Shown here piece by piece: positions 1 through 64,000 of a stretch of DNA of 64,000 nt. Below the pieces are notes generated by a model that saw only the letters and a list, made by a program, of their open reading frames with translations, made no database searches and was not told the origin of the DNA. Numbering within the stretch: the stretch's first letter is position 1; the number at the start of each line of letters is the position of its first letter. The translations under genes and the position numbers were made by a program. Source of the stretch: Camelus dromedarius (taxonomy: Eukaryota); NCBI RefSeq assembly GCF_036321535.1, contig NC_087451.1, positions 41,974,001 to 42,038,000 of the forward strand, read 5' to 3'.

Positions 1-3000
1 ATTAGGCTCAGTTCATGTACTAATTTTCCAAAGAGGTGGCTTCTACTAACATCCTTATTTTACAAGGTTAAGAGATTTATTTGAGGTTATACAGCCAGTA
101 AGTAGGTGCAGCTGGGATCTAAACCCAGGCAGACTGGTTTCTGAGTTCACACTCCTAAACACCAGGCTACGCTGCCTCGGTGTGTGGCAGACACCTCACT
201 CTGCATTGTGCTCTGGTTACTGGTATCCATGCCCATCTCCCTCACTACACTATCCTTGAGGACCAGAACTGTGTGTGTATTTTTTACAGCACCCAGCATA
301 ATGCTTTATTCTATTTAGGAACATTACTAAGCTTGGTTGAATTGAAGACACAGTCCCTGCTCTCAAGGGTGTCATGCATCATAGGGATCAAAGACATGTA
401 ATCAAATAAACAAAACTCAAACAGCATTCACTTTAGTCAGATGCAAATAAAATTCCATGGAAATGATTCCTCTTTTAGGTGCTAACATTGCCATTTAGAG
501 ATCTTCTACATGCCAGGAATGGTGTGAAGCACTTTTCATATTTTATCTCATAATCCTTTCTGATTTTTCTCATAACCCAGATCTAATAATTCCTGCAAGG
601 CAGAGATTGTTGTCATCTCTGCTTAAGAGAACAAGGCTCAGACGGCTTAGGTCACTCATCTGAGACCACAGTTAAGAACTGACGGAAGCAGAGTCCAAAT
701 TCAAGTCTATCTGAGTTCAAAACACATTTGGAAGGTGACTAGCTAGCACATTTCATGATTTTGGTTGAAATTTTGAAGTTAAGCCATGCCTTTATTTTTC
801 TGTTTCATTGTTCGGGGTGTTGGAGTTTTTGTGAGAACTTCTCACTTCTCTTTGTTGCAGAACGTGATGACATAGTACTACTGCTGGTGATGAAGAGGAC
901 GACAGGGATGAAAGTGACAAGTCACCACCATCACTAAGCAGACTAGGAGTGAACAGGAAAAGCTACCCAATACACTGAAAGTAGGGAGAGAAAGAGAGGG
1001 TTAGGTTGAGATAGTGGACTAAATACTCACTCCAGCCAGCTCTGTATCATTATAAACATCGGGACAGGTATTAAAGAAAATCCACAGCATTGCTAGAAAT
1101 TAGGAGGAGTTTCTAGCCCTCAGTGGGCTAGAAACTAGAAACCATGAAGATTTCCTGAAAAATAGGTGGCAGAGAGGGTCATGTTGAAAGGGTTACCCAC
1201 AGCCCACATATCGGGCAAGCAAGGTCTGCCACAAAAGGTAGGAACCGCTCCAGGGGTGTCCCTAACTGGGACGCACAGACAAGGGAAGAGGAGGAGTCAC
1301 GCCTTGGGTGCCGCAAAGGTTGTAGTCAGAAGTATCAGCTTCCTCGCTCCTTGTCCCAGCACTTCTTGCCATCAGAGGCAACTCTGAGGCTTTGTCATGG
1401 ACAGGGCACTAGGGAAGATACAGAAAAGGAGAAATTATTCATGTCCGTGGTGAGTTTAAGATACACTGGTCTGTAAAGTTTAGAAGAGGTTTGCACTGGC
1501 AGTGAGAGGGCAGAGTCACCCTAAAGACTGCTCTGGGTCCTTGATGCCACAGGCTGTGTCTACCCTGGAACCTGCTACACTCCTGACTGTAGACTTGGGT
1601 ACTGAGATGCTCCACTTCTAAAAACGTGGTTTTATATTAAATTTTCTGCAATGTATATATTGGCAGTCACATGTGTACTCACCAGAAGGGTGAAAAACTC
1701 CAGTGAATTACCATGGAGATGAAACCTGGAATGAGGTTGCCATGGTAATGAAACTGTTTCTAAAAGGCCACATCACCTTGGGAAAGTAGAAAGCTCCTGT
1801 TAAGGACTTGAAGTTAGAGGCTAAATCACAGACCTTCCCGTCAGGGCCGAGTGCTCTTTCAGTTTCTCTTTACTTCTCCTTTTTTTTTTTTTTTTTTAAA
1901 CTTTTCTTGCCATCCCCAAAGGCAAGGGATTTAACATTTGAAAACTCTGACTCAAGCTCTGGCTGTGCCACTAATAAGTCATGGGGACTAGGTATCTGAG
2001 GGCCCTGAAGAGGTGTGAGGATGTGGGCTGCTGGCCCTTCTCTCTGCCTCTGTACTGATCAGCTGTGTGACCTTGGACAAGTCATTCTATGTTTTCTGGG
2101 GTTTCCTCCTGTGCAAACTGAGGGGATGGACTAGATGGCCTCTAAGATTATTCCAATATTTTTCTTTCCCTTCCTTGACACTCTACCTTGAGGGACAACC
2201 AACCTCTCAAGTAAATTAGGCCATTGGAACTGTCTGTGGTGCTGAACATCTGTCTGTTGAGCCCCTGGACTACATCCAGTTCTCAGCAGATCTTGGCTGT
2301 TCTCAGCACACTCAGAGACTGGTGGATTCAGGCCACCTCCTTCAGGAGTCTAGGAGCCTGCCTGCCACCTGGAGAGGAGGCTCCAGAGTCTCTTGGAGTT
2401 TAGAGACCACTGGAGGAGGAATCTGGAGATGTGGTCCTAGCCTGACTGACATTTGCTGTCAGTGGGTTTTTGATGAAGCCACACCTTCCCTGTGGACCTT
2501 TGTTTTCCCATCTATGAAACTGAGATGGGGACTAAGATGATCCCTAACACCTGATGGGCCCAGAAGTGTCCTGGAAGCTTGCCTGAGCTATGGGGCAGAG
2601 GAGAGCCCATAAATATTCAACCATTCCCCACCTGACTTGAGGCCCAGGCTTCTCCAGTGGTGACTGAGGATAAGGAACAAAGCACACTCCCCTGTTAGGA
2701 ACATATGTTCTTTTGTCTGGAAGAAAAGACAGGCAGTGAGCAGATGTAGCATTTACATTTTCTCCAATGACAACTGAACACTGAGGATGATTAGTGCTTG
2801 TTATAAAATGTGTCAAAACTATAATAAAAATCTCCAACTTATATCATCCGCCTACTTATCTGATCATCTTTCCAGAATCTGCTTCACTCCTCAGTAGCAC
2901 AGGATGAAAAAGTCAAAGAAGGGAAGGCTCAAAGGGAGCTCACCCTAGGAGGAACACAGACACTGCAATTCACTCTGAAATATCTTGTGTTTTTCATCCT

Positions 3001-3230
3001 TCAAATCCCCTACTTGTCAACACAATGTGACGGTTGGGAGCATGGAGTCCATAATCAAGAAGTGCCCTTGATTCAAGCCCTGCTTCTGCTCCTTATTAGC
3101 TGTAAGACATTCTTTCCAAGCTTCAGTTTCTTCATTTGTAAAATAGGGGTTAATGACACATATCTCTAAGTAGTGCTGAAAGGATTAAATAACATCATTT
3201 ATGAAAATGATTAGCAAGCTCAGTGTTAGC
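1..3230. repeat. Scattered MIR fragments (about 60-170, 520-720, 2060-2140, 3050-3230)
   Basis: MIR core motifs such as TGTGACCTTGGACAAGTCA and TTTCTTCATTTGTAAAATAGGG. Confidence 0.6.
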
Positions 3231-3259
3231 ATACATTGAAAGTGATTGTTTTGATGATT

Positions 3260-3600
3260 GATAGCTGCATGAAAACTACCCCCAAAACTTCATGGTTTAA
3301 AATGATAACCATTTTATTCTCTCTCATGGTTCTGTGGGTAGATCAGGTAACCGTGGGTCAACCGGGAGTTGCTCTGCTGCATATGATATTGGCAGGAACA
3401 ACAGCCATCTAGGGGTTGACTGGCTAGAACATCCAAGTCTGGTGCCTTGGAAGGGACAGCTGGAAGGCAGCGCTCAGCTCAGATGGCTATACCCTCTCCT
3501 TTCCTAGTAGTCTCGTGGCATCTCCTTCTTTACATGGCTTCTCCAAACGGTATCTACAGCAGGACAGCTGTTCTTACTACATGTCAGCTTATGGTTTTTC
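3260..3600. mobile_element. MLT1-type MaLR LTR fragment
   Basis: CCCCAAAACT...TTCTCTCTCATGGTTCTGTGGGT motif. Confidence 0.6.
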
Positions 3601-4400
3601 TTTTGCAGAATGTCAAATAAATAGAATCATACTTGACATATAGCCTTTTCAGTCTGTCTTCTTATACTTAGCTCAATGCATCCACATTGCTGTGTGTATC
3701 AGCAGTTCGTTCCTTTTTATTGCTGAGTAGTATTCCATTGTATGAATGTATCTCAGATTTTTTAAATTTTGATTTTTATGTATCTCCAGCTGAAGGACAT
3801 CTGTTGTGAGTAAATTATGAATAAATTCAACATAAATAATCATGTATAGTTTTTGCATGTATGTGTGAGCAAATTTTTCATTCCTCTTGGGTAGATAGCT
3901 AGGAGACAGATTGTTGGGTCATATAGAAAGTATACACTTAACTCTACACGAAACTGCCAAACTGTTTTTCCAGAGTGGTTGTCACATTTTGCATTCCCAC
4001 CAGCAATGTGTGAGTGTTCTAGTTGCTCTGCATCCTCGCCAGTGCTGAGTAATGTCAGGGTTATTCATCTATTTTGTATTTTGTTTATTTGTATGTGTGT
4101 CTTTCTAGTATGTGTGCAGCAATATCTCATTGTGGGTTAAATTTGTGTTTTCTAATGACTGATGGTGTTGAACATCTTTTCGTGGACTCATTTACCATCT
4201 GCATATGTTCTTTAGTAAAGTACCTTTCGCTTATTTTTAAAGTTGGGTTGTTGGTTTTATTGTTGACTTTTGAGAGCTCATTGTATATTTTCGGTACAAG
4301 TCCTTTGGCAGATACGTGATTCGTGATATGTGATTTCTCCCAATCTGTGGCTTGTCTTTTCATTCTCTTAACAGTGTCTCTCACAGAGTTCCACACACCC
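3600..4400 (-). mobile_element. Old L1 (ORF2 C-terminus and 3' UTR)
   Basis: Minus-strand ORF VKRMKRQATDWEK...KRCSTPSVIR and HTMEYYSAIKRNE resemble the L1 ORF2 end. Confidence 0.85.
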
Positions 4401-7400
4401 CTCAATCCATTGCCTTCCCCACCCCCACACTGGTGTGTCCCCAGTACCTAGCTAGTGCCCGCATAGTAGGAACACCACAAGTGTCTGCTGAGTGGATGAT
4501 GTAATGAGTGAATGGGGAAGCTGAGCCTCCTGATCACTGTGGAGGTGACTCACTCTGGTCTGGGTATTGCGTCACTTAGGACTGTTGCCTTCTTGCTCTG
4601 GTTCTCTGTTATCCAAGTGGCTCTCTGATCCTTATTTGGCTTCCCTGGTCTACTGACCCCAAGCAAGGAGTCACCGGAATAGTGAGTATGAGTAGTCCAG
4701 TGACTGAAAAGGCAGCCTCCAGCCCTTCCATCCTGAGTTTAGCAAGTGGCATTCCAGTTGCTCATTGTTGGGTCTGGTCAGTCTCAAGAGACTGGCCACT
4801 TTTGAGTGTCCTGGCCCAACTTTCAGGCCCTACTGAAGCCTGAACCATGGTGGCCACTCTGAAGTCCACCCTCTGAGGTCCTACCCGAGGGCCCAGCCAG
4901 CCTTCCTCAGATGATCTCTCTCTTGCATCTCTCTCTTCCCTGCTCAGTCCAGAAGGGGAGGGAGGAAAGTCAGCTCCAGGGTGGGAAGACTGGCTTCTGG
5001 GAACCTCCAGGGATGGAAGGACTCTCCTTGGTTAGGGAGACAAAAAAGGAAGAGAAGAGTTTTTGAGGTGGAGAGTGGGATGGCAAAGGATAGAGCCTGG
5101 AACCAAAAGCAGTGCTCAGGAAATGCTCTAGTTTAATCCCTTCTCACCACAGTTCCGTGGAAGGAGGCTGCCGTCATAGGGGCTGGGAGAAGTTTTGTTT
5201 CCAAATGCAGCAGAGCCTGCTTTGCTTAGAGATAGAGTCAGTTTGCCTCTTTTCTTAGTTCCCAAAAGAAAGATGAAAAACCTCCTTTCTTCAGAGATTT
5301 TAATGCTGCCTGAACTACAGGATCTGAAAAATAGTCAAGGGTTCTTGAGCACAACCAGACAAAGAGAAATAAACTTAGAAGGAGGGGTTAGGGAGTGGGG
5401 TGGTAGTGATGGATTTAGGTTTTTCCAAAAAGAAAGAATACTTTTCCTTTTGAGCCAAACCTCTTCTTAAAAATTTAAAAATTGGAGGTCACACACTTTG
5501 CAGTCTGCCTCTCAGTCTGTCCATCTGTCTGCTGGTAGGAAGCAGCTGATGCTTCTGCTCCCCTCTGCCCTGACCTTCCCACCAGCTCCCTGGTAATGCT
5601 TTCTGGCCACACTTAGATCTGCCCCTGCATTCCTGACACTGACTCGCTTGTCCTAGGACACTCTGCCTGTGGAGGAGAGCCTTGAGCACAGCAAATTTTG
5701 TCAAACTGTCCTGCAGGGACATACAGAGACCTCTTGTCTTTGCATTGGACTTCACTTTAGTAAAACATTTCCCATCTCATGCTATTCATTCAGCCTTTTA
5801 GTAGTTCTTCAAGATAGGTCCCACATGTAACTGTTGGGGAAACGGAGGGGTCACAGACAAAGTCAAGGGGGTGGCCCAGTTCTCACAACCCTTGTCACAT
5901 GTGGGATTTTCATAGATTAGACTCAGTCTTCAGGCAAATTCAAACTCCCCAGAGCCTCTGGCTTCCCAGGAAGTTGGGTCCACCCTTCATCCCCATCCCA
6001 TGACCTCTGGAGGCAGGGTGAACTCTTGTCAACCCAAAGTGGGTGGCGGGAGGGGCGATGCCCTGATGGCCCAGTCCTCACCCCTAAGCTAGCAGCCAGG
6101 CCTCAGAATAGCTCATCTTCAAGTCTCCTCCCAGCTCCCCCTTCCAATGGTCTTTGGCTTAGTCAGGTTCTGAGATGCCTTGGTTCCTGCTGTCAGTTCT
6201 TCCTTCAGTTTAAGAATAAAAGGAAGCCATCCTCTGAGTCCCCACGCACGTCTCCCACCCCCACAGTCTTGCTAGCTCCTGCTGTTGCGACTGTCAGGAG
6301 TGGAGTTTTGGGTAATTGTTACCATGGAGACCCTGTCTAGAGTTATTGTGCAAATGTGTCCCATCTTTCTCCTTTTTTTGGTGTGTGATATGAATGTGGG
6401 TAAAATGGTGAGACTGAAGGCGCTTCACCTCACTCCCTTGCCCTGCAAGTTGGGTTACCTGGGCCCAAGCTTCCTGGTAGCCTGCTCCCCACTCCTGTTT
6501 TCTTTGAGACCTGCGACCTGTTGCTGCCAATGGAAAGAAAGTCCAGGACAGCTGAGGACAAGAGACCTGCTCTCCATGGGTTGAATGGGGTGGCCCAGAT
6601 CCAGTGACACTGGCAGCAACTAATCCCCAAAGCAGCAGCCCAGGTTCCTGGAGCCATCAGCCCACTGTTGATGAATTAAGCCAGAGCTCCCAGCACCTTC
6701 CTCAGAGAGCCTGTCTAAAAGTTGAGGTTGCTCACCTAGATCCCACCTCCATCCCACTTCCACAGTCATCACTGTGTACACAGATCACTGCTACAGAATC
6801 CAGGCTTAGCACCCCGCCTCTGTTTCCCCTGAGCGTTCGTCTTCCCACATGCAGATGACTGGATCATTAGCACTATTTTTATCATGGCTCTTTCCTATCC
6901 AAGATCTGGCCTCGTCGCCCCACTGTTTCTTTTACCAAATACAGTCAACTTGCATTCAAGGGCTTCCATCAGTTCCTTCCTCTCCCACCAAACAAACCAG
7001 CCCTTCATGCCTTCACCTCGCCCATCCTCACCTTTGCTCTCTGCAGTTCCGAGTCAGCTCTCCGAGGGCAGCCTCACCCACCTCACTGACACTGCCTTTG
7101 CTCAGGCTTTGTCCTCCTTTCTCTGACTCTTGTCAGGAATTCATCACCTTCTTCAAAACCCTGCATCAGCATCCTTTCTCTACAATGGCTCACTGCACTG
7201 TTGAAAAGATTTGGGTGTTGGAATGGGGGCGGGGCTACAAAGACAGTGTAGCATGTTGAGGAGTGCCACCAGCACTGTCAGCTACCCAGGCTACTCCAGG
7301 GCTGCCATCCAACAGGAGGCATGAGACAGTAAACATATGGCCGCCCCCTCAGTGCCTACACGGATTTTGACAAGCTTCCCAATAAAGGATTCATCATCAC

Positions 7401-8463
7401 ACGACAGTCAACGAACAAGAGAATTAAGAATGTTTGTAAGGCAGAATTCTGGCCCTGTGTGGGGAGATTTCTGTTTACAATGCCACACAGGAGGGAACAG
7501 GATCTGAGTTTGAATATTGCAGGAGTTGCTGAATAACAGATTTGGATCCAGGGCTAATCGTACGGGCTGTTAATCAGTTTTCCCCTGAAGGTTAAGAGGG
7601 ACCCTACTGTGAGTGAGGAGGATCACTCTATCCTCTTCTTCCCACTTCATTTCTACAGGATTGTATTTCAGATCATACTTTCTTGTCTTGCTGATGAGGC
7701 TTCATGAGGAATGAAGAGATGATTCTAGGTTGCGCCTTGCCGCCTTGCCTAGTCTGATGTGAGGAGCGGCAGCATCTGGCTCCCCAGTCTAATAGGGGAT
7801 TTAGAGCCCCTGCCCCAGAAGGTTCCTAGTCTGAAGGTGGAGACGTAGCCCCTGTTCTAAAAAGATCTTCAGTCAGTTGGCAAGGGGTGGGGTGGGAGGG
7901 ATCGCACACACACAGCTATGCTCAAATGATAATCTAACCAGATACAGCTGGACCAAAGTGTTAGCAAAAGTAAGTAGTCACAAAAGTAGGAGGGATGATG
8001 GAGTTAAGACCTGGTTTGGAAGGCTTTCTGGAGGAGGTGAGTGCTGAAGGAATGGTTTGGTGAAGAGAAGATGGGATTCCAAGCCATGCACTGCCTCAGA
8101 AGTGTGCTTGGCCTGAGGTATCCAAAGAGAATTGATGAGTTTGTTCCTTAATGGGTCTCATTCAGAAATCAAATCCTTTCAAGCTCTAATTTCACTTTTG
8201 TCGAGATAAAAATGGGGGAGGGGGAGAAGCTCAAGGTCTAAATTAATATTTATTGTGTACCACCTTTGCATCTAGCATCTTATTATGTAAATGGCTTGAG
8301 AGGGGAGAACAGAGACAAAGGCATGGTTTTGGTCTCGTAGAGGGTTTCCTTCAGAGCTTTCACTGCAAGAGACAGAAACCCACTGTAAACCTACTTAAGT
8401 AGGGAAGGGATTTATTGGCTCTCTGAATTGTAAAGTTCTAAGGGCATGGCTCAATCCAGGGGC

Positions 8464-8717
8464 CTGGGGGGTGGGAAGGGACAGACTGGGATTTCAAAAT
8501 TTGTAGATACTGACAGGCATATGCAGACTAGATAAACAAGATTATACTGTATAGCACAGGGAAATATATACAAGATCTTGTGGTAGCTCACAGCGAAAAA
8601 AAAATGTGACAATGAATATATGTATGTTCATGTATAACTGAAAAATTCTGCTCTACACTGGAATTTGACACAACATTGTAAAATGACTATAACTCAATAA
8701 AAAAAAAGTTAAAAAAA
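8464..8717 (+). mobile_element. Young 5'-truncated L1 3' end inserted into an MLT1 LTR
   Basis: L1 3'-UTR motif TATAGCACAGGGAA, AATAAA and A-tail, 11-bp TSD AATCCAGGGGC (8453-8463, 8718-8728). Confidence 0.85.
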
Positions 8718-8739
8718 AATCCAGGGGCTTAACTAATAT

Positions 8740-8850
8740 TGTTTCCTCTCTTTCTCTCTCTGTGTTTCTCTCTCTCTCTCTCTCTCTGCCTCCTTCCTTC
8801 CTTTACACTCTGCCTTTCTCTTTCCTCCTGTCTCTCTCTCTCCCTCTCTC
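8740..8850. repeat. (TC)n-rich tract; shorter microsatellites at about 33515-33560 (TC) and 35637-35656 (TG)
   Basis: Directly visible. Confidence 0.9.
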
Positions 8851-11408
8851 CAGCTTGTGGCTTTGCTTTCTTCTTGGAGGGCTTCATTCTCAAGCAGCCT
8901 CTCCACATGGCTGGAATTAGTCTCCAAGTTAAGATATCTTGCTCTCACAGAGGCAGTGGTCAGTTAGAATTAGTGCTAAAGGGGCCAGGCAAGTCTGAGT
9001 CTGTTCCTTTGGAAACACTTTCCTAGAAGTCCCTTCCGGCAACTTCTCCCCACAACCTGTTGATCAGAACGGGATGCCACAACCACCCCTAGCCACAAGT
9101 CTGAAGAGGCAAGTATTTGCAACTGGGATTCCTGTGAGATCAACAAAACTAGGGTTTCGTTAGTGAGAACCAAGAGGAAAATGGATATTGGTTGTGGAGC
9201 CAGCAGTGCCTATCAGAATACCAAGGAAGACTCTGATTGGCTCTGCAGAGTCATGTGGTCATTCCTCAAACAACCACCAGGGCCTAATGACAAAGCCCTC
9301 TGACTGGCCAGGCCTGCTTCAGGTGCTTTCTCCTGTTGGTGAAGGCAGCCCCAGCTGAATCCCATGGAACAGGTTTTCCACAGGAAGGAGAGGTTATGTT
9401 ACCAGCTGAAGGGCATAAGGGCTTATAGTCCATAGGGATGCTGGGCAGATAAACATCCTACACCCACGACAAGAATTTTCCAGTAAATAAAGAAAATACA
9501 CCAAAAAATAGTTTTAGGGGAAAAAAAAAACCAGCTTCAGGAATCTCCTCTTTCTGACACAATGTATACAAAGTGATGTTGCAGGAACCAAATATAGCCA
9601 CACCAAAATGATGCAGAGAAAAATGGCTCGGAAAGGAAGACTTCCTGGTGGGAGTGAAGTTGGAGTTGGGGTGTGAAGGAGGTGATGGCTGGAGAGGAGG
9701 AGCCAGGAGGCAAAAGCCCAGAGGGAGAAGCACTGTGCAAAGGCTAGGAACAGGGCTGGATGGGAGAGAGAGGGAAGGTAGGTGGACAGCCCCCGCCCCC
9801 CTACAAGTGTTCTACCGCCCTGTGGCCTGGGTTTCCTCCCTGAGTGTACCTGGGCCCCAGAAAACTGGAGGCTTCCCTTTCCCTCTGGGTCAGCAGCTGA
9901 CTTTGGCTCAACCCTGATTAGCTTTGTTTTGGCCTGGGAAGTTGGGCAGAGGGGAACAGGGAAGACCTCCAGTGCTAAGTTCCAGGGGAGAGGAGGGAAA
10001 TGGCTCTGATATGTGAGCAAGAGGGAGCTGCTGAGAGCAAGTTCCCAATCCAGTAAAGAAGTGATTATATGGTCATTTTCAAGTTACCAGGCACATCCCA
10101 GGAGACTCTAGCTGGCAGCTCAACAATTCACCATGAAACCTGGGATCCGGAGCCGGCTGGTGTGGCAGCTGGGCGAGGAGCCCAGACACAGACAGCTGGG
10201 GTGGGAATCTTTAAGGATGAAAATGATGGGTAAGGAGCTTGCTGTTTCCATGGAAACTGACTCTGGGAGGATGTGACATGGTCCACTGGGTAAACCGAGG
10301 GGAGAATGCCACCCACTACCAGGCTTTACTGTGGGCGGCAAGCAGGCACCTCTGGAACCTGCACTTTTCAGCTGTGTTCCTGGGCTCTGCCCACCTCTGT
10401 GTCCTCTTAGGGACATCACGATCTGACAATGTGAGTGCCAGTTCACATAAATGTCTGAGGGGCCTGGGAAGACACCCCCGAGTCAGAAAAGACTTGGCAT
10501 GGTTCCTGCCACCCTGGGTTAGCTGTGTCTGGCAAGAGTACGGTAGTGCCAGACTATGGGACTGTAGCTGGGGCGAGTGTCACAGACTAGGGCTAGGACA
10601 TGCTGGCTTAGTGAGAATGCCCACGAGCGGGGCGAAATGGCAGGAGCTCTGGATTGGGAGTAGGTGACCTCCACTCTGATTTCATATCTATTATTACCAG
10701 CTGGCTTAGGGACCCCTGGGCAGTCACCCAGAAAGTCAGACTTGGTGGTCCCTAAGTCTCCTTCTAGCTCCACCTCCTGTCCTGGAATTTGGAACCTGGT
10801 AGTTTTGATCTCATTCGTTCCATGTCTCAGCACCCTGAACTACTCCACCACGGCACAGAGGGGCCCCCCGAGACAGCCCAGGCTCTTCTCAGGCTGCTGT
10901 GCAGGTTCTGAGACAGGCAAGATGCTGACGCAGCCCAGCCCAGCCTTTGCCGCTCCGAGCCATTTTGCCCCTGAGCTCTGGGACGTCTGAGCACAGAGAG
11001 AGATGTTTCTGAAGCTTCCGGCTGCCCCCGCGTACTCCCGCAGACGGGCTTAATAAGCTGCCTGTTGCAATAACTCTTTCATTTCCAACGGCGATTTTAA
11101 TTGGGCCGTTCCCCAGGATAAGTGGGAAGAAAAAAGCAATTTGTGTGGGATTTTGGCTAGGGCACTGAACATACACTTAAGGATTCAATTATCTCTCCCC
11201 TCTCCTCCTCCTTTTCCTTCCCCTCCTCTCCATCCTCTCCCTCCTGACCCTTTCACTCCTCCTCTGACATCCCCGTCTCCTCAGGCAGCTGCCTCTTCCC
11301 CATCCTACAAGGGGCAGCAGAGAGTGTGGGTAAGGGTCCTGCAGGCAGGGAAGAGGACACAAGAATCCTGTTGAGGGATAGGAAAGGAAGTGATTTAGGT
11401 ACTGCTAC

Positions 11409-11931
11409 TGTAATAGAGGAGAACAACTCTGACTCTGTATTGGATCTGTTCCTTTAGTTTTGACCACCGTGCCCTGTTTCCTAGGCTTAGTCTTGCTAAC
11501 TCTGTACCTTTTGTAAAACAATGTTGTCTTTAGCTTGAAATATACAAGAGAGCGTATTCTCGAGGCTCCGACCTTTAAGGATGTTAGCACTTCTGCACTT
11601 ATGTGGCAATGGCAAGTTGCAAAATAGAGAATAACCTTTGTTTTGTTGGAGGTTTACAGGGACACCATGGCCTGACCCACACGGACAATGCAAGAACAAA
11701 GAATTCCTACAGCAAGAAGTTTGCAACAACCAACCACACCGTCTCCTCTGTTTTTTTGTATAAAAAGAGCCTGTATTCTGACTGGAGTAGGATGGTTCTC
11801 CAAGATATTAGTCTGCCATCCTCTCGGTCTGCCAGCTTTCCAAATAAAACCACTATTCCTTGCCCCAACACCTCATCTCCTGATTTATTGGCCTGTGGTG
11901 CAGCGAGCAGAACGAGTTGGACTCGGTAGCA
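11409..11931 (+). mobile_element. Solo LTR, ERV1-like (copy 1)
   Basis: TG...CA ends, TATAAAA near 11759, AATAAA near 11843; clearly homologous to 27674-28169 and 46846-47345. Confidence 0.85.
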
Positions 11932-12409
11932 CCTTCATGCACACATTCATCAGCTGATATTCGTGAAGCGTCTGTCTTGGGCACTGAGTACACAACAGTA
12001 AGACAGACACGGTGGAGGGACGGACCTAGCACAGCGGGTACAAGCACAGGCTGTGGAGTGAGGACGGCAGACACAACCGCCCGAGGCCCTGGAACTGGTC
12101 ACAGGGAATTTCAGGGTTTCCTTTAAGCGTATGTCCATGACCTTGGTTACATGTGCAAGTCTGCATGAATCACTACGCCTCTTGGGCCCTCAGCTTCCCC
12201 ATTGGAACAGGATGAGGCTAAGCTGGATGATGTTTAAGATTCTGGGCGGGTCTTTCCACCTACAGAGGGAGATAAAGGCTCAGGATCCCTTAGCTTGGGC
12301 TTGCCACCCATGGGTCTGATTTGGGGCCTTAAAACAACCCATCTAATTATTTATTATGATTCCGTGGGTTGACTGGGGCTCAGCTGGACAGTTCTCCAGT
12401 GCAGTGTGC

Positions 12410-13080
12410 TCATACAGAAATGGAGATAATGACATGTCCCTACCGCGAATCCTCACAGAATTCATGAGATAATACCCTGGGTAACTGATAGTAGATGAGG
12501 GGAAGTTTCTCTTTATAGAAAAAATCCAGCTAATAAATGAAGAAGGAAAGATAGCATTATCACCATGTTTCACCACGCCCCTCACCCCCGGGAATGACTG
12601 GGTCCAGGCATTGGGCATCAACAGCTGCTAATGTCATGAGAAGGAAGCCAACTAGACATTATATCCCTTTGATGGAAGAACACAACACCTACTGTGATTT
12701 TAATCTAATCAAGCTTCTAGACTCAACTGTCAATTTACAGGAATTATAAAATACAGAGAACTACCTCGTGGGTTTGTAATCATCAAAGCCCAGATGGACA
12801 GTCTATAGGATGTATGACCTGCCTTCTTCAATAATAAATTGCAAGGAAAAAGAGAAAGATGAAAGAGAAACCTGTGGATTAAAAAGAGATTGAAGAGACA
12901 TCAGCCCATCACAACCGAGTGCATCTTATTTGGATCTTCATTTAATCTAACTGTTAAAAAATGCCTTTTGACATAAAAACAACTGGAAATTTGAACACTG
13001 ATCAACTGAATATGTAATGATATTAAAGAATTCTTGTTTTAAGAAAGACATTATTGTTTTAAGGAAGAATTATTGTCTTA
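12410..13080 (+). mobile_element. Ancient L1M 3' fragments
   Basis: L1MC/ME-like 3' UTR motifs. Confidence 0.5.
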
Positions 13081-14929
13081 AGAAAGATGAGTGAAGAACA
13101 ATGGACAAAGTACAAGGAACTACCCAGTTGCAAGGAGCTAATATGAAGTAAGGCTGGGGAGGATGGGGACAGGGACTGCAGTGGGAGTCCTGCCCCCAGC
13201 TCGGCCATTAGCGCACCCCGTGGGTGGCCTTGGTTGGTCCTTTCCCCTCCCCAGCCCTCAGTTTCCCTACCTGTGAAATGAAGCAGGCCGGCCCAATGGG
13301 TCTGCAGCAGCCTGAGCCTGGCCTCCTTCTGCTTTGTCCTCACCTGTGCAGCCCTGCAGCCTTTACTGGGTGCCTGTGACCCCCCTACTACGTGTCCATA
13401 GGAGCATAAAAGCAGTGGGATGGGCAGAAGCCCAGAGCTGCTGGGCTCTGAAGAGCCTGGAGCAGAAGAGGCCACCTCCCCGAGGCACCTTGCTTGGAGG
13501 ATCAAGCTGCAGGATCCCAGGAGGGCAGGTCCAAAGCCAAGGGAATAGCTGTCCAAGAAAGAAACTGCTGGAAGACCTTATCACCCATCAACCACGTGCA
13601 GGAGTTATCTCTTCACCAGGATGGTTTGGCCTTTCCTGATGACTGGGGCCTTCTGGTGAGTTCCCTGGGCCTACGTCCAGGTCTGGTCACCTACTCAGGA
13701 CTCCAGTTGAGGTGGGTTCCTGCTGCCTTTGACACACTCTCTTGGGCACAAATGAACATCACTGGATCCTTATGTCACCTGCCCCTCAATTCCTTGTTGC
13801 TGGCCTCTGCCCAGCTGCTCTTCCAACAGCATCACTAAGGAAGTATCAACCTTACCACTGAAATGCCCACATTGTAAATGCTCAATAAATCTCAATAAAT
13901 AAAGAGGGAGGACTTCCCTCCTGGACCATCACAGGGGCTTAAAATTCTCTTGAAGTATCAGGAGCTTTATCTCCAGAAGGTTAAACTAAAATACCCACCA
14001 CCTGCTACCAACACCAACCAATTTAGCACGTGGACTCAGTAATGCCCCAGCTCCAAAGAGCAAGAAAGACAAGCCCATGAAAGTGAGCAGTACAGAGTGG
14101 CAGCCACACCCACCACGCTGGTGCCAAAGCTGCATTCAAATCCTTGCTCTCTCTCCTACCAGCTCTGTGACCTTGGGTGTGTTACTTAACCTCTCTGCGG
14201 ATAATTTCCAAGAGTGCTGTGAAGATGAAACAATTCACTGCACGCACCGCATCGTGCCTCACGCTCTAGGAGGGCTTAATAGACATTAGTGACAGTTTTT
14301 TGGGGGGAGGCCTCCATTGCAGCACCCCACAGGTGCTCCACCATCACCTCCCCACCTCTAATTAAACCTTCTCTCCTTTCCCTCTCCCTTATAAAAACGA
14401 CCTTTCCAGTGCCTCATTCTTCAGCCTGGTTGGCTAAGCCTGTGATGTTGCAGTGTCTGACAATGCAACCCTGCCTTGTTTCAGGTCAGCTGGAAGGCCA
14501 GCACCGAGGGCACCCTGAGCCTGTGGATGTGTGTGTGGTGTGGCTGCCCACCCAGTGAAGACAGGACAAGTGGTAGCGCAGGGAGGTCTCTTGGACCAAC
14601 AAGGTGGAATCAGGGGCCAAAGAGATCACAACCCAAATCCCAGCTCTACTACATGCAAACTGGGGTGATTAATGCCTACTTCCCCGGCTAGCGAGCATCG
14701 AGGAGGGAATTCTTTCAAGAAGTGTTGTTGCCCACCCCAGCCCCGATTTTCTGTACATGGGCCGCTGCTGGCCTCTAGTGGCCACTGGATAAATTGCACA
14801 GCGAGTTGAGCTGAGAACAGAGGTGTGTGTTTTTCTCCACTTCTGAATTTTCCTGGTGCCGGGGTTCTCAGCCATGACAGGCGCATAACTCCCTTTTCAC
14901 AAAATATATTTTGTGTAATGATAGTAATT

Positions 14930-15450
14930 TTTAAAAACTTTAAGCACTTTATTGAGGTATTGACATACTATAAATGACATATTTATAGTGTAAGATTTGG
15001 TAGTTTTTGATACATGTTATATACCCAAGAAGCCATCATCACAACCAAAACAGTGAACATCTCCATCACCCCCAGAATTTCCTTGTGCTCCTTTCTAATT
15101 CCCCACTCCAAGCAAGTACTGAGCGGCTTTCAGTCATTGTAGGTTAGCTCACATTTTCTAGAGTTTTCTGTAAATGTAATACTACAGTGTGTACTCTTTT
15201 TTTGTTTTGGTCTGGCTCCTTTCNNNNNNNNNNNNNNNNNNNNNNNNNNNNNNNNNNNNNNNNNNNNNNNNNNNNNNNNNNNNNNNNNNNNNNNNNNNNN
15301 NNNNNNNNNNNNNNNNNNNNNNNNNNNNNNNNNNNNNNNNNNNNNNNNNNNNNTAAAAATTAATACAATGCCCTACAATCATATAAAAGAGAAACTGAAG
15401 GAAAGTAATACAATAGTAGGTAAGTTCCATGTGGATGCTCAGCCTTGATC
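14930..15450 (-). mobile_element. Old L1M 3' fragment, containing an N-run
   Basis: TTTATTGAGGTA...CCATCACC...CAGTGAACAT motifs typical of L1M 3' ends. Confidence 0.7.
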
Positions 15451-16829
15451 ACACTGGAACATATATTGATGGAGTCAGATGCTTGACCTATACACACAGT
15501 TATATGAACCCAGTTCTTTGTCAGAAACTTTGGTTTGGCTCCCATGGCCAGCAGTTGGCCATCCCATGCAGGAGGGTACAGTGCTGTGTGGATGATGCGT
15601 GGGGCCTGAGATTGAGCAGAGAAGGTGGACACAGGCAGGTTTTAACTCAGTGGAAAGATTCATTTCTCACAGGGCTGACCATCAGGGTGGCATGCTTCTT
15701 TCTGAGTTACGTGAATGGTGTGTTTGGACTGGACCACCATGGGATTTTAGACCACCATCCAGCCTATTAACGATCCAGATTCATTCACTAAGGTCCATAT
15801 TTAATTTTTCAAAGGCACGTTTGCATTCCTCTTATCTTACTTTCACAGCACAATCTAGGAGCTTCCATTGCACTTTCCTGAGCAGGGACATAGGCAGTCT
15901 TCCCTTCCCCAAGGTCTCAGGGCCAGCGGCAGGCGTTGGCACTTCCCAGTCCCACTGGGGCCTCTCTCAGGAGCCAGAATATGATTTTATGGAAGAAAGT
16001 GTTCAGCAATGCTTTGAAGGCAACAAGGCTTTAGAACCTTCTACTACAAACATAACCTTCAGTTGACAGCTTGTTAGGTTGATTTATAACTTGTAAATGT
16101 TTATATAGACAGATGATCTGTGGCCTCCATGTTTTCTTGCCCTAGGTTGCGACATCCAGAATTTATTCATGGGCCCCAGGTTGGGTTTTTAAGTTCCTTG
16201 ACTGAGTAGGAAGCCAACCAGGGCTCATGTCTGTCACGGTTGGGTGGGTGGAGGCTGGAGGGCCCCTCTGGTCCCCCTTTGAGTGATGCCATCAACCCCT
16301 CTAAGACTTTAAGCTGCAGGGAGATCCTCCCTTGGCCCACTTTCCAGCATGTTGACCTGGGCTATGGAAACCTCTCCTTCTGCCCAGGGCTCTAATTCTG
16401 CACAGATGAGGTTATTTGGGTCAGCTGAAGCATCTGTAGATTTTTGGTCACAAGAAGTACCTCATGAAGTGGCACCCCGAGAATGCCCTCTTCCCAGGGT
16501 TCTACCTCCACCCAAGTCCTGCTGGCTTCACATCCCAAGATGTAATGTGTTGCTGTCCTGCTGGGGAGGGCAGTCCAGAGATGGAGGGTACAGGGCAGCA
16601 CTGCCCACTTAGAAAGCTCTTCCTACTTCCTGTCAAACCCTATCAACCCGTTTCAAAGGGTGGGGTGAGGATCAGTAACAAAACTATCTCTTGCCTCCTT
16701 TTTGTTGCAGTTGGTGGAAGTATCTCACAGACTTCCTTGGTGACTTATGTTACTAGAATGTGTGGCCTTCATGGAGAGGTAACAGGTTGTCAGGTCACCA
16801 CTCCAAGGATGGTTAGCCCCATGCTGACT

Positions 16830-17230
16830 CTATTAGGCAGGTCTCTTTGGTTGCAAGTGACAGAAACCCAACTCTAATGTGTTTACACAGGAAGGGACCT
16901 TTATAGAATCACAAGGTTGCAGTAAGGACCAGAGTGTGTTTAGGTTGCAGAAAGAGTGAACCCTGGGACTGGAATTCTGTCTGGATGCTGCTCCCTCTTC
17001 AAGGAGGCTTGGTCTCTCAGATGGGCTGTATCCACAGGATTCCAAACCGTCGGCCTCTGGCCCTACACCCAAGGCTTCCTGTAAGAATCTGAGCTGCTCT
17101 GCTTAATTTCAAGTCAAGATATACTGGTTGCGGCCAGGGCATACCCTGTCACATGGAGAGCAGGGCCCTGTGACTGACAGCCCCACTAAAACCCCATGGG
17201 GGAAGGAGTTGCCTCACAGATAGTCCTGTT
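16830..17230. mobile_element. MLT1-type LTR fragment
   Basis: GGTTGCAAGTGACAGAAACCCAACTC motif. Confidence 0.6.
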
Positions 17231-17403
17231 CTCAGAAGGGAATGGAGGGGCAGACAGATCAGCCAGCACTCTCTACCCTGTCCCACCCGGTGGTCTGCCT
17301 CACAGTGTCAGCAATCCCCCCAGGCCCATCTGCCACTTCTGCCTGAAGGTAGGGTAGACCTCAAGGCTGAGCCAGTTTGCATGGTTAAGTCCAGAGTATT
17401 TCC

Positions 17404-17526
17404 TGGGGAGAGGGTTTAGCTCAAGTGCATGCTTAGCATGCACAAGGTCCTGGGTTCAATCCCCAGCACCTCCATCGAAAAACTAAACCTAATTACCTCT
17501 TCCCTGCAATAATTAAAAAAAAAAGA
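17404..17526 (+). mobile_element. tRNA-derived SINE (camelid Vic-1 type)
   Basis: tRNA-like head GGTTCAATCCCCAG, A-tail, 13-bp TSD CCAGAGTATTTCC (17391-17403, 17527-17539). Confidence 0.9.
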
Positions 17527-17529
17527 CCA

Positions 17530-17777
17530 GAGTATTTCCAGGAGAGTGATGACATCACAGAACTGGGGTTCCAGAAGGTGGGGGTGGCCCAGCACTCCTG
17601 CCAACTGTAGACAATGGAGAGCAGAGAGCGGGGGAGCGGGGCAGGGCTAAAGGGTAGTCCCTGAGGAAGAAGAGGCTCCTACAGGAACGCCTTTGTTCTG
17701 CAGATTCTCACTGAAAGCCCTGGGCTGACTGGGACCTGGGGCCACTGGGGCCAGAGAAGGATAGGAGAGAGGTAAGC
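17530..17777 (+). promoter_or_regulatory. Candidate LYZL6 promoter and non-coding first exon
   Basis: CRE-like TGACATCA at 17550-17557; donor GAG|gtaagc at 17772; pyrimidine-rich acceptor attcctcag at 18719 opening the ATG-containing exon. Confidence 0.4.
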
Positions 17778-17944
17778 TTGGAGAGGGAAGGTGGGTGGGT
17801 GTGCACCTGCCAGAACCACTGTCTTCCCTAAGAGAACCCTAAGAAGGGACTTCACGGGCAGAGATGGGGCTCCCTGCTTTCCGAGGCTCAGTGATAACCT
17901 GTTTCTGAAGGAACCTACTGAGTCAGGGCAGAATATGGTTGCAC

Positions 17945-18040
17945 AGGGCATGTTTATACTGTAAAAGTATTTGTTGTTTGTCTGAAATTCTAATGTAACT
18001 GGACACCCTGTAATTTTATTTGCTAAATCTGGCAACTCTA
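17945..18040 (-). mobile_element. MER3-like hAT DNA transposon fragment
   Basis: Reverse of TAGAGTTGCCAGATTTAGCAAATAAAA...CCAGTTACATT. Confidence 0.7.
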
Positions 18041-18228
18041 GGGTGGGAAAGAGAAGCAAAAGAATGATCACAAGCACAGGCCACTATGGAGTGAGTCTTA
18101 GAAAACAGAATGAAACATCCCTGAGGAAACAGGGCATCAGGGCAGCCATTTGGTCCAAGCAGAAGCTGCCATGACTCATGAAGCCGGTGGGTGGAGGAAC
18201 CCTCAGGGTCTAGTTTAAGGGGAAAGAT

Positions 18229-18285
<57 letters not shown>

Positions 18286-18295
18286 GACATACACA
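18229..18295. repeat. (CA)n microsatellite upstream of the LYZL6 coding exon
   Basis: About 30 CA units with few interruptions. Confidence 0.95.
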
Positions 18296-18812
18296 GAAAA
18301 TGTTCTAAAACTGACTGTGGTGCTAGTTGCACAGTTCTGTGAAAATGATTGAATTGTACACTTTAATTGAATTAATCTGACACACACACAGAGTGAAAGT
18401 GAGGGTTATTTCTACAACTAGAAAATTCTTACTTGCTTTATGATATGCACTTCTGAGTGGAAAAAAAGAACAGAACCTATAACCAGCCCCCATGAGCTGC
18501 ACAAGGCAGGGCATCCCCTTAGGGAGAGTCACGTGTCACGTGGGGTGTGGGGTTGGGAGGGTCATGACACTATTCTTTCTCCTTTTGTAAATGTTTGTGA
18601 TTTTCTGCAATAAAAGAGTATTTATAAAATAATAACATGAGAGGAAAGAGGCTGAAAACAGCCGGGTGGAAAGCTGTGAGTGAGCGAGGACATTTGGCTG
18701 CTCTCTCCATATTCCTCAGGCCCTCGGAGCAAACCAGCAGGCAGTCTGGGAGACCCTGGGACCCGCCGGCCCGCCACCACACGCCCTCCACTGCGCCTCC
18801 TCCCCGCCGGGG

Positions 18813-21800
18813 ATGCCCGGCCTGCTGCTCGTCTCCTTGGCCAGCTGCCTGCTGGCCATAAAGCAGGCCAGCCCCATCAGCCGTTGTGACTTGGCCAAGG
18901 TGCTGCATGAGGAGGACTTGGATGGGTTTGAGGGCTACTCCCTGAGTGACTGTGAGTGCCATCCCTCCCACCCCCACCCCCACCGCGCCTCCTCTCCCGG
19001 TCATGCCCTACGTGGCCAGCTGTCTTTTTCTGTCACTTGTTTTCCCAAGTCAAGTTCAAAAAACAGCCCTCTCCAAGAAGCCTTCCCCAGCATTGCGTAT
19101 TTGTTCAATGATTATTAAGTGAGCACTTAGTGTGTCCCAGGAACTCTTTCAGACACTGGGGGTATAGATATCAGCACAGCCCCTTCCCTCACAGTGTTCA
19201 CATTCTAGGGGGAGAGAGAGCAATAAACAGAAACATACAAATATATGAAGGACTTCCTGGTGGTGATAAATGCTATGCAGAAGAATAAAGCAGGAGGAGT
19301 GATAGGTGACAATGTTCTAGAAGAAGAAGTCAAGGAAGGCCTCTCTGAGGAGGTGACACAGCAGTGCTGAATAGAGTAAAGGACCTGGTCCCCCAAACAT
19401 CTGGGGGAAGAGTATTCCAGACAGAGGAAACAGCCAGTGTAAAGGCTTTATCCTACTCCAAGGTAGAGAAATCTCCCTTCTGCCCAGAATTTGTGCACAT
19501 CTCTCTCACAGCACTCTCTCCTTTCATCTTGCTTTGTGGGTTTTTTAGGCACAAAGCTTCATTCTTATCCTATAGGTGCCTTGAAGGCAGCACCTCCATT
19601 TGATCCAGCTCAATGTCCCTCCCTGGGCTTTGCACAGTTTCTGGCACACAGTAGGTGGTCATTAAGGGCAGAAAGCACGGATGGACAGGTGGACGGATGG
19701 GCAGTTGTGCTGATGGGTGGGTGATGGACTGAAGGATGAGAGGAGAAGCTAATGGGTGTTTGTAGCCCGCAAGCCCCATCTAGCCTCTAAGGACTTGCTC
19801 CTTTCTTCCGGTTCCTCATCTCCCTTCCTCCTGCATCTCCCTTCCCCCTCAGCTTAGCCCCCTCTAAAAACCCTCTTCTCCCTGTTCTAAGGGCTGTGCC
19901 TGGCTTTCGCGGAAAGTGCCTTCAACATAACAAAGGTAGATGAAAATACCGATGGCAGCTTTGACTACGGCATCTTCCAGATCAACAGTCACTACTGGTG
20001 CAACGATTACCAGAGTCACACGGAAAACATTTGCCACGTGGACTGTCAAGGTCTGGCGGGGGCCTCAGGGTGGGAGAGGTGAGAGAGGTGACCAGGTTCT
20101 ATGTACAGGACTTCCCTTCCTACGCACAACCTGGGAGTGGCCCCTGTTGGGGTGGCTCAAGGAATCAGTGAATCCCTTTACTGAGCAGAGGGTTTGACTT
20201 GTGTCCCTAATCGCACATCCGTAGGAGTTGCCATGGTGTTCCGCAGGCTCCAGATAGGCTTGCACAGCCAGCAGCGGTAGAGCAGCAGCAGCAGCAGCCA
20301 GCATTTATTGAGAGTGGATTATGTCCTCAGCACTTTACATGCATAGCTCATCTCATCCAACCTGCCATGCAGTATGATCCCCACTTTACAGACGAGCAAA
20401 CTGAGGCTCACAGAACCAGTGCCAAATGGCAAACTGGTAGCCCTGAAAGCTCAACTCTCACCACCAAGCAGTACTGTCTTTGGCTAACAGTCTAACCAAA
20501 GGCCAAGTGCAAACTCCCCACTCAGAGCTGATCCAGGAGGCTCCATGGTCCATGACTCTGTCCCTTATCTCCTCCTTTGTTCACCTCAAGAGCCTCCCTC
20601 CTTAAGCATGACTTTACCGTGGTCCCTGTGCTTTCCCTAGAAACCTCCAAACCTAGGGGTGAACCACCATCTACTCTGGCTAGGAAGTATGGTAACAAAC
20701 CAGCCCAAATCTCAGGCTTCCTGTCCCTCCTGCCCCCACCCGCAGCCACCCCCCAACCTCCAGCAGCCATTGTATGGATGCCCCAGTGGGCCTCAAGGAG
20801 GGAGGCCCGCCCCATCTGGAAGTACTCAGCCTCCGGGTGGCACATACCTGTGCGGGGAGAGCCAGTGACAGCTTCAGTCTTTGGGACTGTCCCCTGTGCT
20901 CTCACCAGTACTCTCCCTCTTCCTTTCAGAACTGCTGAGCCCCAACCTTCTCTCAATCATCAACTGTGCTAAAAAGATTGTGTCCGGAGCAGGGGGCATG
21001 AAGAACTGGTGAGGAGGACTCTGTGGGACTAAGCTAGTGGGCAGGGTCTTAAGAAAGATGTGCTGACAGAGAAAGGGACACTAGGCCAGGCCTAGATGTC
21101 TTCTACAGTCTAGAAAGATGTGGGCTAGTGGCAGGGCTTGGAACGCCAGGTTCTGGCTCTTCCTCTGATTCTGTGTTAAACCAAACTCTTTTGGCTGCAG
21201 TAACAGAACCGCCTGCGCTAACTGAAGGAGTTTGTTCTGAGAGGACAAGGGGTCTTACTGAGCCCACACAAGGGGTGAGGTTGGGCCTCAGGAAGAGGAC
21301 AGAAGCAGGGCTGGAAACCATCAGCAAGCTTTCCTTGGCAGGTTTCTGCTTCTCTTGCTGTATTTGCTTTACGACTTCCTCTGCAGACCAGCTTTCTCTG
21401 CTCTGCCGTCCACAGGACAATGTCTTCCCTGAATCTATGGGCTAATGTCCCAAGCAACCACACAGAGCCTGGCTAGGCTCAGTCCCAGTCCCAGTGCTTG
21501 AGGTACAGAATCTGATGGGTTCAGCTCAGACCCCGTGTCCCCACTTGGCTCAATCAGCTGTAGGCCTGGGAGCAGTGAAGTAATAGAAACCTGGCTGCCA
21601 CAGGGCCCTCTCTCCATAACTGGCTGCAACATTTTCTAGGATAAGTGTGTTGTTCATCAGCTGGGCAGACACCCCAGCTGTCAGCTTACCAACAGTGGAC
21701 GTTGGGATGGTTACTTAACTTCTCTGACCTTCAAACTAGATACATAACTAATATCAATTGCCACTTCTATGGGAAACTGAAAAAACGGAAGGAGTTAAGT

Positions 21801-22395
21801 GCCTTGCATTCTCTAAAAACACATGCAAAAGAAGGGGCATTGATGACTATTATGGAGAGAAAGTCAGTGGTTGCCCCTGGGATTTTTTTAAATTTATTAT
21901 TATTATTTTTAGTAACTCTTAGCCCTGTAACACAGTGCTCTTCTCCTTCAGAGGGAGATAAGGATTTGAAAATGTGGAAGCAAAAAATAATTATAATAAT
22001 AAAATTTTAAAAGCCTGGGAGGGTAAGAGCTCAGTGGTACAGTGCATACTTAGCATGCAGGAGGTCCTGCATTCAATCCTCAGTACATCTATTAAAAAAA
22101 AAAAAAGAAATGTGGAAGCAAACTGAATGGGGGAAGAGGGCAAACAACACAGATAAGGGGATTGAAAGGAAGAATCAGAGGGGCCGAAGGAGGACAGATT
22201 AGACTGCTGGGAATGAAGGGGATGCTGGGGGTCGCTCTGCGTGGAAGCCTCACTAAGTTCCGGGTCACATGGGCGGGGAAGCAGCTGGTCAGGTGGAAGC
22301 AAGAACCAGGCTTTTCTCTCCTCAGGGTAAAATGGAGGCTGCACTGTGAGGGCCGGCCACTCTCCTACTGGATGACAGGATGCCACCTGGGATGA
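18813..22395 (+). CDS. LYZL6: Lysozyme-like protein 6 (sperm c-type lysozyme family), 148 aa; join(18813..18951,19892..20050,20930..21008,22326..22395)
   Basis: Four GT-AG exons of 139+159+79+70=447 nt translate without interruption: MPGLLLVSLASCLLAIKQASPISRCDLAKVLHEEDLDGFEGYSLSD/WLCLAFAESAFNITKVDENTDGSFDYGIFQINSHYWCNDYQSHTENICHVDCQ/ELLSPNLLSIINCAKKIVSGAGGMKN/WVKWRLHCEGRPLSYWMTGCHLG*. Signal peptide, lysozyme cysteine pattern and DYG(I)FQIN motif are present. Confidence 0.96.
19090..19450 (-). mobile_element. L2 fragment
   Basis: TTGTTCAATG...GAGCACTTAGTGTGTCCCAGG L2 3' end, reversed. Confidence 0.6.
21165..21620. mobile_element. MLT1-type LTR fragment in LYZL6 intron
   Basis: TTGGCTGCAGTAACAGAA motif and the usual downstream structure. 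Confidence 0.5.
22013..22107 (+). mobile_element. Vic-1-type SINE in LYZL6 last intron
   Basis: tRNA-like head and poly-A; flanking repeat AAATGTGGAAGCAAA. Confidence 0.85.
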
Positions 22396-22512
22396 GGCAG
22401 GGGACAGGCCTGTAGTGGAGTCACTCCAGAATTCCTCTCCTCACTTTGGAATTCTTCATTTCTTCTTCCTCTTGCCTCCACTTCCTGTTATTTTCTTCCT
22501 TTCCCATTTACA

Positions 22513-22518
22513 AATAAA
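22513..22518 (+). terminator. LYZL6 polyadenylation signal AATAAA
   Basis: AATAAA about 120 nt after the stop codon. Confidence 0.7.
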
Positions 22519-24149
22519 ACTGACCAGAGACCCAGAAATAAATGGGTTCTAGGACTTTGTCCTTGTTCCCATCCAGGCCCAGGCCCAGGCCCCTGGTTCC
22601 CTGATTGTCATTTGCAAACCAAGAAGACTGTAATGAAGAAGTTTCTATATTTTTGGAATTATTAAAGCATTCCATGTGCAAAGACTGTGTTAATTTATTC
22701 ATTATTAATTCCACATGTCTTTGAGTACCTAATAGAGTAGGAGTGTGCTAAGGACTAGAAGAGAAAGCATAACCATTGTTCATGAGGCATTCATACTCCA
22801 GCTGGGGAAGCAGAGACACACATGCATAATGCAGACAAGGAATAGATACATACAATGAATACAATGGTAATAAAATCTAGAATTACTGATTTGAAACAGT
22901 ATGAGGATCTAAGTAATTTCTCCAAAGCCAACTATTTTTGAAGTAAGAAAGCTCAGAAGTAGGTCACGGGTGGGGCTAAGGGTCTGGTATATTGAGGTGG
23001 AGAAGGTAGTGGAGGGGAGGGGAGAAACGGTGCCAGGTGCCAGTGATTTGGGGGTACTTTGGGACAATAGGCTAGAATCCAGATGATTAAAAGAGCTTCC
23101 CTGGATAGGATCTGCTTTGCTTGGAAGGTGCTGATGTGGAGTAAAACCTGCTTAAGGACACTGCAAAGACAGAAAAGGGACAGTTGGAGGAATGCCCTGC
23201 ACAGAGCCACCATCAGTCCTGTCTGACTAAACTGGGGTTTTATCTTGAGCCACTCATAACTCCTTCAGCTATAAAATGAGTGATTTGACTATTCAATGAT
23301 TCCCAGACTTTTGGATTTCACAGACCAGTAAAATCTCAAAGAAAAACATTAAGACTGTGAAAGATTTCCAACTTTTTATTTCAATGCCTAAGTATTAATC
23401 AAAACAACTATCCTTTATCAGTTTCTCTTCATAAGACAATTTTTAGCACCAAATTAAAGGAAAGTCATACTTGTGGGATAATACAAAGGAATAGATTTTG
23501 TCCCGTGGGGGAAAAAATTTAAACCTTGATTATATTGTCTTTTTCCCATTTTGATGAGAACTAGCAAAAACTTCATCACAGCCCAGCATGGGTCTGAAGA
23601 CCATTGTTTGGAAACCTCAAGGGACCTGTTCTATTTCCCCCACAAAATAGCTGACTTCTAGGATGCTTAGAACAGTCCTTCTCAGGCACCATGAGCTCCA
23701 ATGTTGGTGCCCTAATTGAACCAACTTTTCCCAAACTTATCTCTCCTTCTCACCTTGCCTCCCAACTTCCCACATCATCTGACCTCCACCAGCTCACATA
23801 CATAATTCACCAAAATCATGAAGGAAAGTCAGGAAATTCTTTTTAAGGATTTCATGTTACACTGTTGATGGCTTTAATGAGCTATATACCTTGATATTTA
23901 AAACTCATGCAAACACTCTTACGTCAAAGGATTTCATCTTTAGTGCTCACAGTCCACAAAGAGTTGGGAAGTTTAAAATTTTAAAGTTCCGTGAGTAGTT
24001 AGTGCTAACTACCTAGTACTCTAGTCTTCTGTGGGAGTTTGAAGATGAAGCCAGCCGCTATAAAGACATCTGCACCACTTGATCCTGTAAACTCAACCTT
24101 TGGACTCTACCCAAAAAATACACTTGAATAGAAACACTAAACTCCTAAG

Positions 24150-24460
24150 ACCTGGAGGCTGCGGCGCTGCGGGGGTGATGGAGGGGAACTAGAGGCCGAG
24201 ACCCGCCCAGAGTGGGAGGGGTGAAGGAGCCGTCAGAGCACCGCCCTCGCCCCACCCGCGCCGAGCTGGCCCCGCCCCCCTGGAAAAAAAAGCGCGGGCG
24301 CTCTGTGCGCAGGCTCAGTGCTGCTTGCGCCTGAGCTGCGCGTGCCCGGTGCCAATTAGTGGGATGGCAGAGATGGTACCTTTTGCGGTTCCCACCGAGA
24401 GCGACAAAACCTTGCTGGTGTGGGAGCTGAGCTCTGGACCCACCACCCAGGCCTTGCAAG
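24150..24460 (+). promoter_or_regulatory. RDM1 CpG-island promoter
   Basis: CpG-dense with GC boxes (CCGCCC), directly upstream of the ATG at 24364. Confidence 0.75.
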
Positions 24461-27400
24461 TGAGCTGGCAGGTTGGAAGGGAGGGATGGAGAAAGCTGCC
24501 CTTGCCCCCATAACTGGGAGTACCGGGCCCTGCTCTAGCATCTCGCCCTCCTGTAGTCTCCCCTGAGAGAAATCTTAGTTCTGGGGGCGACCTGAGCAGT
24601 CAATTGCCCCCCACAGATTTTTAAAAAATGTTTTATCTACCTATTATTTTATTCATTTTGGTAGCGGGGGAAGTAATTAGGTTTATTTTTAGAAGAGGTA
24701 GTGGGAATTGAACCCCAGACCTCGTGCATGCTAAGCATGCGCTCTACCACTGGAGCTATACCCTCTCCTAACCACCACAGATTCTTGAGAGGTTACTCTC
24801 AACAGCCAGTGTGTTACCTCCTAATGCTTCTGGAAGCTTAGGATTTCAGAGGGAAACTTGCCCGGGAAATGAGAAGTGTTTGGAGTTGCAACCTCACCGG
24901 AGTTGCCTGTGGCGAAGGGCTCGGGGAATATAAGGGAACGGGCAGTTCGTGACATTTCTTGCACGCACGTAGCGTGGGACCACCCTACAGCATTCTCTGT
25001 TCACAGTCTTCTCCCAGTTTGGACTTACGTATTCGGTCGGAGCCTCCCCAAATGTGGCGGTGGCCTGTCCTGGTTTCTATGCCATCATCGAGTTTTATTC
25101 AGCAAGGGATGCCCGCAGAGCCCAAAAGGCATGCGACCAGAAGCAGCTTTTCCAGAACTCTCCAGTGAAGGTGGGTCCAAATGTGGAATTCCTCGCTCCA
25201 CAGGGATGACATGATGAATTTAAAAATAATAGGCCAGCATTTATATAGCACTCTGGTTTACAGAATGCTTTCAGATTCATTGCTCCACTGATTCCCCCAG
25301 TTCCTCGTTTCTTTTCTTTTCTTTTTTTTAGATGAAGAAACTCAAACTCAGGCTGGTTAAGTGACTTATTTAAGGTTCATGACAAATGTGAAAGCTAGGC
25401 GTCAAACCCAAACTTACTGATGTTAAACCCCCATGTCATTTTATGCTGCCCCTTAATTTAAGAAATCTTGACAAGATTCTTGTTTATATTTACTTTTATG
25501 TGGATTTTAAATGTGTGAGCTTGACAAACTTTTGTCAGCTGTAACATCTGTAACACCATCATCATCACTCTCAAACTGCCTATTTAGAACTCTCCTTAGT
25601 TCCCAGAAAACGGTTAAAATATTTTTTCATGCATTGTAGAAACCTTATTCCATATTAATATGCCATCCAATTTTACTTCCTCAGAGCCCCAGAATTACAT
25701 TTCATTATGTGCCTCCATTCAGCCACCATTCCTTTTTCAAGGACCATTGAATATGTGAGTGAGGCTTAGATTTCCGAAACCTTTTTTTATATTTGTATGT
25801 CTTCATAAGCCTTCTCTGATTGACTTCTTGATCTAGTTACTTCCTACTGACCTTGCTGCCTCTTACTACCCACATTTCTTCCCTCACTGATTTTAACCTT
25901 GATTTAATTTGGGAACTCTCCTCAGATGTGACTCCAGGTACACTACCTCCCACTGCTGTACCCTGTTTAACCCTCTTCAATCCTGGTCCTGCTCCCTGTG
26001 ATTGAAACGATTCCCTGGCAGACATTCTTTAATTTGGAGTCTATGACCTGCCTGATTCTAGCCTGTGACCATTTCACATAGCCACTCAGATATTATAGAT
26101 GGTACTGGAAAGATTATGAAACAATTATTTGGTATCATTTCTGAGTAATGAGTTCTTTATCTTTCACTGGCCAGCAAGAACTGTGGCAAGATTATCCCAG
26201 GTGACAACTGTCTCTACTACCCAGGACCTCAGAGCCCTCTGAAGCGTCCTAATTGTCCAGAACAACTCCATTCAGGGGCTAGCTTCCATGAGACTCAACT
26301 TTTAAAAATCAGTCTTCATTTCTCCTTCCCAGCAGGCAACTTCAGTCGGAGAAAGTAATTTCATTTTCTTATTCACCCATTCCTTCATTCATTCACTTAA
26401 TCAACATACCATCAATCCCCTATTATGTCAAGACTATGCTTGTTTCTGGTAACCAGAAAACAATAAGGTATGGTTTTTTCAAGCACTTAAGGAGCTTATA
26501 AACTAGTGATGAAAGATGTACAAACAAATCAATAAAGAATAATGCTTTGGCGGGGTAAGCGGTGGTTCGGCGCAGGGCTCTCTCTGAGCGCACGGACTCA
26601 GGCACCTGGTCTATCTGCCCACTTGGGGCGGAGGTCGACTCAGCGCTTAGCCGCGGGCCCCAGACCCCGAAAGGCGGACGTGGTGCCGTCAGTTGAGGCG
26701 ACTGGGCCAGAGTGGTTACCCGCGGGAGCTACGAGGGAGGGAGGGAGCGAGCCAGCGTCGGGGAGGGGAGGGGGCCGCCCCTGCTCACCCGCCCCGTCCC
26801 GCCCCGCCCACCCTTCTCCGCTTGGGAGGAGGGAGGGGGCGGAGCCAATGGCGACAGTGCGGCGCGCCCCGCTCGCTGTGACCTGCTCCCGCCCCTGGGC
26901 GGCGGGAGGCTGGTGGTGCTGTGTCAGGCGCGCCCGGCAGAGACCCCCGGCTTGGGGAGGCCCGAGGTGGGGCGGGGCATGTGGCGGCGGCCTCCAGCTA
27001 CCCCTGGGCCAGAGGAGAGACTGCTGACTAGCGGGCGGCAGGCAGAACGGCGGCGGCCGGTGAAGAAGGGCGAGCCGCCGTCAGGCCCCGTCCCTGGCCC
27101 TTCCCCGCCTCCTCGCCGCCATTCCCCCCCCCCCCCCCCCCGCGGGTGACCATGTACTCAGCCCACAGGCCCCTGGTGCCCGGGTTCAGCGCGGCCTCTT
27201 CATGTTCCGTCAATACCGCATGGGTTCTGGGACTGCCCGGGTCAAGGGTTTGGGGTACGGAGTGCGGAGTAACGTTTATGGGGTATAGTAAGAGAATGGT
27301 GGAGGCAGAATAAAGGGAAAAAGTTACAGAGCTTGACTGGGCCAAGTGGTTAGTGATGGCAGGTGGGAGTGTAGCGGAATAATGGGAGTGCGGAGTGGGG

Positions 27401-30400
27401 AGTAACTGGGGACAGGTGTGGGGTGGAACAGGTCTGTTGCCATTGGAGGTGAGGGGTGCAGAGTAGCTGGCTTCGTTGCATTAATTATAATAGGGTGAGA
27501 CCCGCTGGTGTGGAATAGAGAGGGAGAAGGGGCTGGGGCTGTGATTGAGTAGTGGGACTAAGGACAGGTCTTGAGAAGAGAGCGAGGCACTGTTTGCTTA
27601 GATCAGAGTGCTGTGTTTGTGGTGTGCTTTACAGAGAGAGGGAGAGACCCAGGAACCTGGAGGGTAGTGCACTTGTAATAGAGGAGAACAAATGTGACTA
27701 TTGGATCTGTTCCTTTAGCTCTAACCACTGTGCCCTGCTTTCTAGGTTTATTGTTAGCTCCTCACCTTTTGTAAATGAATGTTACCTGTAGCCTGTCTGG
27801 TAAACAGGAGAGCCTTTTCTCAAGGCTCTGATCTTTCAGGATATTAACACTTCTGCACTTATATAAAGATAACAAGTTGCAGAATAGAAAGTAACCTTTG
27901 TTTTCTTGGAGGTTTTGCAGGACCTGGCCCACGTGCACAGCTGCAGGAACAAAGAATTCCTACAGCAAGAAGTTGCAACAACCAACCCCCCCCCCTTTTA
28001 ATTTATAAAAGGAGACTGTATTCTGACTGGAGGAGGATGGTTCTCCAAGACATTAGTCTGCCATCCTCTTAGCCGGCTTTCCGAATGAAGTCACTATTCC
28101 TTGCCCCAGTACCTCGTCTCCTAATTTATTGGCTTCTGCGGCAGCAGAACTAGTTGGGACTCGGTAACACACTGGGGAGGAGTTCAGAAGGGGCAGGACC
28201 AAAGTCTTGTTCCCGCATTGTCTGCTGGGCCCCTCCTTCCCCACCCAGCGGAAGATGGGGAGGCCCTGATGAGAAAGGTCTTTGTGAAGAGGGGCAGGTC
28301 CAGGTCTCCAGAGGCTGTTACGGTTTTGGAGGGCCCAGCAGGCTTCTGGGGCTCCAGTGCCCTAGTGGTAGGGGATGGGGTTGTCTTAGTGACTTGAGTC
28401 CCTTCCAGTGTTGTGTTGTTCCTCTTCTGTTGCCTCGATGTCTACTTTTTCTTTTGTCAGCACGTCACAGTGTCAGGTCTTGAGGCCAGTGCCTCACACA
28501 GGGGCTGCCCTAGGCCAGTCTTCTGAAGGCATGGGCGGGGGTGGGGTGGGGAGGCTCAGCCCAGGTCAGATTGATCTAGATCAGGGGGAAGCATGGAATG
28601 ATGGGGTCCAGGGCTAGGGCGGCTCCCTTCTCTCTTCTTGGTCTTCCCCTAGCAGGGGCCTCCTCTGCTGGTTCCACTTCCCCCAGGGAGCCAGCAGTGA
28701 GAATGACGCCCACTCCCAGCCTGGGCCAGCCCCAGGAGTCCAGCCAGGGGTGGGACCCAGCATAAGGCTGTCTCTCCTACCACCTAGCTCCTGGAGCAGG
28801 AGATTGGACCACTAGGACTGGTCCCCTGGTGAGGGAAGAACCGTCCTGTGTGTATACTCAAGGAAACACCTGGCACTGTTTCTTCCCTGGGCAGAGACTT
28901 GTAATGATTTTCTTGTCTGCCCCTTCATCTGTGCCCCTTTTTTTGAAGGAGTTGACCGCATCCTCCCATCTTTTGGGCAAGGAGGCTGGATGAAAAAAAG
29001 AAAAAAGAATAATGCTTTGACTTTATTTGTATTACTTAAATTTTTATGAATATGTTTCTATACTACATCCTATCTAAAAATTGAAATAGAGATATAAGAA
29101 AAAACTAGCAATGTAAGAGATCCACAGTAATGTGTAAGTTATTCAGAGAGTTAACTTGAGATATTTGCACTCTCAAAGAAGAGTCTAATCTAACGCAGAT
29201 GATGCTGAAAGAATGCTAATTCTTTTAGTTTATGAAATGTATAGAGGTATGTGTGTTCCTTCTCACAGGGGTTAGTAACTTGGGGAGTGGGGCTGCTACA
29301 GATTCAGGTCCTACTTCAGTGGCAGGTCCACTTATCTCTTCTTCAGATCATATTCTCAAGCAGGAGCTACAGGATGACACAACTAAAACAATTTACTTCC
29401 TTTGTGTACCCACAAGCCTGTAATAGGCTTCTGCAGGACTTCCTTGGTTCCTTTCATCATCACCTTCACCACCAGAGATCAGGGAAAGCTTCTGATTAAT
29501 CAGGGGCCATGGAAGTGATACAGAAAAGTATTGATTTAAAAGTAATAACATTTATTTAGGGCTTCCTAGGAACTCATTGCTTAAAATGTGGTCCTATTTA
29601 ATCTTCACAACCACTCTTATGAAATTGGTATTAGTAAATCTCAGGTGTATCCAAAATAAATCTCTGTGTCAAGCTGTAATATTTTTAGGCTTCTTATGTC
29701 TTTAGGTTCGTCTGGGCACCAGACATAAGATGTTTCAACCTAATGCCCTTGCCCTAAGCAGCTCCAGATGCCAAGAATTGGCCAATTACTACTTTGGATT
29801 CAATGGGTGGTCAAAAAGGATCATAAAGGTAAAGTGTAGATTTTCTTTGACTAACCAGACTCCTTTCAACATTGAAATCCTAGACTTCAGAGAGAAGACT
29901 AGAACTGGGTTGTGGGGAGATGTGAGAGACCTCCAAGTGGAAGTGTCTGAGCATTGCCCTGCCACTTAGAATTGATGATAATCTCAATGACTTGGTGGTG
30001 GTGTTCCTAATTTTCTCCAGTAGTTGTATGATATATAATAGAAAATAGTTGTCCATATCTAGTAATTCATTTGCAAGTCTTCCTTGATTTTGAAGCAACA
30101 GGACACCTCAACTATTAACTGGGCTTGGTGAAGTTTAGATTTTACTTCTAATAACAAAAAATTTTGAAGTCTTGCCTTTAATTTGAAGTCCTGGGTAGGG
30201 GTGTAACTCAATGGTAGAGCATGTGCTCAGCGTGCATGAGGTCCCAGGTTCAATCCCCAGTACGTCCATTAAAAAAAAAACAGAAAAACTCATCACCAAA
30301 ATTCTACCAGCTTCAGGATCTTTCTGACCTTGAAGAAAGGGAAAATGAAGGTATTGTGGCACAACATCAGAAGCAAAGCCTGAAGTTCTGTGCTTTAGAG

Positions 30401-33400
30401 GTGATGTTAACATCCTATGAAGCCAGGAGTCCTGGAGCTGGCATCACCGAGGAACCCTTGGACAAGCTGGAGGAAGGTCTGTTTTCCAGTGTGTGGTGGG
30501 TAGTGAGGGGGTGGGATTTCTCCTTTTTCCTTTCTTTCTAAAACTTTTTTTTTTTCAGATACATCATCACTCTCGCTAAGCAACTAAAACCCTGGGCAGA
30601 GTTTTTCTGCCTTGTGATACAGATTCTTATCTTAGGCGATGCCTGACAGAACCTTTAACTTTAAAATTTTAGAGCTGATTGCCTGTCAAGAAGTTTAGGA
30701 GGAGGGAAAAATTCTTTTTTTCCATTTTTGGTTAATAATTTGTTTTGTGCTAAAATAATCCTTTCCAATACAGATTTCTTGTAGCCTTCAGTTATCCCAA
30801 CAAAATAATCATCTAAAGATTTAAACTCTTGTGTAAATGTTCAGTCCTTTGCCTCCTATACAAGGACTTGAGTGGATAAAGTCAAATGTAGATCCCTAGA
30901 AGGGTTTTTCCAGCTGGTACTGAGTTTTTTCCTAGAACCCATGGCAGTTGCAGTTAGGGTTTTAAGTCAGAGGCAGGTCTGTTAGTTAATGGAGTGGAGG
31001 AGTGCTGGGAAACAAAATGCTGGAAAACAAGCTGCTGGACAACAAACAGCTAGAAAAGAAGCGACTCCTAAATCTCCATAAGCTTAAAATATTATATTCA
31101 CACTTGCTTGCTTAAAATGCACATGCTTGCTTTGTTTTAATGTTTTGTGCAGTAGATGACCTATAGCACGTATTATGCTAAGGAAAATTTGTGGTGAGCA
31201 ATCCTGACGTTGACCATAAGGGCACGAAGGAGGGCAGCTATTTCCTTAGGGTGAAACAATGGACAGTCTTGGAAAGCCAGATCATCCATTAACAGAACTT
31301 TGTTCTGGCATGAAAGCATGCTGTTGAACCCAGGGGAAGTATCTGCTATCTTGAAATGTCCTGGAGGCAATGACAGGATTGACTCAGAAATTTTGCATAC
31401 CCATAGGAGGGGGGTGATTGTTCCTGGAAGGGATGGGCCTCAAATTAATCAGTTAACCAGCAAGCAGAACTTAGTGCTTATCGCATGAAATATCCAAAGC
31501 CCCACATCTTTGATCACATTTTTTTCTGAGCTGTATACTCCTAATTAATATGATGCTGACCAGGCTTTCGGCACTCCAGATCCACGAGATGTTGAGTCCC
31601 CTGGTCCCATCTTTGTTCTTTACTTTGTCTCTTTGTTTCTTAAGTCTTTCATCGCCTGTCCTCAAACATGATCCCGAGCTGCACTGGACACAGCAGAGGA
31701 GGCTCCACCATCCACCTGAGTGGCTGATGCTCTGGGAGGGGCTAGATCATCTGCACTACCACCAACTCTGTTTCATTGTGTGTTTCCAGCCGTTTAAGCA
31801 CAGGAGAGCAGGAGTGTAGCTTCAGCTTGTCCATTTGAAATCTGTATGATGTGAGATTTGTGCCACATTCTTGGCTTGCATCTCCCGTCTAGTACTTCAG
31901 GAACTTCCAGAATTGATCTGGGCAGTAAAAATGTGCCCTGCCAGGATATGTCTATAACAGAGCCATTCGACCACACGCTTGTGTTGTGCCTACCTTTAGT
32001 TGCTCTGAGAATGATCTAAGAATTACAGGTGCATTTTTCTTTTTAAATGTATAACATAAAAATCAGTTATTCAGATAGGCATTTTAAATCAATTTGTTTT
32101 TCTTGGATTTAGGGCCATTATCATTACTTATGAAAAGGAAAATAACCCAGAAGCTTGCTATTCAAAGGCTATGACAGATGCATTCCAGAAACTGCTGATT
32201 GTGGTTTTAGGTAAGACTTTATTCTTTTCTTTTTTTTTTTTTTTTTTGAGGGAGGAGATAATTGGGTTTATTCATTTATATACTTGTTTTTAGAGGAGGT
32301 GCTGGGGGTTGAATCCAGGACCTCATGCTTGCTAAGCATGTGCTCTGCCACTTGAGCTATACCCTGCCCACTCTAAGACTTTCTCGGTTGTCCTTGAAGT
32401 GCTAAAAAATAATGGTCACCTAAAACACTATATATTCTTTCAGTCACTAAATTCTTTCACAGCGGCGGTCTCAAATTTGTTCTCTGGGGCATTTCTGAGA
32501 AGAATGACAGCAAGTATTACTGTGTCCAGCGTGCAGATGCAGACCGCCTTGTCCCACTTCACACAGAGAGTGCTCCATCCAGCTCTTCTTTCTCGATCGC
32601 TCGCTTATACAGGTTGGTAGAGTGATTATAAGCCTTGGACACATGTGTTTGAGTCCTAACTCTGTCTCTTAGGGTTTTTTAAATGCAATTTTAGGTTTTC
32701 TAGCCAGAGAGCTTTGGAGGTATTTATTATCTCTAAGCTGCATTATCGTTTTCTGCAAAATATGGTTAGTCATTCAGCTCATCTCATGGGGGATCGTGTA
32801 AGAGTAATGAGATGGTGAATGTAAAAAGCTTAGAACTGTGCCTGGAACATGGTAAGCAGACAAAATATGTTGGCTGTTATTATTATTGTTGTTTCCCTGT
32901 TGCAGAGTTTTAGATTTAGTATTAGATTATGTTTTTGGAGTCAATTCAGTTTGTTTTCTTTTCTCATGTGTTGTGTGAATATGATTCTTATAATAAATTA
33001 GCTACGTTTTTGTGAGCCTTGAAAGTGGTCATGCTGTTAAATGGCATCGATTGTGTTCCCTACTGAGTTACACAGTGGTGAGAACGTCACAGGCTCCGCC
33101 CAAAGGAAACTTTATGATTGTTTATTCCAGGAGCAGAGTCATTCCCCTGCTTCACAGCCCTGCAGACTGAGAGACTGAGAAAGCCTAGTGAAGTTCTCAG
33201 AGACCTTACTTGCTTATTAAGAGTTGACCGTGGATTGGTCTCAGCCTCCCAGTGCAGGCAGTCCTTCCTGTGAAGGTTGACTTCCCTGGTCACCAGGCAG
33301 AATCCCCATCAGCTGTCAACTTTTGATTAACAACCTTTAAGAACCAAACTAAATGTCTGGGTTGTTTACCTGTTCCTAACATGCTGAAGGTATTCCTTAC

Positions 33401-36091
33401 TTGCACTCACAACTCCTTAGACCAGAAAGCCTCGTGACTCTAGTTTGCCTTGAGGGAAGTTGTATTGCCCAAAAGGTACATCGGCCAGTTTCTGCCAGCA
33501 GTGTTCAAATGCTTGCTCTCTCTCTCTCTCTCTCATTCTCTCTCCCTTTCTCTCTCTCTCACCCCAAAGCTTTGTTCGTTGTATCTGGTGGAATTTTGGT
33601 CCCAAGGAGCAGACAGTAGCCTTGTTTCTAATATGAAGTATCTGTTATAGTCCGATGGTGTCCATCCCAGGTTTGAACTCACTTTGACCCCCACCTAATG
33701 CCTTACTGTTTAATCATATTATGATTGAACATTTTTGTTTCTGACAGCTTTTACTTCCTGTGTCATTATTTCTCAGTTCTTATTTCTAAGACCATAAAGT
33801 TTTTTGAAGCAAGCAAAGTTGGTACTTCTTATATACATTTTCACAAATAGTTGTGATAAATACTGAAGTGTCAGTTGAGGGAACTGCTAGGAAAATGCTC
33901 TTATTTTCTGCTTTTAGAAATCAAAAGAATGTCTAATTATTGGGTGCTACCGTTGTATACAGAAAGTTTTAGAACAAGAAAAGTTCTGAACTGACCCTTG
34001 TTAACTGTATTTCAGAAAACAGTAAAATGGCTGTGGTGTACAGACCCTGTGAAGAGGTCACAGGTGCTAGGACTGAAGAGGAAGTACGGGATTTAATTCA
34101 AGTATGTGGAGATAAAAACTCGAGGGGCACCCAGCCAATGTCGCCGTAATTCAAAACAACCAGCAGGATTTAGAAGACTTTGGCTTGTCCACTCAGCTCT
34201 GTCATCCTTAGGGAAATGTGAAACTCTGAAACTGCTTTTGAGGCAGGGGATTTCTGGGGCTTTTCCTGAAGTCCTGACCCTTGGCTCTGACCCTTTATTT
34301 GCAATTTGGAGAGCAGGACTGAGGGCCATCAGCGTGCTTCTGCAGTTGTGGACACAGGAGAAGACACAGGCCTTTTAAAACTCCCCTCAAGCAGAATCCC
34401 AGGCATTTAGGAACCAAGTAACTATGGCCTTAGGTTGGATTATGCTGCAGCGTTTGAAAACTATGAATGCCTTTCAAATAAGGTGTGTTGTTACTCAGAA
34501 CTCAGCATCTCATATATATCTTATGTGAAATATTTTGCTGAAAAACCTTTCTGTAAATCAATTATATGGATGTCCTGAATTAGAGATTAAGTTGTCAAAG
34601 TAATTTCTAAAAGAAAATATTAATGAACTGCATGTAAGATTTTTTTAATGAGTAAAAATGTGTTTCGTGTCATTAAGAACTTAATGTGCAGCTAGATTTC
34701 TTTTCTAATTATGTAACTCTCCCCAGCGTTGTCAAGTTTGTTATGAAGAGAAGAAAGCAGAGAAAGAAAAGATGGTTATGTTCAATGTTCTGAAAAAGTA
34801 TTTGAAGTTTTTTCTGCACAAGATATTTTAATTCAATTTATACCAAATTATTTTAAATTCAGTTTAAGTGAGGGACACTTCAGTCATATCCATGTTTGGG
34901 CTTTAAAAAGTCTAGCTTCTTGTGAAATGTGAGAGGAAGGGATTCAGTATCGATGCTAAAGTTTTCAGAAAGCCGATTATAACAACAGACCCATTCCTCA
35001 CTGGCCAATCTTGGAATCAATTCCATTTAAAAACCGTTAAGTGCTTGACACTGGGAATAAGATGAAGCTCCTTCTCCATGGAGTTTAGTGGCCAGAGGGT
35101 GTGCCAGATAATTAAAAAGGACTAAAATTAAAGAGATTATAAGGGCTGTGAAGGAAGTAAACTGGGTGCTAGTTGCAGTATTTCAAGAAAATTATTTGAC
35201 ATGCTGACTTCATTGAGAGGGAGGAGGTAATTAGGTTTTTATTCATTTACATATATTCTGTTTCTTAAAAATATAATTTTATTGAAGTATAGTCAGTTTA
35301 CAATGTGTCAATTCCTGGTGTACAGCACAATACTTCAGTCATATAGGAACATACATATATTTGGTTTTCATATTCTTTTTAACCATAAGTTATTAGAAGA
35401 CACTGAATATAGATCCTTGTACTATACAATATAAACTTGTTTATCTATTTTGTACATAGTAGTTAGTATCTGCAAATCTCCAACTCCCAACTTATCCCTT
35501 CCCACCACCTCCCCCAGTTTATTTTTAATGGAGGTACTGGGGATTGAACCCAGGACCTTGTGCTTGCCAGGTATGCACTCTAACCACGGAGCTATCCCTC
35601 CCCTCAACATGCTGACTTTAACATCCTAGGTGTCTTCTGTGTGTGTGTGTGTGTGCACACAGGGTAGACCTCTGAAAAGTGGCATTGTAATTTTTTCTAG
35701 ACTAACGGCTGTGCTGAGACAAGGTGAGATGGCGAAATTTTCCAGTGCTAATGTTAAGGGCTGTTCACTTGGTTTCCAACTCTTTCCCAGAATGAATTGC
35801 TCACCCGCTCCAAAACCCTTCCTGTAGAAATTTTGGAGTCATCACTGATTCAGTGGTAACCCCTAATAATAGAGTGGTGAATTTTATAATCAGACATGGA
35901 TCCTGAGAGTTTAGAGGACATGACAACACTTTAGAATAACTGTAAATTGTATTCCCCTCCCACTGCCCTAACTGGTACTCATTTTGTAGGTCAGTTACTT
36001 TTCTTGGAAGCAGTGTGGCCAAGGGAAGGAAGAATGTCTCTCAGATTTCAGTTTTGAGGAGGAGGAGTTCAGAAGGCCGGAACTGGACTAG
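24364..36091 (+). CDS. RDM1: RAD52 motif-containing protein 1; exons 24364..24459, 24991..25170, 29706..29828, 30311..30476, 32113..32210, 34016..34101, 35990..36091. Exon 5 is 1 nt short as read, giving a premature TGA at 32172-32174
   Basis: Exons translate as MAEMVPFAVPTESDKTLLVWELSSGPTTQALQ / HSLFTVFSQFG...PGFYAIIEF...SPVK / VRLGTRHK...CQELANYYFGFNGWSKRIIK / LQDLSDLEERENE... / GPLSLLMKRK... / ENSKMAVVYRP... / VSYFSWKQ...RRPELD*. All splice sites are GT-AG. Confidence 0.92.
24620..24774 (-). mobile_element. Vic-1-type SINE in RDM1 intron 1
   Basis: Reverse tRNA-like head; TSD CCACAGATT. Confidence 0.85.
26550..27260 (+). promoter_or_regulatory. Intronic CpG island carried by the CIC-derived insert
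   Basis: High CpG density, several GC boxes, GGGCGGAGCCAAT (GC box plus CCAAT) near 26836-26849, C18 run at 27124-27141. Confidence 0.8.
27674..28169 (+). mobile_element. Solo LTR, ERV1-like (copy 2), nested in the CIC-derived insert
   Basis: TGTAATAGAGG...GGTAACA with 4-bp TSD CACT (27670-27673, 28170-28173). Confidence 0.9.
30193..30280 (+). mobile_element. Vic-1-type SINE
   Basis: GTAACTCAATGGTAGAGC...GGTTCAATCCCCAG plus A-tail, ending about 30 nt before RDM1 exon 4. Confidence 0.85.
32225..32370 (-). mobile_element. Vic-1-type SINE
   Basis: Poly-T followed by the reverse SINE body, just after RDM1 exon 5. Confidence 0.85.
35215..35605 (-). mobile_element. Vic-1-type SINE interrupted by an L1-like 3'-end fragment (about 35265-35516)
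   Basis: SINE tail half at 35215-35260 and head half at 35517-35605, separated by a TTTATTGAAGTATAG... L1 3'-UTR-like sequence. Confidence 0.7.
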
Positions 36092-36337
36092 CACTTTTGA
36101 ATTTCCCCGAAGGCCAGGCCCTGTGACTTCCTTGGGAAGCTCTGCACCATCACCCCCACCCCTGCACTGCTGGAGTCCGGGGCCACTCTGGTCTGCAGCC
36201 CAAATCCTGCCTCGTTGTGCTGGGGGCCAGGCCGGGGTTGGAGAGAGGGCCCGGCTGGAGGTGTCAACTTTGCTGGGGGAAGGATGGCCTGGGCCCTGGG
36301 AAAAAGACTGACTCAGATTGGATCTCCACCCTGACCT

Positions 36338-36343
36338 AATAAA
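36338..36343 (+). terminator. RDM1 polyadenylation signal AATAAA
   Basis: AATAAA about 250 nt after the RDM1 stop codon. Confidence 0.6.
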
Positions 36344-36502
36344 GGTCGTGTCACTAAAGGTGTGTCAGAAATAATGGGTGGGGCATGAGGCAGGGGAGGG
36401 GTGCACATGTAGCCAGGCTGCCATATCGCTTGGGTTTCCATTCAGCACACCAGGCCAGAGCCCCACTGGCCTGGGTCGCTGTGCCCAAATCGTCTGCAGA
36501 TC

Positions 36503-37709
<1,207 letters not shown>

Positions 37710-38009
37710 TAAGAATTGCTTTTCCTCATTTGTTCTCTGCATCCTGCCTGACCTGGCAGCCTTTCTTTGAGGTCTTCCTGGGTCTTCCTCATCTCCCTAG
37801 TTCACATTGACTGTTTTTACCTTTTGTCTTATAAGCAATTTCTTATCTTCATTTGCCTTCTTACTATCATTCCTTCTTCTCTAGTCTTTTACTTATAATT
37901 GCCCTTATTCTTTTTCCTTCTCTATTTTTTACTCCATTATTTAATTTCTTAACATCTACTCTTCTCTCATTTTTGCTCCATCCTCGTTCCAGCACCATGT
38001 CCCTCTCCC

Positions 38010-39055
38010 CATCCCATTGTGGGTAATACAACAAAGTGGTTAAGAATAGAGATTCTGGGGTCAGACTACCTGGGTTTGAATCCAGGTCTGCCATTTGTTA
38101 GCTTTGTGACTCAGTTTTCTCATCTGGAAAATGGGGATTATCATAGTCACCATCTCATAGGATTTAGATGAGTCAATACATGTAAAGCTTTTTTATCAGT
38201 GCCTAGCATATATCTGAGTGTTAGCCATTATTATTATTTGATCCCTCAGTTATATTGAGAACTCATCTTTACCCTCTGGATTTCTATATATAGCACCCAA
38301 TTTATGCCCAACCCAAAGCTAAGTACTGTGGGAGCCACAGAAGTATGGCATTGTCTCCAGAAAATGACAGTGATAGGTGGGAAGAAAGGGAATACACCTT
38401 AACAAGGAGGTGATGTGTAATTGAGTATTAAAAGAGATACAGAGAGGTGCTGTAATTAACCAGAACCTGGAATCACTGGGGTGTGGAGGTCAGGGGAAAC
38501 TGCACGGATAAGCTAAAACTTTAGCTGGGATTTAAAAGACTGGCTGTGATTTGTTAGAGTAAAAATAGGGAGTACAGTCTAGGGAAAGATGTGGTTGCAG
38601 GAATCATCAGGATTTAATAGATCAATCTAGCTGTAAAGAATTGGGTTAGGCAGCAATGAAAGATATGCTTATGAAAGACCTTGACTGTCACAAATGGGGG
38701 TTTGAAAAATATGCTATAAGATACAGGGAGCCATTGAAAATTTTCAGGGAAAAGAGATAAGTGATTAAAATAAGAAGCTTATTTTAGATTCCAGATGTAA
38801 TGTGATCTAGAGAGGAAAGTTTGATCCAGGGAGACCAAATAGAATGCTGTAGCAAAATCTAGGAGGAAAGTGAGAATGGGCTGAATTGGAGTGGTTGTGA
38901 CAGGAGCAGAAGAGAAATCCTGAGAGCACTACAAAGGAAAAACCGACAAGATTTAGTAACTGTCTAGAGTTGGTGGGGTGGGGGGAGGTGTACAGGAAAG
39001 AGAAAAATCAAATATGTTGATGAGGAGAATGATGGTGGTACAACAGGTCGAAATA
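38010..39055. mobile_element. MIR and L2 fragments between LRRC37 copies 1 and 2
   Basis: GGGTTTGAATCCAGGTCTGCCA MIR core and purine-rich reversed L2. Confidence 0.6.
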
Positions 39056-39058
39056 CAG

Positions 39059-39738
39059 TTGGGAAGGAGAGCTTGGACCCTGGGAAAAAGCCTGACTCTG
39101 GTTGGATCTCCACCCTGACCTAATAAAGGTCATGTCACTAAAGGTGTGTCATAAATAAAGGATGGGGCGTGAAGCAGGGGAGGGGCGCACATGTAGCCAG
39201 GCTGCCATATCGCTTGGGTTTCCATTCAGCGTGCCTGGCCAGTGTCCCACTGGCCTGGGTCACTATGCCCAAATTGTCTTTGGATCATGTTTCCACATGT
39301 TTTTTTTTTTTTTTTTTTTTTGCTGCGGCTCTTTGCTTGGCAACCACTCTGGCTTCTGGCCCAGGGAGTTCAGCCCCTGGAATGGTCCCTGGACTCTATC
39401 CAGCTGACCTCCAACTCAGAGCTGGGGGACTTTAATTACTCCTTTAATTCCTTCTCTACAGCCTCATCAGGAGTTGACTGAGACTTTGCTTCCATACCCA
39501 GACAGGAATACAGATGGAGAGCTGCCCACTGGGCCGTATCAGTTTGCTGTTCCACGTCAAGATGGGAATGACACGCTAACCCAGCATCAAAAGCTCCCAG
39601 AGGAGGTTCCAGTGGTAGGCTGGGGTTGGAATTAGGTCCCAGCTCTGTCTCCTCAACCCAAAGGTAGTAACATTAAAGCTGCAGACGTAGATCAAGCTGA
39701 AGATCACCAGTCATCTCTACGAGGTAAGAGTTCAAAAC
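39059..39738 (+). pseudogene. LRRC37A: Duplicate of RDM1 3' end plus LRRC37 5' segment (copy 2)
   Basis: Aligns by eye to about 36275-36965, including CCTAATAAAGGTC; T-run insertion at about 39299-39321; 16-nt deletion near 39462. Confidence 0.87.
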
Positions 39739-40640
39739 TCAGGCTGCCGTAACGCTTGGGTTTCCACTCAGCGTGCCTGGCCAGTGAGGGTCGCTGTGCC
39801 CAAATCATGTGCAGATCATGTACACATGCTTTTGGTTCCCATGACCCCTCTTTTGTGTGGCAACCATTGTGGCTGCTCTTCCAGGCAGTTCAGCTCCCGG
39901 AACGGTCCCTGGACTCTGTCCCACTGACCTCTGACTCCCCTGGGCTGAGTGAGACTTGTCTTTTGCAATCCTCTAATCTCTCACCTGAATCTCCCCATGC
40001 GCTTATCAAGGGGTGCGAAAACCTGCGACCCCACTGAGGAGTCTTCTCCAATCCAACAGGAGTTCCCAGCCCCACTCCTGGAACACATTAGGGACAAAAC
40101 AACATTCTCTAGCCCAGCAGGAGGCCCCAGCTAGCCTTCAGAGCCACCTCAGGAGGTTGTAGCACAATCTCCAGTGCATCGTGAGTTGACAGTTCCAGCT
40201 CTCAAGCTGAAGCTCAGCATTCAAACTCGTCACAGTTAAACCTTTCAATCTGGGCCTCACCATAACTCCAGCAGCTACGATGGAGGGTGAACGTCCTACA
40301 GCCCTGAAGCAGACATGTGGGAGAACCCCGCTCAGCCTCTGGGGCCACCTGAGGAGGCTGTAGTACAGCCTTCATGGGTTCAGGCTGTGGCAGCTCCAAG
40401 TCCAGTTCAGGGTTCTAACTCAGGATCCAACAGTGCCCAGCAGAGTCGGGGCTGAGGCTTCAGGGCTGCAGCACTCTGGCAAGCTAGGGGGTGGGGCCGC
40501 GGAGGGGCGGGATGGCTGAGACGCCAATGAGCAGGGGCACAGCAGCCCTCTAATCCCACAGAGACTGGCCTTGAGACCACCCTGCTTCAGAGCCCTCCCC
40601 TTTCCCAGCCCAATCCCCATGCCACACTGACCCTAGCCTT
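39739..40640 (+). pseudogene. LRRC37A: LRRC37 exon-1 remnant (copy 3), degenerate
   Basis: WQPLWLLFQAVQLPERSLDSVPLTSD...SPESPHA followed by frameshifted LRRC37-type repeats (QQEFPAP, QQEAPA, AEAQHSN, VKPFNLGLTITP). Confidence 0.78.
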
Positions 40641-41934
40641 CAGCCTGCATTGCCACTAATGGCCTGTCCCTTCCATTTCCCACCTGTGACCTGGCCCCAG
40701 CCCTACCCCCACCCCTCACCAACGGTCTTGCGTAAATGCAGCCTCACCCTGCCTGGGGAGGAGAGCCCGAGGGTCCCCCAAATGCCCTGCCTTCTGCCTT
40801 GCCTGCGGTTGACCACTTGGGGCTGGAGAGGAGGGCATCAAGCTGTGACACCCCCCAGGAGGAGTTGAAGGTTACCGGGACCTGCCCTTTGGAGATACAG
40901 ATGGCCATGGGCAGAGGCTGCCGCAATTAACCGTTGTGTCAGTGTGAAAAGGAGTCCCAAGGATTAGAAACAAAAAAACCAGAGGTCACCTCTAATCTTT
41001 CTTGACTGAACTTTTACAAGGCTTCACTCAGCACCTGCTGACTGCAGGCGAGGCCTGGTGGCCCTCTAGTTTGACGCCACGCTGTGCCCCTTTATGACTA
41101 CTTTTCACCCCGTCAACCTCTGGTCTGTTCTTGTGTTTTTCTTCTCTAAATTATAAACCTACATCCCAAACATCTATTATCTCCCACCTCAATCATGCCC
41201 TACAGGTACGATTTAAGAGGACTGGTAATCAGCCCAGCCACTTCCTAAACTATGTCACCTTGGGCAAGGTACTTAACCCCCGTCTCAGTATCCTCATTTG
41301 TAAACTGGGTATAACAGTCACAACCTCAGAGTACAACTGTACTGATTAACTGGCTAATGCGACTGGTGTACAGAGAGCACTCAGGAAGTGTGGGCTATGA
41401 TGAAGTCCCTCTGACCTTCGGGTCATGCCACGTGCCGCACACGCAGCTGTAGCCACTGTATCTCTTGTGTTTCCTCTGAGACTATGGCTGTGTCTAACCT
41501 CTACTTCTAATACTTCACACAGTGTCCAGCACACAGAAGGCGTTCAATAAGCTATTAACAGGAACTGATGGAGAAGCCGGCCCTGAAGAGCCCTGGTCAT
41601 TTAGGAAGCCAGTCTTGAGAATGTTCTCAGGAACCCGTCAGCCATAGTGCAGTCCTCCATGGAGTCTCCCAGCAGGAGGATGTTGCTTTTGCCCTGCAGC
41701 TGCTGGAAGTAGCTGGAGTTCTCGCACACAGGGCTGTTCTTGTATGTGTGCATGAGCTGGCCCTTGAATACCCCTAGGAAACCCTAAATCATCAAGACAA
41801 GGGACAGACAGAAGGGCTATAAGGATCCATCTGGGGCCAGTTTCCCACTGTCTCTGCCACAGAGGAAAGGGAATCCAGAAAGCCATAGATAGTGCCAGAA
41901 CTTCATTGCAGTCAAAACTCAGGATCAGCAAGCG

Positions 41935-42130
41935 AGGGCTCGTGGGCTAGATTTAGCCTGTTGGTAAATTATGTTTTACTGGAATACAGCCAGGCCCATT
42001 TGTATACATCTTGTCTATGGTGCCTTTTGTGTGCGACAGGGTTGAGTAGTTGTGACAGAGATTGTACTGCCCACAAAGCCTGAGATCTTTACTACCTGGC
42101 CTTTACAGAAGAAGTTTACACCCCCTGGTT
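41935..42130. mobile_element. MER58A-like hAT element
   Basis: TTTTACTGGAATACAGCC...GTTGAGTAGTTGTGACAGAGA...GGCCTTTACAGAA motif. Confidence 0.75.
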
Positions 42131-42879
42131 TAAACTAACAGGGACCATCAAATATTGTCAGTCACCTCCTCTGGCGGAGGCACATGGCCTGTGATGCAAG
42201 CACTGCTCCAGCTCACCTCAGCTGTGGGCCACACCCTAACCACGGGTCCAAGGGATGAAAATTCCAGCCATTGGTTTTAAGGGGAAGAAGTCAGAAGATG
42301 GGCAAGTCAGAGCAGCCCACCTCTAGCTCCAGAAAAACAAGTCCAAGCCAAGCCCTTGAGTACCTCGGATGGCACATGATCCACGACAGTGACATGGAGC
42401 CTGGGTGACCCCTAAACTAGGTCCTCCCTGGCAGAGAGCTGACTGTTGTCCAAACACCCAAAAGTGGGTCCTTCAAAAGTAACTGTCTTTAGATGGCATT
42501 AATTAATAAATCACTGTCCAGGAGGAAAGAAGCCAGACTGCCTTCCCCTCCCCCACCAGGGTTCATGTTTAGGGAGAAGCCCCCCAGCTGGCGGTCCCCA
42601 CCCCTCTCCCAGGCCCTGCCCAAATGAGATTTGACTCACGTTTTCATCAAGCTCCATGCAGTTAGCCACAATGTGGATGCTGGGGTGAAACACTTTTTCA
42701 TCTGCTGGATAATTTCTTCCACGGTATCTCCAATGCCCGTGGAGAAGATGAAGAGCGGAATGCTGTTCTGGAAGAGGGTGTTGAAGAACATCTTGTACCC
42801 ATTCCTGAAAAGAGATCAATGGGTTCTGAAATAGCACTGCCTCTGCTACTGTTCTTTATTTTCTACTTGGGTTACTTTA

Positions 42880-43110
42880 AAAAAAATTTTTTTAAACATT
42901 TTAAATTGAGGTACAAAACACATACAGTAAATGGTTAAAGTGCACTAATTTTACAAGTTCAGCTTAATTAATATTTACATATGTATACCCCCAAGTAATT
43001 ACTAACCAGATCAATGTTCCTTAGTGTCCCTTCCCAGTCAAAGCCATTTTGACTTCACATCACCATTGATCAGCTTTCCCTGTCCCTGAACTTCATATAA
43101 ATGAGCCCCT
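42880..43110 (-). mobile_element. Old L1M 3' fragment
   Basis: TTTTAAATTGAGGTA... L1 3' UTR motif. Confidence 0.6.
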
Positions 43111-45713
43111 ATTTTTTTGTTTGTTTGTTCCTGGATTATTTTGCCTTAGGAAATACAACCAGGCAGCTGTCCTGGGGCAGCTCTGCAGAGGAATACCCCA
43201 AACCGCCCCGGGCACTTACTGGGTCTGCACGTGTCTCTACTCCCCTGGCTTTCCGTGAGCTAGCGTCTTTCCCCAATCAGGACACAATCCTTGAGGGCAG
43301 GGACCCGTGTTGACTCCTTCTAAGTGCCCTCAACCCTCCTCCAGTAAAGAATGCTCCAGCAGAGAGAGCTGCGCTGTGAAGGCTACGGATGATCAAGGGT
43401 CCCAGGCTGGCCAGCTCGTGTCTGGGTAAAGAATGCCAGTCACCATGGGGACTTGGAAAGTCTTTTTACCATTGGGAACAAGGAGCTAGATACTGTTTGT
43501 TCTAGGAGATGGAGCCCTGGTCATATTCGCACCATACCCACTACTGGCAGACTCCTTCTGAGGAAACATTCAGGGGTAGACAATCCCCTGGCTGTGCCCA
43601 GAGAGGAAAAAGAAGACCTTCTCCACGTCAGCTGCTCACGGTGCCATGTCTCTTCTGACTCTTCCAGCAACAAACTCCACTCCACTCCTTCCCAGCCTTC
43701 TCTTCTGTGAGCAAACCCATTCCAAACAGTCTGGCAGAAATGTTTTCCAGAGCAGGCAGCTCACCTGAGTGTTGCATCGGACTCTCACCACCGGGGCTCT
43801 CTGAAAGCCCTGGACCTTCTGCTGCCATAGGAGAGCATGCAGTTTGGTCCACCCGGAAACAGACGCCCCACAAACCCCCCAATTCAAACCACTAAGTCAA
43901 GTGTCCTCTCCCATCTCAGGGCTGTGTCCCCTCTGGAAGTTCTGATGGCAGAGGAGGCCTCTTTTCCCTCAGAGCCACTTCCTGAAGAACCCTGGCTGTC
44001 CTTAAAGGAAGAGGGTGAGACAGCAACACAGCACAGTAGAGACGAGAGCTGGCGAGATGACACTGAGGTCAAAGCTCTCCTGAGTCCCTTCCTCTGTGAC
44101 CCCACTCTCTGGAGAACTGGGGCTTTGCCCAGTGACACTGGCTTCCTTAGGAGGGTTATCGCCCCAAAGCACTTAATACCCCAAACCAAAGGGCTTCTAA
44201 CTCATTCCAAAGATTCTCCGTAAGCCCCCTACTGTAGCCACAGCCACAAGTAACGCTGGCTGTGTCTGGTCAGTTAGCTCTAACACCTGGGCTTGTGGCT
44301 TTCGGTAAGGTACAGGAGCTTGCTCCTCAACAAAGCTCAGGAAAAACAGACCCTCTCCCAGACCAACCCACTGTGAAAGCCAGCGGCGTTTCACCACCAC
44401 CATCACTTACCATTCCACCATGTGGGGCAAATTCTCTTTGATGGTCCAGTGTGGGTCAATCTCAACTGGGTAATAGTGGTGAAGGAGTGCTTTGAGCTGC
44501 GACATTCAAAATGAAGAGAAAAGCCAGTAGTCCACATCAGGTTTTCCCCAGCAGAGGCTTACTGTGCAGTGTGAGAAAAAAAATCACACCTAGATGTGAC
44601 TTCATGTAATGGAGTGACTGGATCTGCACAGCTGAACTTCCCTCTGCACTCACCCTGAGAGAGTGAGGTCCAAGCATCAACCATATAAAGAGCTTTTGCT
44701 CTCAGATGAGAGGTTATTAGGATTTTGCTGCTGTGGCTGTTACAAATTAGGTCAGCATCACATCAGCACTTAACCAAGAAGAACTGATTTAATATTGTAT
44801 TTCCCCAAATAGGTACACTTCCTCAGGTGGTAGGTAAGATAACTTTGGAGGGGGGGAAATGGATAAAAACACTTTTCATTTGAGTAATTTTGGATTCATT
44901 TCAATGTTAGAAAAAGAAGGAAAACTAACATATCAAACTCATGCTTTCATAAAAGATTGTTTCTTTTTCAAGTTAATTACATTCAGGTCTTTAAAAGCAG
45001 GGCAATTTACACAGATATGGCAGAAATCACGCAAGTGAAACTGGAAGGCTGTAGTTTGGGACGCAGCATGTTAGGGGGTAACTGTCACACTGCCAACGTC
45101 AGGTGGACCACCTTCACGGGGAGCATCTATGTACCTTCTCTGGTTAAAGGTCACCTTCCACATGCCAGGAACTTCCACACTCTAGGGAAGCCACTACAGG
45201 GATCACGTGTCACACGGGATGGGTCAGTAACAATACCCAATAAAAATGGGAATTGATTAAGTAAAGAATTCTAATTTTAATATATGCATGGTCTCAAAAT
45301 ATGAGAGCAAATGGAATCCCCAATCATCAGTCCAAAAGAGGGTTAAATACCAAGCTTGTCGAAGACAGAAAATTCCTTAAATGTGTTAAGATTCTCAATG
45401 TTTTCTTGTGTGAGAATTTTTCTAAAAATATGAGAATTCAACAAGAATATAACTGTTGAAAAAGGAAAAGAAAGAATTCTTACATAAATTTTGCCTTTAT
45501 TAATTTCTTCAGGAACCCATCAGCACCAAGAATCTTAGTTTTCCCTAGCTTCTTTATCCTAGACAGAGCATTCAAACCTACTGTCTTATTTGTGGACGCA
45601 GCTTTCTGGAGGTTGCTAAAATCAGGGATGGGAGAAACCAAAAAAAGTGACTTGCCAAAGGTACTCAGTTACTGGAGAGGGAACCTACTTTAAGCTAAAA
45701 GTGGCATCCCCTG

Positions 45714-45823
45714 GTGGGAGGGAAATAGTTCAGTGGGAGAGCACCTGCTTAGCATGGACCAAGTCCTGGGTTCAATCCCCACTAACTCCACTTAAAAAAA
45801 AAGTGTTTAAAAAAAAAAAAAAA
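45714..45823 (+). mobile_element. Vic-1-type SINE
   Basis: tRNA-like head plus A-tail, in NT5C3B intron 2. Confidence 0.85.
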
Positions 45824-45879
45824 GGGCATCTCCAGAGAGACAGGCTTTAGAAATATAAGAGCCTCCCCAGCCATCCCCC

Positions 45880-46400
45880 AACCCCACCCGGCCGCCCCCA
45901 CCTTGCCCCCGGCGGTACTTGTAAGCGGTCTCCCCCACCCCTGCGGAGGGCGCCCACAATCTCCTGCACCAGCCCGGGCTGCCGCATCAGGACCGTTGCC
46001 TTCATCAAGGTGCTCACCTGTCCCGAGACCCGAGAGAACGGCTGACCTCGGCACGGCGCTGAGCCCATGGGGAGCCTACTGGCCGCGGTGACGCGGCGGG
46101 ACCCGGGTGGCCCGCTGTGGGTCTCGGAGAGCCGGAGGCTCGGGACCCGCCCTACGCCGGTCCCCTTCTTTCGCCTCGCCTCCTCCGTCATGGCGCTCAA
46201 ACGCTGGTCTGAGGCGTTGGGCCAACGGCCGCCTCGCGGCCGTACTGCACAGGCGTCGCCTCCCGCCTGGGCGGGGGTGGGCGTGCCGGGGGGGGGTGGG
46301 CGTGCCGGGGGTGGGCCCGCGGGCTGCAGGCCCGCCTACCCGCAGAGCCGCCAGAGGCAGGCGGCCTCGCGCGGTTGGCGCGGCGCGCTAGGTGAAAACC
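45880..46400. promoter_or_regulatory. CpG island at the NT5C3B 5' end, head-to-head with KLHL10
   Basis: CpG-dense, with GC boxes around NT5C3B exons 1 and 2. Confidence 0.75.
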
Positions 46401-46845
46401 CTGTTGGAGGGCCCTATGTTGAGGATGGAAAGGGTCCCAAGAGGTTGGGGTTCCGTGGTTGCCACTCTTTCTAGAGCAAAAATCCTAGCCAGAGCGGTCA
46501 TTTCCAGGCTTACAGTTTGCATAACAAAAGAGCTGCATGATGGGAGGGGACGTGAAAGAGCCATAAAGGGAGTTCTGTTGGACGTCCAGAAAGTGCTTCC
46601 TTCACCGGGCCCACTCCTCATCACAGAAGAAAATGAGAGGGCAGGAAAGTCATGGACAGCTGGGCCAGAAGGAAAGCCAATCAGCCTTAACTTCTCCCTG
46701 CTACCTCCTCTGACTTGACTTCCTTGAACTCAGTGTTTGGGGAGCCAGGTGCCGGGCTGTGGAAGAAGGTGAATGGATGCTACAGAGATGCGGAACTGAG
46801 CACCTGAAGTGGGCAACAGGAACTAGAGTAAATCAAAACTCATAT

Positions 46846-47345
46846 TGTTACTGAGTCCAAACTCGTTCTGCTAGCTTCACCACAGGCCAATAAATCGGGA
46901 GACGAGGTGTTGGGGCAAGGAATAGGACTTCATTCAGAAAGCCGGCAAACTAATGTCTTGGAGAACCGTCATCCTCCAATCAGAATACAGGGTCCTTTTA
47001 TACAGAAAAACAAGGGAGAGGATGTGGTTGGTTGTTGCAAAATTCTTGCTGCAGGAATTCTTTGTTTCTGCAGCTGTCCACGTAGGCCAGGTCATGGTAC
47101 TCCTGCAAAACTTCCAACAAAACAGAGGTTATTTTCTATTCTGCAACTTATCTTTATATAAGTGCAGAAGTGTTAATATCCTCAGAGCCTTGAGAGAAGG
47201 TTCTTCTGTTTACCAGACAGGCTAAAGGCAATATTCATTTACAAAAGGTTGCACAGCTGGCAAGAATAAGCCTAGAAAATGGCACAGTGGTTAGAGCTAA
47301 AGGAACAGATCCAATATAGAGTCAGATTTGTTTCCCTGTATTGTA
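46846..47345 (-). mobile_element. Solo LTR, ERV1-like (copy 3), between NT5C3B and KLHL10
   Basis: Reverse-complement homologue of copies 1 and 2; near-TSD ATAT/GTAT. Confidence 0.87.
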
Positions 47346-47654
47346 GTATGTGGTGTTGGTGGTCACAGTCCTGCTACTGGTTGCAGAAGGTGTGGGGTGG
47401 TCTTCAGCCTGAGGTGGTGTGTTGGGGGAGGGGAGAAAGAAGGAGGACAGGGACAGGAGAGAGTTCCAGAGCCTGAGAGCACAATCCTGAGAGTGATCTC
47501 ACTGCAGGCCCAGGATTCTGGAACTTTGGCTGCCTGACAGGCCCTATATGAAAGATGTAGTAGGGAAAAGGAGTGACAGCTGGCTAAAGGGGCCCCCCAC
47601 AACACTCCCCGACACCCTAGGAGAGTAGCCTCTCCCCACTGGTCCCAGGGTGCC

Positions 47655-50600
47655 ATGGAGATGGAGAGCGCCGCGGCCTCCACACGTTTCCACCAGCCTC
47701 ACATGGAAAGGAAGATGAGTGCGATGACTTGTGAGATATTCAACGAGCTTAGGCTGGAGGGCAAGCTCTGTGACGTGGTCATCAAGGTCAATGGCTTTGA
47801 GTTCAATGCCCACAAGAACATCCTCTGTAGCTGCAGTTCCTACTTTAGGTATAACAGGGTTGCTGAACTAAGCCAATGGGGGAACTGGGCTCATTCTGAG
47901 CCCTTTTGATTCATTTTATGTTTCCTACACTGTTATCTTAAGCTTAGGGACAATGTCAAAGCCCTGGGCTCCTGTAGGCTGGCTCTTTTGTCTTCTGTAG
48001 AGGTACAGCCTGTGCCAAAGCTTCTCTCTCTCTGGTTTTCAACTGGATTTCAATCAACTATTGGTGGGCCGGGTGCTTTTTCTCTTTGACTTTCATATAA
48101 ACCAAACTTTGGGAAGGGTGGACACCTGTACTGGATTTCCTACTTAAACCTAGATGACAGTTCCACTTCAGCCACTCCTTAAGTCCCTGTCTGAGACTAT
48201 CTTAAACAGAGTGATAAATTAACAAGGATTGAGAGGATGGGAAGGGGGATGAGAGGAAAGAACAAAGGAAGTATTTATTAGAAGAAAAAGGGAGTTTGAG
48301 CCCAAATCATTGGAACCTAGGAAGTTAAGAGCTATTTTGTTCATGAGCTGAAAATGTTTGAGTACTCAGTTCCAATGAAGATATGATAAATGCATCCCAC
48401 CTGTTGCTAAAAATTCTCTTTCAACTATCCCTAGAGCACGGTATACAAAAAGAAAAAATGACTACTTTAAGCTTTGCAGGCCATATAGTCTCTGTTGCGA
48501 CAACTTCACTCTACCTTCGTAGTGGGAAGGCAGCCATGGACAATGCTAAATGAAAGGGCATGGCTGTGTGCCAATAAAATTACTTATGGACTCTGACATT
48601 TGAATTTATTGTAATTTCCAGGTGTCACAAAATCTTTTGATTTTTCCCTCCCTTTAAGAAATGTAAAAACCTTTCTTAGCTCATGGGCAGTATAAAAACG
48701 AGGTAGGCTGAATTTGGCCCAGGGGCTGTAAGTTTGCAGACCTCTTCTCTAGAGAATTTGGTCTCAGAGCCCATAATCCCTTAAACCTCCTAGAAAAAAT
48801 GAAGCAAAAAATATATTAGGCCAGGGACTGTCTCGTGTGACACCTAGAAAAGTACCTAGCTCCATAGCAGAGCCCAATAGGTAGCTGTGGGGCAAAGCCA
48901 GCAGGATTGGAACAAAGCGAGAAAGCCAGAAGGAATATGGTCAGAGAGGTATTCCTGGTCCAGATCTCAGAGGACTTTTGTAGTCCCTGGTAAGGACTTT
49001 GTATTTTACTCTGAGGAACGAGGGAAGTCAGTGGAAGGTTCTGAGTAGCCGAGGAGCATAAACTCATAAGGCTCACTCTGGTGGCTGGGAGAAGACTATA
49101 AACTCTGGAGGTGTCAAAGGCAGAAGCAGGGAGATCAGTTAGGAGGTGACACCCAGTAATCTAGGCAAGAGATGGTGGTGGCCTGCACCAAGAAGGTAGC
49201 AATATGAGGTGAGAAGTGATCAGGCTCTGGATGTGTGCTGACTGAATACACTTGTTTAAAAAGTGTATTTGCTCAAGTTTAATTTCCTTAAGCAAAGTAG
49301 CATTTGGTGGGCAATGGGCTGAGACAGATGAGACCTGGGTCTTACTCCAGCTGTGGGTTCCAATTTCTCCATCCAGAAAATGGGGAAAAGGCCTACTTAT
49401 CATGAAGATAGGAATAAAAATGACAAAAGTCAAAGTTCTTGGAAAGGTTCTCTTGCCCACTGTATAAAGCCAGCCCTCCCCCTCCCCTTCCTCACACCAG
49501 TTTATTTCCAGTGTATTCACTGTGTGCTATTTGGAAAATGGCCAAACTGTCTGCAACAAGAAAATGGGGGACAGCGTGGCAAACTGGAGAGAAATGTTTC
49601 AGTGACTGCTCACTTTTTTCTTTTTTCCAGAGCTTTGTTTACAAGTGGCTGGAACAACACTGAAAAGAAGGTATACAACATCCCTGGCATTTCCCCCGAC
49701 ATGATGAAGTTAATTATTGAATATGCGTACACCCGGACCGTCCCCATCACACCTGACAACGTGGAGAAGCTGCTGGCTGCTGCAGACCAATTTAACATCA
49801 TGGGTATTGTCAGGGGTTGCTGTGAGTTCCTCAAGTCGGAGCTGTGTTTGGATAATTGTATCGGCATCTGCAAGTTCACAGACTACTACTACTGCCCTGA
49901 GCTGAGGCAGAAGGCCTACATGTTCATACTGCACAACTTTGAGGAGATGGTGAAGGTCTCAGCAGAGTTTTTAGAGCTCTCAGTCACTGAACTTAAGGAT
50001 ATCATTGAGAAAGATGAGCTCAACGTCAAACAAGAAGATGCTGTATTTGAGGCCATTTTAAAATGGATTTCTCATGACCCCCAAAATAGGAAGCAGCATA
50101 TTTCAGTTTTGCTTCCCAAGGTCATTTAGTCATTTTTTTGTGGGACGCTTAATTGTTCACTTTTGATTCATTTATCCCAGAGGGATTGTCCCAAGAGCCA
50201 GACTCAGATGTTCTGACAGATTCCAGGGCTGTAGTTACACGTCCATACACTTAGATATGTACACATAGAGAAGGCGTCTCCTGCTATTCTCTGGAATTTT
50301 GCAATTTTCTTTGCCCCTGCATAGCTAGTTCCTTCTACCCTAGTTGTATTCTCTTTGACTAAAATTCTTCCTGGTAGTGGGGGAAGGAGAGGGCAGGCCT
50401 TCAAAGGAATTTTAGTCTTCCTTTTACCCTTCCCCTTCTGTGGGTTTCCCTAACTGAGACAGGGGTTGGACTAGAAACCAGACTATGAGTTTTGCACTCA
50501 ATTGTAGCCATTTGGTGCCAATTCATGTTATTTCGCATACAGAGACATAGGTATCCAACCTCTGAATGATGACCACAGCTTTTTCTGGTCTAATAATCCA

Positions 50601-52666
50601 GTCCAGTGGCCAAGGAATGGCCTAGCTCTGTGACCATTTGAGATAGCTTCTATTAGCTCATTCTCAGCATCCAAATGTATACCACCTCCAAAAAATAAAT
50701 ATTTCAACTGTGAGTTGTAAATTTACAAAAACAAAACAAAACATGACCCTACTGCAATTCAGAGGCAGACAGTAAAACTGTGGTCTTAAGGACATGGATT
50801 TTCCAGAACCCTCACCTCATCTGAATGACTTNNNNNNNNNNNNNNNNNNNNNNNNNNNNNNNNNNNNNNNNNNNNNNNNNNNNNNNNNNNNNNNNNNNNN
50901 NNNNNNNNNNNNNNNNNNNNNNNNNNNNNNNNNNNNNNNNNNNNNNNNNNNNNNNNNNNNNNNTATGACCTAAACATGAACGGACCTTCAAATTCTGACT
51001 TCACCAACCCACTCACCAGGCCCCGCCTGCCNNNNNNNNNNNNNNNNNNNNNNNNNNNNNNNNNNNNNNNNNNNNNNNNNNNNNNNNNNNNNNNNNNNNN
51101 NNNNNNNNNNNNNNNNNNNNNNNNNNNNNNNNNNNNNNNNNNNNNNNNNNNNNNNNNNNNNNNNNNNNNNNNNNNNNNNNNNNNNNNTTATATCATTGGG
51201 GGGTTCGATAGCGTAGACTATTTCAATAGTGTTAAGCGTTTTGACCCAGTCAAGAAAACTTGGCACCAGGTGGCCCCGATGCACTCCAGACGTTGCTATG
51301 TCAGCGTGACAGTCCTCAGNNNNNNNNNNNNNNNNNNNNNNNNNNNNNNNNNNNNNNNNNNNNNNNNNNNNNNNNNNNNNNNNNNNNNNNNNNNNNNNNN
51401 NNNNNNNNNNNNNNNNNNNNNNNNNNNNNNNNNNNNNNNNNNNNNNNNNNNNNNNNNNNATGGAAAGGTAAGATGCCGGATGGCAAGGGAAGCAGCTTTA
51501 GGGAATGTGAAAGCAAACAGGCCCAGAAATAATGGTTTTTAGGGGTGGATGGAAAACAGAAATGGCAGTATCTACTCTGTAATACTAACTCCTCCATCGA
51601 ATGACTAAGTGGCCCTTTGTAACTATCTTTTGTGATTCTTACTTATTTTTTGGTGGGGGGAGGTAATTAGGTTTACTTATTTATTTATAACAGAGGTACT
51701 GGGGATTGAACCCAGGACCTCGTGCATGCTGAGCACATACCCTACCAATGAGCTACACCCTCCCCGCTTTCTGTGATTTTACTTACTAAAAAGCAATGCT
51801 TGTACATGAGGAAAAAAGAAACTCAGATTGCAGACGCAACAGAAACGTCCCTCACCTTACTACCGCATTCATACCCTTTCTACTCCCCAGGAGTAAGTTT
51901 TAATAATCTTGGAACTCTCTTCACACAGGTCTACATATGTGGTGGGTTTAATGGAAATGAATGCCTGTTTACAGCAGAAGTGTACAACACTGAGAGTAAT
52001 CAGTGGACAGTCATAGCACCCATGAGAAGCAGGAGGAGTGGAATAGGCGTAATTGCTTATGGAGAACACGTATATGCAGTGAGTCTTTGTACAACAAAAA
52101 TAATAGCCCTAGATTTTCTATTAGCAAAGAAGTTTACAATTACCATTGGTAATAATTTGAAAGCTTTTCTCCCATGGAAGATAGTGGAAAAGGGAGGTAT
52201 GAAATCACTAGTTTCCCTGCCCCCCAAAGAGGGCATCCTCAGTGAACAGAAGTGATGGTTAACAGCCAGCCGTTTCCTCTGCTGTCCACAGGTAGGCGGC
52301 TTTGACGGAGCTAACCGACTTAGGAGTGCAGAAGCCTATAGCCCAGTGGCTAACACTTGGCGCACGATCCCCACTATGTTTAATCCTCGTAGCAATTTTG
52401 GCATCGAGGTGGTAGACGACCTCTTGTTTGTGGTGGGTGGCTTTAATGGCTTTACCACCACCTTTAACGTTGAGTGCTATGATGAAAAGACCGACGAGTG
52501 GTATGATGCTCATGACATGAGCATATACCGAAGTGCTCTAAGCTGCTGTGTGGTACCAGGGCTGGCCAACGTTGGGGAATACGCAGCTAGACGGNNNNNN
52601 NNNNNNNNNNNNNNNNNNNNNNNNNNNNNNNNNNNNNNNNNNNNNNNNNNNNNNNNNNNNNNNNNN
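47655..52666 (+). CDS. KLHL10: Kelch-like protein 10 (spermatid CUL3 adaptor), expected 608 aa; exons 47655..47848, 49631..50120, about 50850..51467, 51929..52078, 52292..about 52666 (exon 3 start and the stop codon lie in N-runs)
   Basis: MEMESAAASTRFHQPHMERKMSAMTCEIFNELRLEGKLCDVVIK (BTB), BACK region and kelch repeats (YIIGGFDSVDYFNSVKRFDP, VYICGGFNGNEC, VGGFDGANRLRSAEAY). Frame is preserved across the Ns. Confidence 0.96.
48430..48752. mobile_element. MER58B-like hAT element
   Basis: TTTGCAGGCCATATAGTCTCTGTTGC...GGCTGTGTGCCAATAAAA motif. Confidence 0.75.
48820..49260 (-). mobile_element. L2 fragment in KLHL10 intron 1
   Basis: GGTAAGGACTTTGTATTTTACTCTGAG...GGAGATCAGTTAGGAGG motif. Confidence 0.65.
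51640..51765 (-). mobile_element. Vic-1-type SINE
   Basis: Reverse SINE body in KLHL10 intron 3. Confidence 0.85.
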
Positions 52667-52869
52667 NNNNNNNNNNNNNNNNNNNNNNNNNNNNNNNNNN
52701 NNNNNNNNNNNNNNNNNNNNNNNNNNNNNNNNNNTTTAAACTTGTAAGAGTACTGGAAAATGTTCAACTTAAGGGAGCCAAGGGTTGGATGACTGAAGGG
52801 AGTGAGATGGGAGGAAGAAAGCAATTATATTCAATGATGCATAGTTTAAAAAGGAAAAATCACAGTGCA

Positions 52870-55800
52870 AATCAGTTCTAAAGAAATACATTTATTTAAA
52901 ACTTACATTGAGACGATTAGTAGCTTTAACACAGAACAAGACAGCTTTAGGAACATAAAGCAAGCTATTTTACAACGTAATGTCTCAAAGTGTCCTAAAT
53001 TCTACATCTCCTCTGACTTAAAGGGAGAGCATCAAGTTACACTTGTAGTAGAGTAGGGGCTCAATACTGCTAGTCCAGAAAACTGACTGTATGAACTTGA
53101 ACTAAATATTTATTTTACAAGTAACTCAATGAGCCATAGTACATGGATCATCAGATCTTCAACCATGTAGTGAGCACTACTTTTCACGAGTGCATTATGC
53201 AGGAGGATCGAGCTAACAAGTGCTCTATCATATGTGCTTCACTGTCAGATATTTGCAGTAATGGTCATAGAGAGTAAGACAAAAGTCCTACAAAGGTAAT
53301 CAACAAAGAGCAGTTATTTGGCTATCTGATTAAATTCCTTGAAGCAGAATGACTACTATATTACGTTACTGTTATTGTAGTACATCACTCGACTATGAGC
53401 TGTTTTATTTCCAATGACCAAAACATGTTATAATGTAAGCATTAAAACAAAAATAAAAATGGACTATTCTCAAGAAAGTAACAAACTGGAGTGATGAACT
53501 GTGCCAAAATGTTTAACAGCTAAGAAAGGAGAGTCTGAATTGTTTCTCAAATATTCTACAGTTGAATGGCAACCTATAAAACACCCCATTTTTCTAGTGT
53601 AGGCAGAGAACTTGCTTCACAATTCTACATATTTGGAAAAGACATGAAATGTGGCTGATATACCCTTTTTATTTAAGCTTAATTTGAGACAAGTACAAAA
53701 AACATCCTTTTGGTTATGCTTGATTGGGCCAAGTAACTAAAATGTATAATTTATCCTACCTGTCTACCTGGAGTATAGTGTAGTGTAGAATTATGAAGCA
53801 GAGAATGAAGTACTTAAACATACCACATGCTATGCTAGTCAAGAAATATAGAGGAAAAAAGTGTGCCCTAGAGACTGCCTTACCAACAGCCTGAAGAGTT
53901 TAACACACAAAAGCACACCAATCTTCCATAAACACTATCTTTCCAGCTTCAAACATAAAAAAAGATTTCAAAATATTTTTGGTCCCAGAAATACTATACA
54001 GATCCAAGCGATCAAGACGAAACCAGTATCAGTGAATTTTGAGATTTTTTTTTTAGCAGTACAGTTTAGAATTGGCACAGCAAAAGCAAAGTTGGGTATC
54101 AAGATACACAAGACCAATCATGCAAACAACTGCAAGTGAGATGTATCACTTAAACACTAAGCTCATGACTGACATTCTCAATATATACACTGATTTTTTT
54201 TTTAAACTGTCGTGGGGTAGGTATAGTTAAAGGATATCCATTCTAAGATATAAGCAGCCTCACTCAAAGTTATGTATAGTTATTACTTTTTGGTATAATC
54301 AATTCCTCTTTTCCTTCTACAAAACAAAAACAAAAGCAAAAAAAATAGGTTTCCTTGAATACACATTAAGCTGTCTTTTTAAAGCTATATTTTTAACTGT
54401 TCCAATTACCAAACACAATCTTTAAGTTTCCATCAGAAAGGAAATTTATTTCCCAGAGAGCCGTTTTAGGCTGGTCATCATAATCAGAACCTTTCCAAAT
54501 GCTCTGGGAANNNNNNNNNNNNNNNNNNNNNNNNNNNNNNNNNNNNNNNNNNNNNNNNNNNNNNNNNNNNNNNNNNNNNNNNNNNNNNNNNNNNNNNNNN
54601 NNNNNNNNNNNNNNNNNNNNNNNNNNNNNNNNNNNNNNNNNNTTCAAATATTGAAATTAGGAATTCAGTAGTCAGGAACCCTGCACACATCATCATGCAA
54701 GGAAGGACTTACCCTTTCTTTTCAGCCATGGCCTAGGCTGCCTGCTGAGTTAAAAAACAACAGTTTCAATCATGTTTTCAAAACCAGATTATACCTAAAT
54801 CTTACGAGTTATGACTTCTGCCACATCATGTGAAAAAAAGACAACCCTACAAATAACTTAGTAATGACTATCTCAGAAGACAACTCTGAGACAAAAAAAA
54901 AAAGTCAATCGAAAACCTTACAACACACCCTTCTGGAGAGAAACTGGCACCACAATGAGCGACTAAATTATTTCAGCACCACCAAGAAAGGAAGTTTGCT
55001 AGTGTAGTCTTTCAGAGAGAACTGAGAACTTCATTCAATGAACTTTTCTGTCTTACTTGCATAGACCTCTCACAACTAAGAATTAGCACTTCTCAAAAGC
55101 TAATGGCTTTTATTAAAATAACTACAAATACATGGAAATTAAGAAAACGGTAGATGTAGCATAGGACAATATATCCTCATACAGAAGTAGACTTGCCCAA
55201 CCCTATCCTGGCCTAAATTAAAATGGTTTGAAAGCAGATTTCCAACACATTTATTGAAAAACTTTGTCCTAGGCAGGGACACCAATTTAGCAATTTCAGA
55301 TAAGTTCTTAGTATAGATTCCAAGGGCTAAACATTAATAGCCTAATAGCATACTGAGCACCAGAACTCCTGGTTGTGCCTTTTCCTTTTGATGTTTGATC
55401 CAACTTATAAGATTAACTACAATGGACTAGGGAAAAAACAAAACAAAACCATTGCACTTGGAATTCAACTTCTAGAATTGTATTCCAGAGTGCCTAAGAA
55501 GGTAGACATTCTGAAAGAAACAAGAGAAGTATACTGGACCCAAACCGTCAGAGCAGGAGTCTGTTATGTTAAGTGAGTGCTAAAAGTCAACCCAAGTGCT
55601 AATTTGCACAAAGCTTGGGAGCAGGTAAGGGGAGCAGAAGAATGCATAAAAATAAATAAAAGATAACCATAGTGATAAATTTTTAAGAGCCATAATTATG
55701 CACCCAAATGTGGTATTCTAGACTCACGCAAAGTTCCAATGAAAGTCTAGGGCAACTGGATAAAACATAATAATCTGGGCTGAGAAATAATAAGGCTTCT

Positions 55801-56811
55801 CTTTAGCAACATTTCTCTAAATTGTTACTTTCTTCCCATTTTGAAAAAAGTTTTAGAAAGGAATGATGAGGATTCCATACAATATGCATTAGAGCAAAAT
55901 TTAAAACTGAAGGCATTGAGTGTCGATTGTCACAGGCATTATTTACACTAACTTATCCTCAAATAAGCTCGCAACTCCTGAAAAAGTGTCTTTAAATTGT
56001 TCAATGCCTTTGATTTCTTATTCTCGACTAATAATACTTTTCTTCCTAGAAAAACAAATTCCACAGGTATAACTTCCTCTGTATTCAATCCATCAACTAA
56101 AGATCAATACTTTTGCCAACCACCATTATCTCAGAGTGATGGCTTGAAGTATTTTATAACACAGTTGCTAAAGAAATTAAAAACACTCAAAAAATGCATG
56201 ACCCAATCACAAATTTCTCATCAATCATCTCTTCAAGAAATAACAAAATAGCATCTCTAGATAAATAAAACAAACTATCAATGCAAACATTCTGAAACCA
56301 TCTTGCTGAAATATTGTGCTTTTTTCCCTTCAAATTTCAATCTCACTATTGCACACACCTCCTGCAGATGAGGGCTTAATGCATAAATTCTGATCTTGTC
56401 AAAACTAACCATTCAGGAAAAAATGAAGATTATCAAAATAAAATGTGCAAATAAAACTGGTGCTTAAAGCATGTTCAAAACATAAATCCCTAAGACAAAG
56501 GAGTTATAAACTGTTGGCAGAAAAACAGCCAAGTAACTACACCTGGTTTTTCAACTTCTCTTTAATAAGATCTTATTTAGCTAGCACATACACACAAACC
56601 AAAGACGGATCAAGACTGCAAACCAACAACAATTACCACATATTGAATTGATTTTCCCATTCTTCAGTTTTTAAAGAGACTTCCTTTATACGGGGTGATA
56701 ATCGGTTCATGTAGAAAATAAGTTATCGACGTAATTTTTCATGTAACAGTCTGGGTATCTTCAGCCTCATGAAACAGGTATAACTGTTTTAAGCTGCATG
56801 TATTAGAGAAC
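52870..56811 (-). other. Probable long KLHL11 3' UTR (about 3.9 kb)
   Basis: AT-rich and nearly free of recognisable repeats; minus-strand AATAAA at 52891-52896. Confidence 0.55.
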
Positions 56812-59800
56812 CTAGCATTCTATCTGAGAGCTTGGCACTCGCCGCATGTTTAGGGCATGCCGATGTATTTCCTGCATCTGTCTGATCCGGTCCTTCTGCC
56901 ACATTAAGTTTTGAGGCATAGGGTATCTCTGAGTGCCATGCAAGTACCGGTATGGGATTCTCACGTGGCAAGCAGTGGCTCTACAACGAGGCTGTGGCAT
57001 GGGAGGAAGAAGCATCCACCTCTTTCTCTCAGCACAGTATCGGTAGGCTTCTTTCCGATACTGTTTGTCAATATCATCACTGTTTTTCCAGCCCCCAATA
57101 ATGAAAACATCATCTTTGTAATAGCAAATGGCTGCTCCTTCGATGCTTAGGACTTCTGGAGGTAAGCTTTCAAGGATCTCATCGGAAACTTGGCTGGCAA
57201 TTTTTCTTACTGCCTCTTCATTTTCTATCGAATAACTCTTGGGACAGCATGAGGCTGTCTGGTAAAAGTTTGAANNNNNNNNNNNNNNNNNNNNNNNNNN
57301 NNNNNNNNNNNNNNNNNNNNNNNNNNNNNNNNNNNNNNNNNNNNNNNNNNNNNNNNNNNNNNNNNNNNNNNNNNNNNNNNNNNNNNNNNNNNNNNNNNNN
57401 NNNNNNNNNNNNNNGGCAGCAATGTACACAAACCGGTCTTCAATAGCTAGNNNNNNNNNNNNNNNNNNNNNNNNNNNNNNNNNNNNNNNNNNNNNNNNNN
57501 NNNNNNNNNNNNNNNNNNNNNNNNNNNNNNNNNNNNNNNNNNNNNNNNNNNNNNNNNNNNNNNNNNNNNNNNNNNNNNNNNNTTTGACTTCTGTCAGCCC
57601 AAAAGAATGCTTCCTTGTCATCAGACTACAAACATGTTCCCACGTATTCAAATTTGGGTTATATCTTTCCACAGTTTTAGCAAATCCTGGTTCCATTGAC
57701 CCAGCAACATACACATAGGATTCTGTTACTGCAACAGCATGTCCATCAAGGTGATTATGAATATGGGGTAGGTTTACCCATCTGTCCTCATCGACAAAAT
57801 ATCCCACACATTCACTTAAATAGTCTCCTCCTTCTGACACGCCTCCTATAACCATGATCACATCCATGTTCTGCCCATAGCGAGGTAACAAAGAAACATG
57901 AGAAGCAGGATGCTGGAACGTGCCAGACTGTATATTCTCAGCTCTCAGAGCATGCCTCTCCACTGCATCGGCCACTAACTTGACACAAACTTCATTATTG
58001 GCCACCAGCCTCTCTGGTTTGACATGACGAGTAAGGTAAGTAGGTTTCATCTGGGACAATCGGAGCAATTTAAAAAGTTCTTCAAAGTATCTCTCTCTCT
58101 CTTCAGCATTTCTCTGAACCCACTTTAAAACTGTTTCAAACAGAACCTCTTCAGAGTCAACCGTAATCTCCAAGTCTGACAGCCAGTCTCGAATGAGGTG
58201 GAAAGGTAAAGTATAAAATTCCTCATCCTGAATTACTTTGTGGAAATTTCTCCGTATCATATCTGCAGCTTTCAGAGCAAGTTGGCTCAGGGTATACATG
58301 TGAGCTAAGCTATGGATGGCCACACAATTAGAGAGATGAAGTTTTTTCTTGAGAAATTCTCCACAAAATTCTTTTAAACGAATTAATAGGAACCTAAAAT
58401 CAAGAAAAAGAAAAGGGATTAATTTTCAGATGTGCATATTTTATGTGGTTACATGCTGAGAGTATCTGAATTATACAGATGGAAATGGTAATAAGCTTCA
58501 TCTCACGTCATGTACACCACCTGAAAAAAAAGTGTGAATCCAAGTTAAAAAGGATTGTGCTGAAAAGTATGTTTAAAAGCATATATAAAATCATCTTTAT
58601 ATATTTTAATTATACATTTTATATATTTTAATTATTTCCATTATACAGTCTATATGTAATTATATGTTAAACTAAATACATACAATACATACAAAATGGA
58701 GTTTTTAGTTACATAAGGCTTTTCAGAATATATCCTTTAACAAAGTACAGTAGTCCCATATTTTATTTCCACTTTAATTTACCCTTGGCAAAGGCAAATC
58801 TCAATCCAAACTTCTCTCTGCCATCCTGCCCTAATCCCTTGCCAGCAACCAGCCTCTTCTTCAATCAGGCTGGTCTCAGTGAAAAGACTTTTTAAAGCAT
58901 CAATACATGGTATAGGAACTATGACTCCTGGGAGGCTGTTTGATCAGATCTCAAAGGGAATGGCAGTGCAGGCTTTGTGTCAGAGGTTTTAATCTTCTCT
59001 TCCCGAAAACTTTCTCCCAGAGTAGCCCAGAGCTGGGGGCAGGCGTAGTGCTCAGGGGCTTTGACCTAAACTGGGTTCTTCTCATTGAAGCAGGGTGGCA
59101 AGGCTAAGTCAAACATCTGAAGAAGCCAGGAAATAAAATAACAACAGAAAACATGTGTAGGATGGTCCATGTTAAAAAAGAAAGTGGTTTGCCATGTAGC
59201 TGACTAGAAATTGCCTGCCCACATATAGTTAATCTGGCAGAATTCAGCCCTTGAGGGTGACCAATTTGAGACCATTGCTTTAAAGAGAGTTTAAGTCCCC
59301 AGAACTGAGAACATTAAACAATGTAAGAATGATTTCATCAGTCCAGTCTCCTCTCACTACAGTAAACATTTGCTATTATGATTACTGTGCTTACTATGAC
59401 AAAAGGGTGAATTTCAAGGCTGGCTCCCTTCACTCTCTTCAGGGAACATACCATCTCAGACAAAGACAAGATAGAGTGAAAGCTCTGGCAGCTCTTGAAC
59501 ACGTCTGGGTGCTGGGTCACTCATTCTTGGGCTGCCCCACCCCCTCCTCGGAGCTCCTATTTTGGGCAGGAACTACAGGTAACCCAACACATATTCTCTT
59601 GAACAGGTGTTTGGAAACATTTCTCTGAAAATAATAGCTATCGTATACTAGGCATGTGCCATGTGACAGGCATCATTGCTGGGCACTTTCTATTATTTCT
59701 TTAGTGCCCTGCTAGGTGGGCATGATCAACAGATAGAGGATATGGCGGGAGGTGGGGCAGTAGGTAGGGAGAGGAATCCTGCCTTGGAGCTGATGGGTGA

Positions 59801-62800
59801 GACTGGACGTGATGGGTGCAGTGCCTAACATGAGGCAGCTGCTCAGCAACTGACATACGGAGAGAAGTTAGAGTTTTAAGTAAAATGGGGTGTTCTCTCC
59901 TCTCCTTCACCCCAACTCCCCAATAAAGCAGGGGCAAGTCTGGAAGAACACAAGCTCACATGACAGAGCAGATGCAGCTTGAGTGAGTGCAATGACCCTT
60001 CTCTATCCATTTTCATTCAACAAATTTCCCTCTCTCAGACCTGTATCTACCTGCCACACCCCACCTTCTAATAGATGACCCAGCCTCATGCTTTGAGAAA
60101 ACAGAAGCAATCAGGCAGAAACTTCATTTTCCTGCCATCCAATCTGCCTGCAGCTGTACCCTATACTCTGCCTTCCCAGTCTAACCTCTCTCTTTTTAAT
60201 ATAGATTCTATCCCTTTCTTGGTTTCAAGGGCTTTGGTCCTGTAACATCAATTTTTTCTCATTCACTGATGCATTTTTCATCAACACGTAAACATGCTCC
60301 AGTTTCTCCTATCTGGAGGATGGGGTGGGGAAGAGACCTCCTTGGACTCCTCCCCAAACATGTCTATGTGCATCATTTTTCTGATGCTCTTTACAGCCAG
60401 ACCTAAATGGCTCTTGTCAATGCCATCAAGAACCTCTATTATCACTGAATCCATTGACCACTTATGGATGACAGAGTTGACACGACTGGCTCCTCTCTCC
60501 TTGAAGCTTTTTCTAGGCTTCCATGGGATCAGTCTCCTCTGCTGGTTCCTCTGTAACATTCTGGAGAACCCTAGGGCTCAGTCCTGCTTCTTCTCTTTTC
60601 TATCTACACTCTTTTCCTAAATAATTTCATCCATTCCCGTGGCTTTAATTACCACCTAACCTGCTAATTTCCTTCCAGTCTCTAGCTCCCCATGCTGTTC
60701 TGTCCAACTGCCTACTAAGATATCTCCTGGACCAAAAAACCAAACTCCTGATCCTCCTCTCAAATGCTTTCCTGCAGTCTTCTATATCTTAATGAACAAT
60801 GAACAACTCCATCTTTCCAACTGCTTGGGTCAAAAAACTGGCAGTCTTTTCTCTCACACCCCACATCAAATCCATCAGCAAATCCATCTCCTCTACCTTC
60901 AAAACAGATCTAAAATTGATGCACTTTGCCATCACCTTTACGTCTCTCTCCTCAATCCAAGCCTCCACCACCACTGCAGCAATGTCCTGAACTAGTCTCT
61001 GCTTCTGCCCTTGCAGCCCCTTCCTCACCAGCCCATCCTTTTTCTCAACACAGAATTCTCCAAATTAGACTGCATCATTCCTCTACCCCAAACTTTCCCA
61101 TCTCATTCAGAGTTAGAGCTCAAGTCCTTCCACAGGCCGACAAGGCCCTGGGGGATCTGGATCCATCCCCAGGTCTCTCCGACTCCTCTTACCCTGCATC
61201 CTTTGATCCAACCACACTGGCCTCCTGCTATCCTCTAATATCCAGACCAGCTCCACCTCACAGTCTTTGCACCTGTGTCCCCTAAAGGAAACACCCTTTA
61301 CCTCACCTCCTTCGGTTCTTTGCAAAATATCTTCTTCCTCACGAGGTTTTCTCTATCCATCCAATTAAAAAAAGAACAGCTCCTCTACACCCATTTTCTG
61401 TATATCCTACCATGCTTTATTTTTCAGCTAATGCCATCATATCCAACACACTATCTTACTTATTTATTGTCCATCCACCAATGCAAGCACACGAGGAAAG
61501 GGACTTTTATCTATTTTGTCCACTGCTGAATCCCCCGCAGCTTAGAACCCAGTGTCTGATCTGATGTGTAACAGGCACTTAATAAGTATTTGTTCAAAAA
61601 ACGAATCTGTAACTTAATACTGCCTAAACAGACTCCTCCCCATTTCCAAAGTGCATTCACCTGCCTCCTAACCAGTCCCGGGAGCATCCACCCCTGCTCT
61701 CTACAATCCATCTTCCACAGTAGCAGAATCATCTTTTAAAATATTTAAATCAGATCATTTCATTACCCGGCTTCCCATCATCCACTAAAATCCAAACTCC
61801 TTTTTCCAACGCATTTCACACACTCTTCTCCCCTTCACCTACTAGATACAGGTTCACTAAATTTTCCTTTTTCAGTTCTTGTCTAAGCCAAACAGCATCC
61901 TGCCTGAGGGCCTCTGCGCTAGTTGCCAGGAATGGTCATTCCCCATCTTTGCATGGCCAGTTCTCCTTGGCTGTTTGGAGATCGGTTTAAATGTCACCTC
62001 CTCATAAAGGTCTTTCCTCTAAGCAATCACTATCCTTTCATCTTTTTAATGTCAACACAGCATTTATTACATGCAGACTTTTTCATTGCCTTTGTCCCTC
62101 CACCTGGAATCTGAGCTCCCTTCTTAAGAGCGGGGTGACCTAGATGGACTGGCTGGCTGCCTCCTCAGTGCCCAGAGCAGTGGTCTCCCCACAGCACACA
62201 GCAGGCTCTCAGTAAATATCAAACGAATGCACTTCGTCAGGGCTACTCGAGCCCCCCCCCCTCCCCGGGCACTGCCCTCTCCGCCTTCCGCGGCCTCCCT
62301 GTACGCGGCCGGCGTTCGGCGAGCATCTTAACTTCCCCGCCCTCCGCCGCCTACCTGTCGGCCAACTCCAGCACTTCGTGCACACTGCCCGTGCTGACGC
62401 GGATGCGCCCGGTGTACATGTATTCGATAACGGCTTCCACCGTGTCGGGTTCGGGCCCGGGCTCGGAGCTCCACTTGCGCATCTCCACCCGGCCCGAGCG
62501 GGACTCGGAGAACTGGCCCGAGAGCAGGGGCGTAAAGTACTCGGTGGCGGCCGCCAGCACCGAGCGGTGGGCCCGGAACTCGCGGCCTCCCGCACCGCCG
62601 AAGCACAAGGTAATGTCGCAGAAGAGGCCCTGGCGCCGTTGCTCGTTCTGCCGCCACGACAGCTCCGAGCAGTGAGAACTACATTCGAAATCCTCGGCCT
62701 CCGGGCCCGGATCGCCGCCGCTCGCCTCCATTGCAGACAAGCCCGGCCCATGCCCGAAGTCCACCGTGCCACTGCCTCTGACTTCGGCGGCCAGCCCAGC

Positions 62801-62899
62801 TGAGCCGGCGGCGGCCGTCTCCATGCTCTCCATCTCCAGCACCTGAAGAGACGCAGCAGCAGCCGCCGCCGCCGCCGCCGCCACTGCCGCCGCCGCCAT
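56812..62899 (-). CDS. KLHL11: Kelch-like protein 11, 708 aa; exons 62899..62355 and 58393..56812
   Basis: 545+1582=2127 nt; poly-Ala N-terminus, BTB ([16 protein letters not shown]), BACK and kelch repeats; ends [10 protein letters not shown]. Confidence 0.97.
59990..61760 (+). mobile_element. L2 fragments in KLHL11 intron 1
   Basis: C/T-rich L2 ORF remnants and a 3' end ...GGCACTTAATAAGTATTTGTTC. Confidence 0.75.
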
Positions 62900-63130
62900 C
62901 TTGACGCTGCCGCGCTCGACTCCGCAGTCTCGTAACGGTCTGGCGGTTCGGGTGCGACACCGTGGGATTCTGGGAATAAATAGTGAGCTCCGGGCGGAGC
63001 CGGCCGGCCGGCCGGCCGCTGGGTCTGCGCACGCGCTGCCCCGCGCCCGCCCTAATGCGCTGGTCTTTGGTAAGGTTCAACGTTACCGCTCCCCAGTTAC
63101 GATCACCTCCTCCGGAGGCCAGCCATCCGC
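62280..63130 (-). promoter_or_regulatory. KLHL11 CpG island and promoter
   Basis: CpG-dense; YY1-type AAGATGGCGGC motif overlapping the start codon. Confidence 0.8.
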
Positions 63131-64000
63131 ATGCCTGCGGGAGGTTCACTGTTTCCTCCCCCTTAGAGAGTAGCATGCTCTTCCTGGTCGTTTTATAAAA
63201 TAAAAACCACCTTAGACCATCACCCATGGTTAGTGTCTTCGGTGGCAACATTGGATTTTTATTTAAATGTTTAGAATGGCTTTGGAGTAAAACTTGAAAA
63301 AGAGAGACTGAGCCCCAGCTAAGAGGATGAGGGTGAACAAATTACTATCTCTGAACTGATTTATCTCCTAAAAACGGGATACTCTCTACATTGGAAGATC
63401 GCTGTGAGAAATAAGATGCTTGTCAAGTGTTTTACTGTGTTTGGTCCATAGTTACTGTACACACATACTTGGTAAAAAGATGAATAAAAACTTGTTTGGG
63501 GTTTTAAGCAAAGGAGTGACTCAATTAGATGCCTGTTTTAAAATACCGCTGGCGGCTACATGGAGAATGGACTGTTAAGGGGACAAAAGTGGAACTAGGG
63601 GCACTAAGTTGGCAGGCCAGGTATGGATAGATCAGAGGGCTAAAATTAAAGGATAAATCCACAGGACTTGCAACCAGATAGAGAAGTGAAGAAAAGGATG
63701 CCTCCTGGGCTTTTGATTTGAGTATCAAGGTAAAACTTTGGTTCCCATTCACTGAGATATGGGAAGTGCAGATTTAGGGCAGAAGATAGTGGGTTTTGTT
63801 TTGTTTTGTTTTTATTTTTTGAAGATAGTGTTTTTTTAAGAGGTGGATGAACATTTAAAAAACCACATGTAGTAAAACTATTAGAAAATATAGTTCAAAG
63901 GGATGCAGATAAAAGGAAATGGATGACATGAGACAGCAGTATGTCTTCATTGTTACTATATAGTTTATTTAAACCAAACTATGATAATACAGAGGAGCAA

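Follow-up and report, generated by a model that had tools for sequence, protein, structure and literature searches.

What is a GC-rich block of 2454 bp doing in an intron of an unrelated gene, and how did it get there? In the camel DNA analyzed here, a stretch of 64 kb (the window), such a block occupies positions 26550-29003. The reading we favor is that it is a retrocopy of unspliced CIC RNA, probably made by L1-type target-primed reverse transcription (TPRT).

Host gene, boundaries and retroposition signature

The host of the insertion is the DNA-repair gene RDM1, whose exons 1 to 4 follow one another in order on the + strand, and the block lies within intron 2 (25171-29705) in sense to its host. 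Exon 3 matches positions 1-24 of the PF25517 profile and exon 4 matches positions 26-78. Together with the RRM_1 match of exon 2 and the order of the exons, the PF25517 match bears out an earlier note on this DNA, which had placed the block in RDM1 intron 2. The features of the locus are collected in Table 1.

Table 1. Features of the RDM1 locus and of the inserted block (positions in the window)
Feature	Position	Strand	Remarks
RDM1 exon 1, coding part (MAEMVPFAVPTESDKTLLVWELSSGPTTQALQ)	24364-24459	+	
RDM1 exon 2 (RRM part)	24991-25170	+	Pfam RRM_1, 23 bits, above cut-off
Target-site duplication, copy 1, AAAGAATAATGCTTTG (16 bp)	26534-26549	.	Preceded by T at 26533
CIC-S upstream region and 5' UTR	26550-27151	+	TATA-less CpG island; upstream primer match
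CIC-S first coding exon, remnant (57 nt, 19 codons)	27152-27208	+	crRNA match
CIC intron 1, first part	27209-27673	+	G-rich; intron-1 primer match
Solo LTR (496 bp, TG...CA ends)	27674-28169	+	Nested in the CIC intron 1 part
CIC intron 1, second part	28170-28992	+	Assigned by contiguity inside the unit bounded by the target-site duplication
A-rich tail, AAAAAAAGAAA (11 nt)	28993-29003	+	Adjoins duplication copy 2 directly
Target-site duplication, copy 2, AAAGAATAATGCTTTG	29004-29019	.	31-mers span the junction with the tail (29003/29004)
RDM1 exon 3	29706-29828	+	PF25517 DSRM_RDM1, E 2.6e-10; Rad52_Rad22, 22.2 bits

The block is bounded by a perfect 16-bp duplication, a length to be set against the about 7-20 bp that we took as the criterion for a duplication around a TPRT retrocopy. 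Its copies are identical at 16/16 positions and are the only two occurrences of AAAGAATAATGCTTTG in the 64-kb window with 2 mismatches permitted; 0.12 matches were expected by chance, and two matches arose in 1/100 shuffles. GC content is 0.64-0.76 across 26500-27250 and 0.58 over the block, against 0.33-0.43 in the flanks, and its steep change coincides exactly with both copies of the duplication. The insertion target reads AT/AAAG on the top strand and CTTT/AT on the bottom strand (slash, nick), near the L1 endonuclease consensus TTTT/AA. The tail, AAAAAAAGAAA, is short and impure (one G); neither AATAAA nor ATTAAA occurs in the last 120 nt of the block, where only AAGAAA was found, within the tail itself. 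A duplication, an A-rich tail at the junction and a TTTT/AA-like nick site, as expected of a TPRT retrocopy, are all present. The earlier note had described the same 16-bp duplication, 2454-bp block, tail and target site, each of which was recovered at its position, and had reported that no AATAAA precedes the tail, which holds over those 120 nt; its retroposition reading agrees with all three features.

These features also bear on a capture at the DNA level, in which a genomic fragment of CIC would have been joined into RDM1 intron 2 at a staggered break, with no RNA intermediate, the terminal A-run being mere source sequence. Such a capture would suit a block that looks genomic (promoter, exon and intron, unspliced) and a tail of just 11 nt with one G and no upstream polyadenylation signal. 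Capture during break repair usually leaves no long duplication, and the combination of a 16-bp duplication, an A-run in sense at the 3' junction and a bottom-strand nick at TTT/AT is the signature of TPRT; we consider DNA-level capture quite improbable.

Identity and unspliced state of the block

Identity with CIC was tested with oligonucleotides published for mouse Cic-S (PMC13390769), namely an upstream primer, an exon-1 crRNA and an intron-1 primer. In reverse complement, the crRNA matches 17/20 nt at 27166-27185, a site unique in the window and in frame with ..HRPL.P..; no chance match of this kind arose in 100 window shuffles or in 300 oligo shuffles. The intron-1 genotyping primer, also as its reverse complement, matches at 16/19 positions, starting at 27658-27673 and resuming past the solo LTR, with a score equalled in 3/500 shuffles. 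The upstream genotyping primer is weak when taken alone (score equalled in 48/300 shuffles), and its single best match in the whole window, at 26705-26719, falls inside the block. Since the order and strands of the three oligos agree with the mouse amplicon and six Cic-L control oligos gave noise-level matches only (edit distance 5-8), colinearity of the block with the genomic, unspliced Cic-S promoter, exon 1 and intron 1 is supported, as anchored on three short mouse oligos. Moreover, the intron-1 primer matches about 450 nt past the exon remnant, so the copy enters the intron and not exon 2; its introns have not been removed as those of a processed pseudogene are. Both the CIC-S origin and the unspliced state, as proposed in the earlier note, gain support from these matches. 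Once the LTR is subtracted, the primer-to-primer distance is about 970 bp in camel versus 633 bp for the mouse amplicon. As a cause of this difference, tandem duplication within the intron part was considered and rejected, TRF having returned short arrays only.

The ATG at 27152, which had been noted before with some 600 bp upstream of it, does lie 602 bp from the 5' end of the block, and opens a 53-codon ORF that runs to a TAA at 27311. This ORF shares 13/16 residues with what we take to be the N-terminus of human CIC-S. That N-terminus fits the ORF of the block, as does the published description of CIC-S, in which 22 isoform-specific residues are accompanied by a downstream in-frame ATG in exon 1 (PMC13390769). 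The exon remnant measures 57 nt versus an expected length of about 67 (22 codons and 1 nt), some 10 nt being missing, and its second ATG (27202) is out of frame, unlike that of CIC-S exon 1; both are consistent with the decay of a copy. GTCAAT comes next at 27209, a donor that matches 4/9 consensus positions (weak). Given the missing nucleotides, the stop after 53 codons and the weak donor, the coding remnant is dead. Searches with the 53-aa ORF returned no candidate from a word-indexed protein database and no match in PDB sequences or Pfam. From a library of 1.84 billion representatives, a bacterial repeat protein was the only hit, and it was set aside as a chance match to the intron-derived part. 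A 145-aa ORF of the promoter part found no match in a protein database, itself included, which indicates that this database is without ORFs of such loci. No match was found in metagenome contigs or genome contigs to a degenerate DNA pattern for the N-terminus of CIC-S, and the CIC-S peptide had no occurrence in a full-text literature search.

Upstream of the ATG, the 602 bp of 26550-27151 have a GC content of 0.749 and 61 CpG (o/e 0.72), and hold ten GC boxes, one CCAAT box at 26845 and a C18 run at 27124-27141. With thresholds of >200 bp in length, GC >0.55 and CpG o/e >0.6, the promoter part still qualifies as a CpG island. The first intron part (27209-27673) has a GC skew of up to +0.63 and no long ORF, and CpG o/e is 0.15 across 28170-29003.

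The solo LTR nested in the intron part has a 4-bp duplication on its two sides, with CACT occupying 27670-27673 and 28170-28173. The window contains two further copies of this LTR, one at 11398-11932 (+) and the other at 46846-47342 (-), which share 84-88% identity with the nested one. In the mouse, the sequence of the intron-1 primer is uninterrupted across the LTR site. The private divergence of the LTR is 5.4%, against unchanged target-site duplications (32 bp in all), for which the absence of any change has P ~0.17. On these figures, the LTR may either have been carried along with the RNA or have inserted later. The stretch omitted from the BLAST search that the earlier note had proposed (about 27670-28174) is this solo LTR.

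Proposed source of the RNA and distribution of the insertion

For the retroposition scheme, the sequence itself shows that the AT/AAAG target in RDM1 intron 2 was nicked, that an A-rich 3' end of the RNA sits exactly at the 3' junction, and that a staggered break of the second strand gave rise to the 16-bp duplication. The mouse Cic-S oligos support a template that comprised some 600 nt before the start codon of CIC-S (CpG-island promoter and 5' UTR), then CIC-S exon 1 and no less than ~1.3 kb of the intron after it. From the sequence features, we infer that L1 was the source of the machinery and that the tail derives from an internal A-rich tract; the whole promoter is presumed to have been moved, or still to be working.

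The template was most likely a pre-mRNA begun at the upstream CIC-L promoter. In the mammalian gene, the CIC-L promoter lies upstream of that of CIC-S, an ordering that the literature consulted shows only for Drosophila and through the mouse exon names 1A and 1B. Since CIC-L pre-mRNA reads through the CIC-S promoter, the copy would be a 5'-truncated, internally primed piece of it, and the ~600 bp upstream of the ATG would require no unusual nascent RNA. CpG-island promoters typically initiate broadly, and the block begins G-rich at 26550; the template could have begun within the CIC-S promoter itself, in a broad initiation zone or as a promoter-upstream transcript, in which case the 5' end of the copy would be complete. 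However, the main region of initiation should lie well downstream of 26550, given that the CCAAT box and the majority of the GC boxes stand 100-300 bp inside the block (26775-27033). CIC-L read-through offers a simpler source, in line with the scheme proposed by Carelli et al. (2016, PMC4772013). A start within the CIC-S promoter is thus unlikely, and a CIC-L pre-mRNA is preferred.

The insertion is common to several related taxa. All four 31-mers sampled across the 3' junction (29003/29004) are present, at fractions of 0.75-1.00, in DNA runs that carry five organism labels (A to E) and come from 17 samples of 11 studies; two added runs, X45 and X46, have 0/4 of them. For 26300-29300, the fraction of words present is 0.64-0.73 in fourteen runs of organism A, from 11 samples, and 8-19% in RNA runs, counted over the stretch as a whole. 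The 60-mer of the 5' junction comprises fewer than two sampled words.

These counts speak to an assembly artefact, a piece of a CIC contig misjoined into the RDM1 intron. GC-rich islands are hard to assemble, no run exceeds 0.73 of the words of the 3-kb stretch, and the 5' junction has too few sampled words, all of which would agree with a misjoin. It would not, however, yield a perfect 16-bp duplication plus an A-tail. The earlier note had set out misassembly as a check, and at the 3' junction the occurrence of the words in so many independent samples, under five organism labels, excludes it; for the block as a whole, we regard an artefact as extremely improbable.

Possible consequences and comparison with known systems

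We hypothesize that, from within the intron, the CpG-island promoter part may serve RDM1 as an alternative promoter or else as an interfering one. A more specific proposal, that the transplanted CIC-S island is still unmethylated and provides a new internal promoter in RDM1 intron 2, is rather improbable. If it were true, island-driven RDM1 transcripts would skip the RRM-coding exons 1-2. The exon remnant ends in phase 0 and RDM1 exon 3 begins likewise, so that a splice from 27208 to 29706 would be in frame. Alternatively, the island would interfere with RDM1 or imprint it, like the PPP1R26 retrocopy in RB1. The block is a CpG-island promoter of the housekeeping type that was transplanted by nature, with no coding body, and now stands in sense within an intron of a gene unrelated to its parent. 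As such, it could reveal whether island sequence by itself is enough to remain active and free of methylation in new surroundings, and how a gene deals with a promoter lodged inside it. Among the related taxa that carry it, the insertion can also serve as a clean marker of the rare-genomic-change type.

The camel block resembles an ordinary processed pseudogene in its target-site duplication, its A-tail and its L1 endonuclease-like target. Unlike a processed pseudogene, it is unspliced, lacks a 3' UTR and a polyadenylation signal, and includes sequence from upstream of the transcription start. Rodent preproinsulin I, reportedly described by Soares and colleagues in 1985 as an RNA-mediated copy, incompletely spliced and begun upstream of the cap site, is alike in that intron and promoter sequence were carried along. 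Nevertheless, Ins1 kept a complete coding region and is a working gene, whereas the camel block ends inside intron 1.

Promoter-inheriting retrocopies make up ~3% of the expressed retrocopies of human and mouse (Carelli et al. 2016, PMC4772013). They arise when transcription from an upstream parental promoter runs through an alternative promoter farther downstream, which is thereby taken into the copy (Okamura and Nakai 2008; Carelli et al. 2016, PMC4772013), and we liken the camel block to them, with CIC-L and CIC-S in the proposed roles of upstream and downstream promoter, respectively. Those retrocopies are copies of spliced mRNA with a coding body, whereas the camel block consists of promoter, a 57-nt exon remnant and intron, and retains no expressible parent protein.

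In human, the origin of 104 intronic CpG islands has also been ascribed to retrotransposition. Among retrocopies of this kind, the truncated PPP1R26P1 lies in intron 2 of RB1, where its CpG island became an alternative promoter and acquired an imprint (Kanber et al. 2013, PMC3839921; Rademacher et al. 2014, PMC4122923). Both loci thus have a retrocopy-borne CpG island in intron 2 of the host. The RB1 island comes from a parental exon and its copy is antisense, whereas the camel island is its parent's own promoter and stands in sense to the host. In itself, the block adds a further example to the promoter-inheriting retrocopies and to the retrocopy-borne intronic CpG islands. As a retrocopy that brought a promoter into another gene, it is a clean case, though one with precedents.

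Limits of the insert and its host gene

A perfect 16-bp duplication, AAAGAATAATGCTTTG, delimits a GC-rich block of 2454 bp. Its two copies (26534-26549 and 29004-29019) lie where an earlier note, made from the sequence alone, had placed them, with no third match at up to two mismatches in the window (0.12 matches predicted by chance). The GC content of the block is 0.58 overall, reaching 0.64-0.76 over 26500-27250, and is 0.33-0.43 outside it. At its 3' end stands the A-rich tail reported earlier, AAAAAAAGAAA; AATAAA, said to be lacking, is indeed absent from the last 120 nt of the block, as is ATTAAA. The first repeat copy is preceded by a T, giving the target AT|AAAG announced as an L1-endonuclease-like T|AAAG site. 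The preference of the L1 endonuclease is TTTT|AA, and the bottom-strand reading, CTTT|AT, is close to it.

RDM1 peptides served as leads to three exons on the + strand, and Pfam provided a test of RDM1 identity independent of these peptides. Exon 3 matches PF25517, the RDM1 DSRM domain, at profile positions 1-24 (E 2.6e-10). Together, the splice sites and the matches to PF25517, Rad52_Rad22 and RRM_1 bear out the earlier assignment and place the block within RDM1 intron 2 (25171-29705), its ATG-bearing strand being that of the host. RDM1 intron 1 contains a tRNA-derived SINE (24640-24770; Rfam tRNA model at 24693-24765 (-), 31.9 bits). A neighbouring gene contributes a CpG-island first exon at 62351-62899 (-), whose product carries a BTB/POZ domain (Pfam BTB, E 1.7e-19) behind an N-terminus rich in alanine. 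Eight N runs of 130-156 N each are found in the window, one at 15224-15353 and seven between 50832 and 57582.

Features of the insert and of the RDM1 exons around it
Feature	Position	Strand	Properties
CpG island, TATA-less	first 602 bp of block		GC 0.749, 61 CpG, o/e 0.72
Solo LTR nested in block	27674-28169		TG...CA ends, CACT at both flanks
Rest of block past LTR	28170-28992		GC 0.57, CpG o/e only 0.15
A-rich tail	28993-29003		block 3' end
RDM1 exon 1, coding part	24364-24459	+	clean splice sites
RDM1 exon 2	24991-25170	+	clean splice sites; Pfam RRM_1 match
RDM1 exon 3	29706-29828	+	clean splice sites; Pfam PF25517 and Rad52_Rad22 matches
RDM1 exon 4	about 30308-30475		Pfam PF25517 positions 26-78

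Origin and decay of the copied CIC-S segment

The ATG at 27152 opens the 16-residue reading given earlier, in a frame that ends at 27311. Thirteen of these 16 residues equal what we take to be the N-terminus of human CIC-S, the short capicua isoform, in agreement with the earlier note. Protein searches with the block ORF did not recover CIC: length filters exclude the full-length protein, and a match of 16 residues is not long enough to carry an E-value across a whole database. Lee et al. (2026) provide three mouse Cic-S reagents, a crRNA in exon 1 and two flanking genotyping primers with a wild-type product of 633 bp, and report only 22 isoform-specific residues and a second in-frame ATG within exon 1 (PMC13390769). 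The reverse complement of the crRNA has a single match in the window, at 27166-27185 (+), identical at 17 of 20 bases and in the frame that reads ..HRPL.P..; this level was reached neither in 100 shuffles of the window nor in 300 of the oligo. The downstream primer (reverse complement) aligns at 27658-27673 and resumes beyond the LTR; once the LTR and one CACT are removed, 16 of its 19 bases match (equalled by 3 of 500 shuffles). The single best window match of the upstream primer on either strand, 26705-26719, is weak alone (equalled by 48 of 300 shuffles). All three oligos occur in the order and on the strands of the mouse amplicon, and six Cic-L-specific exon oligos used as controls (PMC13390769) reach only edit distance 5-8 in the window. 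This mapping argues for the proposed CIC-S origin, in that the block appears colinear with the genomic Cic-S upstream region, exon 1 and intron 1, and unspliced; the intron-side primer upholds the view that the copy continues past exon 1 into the intron and not into exon 2.

Ten GC boxes lie in the island, together with a CCAAT box (26845) and a perfect C18 homopolymer (27124-27141) that stands 10 nt ahead of the copied CIC-S start codon. Additional CpG-island-like stretches occur at 45851-46551, 10901-11101 and 11901-12101, the one at about 46 kb adjoining an LTR copy and holding no Pfam-recognisable ORF. An intact CIC-S exon would be expected to span 22 codons and one further base; the remnant in the copy spans 57 nt (27152-27208), its second ATG, at 27202, does not share the reading frame, and GTCAAT at the donor position agrees with 4 of 9 consensus positions. 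The coding remnant is thus dead. Downstream of the short ORF, the sequence is G-rich (GC skew up to +0.63) and devoid of a long ORF.

Further copies of the LTR-like repeat lie at 11398-11932 (+) and 46846-47342 (-). The three copies, each of roughly 500 bp, share 83-88% pairwise identity, and the other two are 84-88% identical to the nested one. Class I ERV LTRs typically make a 4-bp duplication. Mouse intron 1 is unbroken across the LTR site, so the LTR was added later in this lineage, to the parental intron or else to the copy itself.

Occurrence of the insert in sequencing runs

Sampled 31-mers (words) were sought in the contig sets of sequencing runs from coded taxa, labelled A to E. For 26300-29300, 0.64-0.73 of the words were found in 14 DNA runs of label A (11 samples), and 0.08-0.19 in RNA runs (X15-X20). 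Their presence in RNA-derived contigs shows that some part of this stretch is transcribed, either within host pre-mRNA or by initiation in the island. The 3' junction was represented by a 60-base stretch in which every 31-mer crosses 29003|29004, with four sampled words. DNA runs of all five labels (17 samples, 11 studies) yielded 0.75-1.00 of these, and a run annotated 'RNA?' (X44) two of four. Such recurrence across many samples shows that the 3' junction is no assembly artefact and is common to several related taxa. Two full-size DNA contig sets, X45 and X46 (labels B and C), have none of the four words, against three or four in 19 other runs; a SNP or a contig break, either being enough because the words overlap, could account for this result, as could animals that lack the insertion.

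Mechanism and relation to known retrocopies

The sequence itself bears the marks of staggered cleavage at an endonuclease-like target site, with an A-rich 3' end and a 16-bp duplication, and the copied unit is genomic in structure, yet oriented like the CIC transcript. L1 ORF2p would be the performing machinery and CIC pre-mRNA its template, primed either at an A-run within the RNA or at a tail acquired at a cryptic site, and the 5' end of the block would represent a truncation. Transcription from the upstream promoter of CIC-L, the long isoform, best accounts for the 600 bp that precede the ATG. The first exon and promoter of mammalian CIC-S lie inside a CIC-L intron, as do those of cic-S within cic-L in Drosophila; in mouse, the respective first exons are named 1B (Cic-S) and 1A (Cic-L). 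CIC-S and CIC-L are products of alternative promoters (PMC13390769). Read-through of the CIC-S promoter from CIC-L corresponds to the scheme that Carelli et al. (2016) proposed for retrocopies inheriting a promoter, a group representing ~3% of expressed retrocopies (PMC4772013).

A processed pseudogene, defined by intron loss, was rejected, as in the earlier note, since intron sequence is retained in the block. Three groups come closest to it: promoter-inheriting retrocopies; the PPP1R26 retrocopy in RB1 intron 2, along with retrotransposed human intronic islands; and semi-processed retrogenes, of which rodent Ins1 is an example. The PPP1R26 retrocopy brought a CpG island that turned into an alternative promoter and an imprint, and 104 human intronic islands have been ascribed to retrotransposition (PMC3839921, PMC4122923). 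Unlike all three groups, the block is without any coding body and consists only of promoter, first exon and intron, in sense orientation. The initial observation is therefore confirmed and its interpretation as a CIC retrocopy is supported, the block being a further case of kinds already known, namely promoter-inheriting retrocopies and retrocopy-borne intronic islands.

Follow-up and report, generated by a model that had tools for sequence, protein, structure and literature searches.

The 64-kb stretch of dromedary camel DNA analysed here (the window) carries a LYZL6-like lysozyme gene, RDM1 and pieces of LRRC37, followed by NT5C3B, a KLHL10-like gene and the first exon of KLHL11 (Table 1). 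LRRC37 and NT5C3B meet tail to tail, each without its 3' part. NT5C3B, on the minus strand, begins at 46.0 kb and reaches as far as 40.74 kb; the exons of all genes were searched singly by reference. Seven N runs of 132-156 bases each occur in 50832-57582, in the KLHL10 introns and downstream. In the reading of the earlier note, the rearrangement placed the spermatid gene KLHL10 beside the sperm genes LYZL6 and LRRC37; no evidence was obtained that this proximity matters.

Table 1. Features of the camel window (positions are those of the whole stretch).
Feature	Position	Strand	Evidence
LYZL6-like lysozyme gene, coding exons 1-2	18813-18950, 19891-20049	plus	Pfam Lys PF00062, E 8.4e-14 (second exon); LYZL6 name by peptide reading
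RDM1	29706-29966, 30218-30538	plus	Pfam DSRM_RDM1 PF25517 (8.6e-11, 8.8e-5) and Rad52_Rad22
RDM1, last two exons	~32113-32210, 33973-34146	plus	By reading only
LRRC37 copy A: upstream DNA, exon 1 (~36405-37712, ends in LRR N-cap), 1.36 kb of intron 1	34982-39071	plus	Colinearity with hippo
LRRC37 copy B: 5' fragment corresponding to copy A 36277-36924	39061-39714	plus	Repeat families D1-D7, spacing ~2787; blastn
LRRC37 copy C: 5' end and exon-1 repeat units, with frameshifts; adjoins the junction	39740-40452 (~40450)	plus	blastn, Pfam
Filler, about 290 bp (289)	40453-40741	none	Join inside the filler or at its right edge
NT5C3B acceptor AG (40750-40749) and first 7 nt of last coding exon (40748-40742)	40742-40750	minus	Alignment, windowed identity
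NT5C3B intron 8, full length (848 nt)	40749-41596	minus	blastn with L004, L005, L006, L007
NT5C3B penultimate coding exon (exon 8)	41597-41783	minus	Translations; PDB match to cN-IIIB; DNA alignment
NT5C3B exon	42640-42815	minus	tblastn with armadillo P0002; frameshift at 42696
NT5C3B exon	43783-43860	minus	tblastn with armadillo P0002
NT5C3B exon	44422-44499 or 44404-44539	minus	tblastn with armadillo P0002 (first range); blastn with L001 (second range)
NT5C3B exon 1	45913-46047	minus	blastn with L001
KLHL10-like gene, head to head with NT5C3B	47655-52252	plus	Pfam BTB, BACK, Kelch_1; KLHL10 name by reading
KLHL11 exon 1	62354-63076	minus	PDB KLHL11 chains 4ap2 and 3i3n, E 8e-75

The NT5C3B remnant and the end of its homology

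The 50 residues encoded by 41783-41634 matched residues 192-242 of human cN-IIIB (chain 7zee; PDB search, E 3e-18, 67.5 bits), and the match of this exon-8 piece to cN-IIIA was weaker (E 6e-9, 38.6 bits). The camel gene is thus closer to cN-IIIB than to cN-IIIA, and together with the presence of a Pfam UMPH-1 match this identifies it as NT5C3B. A HMMER search with the exon-8 piece led to the armadillo NT5C3B protein (P0002, XP_058140233.1). Comparison of this protein with the window by tblastn revealed changes of frame at 42696 and after 41634, and gave no match in the 64 kb for its final coding exon, which is 44 codons long. Alignment of the exon-8 DNA with that of four other mammals showed that this exon owes its frameshift to a deletion of 7 nt and not to slippage in a homopolymer, and that the camel exon-8 splice donor is GG in place of GT. 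With these two lesions, the frame change at 42696 and the absence of the last exon, there is no intact reading frame through all exons: by its sequence, camel NT5C3B is a decayed pseudogene. The L001 exons situated between exon 1 and 44404-44539 had no blastn match in the camel window, which suggests a further loss inside the gene (window 44540-45912).

The outgroup loci used for DNA comparisons were two rodent-like host contigs from JGI metagenomes (L001 and L002) and contigs of three more mammals (L004 together with L005, L006, and L007), found in public assemblies via ORFs running from exon 8 into intron 8. The exon-8 peptides of all fetched outgroup contigs differ from human chain 7zee; P0004, which looked primate-like, was left out of the comparisons. 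The last exon lies 0.85 kb past the penultimate exon in L006 and L007, and about 1.1 kb past it in L001 and L002. In L002 a convergent FKBP10 follows on the opposite strand about 5.7 kb further on, recognized by FKBP_C and EF-hand ORFs and by the C-terminal residues HEEL. The order NT5C3B then FKBP10, given for human in the earlier note, is therefore present in sequence data. The FKBP10 ORFs of L002 gave only chance matches to the 64-kb window. Short peptide motifs of JUP, which provide a weak test, were unmatched in it.

Intron 8 is 848 nt long in the camel, close to the 869 nt of L006 and the 853 nt of L007, and has therefore been kept whole. It shares 67-76% identity with the outgroup introns (blastn). 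The camel minus strand aligns to L004 at 76% from 41896 to 41135, stopping where the L004 contig ends, and the alignments at 67-69% identity reach down to 40853 with L006 and to 40859 with L007. The start of the intron aligns well across mammals because of a MIR-like element at ~41190-41560, which is common to the outgroup introns and was identified by eye only. In a three-way alignment, patchy homology continued from ~40853 to 40742 and took in the polypyrimidine tract, the AG of the splice acceptor and the first 7 nt of the exon. Beyond 40742 the identity of the camel sequence is at chance level, whereas L006 and L007 are still 90-100% alike. Local alignments of camel 40852-40600 with the ends of the L006 and L007 introns both end at 40742, with scores of 38 (none of 500 dinucleotide shuffles scored as high) and 27 (equalled or exceeded by 12 of 500).

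The last exon and downstream DNA of L007, L002, L001 and L006 had no blastn match on either strand of the window. Because homology ends at 40742 and the last exon is unmatched, NT5C3B is cut after the first 7 nt of its last coding exon. The cut took the remaining 44 codons together with the 3' UTR and polyadenylation site. NT5C3B had been described earlier as stopping at 41597, after exon 8. A last coding exon on the minus strand is indeed found there, but homology extends about 850 bp further to the left and the gene was severed within exon 9.

LRRC37 fragments and the interval of the join

The three LRRC37 copies of the window, A, B and C, are all 5' pieces and follow one another head to tail, in plus-strand orientation. 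The LRRC37 locus of hippo (L008, from GCA_030028045.1) was used as the cetartiodactyl reference. Copy A is colinear with L008 8649-14409 at 70-80% identity, and its 36549-36989 segment matches a hippo protein named 'LRRC37B-like, partial' (E 2.3e-27). Its exon 1 measures ~1.3 kb versus ~3.2 kb in hippo (L008 9641-13040), most of the repeat region being gone; the match to the exon-1 repeats of hippo lies in copy C (40101-40314) instead. The intron of copy A ends at 39061-39071, where the 5' end of copy B begins. Copy B contains a 22-nt poly-T run at 39300-39321, where hippo encodes the signal-peptide region; this run is absent from copy A. Copy C is 73% identical to copy A over 39740-39937 (blastn), and then shows Pfam LRRC37 repeats (PF15779) in shifting frames at 40135-40236, 40211-40360 and 40291-40452, with scores of 27.6, 25.2 and 25.6 bits for a cut-off of 27. 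Copies A and B had no Pfam match, and the sole lead from the Atlas was to an LRR N-cap (0.84). The PF15779 units and the N-terminal region homologous to annotated LRRC37 place the fragments in the LRRC37 family.

None of these copies is a working gene. Searched by tblastn with hippo exon-1 ORFs, copy A has an in-frame stop and a change of frame at ~36987, and copy B an in-frame stop; copy C is frameshifted. No LRR exon of LRRC37 was found in the window, and hippo L008 beyond 14409, which comprises more than 6 kb of intron 1 and the following DNA, had no match there. All LRRC37 sequences of the window are therefore dead 5' fragments. By K2P distance, copy A differs from copy B by 0.13 and from copy C by 0.20. 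Since the best pair of copies, A and B, shares only 0.65 kb at ~88% identity, the window holds no segmental duplication in the usual sense, for which copies must span 1 kb or longer with an identity of 90% or above.

Upstream of LRRC37, the camel sequence is homologous to that of hippo from 34982 onwards, 0.84 kb past the last mapped RDM1 exon, and neither RDM1 nor LYZL6 is present in the 8.6 kb upstream of hippo LRRC37 (L008 1-8649). The adjacency of RDM1 and LRRC37 may itself be a junction, in which case the LYZL6-RDM1-LRRC37 block is a mosaic.

As LRRC37 can be followed to 40452 and NT5C3B homology to 40742, the interval of the break is 40453-40742. The camel-lineage breakpoint, placed earlier in a box from 40600 to 41600, is thereby narrowed to ~290 bp at the left edge of that box; that a junction exists here is borne out by the sequence. 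LRRC37 had been thought to fade at ~40640, and plus-strand repeats are indeed present, but LRRC37 can be proved only to ~40450: the frames beyond are proline-rich and the filler matches neither gene. Comparison of the filler with the window, with hippo L008 and with the NT5C3B loci L001-L007 gave nothing significant. The filler is GC-rich yet is not a CpG island (observed/expected ratio 0.16-0.25). Its DNA similarity to the hippo exon-1 repeats was not significant, and the protein-level matches were proline-rich and probably compositional.

Both genes have lost their 3' ends, as the earlier note proposed, the last exon of NT5C3B and the LRR exons of LRRC37 being unmatched in the window. Its description of two cut genes holds in that both are truncated, but the LRRC37 side consists of three dead fragments. 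The flanks are separate in outgroups, with NT5C3B in L006, L007 and L002 and LRRC37 in hippo L008, a locus from which NT5C3B is absent. The arrangement in all four differs from that of the camel. No homologous protein was found for the 97-aa frame that spans the junction, exact look-up of the ORF at 40736-40927 returned no record, and an exact 36-mer across 40724-40759 had no match in metagenome contigs. A search of metagenome contigs with an exon-8 alignment confirmed no related locus.

Origin and age of the junction

We consider it probable that the join marks a real and old rearrangement, fixed in the camel lineage, in which a mosaic LYZL6-RDM1-LRRC37 block lies tail to tail with a truncated NT5C3B. 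The most likely cause would be a duplicative, multi-step rearrangement of an LRRC37-centred duplicon, which would have landed in the NT5C3B-FKBP10 interval by copy-and-insert or by replication template switching; a large inversion between duplicon copies may have followed. Either route would account for the presence of partial copies in tandem and of a filler of ~290 bp. In the alpaca there are four Lyzl6 genes, and the listed neighbours of Lyzl6 include Lrrc37 and RDM1 (PMC3141428); four alpaca genes fit with the existence of a LYZL6-carrying duplicon in camelids.

A simple inversion, resulting from two breaks, one in LRRC37 exon 1 and the other at the start of the last exon of NT5C3B, is possible but doubtful. 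The tail-to-tail geometry agrees with it, and the reciprocal junction would then join NT5C3B exon 9 and FKBP10 to the rest of LRRC37. However, the LRRC37 side is made of three nested partial 5' copies and a filler, not of one cut gene; with three old dead 5' fragments in tandem, the junction has a mosaic look rather than that of a clean two-break product.

The age of the junction was roughly estimated from divergence figures. The K2P distance between camel and L004 is 0.12 in exon 8 and 0.31 in intron 8, in short alignments (187 nt for the exon). With an exon-to-intron distance ratio of ~0.22 in intact orthologues, the neutral decay of camel exon 8 is roughly estimated at ~0.07 substitutions per site. 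LRRC37 copies A and B have diverged by a similar amount, 0.065 per copy. If L004 is another laurasiatherian, these short alignments would roughly date the junction to tens of millions of years ago. With such an age, all living camelids would be expected to carry the junction and a dead NT5C3B.

It is unlikely, more so than the inversion, that NT5C3B was dead beforehand and lost its last exon at the join later and harmlessly, in DNA that had become neutral, so that the rearrangement was not the cause of the loss. The gene carries several independent disabling lesions and the unmatched exons downstream of exon 1 noted above, as would be expected from an earlier death. The decay of ~0.07, close to the 0.065 of copies A and B, is nevertheless compatible with a single episode, although measured on only 187 nt.

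The reality of the junction in camel DNA was examined with a 31-mer search of public runs, using 186 words sampled from 40200-42000 (about one per 10 bases); a false join is expected to remove about three sampled words. Fourteen DNA runs, all under one organism label, contain 0.99-1.00 of the sampled 31-mers. The share is 0.99 in the four of these that were not flagged as a possible source of this DNA. Contigs derived from the reads of two samples (2015 and 2024) contain every sampled 31-mer across the region. Including six RNA runs, the 20 runs that contain the sequence come from nine studies. Positions 15354 to 50831 are free of N runs, which leaves 25 kb on the left of the join and 10 kb on its right without a gap, and the sequence at the join is unique within the window. 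Contiguity of the join is well supported by 31-mer presence, a kind of evidence that stops short of read-level proof, and an assembly error is unlikely. LRRC37 regions are difficult to assemble, but a wrong joining of the two flanks by the assembler is highly improbable in view of the uninterrupted and unique sequence, of the 31-mers recovered from the 2015 and 2024 samples and the unflagged runs, and of the long decay of NT5C3B, which fits a true old truncation.

The junction region 40200-42000 also appears in RNA libraries: the six RNA-seq runs, from reproductive-tract samples and a second organism label, contain 0.83-0.89 (83-89%) of the 31-mers. DNA carry-over in these libraries is possible.

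Relation to known duplicons and gene losses

NT5C3B is a conserved housekeeping nucleotidase that clears m7GMP. The join provides a tangible cause of its loss or, failing that, a marker for it, and if common to other camelids it dates this loss and gives a natural knock-out. The camel remnant resembles a unitary pseudogene formed by rearrangement: a conserved single-copy gene gives way to unrelated DNA where its 3' end and last exon should stand, and frameshifts and splice-site loss have accumulated. Unlike a typical gene-truncating breakpoint, the camel cut lies 7 nt into an exon and a whole intron was kept. In the literature searched, no paper connected NT5C3B with camels or with the loss of a gene, and nothing useful was found on the gene order of camel chromosome 16.

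LRRC37 is single-copy in cow and in dog and has expanded in primates and rodents (Giannuzzi et al., 2013; PMC3530683). In primates, the LRRC37 duplicon marks unstable sites (PMC3530683). The camel locus resembles the primate LRRC37 core duplicon of chromosome 17 (PMC3530683) in that pieces, mostly partial and dead, lie along the homologue of human chromosome 17 and coincide with changes in gene order, and in its testis-linked expression. Unlike the primate duplicon, the camel copies are old; their divergence of 13-20% and lengths of only 0.65-4 kb set them apart from recent segmental duplications. Furthermore, no recurrent rearrangement is seen at the camel locus. The locus can also be compared with the copy-number variation of Lyzl6 (Irwin et al., 2011; PMC3141428), as the camel LYZL6 lies beside RDM1 and LRRC37-family DNA; in contrast to the camel case, that study describes neither an NT5C3B junction nor a duplicon structure.

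The junction is a fresh example of a lineage-specific breakpoint and in other respects fairly ordinary. A bolder reading, which we put forward only tentatively, is that LRRC37 acted in camelids as a duplication-prone core as it does in primates, carried LYZL6 and RDM1 with it along the homologue of human chromosome 17 and seeded a large rearrangement, and that one such event cut NT5C3B, which would make all camelids natural knock-outs for the m7GMP-specific nucleotidase. The tandem dead LRRC37 fragments of the camel and the four Lyzl6 genes of the alpaca hint that LRRC37-linked instability is not restricted to primates.

What the first reader, a model, noticed from the sequence alone, without database searches (positions are those of the whole stretch)
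41597..46191. NT5C3B (m7GMP nucleotidase) is disabled: candidate unitary gene loss
Seen, against the recalled ortholog: exon 1 donor is GC rather than GT (46179); exons 3 and 4 are not found in the 1.4 kb between exons 2 and 5; exon 6 acceptor is GG rather than AG (43854-43853) and the exon is 88 nt versus 90 expected; exon 7 is 165 nt versus 163; exon 8 has 3-nt and 7-nt deletions with TAA at 41603-41601 and no GT donor; exon 9 is absent. Knowledge: exon 3 encodes the HAD DxDxT catalytic motif (DFDMT), and cN-IIIB clears m7GMP left by mRNA cap turnover. Inference: this copy is non-functional. Because it is next to intact KLHL10 and KLHL11, it is probably the ancestral locus, which would mean loss of a cap-catabolism enzyme.
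Basis: partly seen in the sequence, partly recalled or inferred. Interest (0 to 1): 0.75.

Follow-up and report, generated by a model that had tools for sequence, protein, structure and literature searches.

The report
Camel NT5C3B is a dead gene
In camels the gene for the enzyme that clears the m7GMP left over from mRNA cap breakdown survives only as a broken remnant at its original chromosomal position, with its last exon cut off by a chromosome rearrangement, so camels probably live without this enzyme.

Summary
On the minus strand, 46191-40742, lies an intron-containing remnant of NT5C3B (cN-IIIB). It sits head-to-head with KLHL10 and next to KLHL11, as in goat, vaquita and fox.

Compared with those three loci:
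- the exon 1 donor is GC;
- one deletion removed exons 3-4, which carry the catalytic DxDxT motif;
- the exon 6 acceptor is GG and the exon lacks 2 nt;
- exon 7 has 2 extra nt;
- exon 8 lacks 3 and 7 nt and its donor;
- homology stops about 7 nt into exon 9 (40742/40741).

Beyond that point lies an unrelated block instead of FKBP10. So exon 9 was removed at a rearrangement junction.

The remnant and the junction are held by short-read data from several studies. Both are also present, 99.2-99.4% identical, in Camelus bactrianus and C. ferus assemblies, where the locus is annotated as short junk proteins. No difference falls at a lesion that those sequences cover. The surviving exons have evolved almost neutrally (35 non-synonymous to 14 synonymous changes), so the inactivation is old.

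Two things were not tested: whether an intact copy exists elsewhere in the genome, and the state in alpaca or llama. I found no paper reporting this loss. Verdict: an ordinary kind of event, a lineage-specific unitary pseudogene, in an interesting enzyme.

The parts
46178..46191 (-). NT5C3B exon 1 remnant (ATG at 46191-46189, 12 nt) with donor GC at 46179-46178
   Evidence: Alignment to goat L002, which has GT at this site. Same in C. bactrianus L005.
45919..46017 (-). Exon 2, 99 nt, open, with normal acceptor and donor
   Evidence: tblastn at 88.6% identity to pig residues 4-38; nucleotide alignment.
45860..45884 (-). Junction of the deletion that removed exons 3 and 4 (HAD motif I, DFDMT, and part of the cap domain)
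   Evidence: Goat 10389-12001, vaquita 10347-11953 and fox 10394-12970 have no counterpart here; homology resumes at once on the far side.
45712..45824 (.). tRNA-like SINE insertion in intron 2, flanked by a 9-nt target-site duplication (GGAGATGCC / GGGGATGCC); about 40 nt from the deletion junction
   Evidence: Read from the sequence. The outgroups are contiguous across the site.
44411..44496 (-). Exon 5, 86 nt, open, splice sites kept; carries R93W
43765..43854 (-). Exon 6 (43852-43765), 88 nt instead of 90 (2-nt deletion), with acceptor GG instead of AG at 43854-43853
   Evidence: Alignment to goat; many non-synonymous changes.
42640..42804 (-). Exon 7, 165 nt instead of 163 (A3 to A5, a frameshift); HAD motif II stretch LFIFS kept as remnant
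   Evidence: The same frameshifted reading is in the C. ferus model P0348.
41593..41783 (-). Exon 8, 191 nt instead of 201 (3-nt, 1-nt and 6-nt deletions); TAA at 41603-41601; donor removed by a 16-nt deletion; motif III remnant GDSMED
40751..41592 (-). Remnant of intron 8, alignable to goat, vaquita and fox
40741..40750 (-). Vestigial exon 9 acceptor (AG at 40750-40749) plus about the first 7 nt of exon 9; homology to all three outgroups ends at 40742/40741, the rearrangement junction
   Evidence: The stretch 40680-40805 is held complete in DNA runs under two organism labels from several studies and is present in L005 and L006.
36277..40740 (+). Foreign block abutting the junction. It holds proline-rich repeat ORFs, an ORF with an LRR N-terminal cap (37020-37712), and tandem partial copies (39061-39714 and 39740-39937 resemble 36277-36924). 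Other notes of this scan call it LRRC37.
   Evidence: No homology to the FKBP10 side of goat, vaquita or fox; self-similarity; LRRNT lead at 0.84 only; no Pfam hit.
46846..47348 (.). About 500-bp repeat (solo-LTR-like) inserted between the NT5C3B and KLHL10 starts. It is absent from goat, vaquita and fox, and two more copies lie in the window.
   Evidence: Gaps in the outgroup alignments; copies at 27677-28169 and 11406-11931.
47592..52747 (+). KLHL10, divergent neighbour; open in all unmasked exons
56812..62899 (-). KLHL11; both exons open apart from masked N runs

Best explanation
This is the original NT5C3B gene of the camel lineage, now a unitary pseudogene. It cannot make a cN-IIIB enzyme. 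The exon with the nucleophilic aspartate (HAD motif I) is deleted, the reading frame is broken in exons 6, 7 and 8, three splice sites are damaged, and the last exon was separated from the rest by a chromosomal rearrangement. That rearrangement placed an unrelated, LRR-gene-bearing block where FKBP10 used to be. The decay is old: the surviving exons have evolved at close to the neutral rate for most of the time since camelids split from other cetartiodactyls. It is fixed in the genus Camelus. By inference, camels clear m7GMP through the paralogue cN-IIIA or other nucleotidases. Shown here: the lesions, the synteny, the junction, sharing among three Camelus assemblies, and the near-neutral substitution pattern. 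Inferred: that no second copy exists, which lesion came first, and the biochemical consequence.
For: Synteny: KLHL10 - NT5C3B - FKBP10 in goat, vaquita and fox. The window aligns to them from KLHL10 through intron 8 and stops at 40742. Lesions. Identity as cN-IIIB rather than cN-IIIA. No exon 3, 4 or 9, no 3'UTR and no FKBP10 homology anywhere in the 64 kb. Not an assembly artefact: 14 DNA runs hold all 505 sampled 31-mers of 41500-46300, and runs of both organism labels from several studies hold all 9 sampled words across the junction. The C. bactrianus chromosome assembly (L005) and a C. ferus scaffold (L006) are 99.2-99.4% identical, with no difference at any lesion they cover. Relaxed constraint: 35 non-synonymous to 14 synonymous changes on the camel branch, against 1:9 in goat and 3:14 in fox; omega is 0.7-0.95 with a 95% interval of about 0.4-1.9. 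The only camel proteins of this family that the searches returned are 172-aa and 144-aa junk models built on this locus. Motif roles: PMC3946280.
Against: The rest of the genome could not be searched, so an intact copy elsewhere is not excluded, for example one beside FKBP10 or a retrocopy. Cluster membership in the protein database was only partly visible: clusters of 38 and 172 members showed 15 names each. RNA runs hold 28-81% of the sampled words of the locus, introns included, and also the junction. The remnant may therefore be transcribed, and I could not look at reads. No New World camelid sequence was reached.
Confidence: 0.8

Rival explanations
1. The window holds a decayed partial duplicate, and the functional NT5C3B stayed with FKBP10 at the other end of the rearrangement.
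For: FKBP10, exon 9 and the 3'UTR are missing from the window. An earlier unchecked note (s1-198333) reports a related duplicon 26.5 Mb away, next to a JUP fragment; from my own knowledge of the human gene order, JUP lies on the FKBP10 side. '-like' in the NCBI name of P0321 is compatible with this but says little.
Against: The remnant lies beside the only KLHL10 and KLHL11 seen, and both are open, so a duplicate would require duplicated neighbours as well. Homology ends inside exon 9, which is what a cut through a single gene looks like. None of about 350 held family members is closer to the remnant than ordinary orthologues, all at 72-78%. No full-length camel protein appeared among the names shown.
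Confidence: 0.08
2. The locus still makes a shortened functional protein, as the public annotation implies (172-aa '7-methylguanosine phosphate-specific 5'-nucleotidase-like').
For: NCBI and the C. ferus annotation call proteins here. RNA runs hold parts of the locus.
Against: The models read through introns and stop in them. They lack motif I, and P0321 also lacks motifs II and III. [quoted passage not shown] The exons evolve nearly neutrally.
Confidence: 0.03
3. The lesions are sequencing or assembly errors.
For: The exon 7 insertion lies in an A run, a place where long-read assemblies err.
Against: Every sampled 31-mer is present in 14 DNA runs from five study codes, two of which are flagged as possible sources of this DNA. 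The same sequence is in two other assemblies, one of them the older C. ferus CB1 assembly.
Confidence: 0.01

Closest known systems
Human and other mammalian NT5C3B (cN-IIIB, 7-methylguanosine phosphate-specific 5'-nucleotidase; PDB 7ZEE; Pfam PF05822 UMPH-1)
   Same: Same chromosomal neighbours, same exon-intron layout, and 75-78% residue identity in the surviving exons. Remnants of motif II (LFIFS) and motif III (GDSxxD), and the WW of the aromatic slot, are kept.
   Different: No motif I, no exons 3, 4 or 9, a broken frame and damaged splice sites, so not an enzyme.
NT5C3A (cN-IIIA, pyrimidine 5'-nucleotidase)
   Same: Paralogue with the same fold. The literature reports that it also hydrolyses m7GMP, less efficiently (PMC9144445), which makes it the likely backup.
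   Different: The remnant is clearly the B paralogue (67.5 against 38.6 bits for exon 8). NT5C3A is not in this window and was not examined.
Lineage-specific unitary pseudogenes of mammals (a conserved single-copy gene decayed in place)
   Same: Ancestral position, introns kept, many independent lesions, near-neutral substitution pattern, and functional orthologues in all other orders sampled.
   Different: One lesion here is a rearrangement junction that cuts the gene a few bases into its last exon. Most described cases rest on point lesions and deletions.
LRRC37 duplicons at rearrangement breakpoints of human 17q21.31 (PMC3530683)
   Same: The block joined to the truncated gene is called LRRC37 by other notes of this scan, carries tandem partial copies, and a second copy is reported 26.5 Mb away. 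In primates LRRC37 copies mark inversion breakpoints. Cow and dog have one copy.
   Different: I confirmed only an LRR N-cap-like ORF and the repeats, not LRRC37 identity. No inversion was demonstrated.

Membership tests
NT5C3B orthologue (cN-IIIB) | Sequence closer to cN-IIIB than to cN-IIIA | tested here: met
   Exon 8: 7ZEE at 67.5 bits against cN-IIIA chains at 38.6 bits.
NT5C3B orthologue (cN-IIIB) | Conserved position, divergent from KLHL10, with the same intron positions | tested here: met
   Goat, vaquita and fox loci and alignments.
Functional HAD-type 5'-nucleotidase | Motif I DxDx[T/V] with the nucleophilic aspartate | tested here: not met
   Exon 3 is deleted and no match to residues 39-75 exists in the window. 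Role of the motif from PMC3946280.
Functional HAD-type 5'-nucleotidase | Uninterrupted reading frame with usable splice sites | tested here: not met
   Indels of -2, +2 and -7 nt; GC donor; GG acceptor; exon 8 donor lost; exon 9 lost.
Unitary pseudogene | Lies at the ancestral locus and keeps its introns (not a retrocopy) | tested here: met
Unitary pseudogene | Lesions fixed, not polymorphic or artefactual | tested here: met
   DNA runs from several studies; C. bactrianus and C. ferus assemblies. C. ferus has an N gap over exons 1-2, so those sites were checked only in C. bactrianus. Camelus only.
Unitary pseudogene | Relaxed selective constraint | tested here: met
   35 N to 14 S changes; omega 0.7-0.95 against 0.03-0.06 in goat and fox.
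Unitary pseudogene | No functional copy elsewhere in the same genome | not testable with these tools
   No whole-genome search of a camelid was available. The indirect evidence is negative.
Processed pseudogene | Intronless, with a poly-A tail and target-site duplication, at a new place | tested here: not met
   Introns 1, 2 (partly) and 4-8 are present and alignable.

The most novel reading that the evidence does not exclude
The first hit was the rearrangement itself. In the camelid stem lineage, a duplicon-mediated break a few bases into exon 9 separated NT5C3B from its last exon and from FKBP10, and the rest then decayed. Camels, and probably all camelids, would then be natural knockouts of the m7GMP-preferring nucleotidase. 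That would show the enzyme is dispensable in a large mammal, with cN-IIIA carrying cap-nucleotide clearance.
Probability: 0.3. Interest if true: 0.65.

Novelty: new member of a known kind. Interest (0 to 1): 0.5.

Why it matters
cN-IIIB is conserved from flies to mammals, and every other mammalian order in the search has an intact copy. Yet its cellular role is still described as little known and only presumed to be clearance of m7GMP from cap turnover (PMC9144445). A mammal that has lacked it for a long time is a natural experiment. It predicts that cN-IIIA or another nucleotidase is enough, and it gives a system in which that can be measured. The case also shows a gene cut by an evolutionary rearrangement junction at base-level resolution. 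Finally, it flags two public protein models (C. bactrianus 172 aa, C. ferus 144 aa) as pseudogene artefacts.

Tried and rejected
There is therefore no read-level view of splicing, RNA ends or variants. Local alignments in scripts used the whole window file.
- Exact look-ups of four ORFs of the remnant (108, 128, 135 and 114 aa) found nothing on record.
- No route to an alpaca or llama locus was found.
- Earlier notes of the scan hold nothing under 'FKBP10' or 'nucleotidase'.
- A weak tblastn match at 35494-35631 (24% identity, E 0.037, two stops) was judged to be chance.
- The Logan-only clusters P0120, P0133 and P0138 were considered as possible camel copies and rejected. They are no closer to the remnant than other orthologues.
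- Pfam gave no LRRC37 family for the left-flank ORFs, and the Atlas gave only an LRRNT lead at 0.84.
- Paper searches for NT5C3B with 'pseudogene', 'camel' or 'gene loss' found nothing relevant.
Full report
**What is there.** The window is mammalian. On the minus strand between 46191 and about 40742 lie pieces of NT5C3B with their introns. tblastn of pig NT5C3B (P0102) finds residues 4-38, 76-101, 103-131, 132-188 and 190-256 in order. It finds nothing for residues 39-75 or 257-300. The exon 8 translation matches human cN-IIIB (PDB 7ZEE) at 67.5 bits and cN-IIIA chains at 38.6 bits, so this is the B paralogue. To the right lie KLHL10 on the plus strand (BTB and BACK domains) and KLHL11 on the minus strand. 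Both are open in all unmasked exons. I did not fill or look up the N runs in those genes.

**Ancestral position.** I fetched the NT5C3B loci of goat (L002), vaquita (L003) and fox (L004). All three read KLHL10 (minus), NT5C3B (plus), FKBP10 (minus). The window aligns to each of them continuously from KLHL10 through the shared promoter region, and through all NT5C3B introns that remain, at 70-84% identity. So this is the original gene, not a retrocopy.

**Lesions.**
- Exon 1 donor is GC (46179-46178).
- A single deletion has its junction near 45862-45884. It removes 1.5-2.6 kb of the outgroup sequence, including exons 3 and 4.
- Exon 6 acceptor is GG (43854-43853), and the exon has a 2-nt deletion.
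- Exon 7 has a 2-nt insertion.
- Exon 8 has a 3-nt deletion and a 1+6-nt deletion, which bring TAA into frame at 41603-41601. A 16-nt deletion removes its donor.

Exons 2 and 5 are intact. A SINE with a 9-nt target-site duplication sits about 40 nt from the deletion junction. It is a separate event.

Exon 3 encodes motif I (DFDMT). Its first aspartate is the nucleophile of this enzyme class (PMC3946280). Motif II and motif III survive only as remnants in frames that no longer connect.

**Exon 9 and the junction.** Homology to goat, vaquita and fox runs through intron 8 and the exon 9 acceptor (AG at 40750-40749), continues for about seven bases of exon 9, and then stops at 40742/40741 in all three comparisons. 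Exon 9, the 3'UTR, the intergenic region and FKBP10 have no counterpart anywhere in the 64 kb. The sequence to the left of the junction has no counterpart in the FKBP10 side of the three outgroups. That left block holds proline-rich repeat ORFs, an ORF with an LRR N-cap-like end (an Atlas lead at 0.84 only; no Pfam family), and tandem partial copies of its own 5' part. Other notes of this scan call it LYZL6-RDM1-LRRC37 and place the synteny break at 40600-41600 (s1-207579). I refine the break to 40742/40741. A further unchecked note (s1-198333) reports a related duplicon 26.5 Mb away beside a JUP fragment, which hints at a large rearrangement between duplicon copies. I could not test that.

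**Is it real and fixed?** Fourteen DNA runs from five study codes, two of them flagged as possible sources of this DNA, hold all 505 sampled 31-mers of 41500-46300. DNA runs under two organism labels, from several studies, hold all nine sampled words of 40680-40805 across the junction.

A protein search with the ORF over exon 2 returned a 172-aa NCBI model named '7-methylguanosine phosphate-specific 5'-nucleotidase-like [Camelus bactrianus]' (P0321). A search with that model returned a 144-aa Camelus ferus model (P0348). Their loci are L005 (a 60-Mb chromosome record) and L006 (a 357-kb scaffold). They are 99.3% and 99.2% identical to the window over 12.7 kb and 10.2 kb. These stretches include the junction and the left block.

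None of the roughly 30 differences inside 40000-46320 touches a lesion, and none is an indel in an exon. L006 has an N gap over exons 1-2 and the deletion junction, so those sites were checked only in L005. The two other assemblies share nearly all of their differences from the window. The window therefore probably comes from the third Camelus species; this is an inference.

Both public models are artefacts. They read into introns, and P0348 contains the frameshifted exon 7 reading.

**Age.** I built a pig-anchored codon alignment over the 206 codons the remnant still covers. The camel branch carries 35 non-synonymous and 14 synonymous changes. Goat has 1 and 9, and fox has 3 and 14. Against the neutral expectation this gives omega 0.7 to 0.95 for transition bias 1 to 4, with a 95% interval of roughly 0.4 to 1.9. 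Five indel events in about 620 nt of exon point the same way. By general knowledge the branch since the split from other cetartiodactyls is tens of millions of years long. The loss is therefore likely to predate the split of Old World and New World camelids. The lower bound does not prove this, and I reached no alpaca or llama sequence.

**Another copy?** Every other mammalian group in the search has a full-length protein, including pigs, peccary, hippo, whales and ruminants. No camelid name appeared among about 290 names shown, but large clusters were only partly listed. None of the held proteins is closer to the remnant than ordinary orthologues. The only camel family members the searches returned come from this locus. 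This is negative evidence, not proof. I put a functional second copy at under one in ten.

**Consequence.** The literature calls the cellular role of cN-IIIB little known. It reports that cN-IIIA also hydrolyses m7GMP, less efficiently (PMC9144445). The inferred state of camels is clearance of cap-derived m7GMP by cN-IIIA or other nucleotidases. I found no paper reporting this loss.

**Limits.** RNA evidence is therefore limited to the fact that RNA runs hold 28-81% of the locus words, introns and junction included. That could be unspliced RNA or DNA carry-over. The order of the lesions is unknown.

Noticed in passing
L005:10001-14497 and L006:10001-18427 (window about 46007-41510 and 44505-36080): Public annotations call protein-coding genes on the pseudogene. 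C. bactrianus has a 172-aa '-like' model and an adjacent 153-aa model with no Pfam family. C. ferus has the 144-aa CB1_000663001, which joins exon 5, the frameshifted exon 7 and sequence beyond the rearrangement junction. All look like annotation artefacts.
   Followed up: partly
window 46846-47348: A repeat of about 500 bp (solo-LTR-like) is inserted between the NT5C3B and KLHL10 start sites. It is absent from goat, vaquita and fox. Two more copies lie at 27677-28169 (80%) and 11406-11931 (78%). It may have affected the shared promoter.
   Followed up: partly
window 39061-39937 and 36277-36924: Tandem partial copies (82% and about 72% identity) of the 5' part of the LRR-gene block lie just left of the junction, so the foreign gene copy is itself truncated and rearranged.
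   Followed up: partly
window 40680-40805 and 41500-46300: RNA-seq runs labelled as reproductive-system samples, and runs of organism B, hold the junction stretch completely and 28-81% of the pseudogene words, introns included. This may be read-through or unspliced transcription near testis-expressed KLHL10, or DNA carry-over.
   Followed up: no
protein P0012 (181 aa): A database ORF reads like an intronless, decayed NT5C3B: exons 2-8 are contiguous, with degenerate motifs. It is probably a retrocopy in some unidentified organism and is not closer to the camel remnant than other proteins.
   Followed up: no
pig NT5C3B cDNA L001:79-981: On the same 206 codons the pig branch shows 9 non-synonymous to 9 synonymous changes, clearly more than goat (1:9) or fox (3:14). 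The numbers are small, but this may mean relaxed constraint or adaptation in pigs.
   Followed up: no
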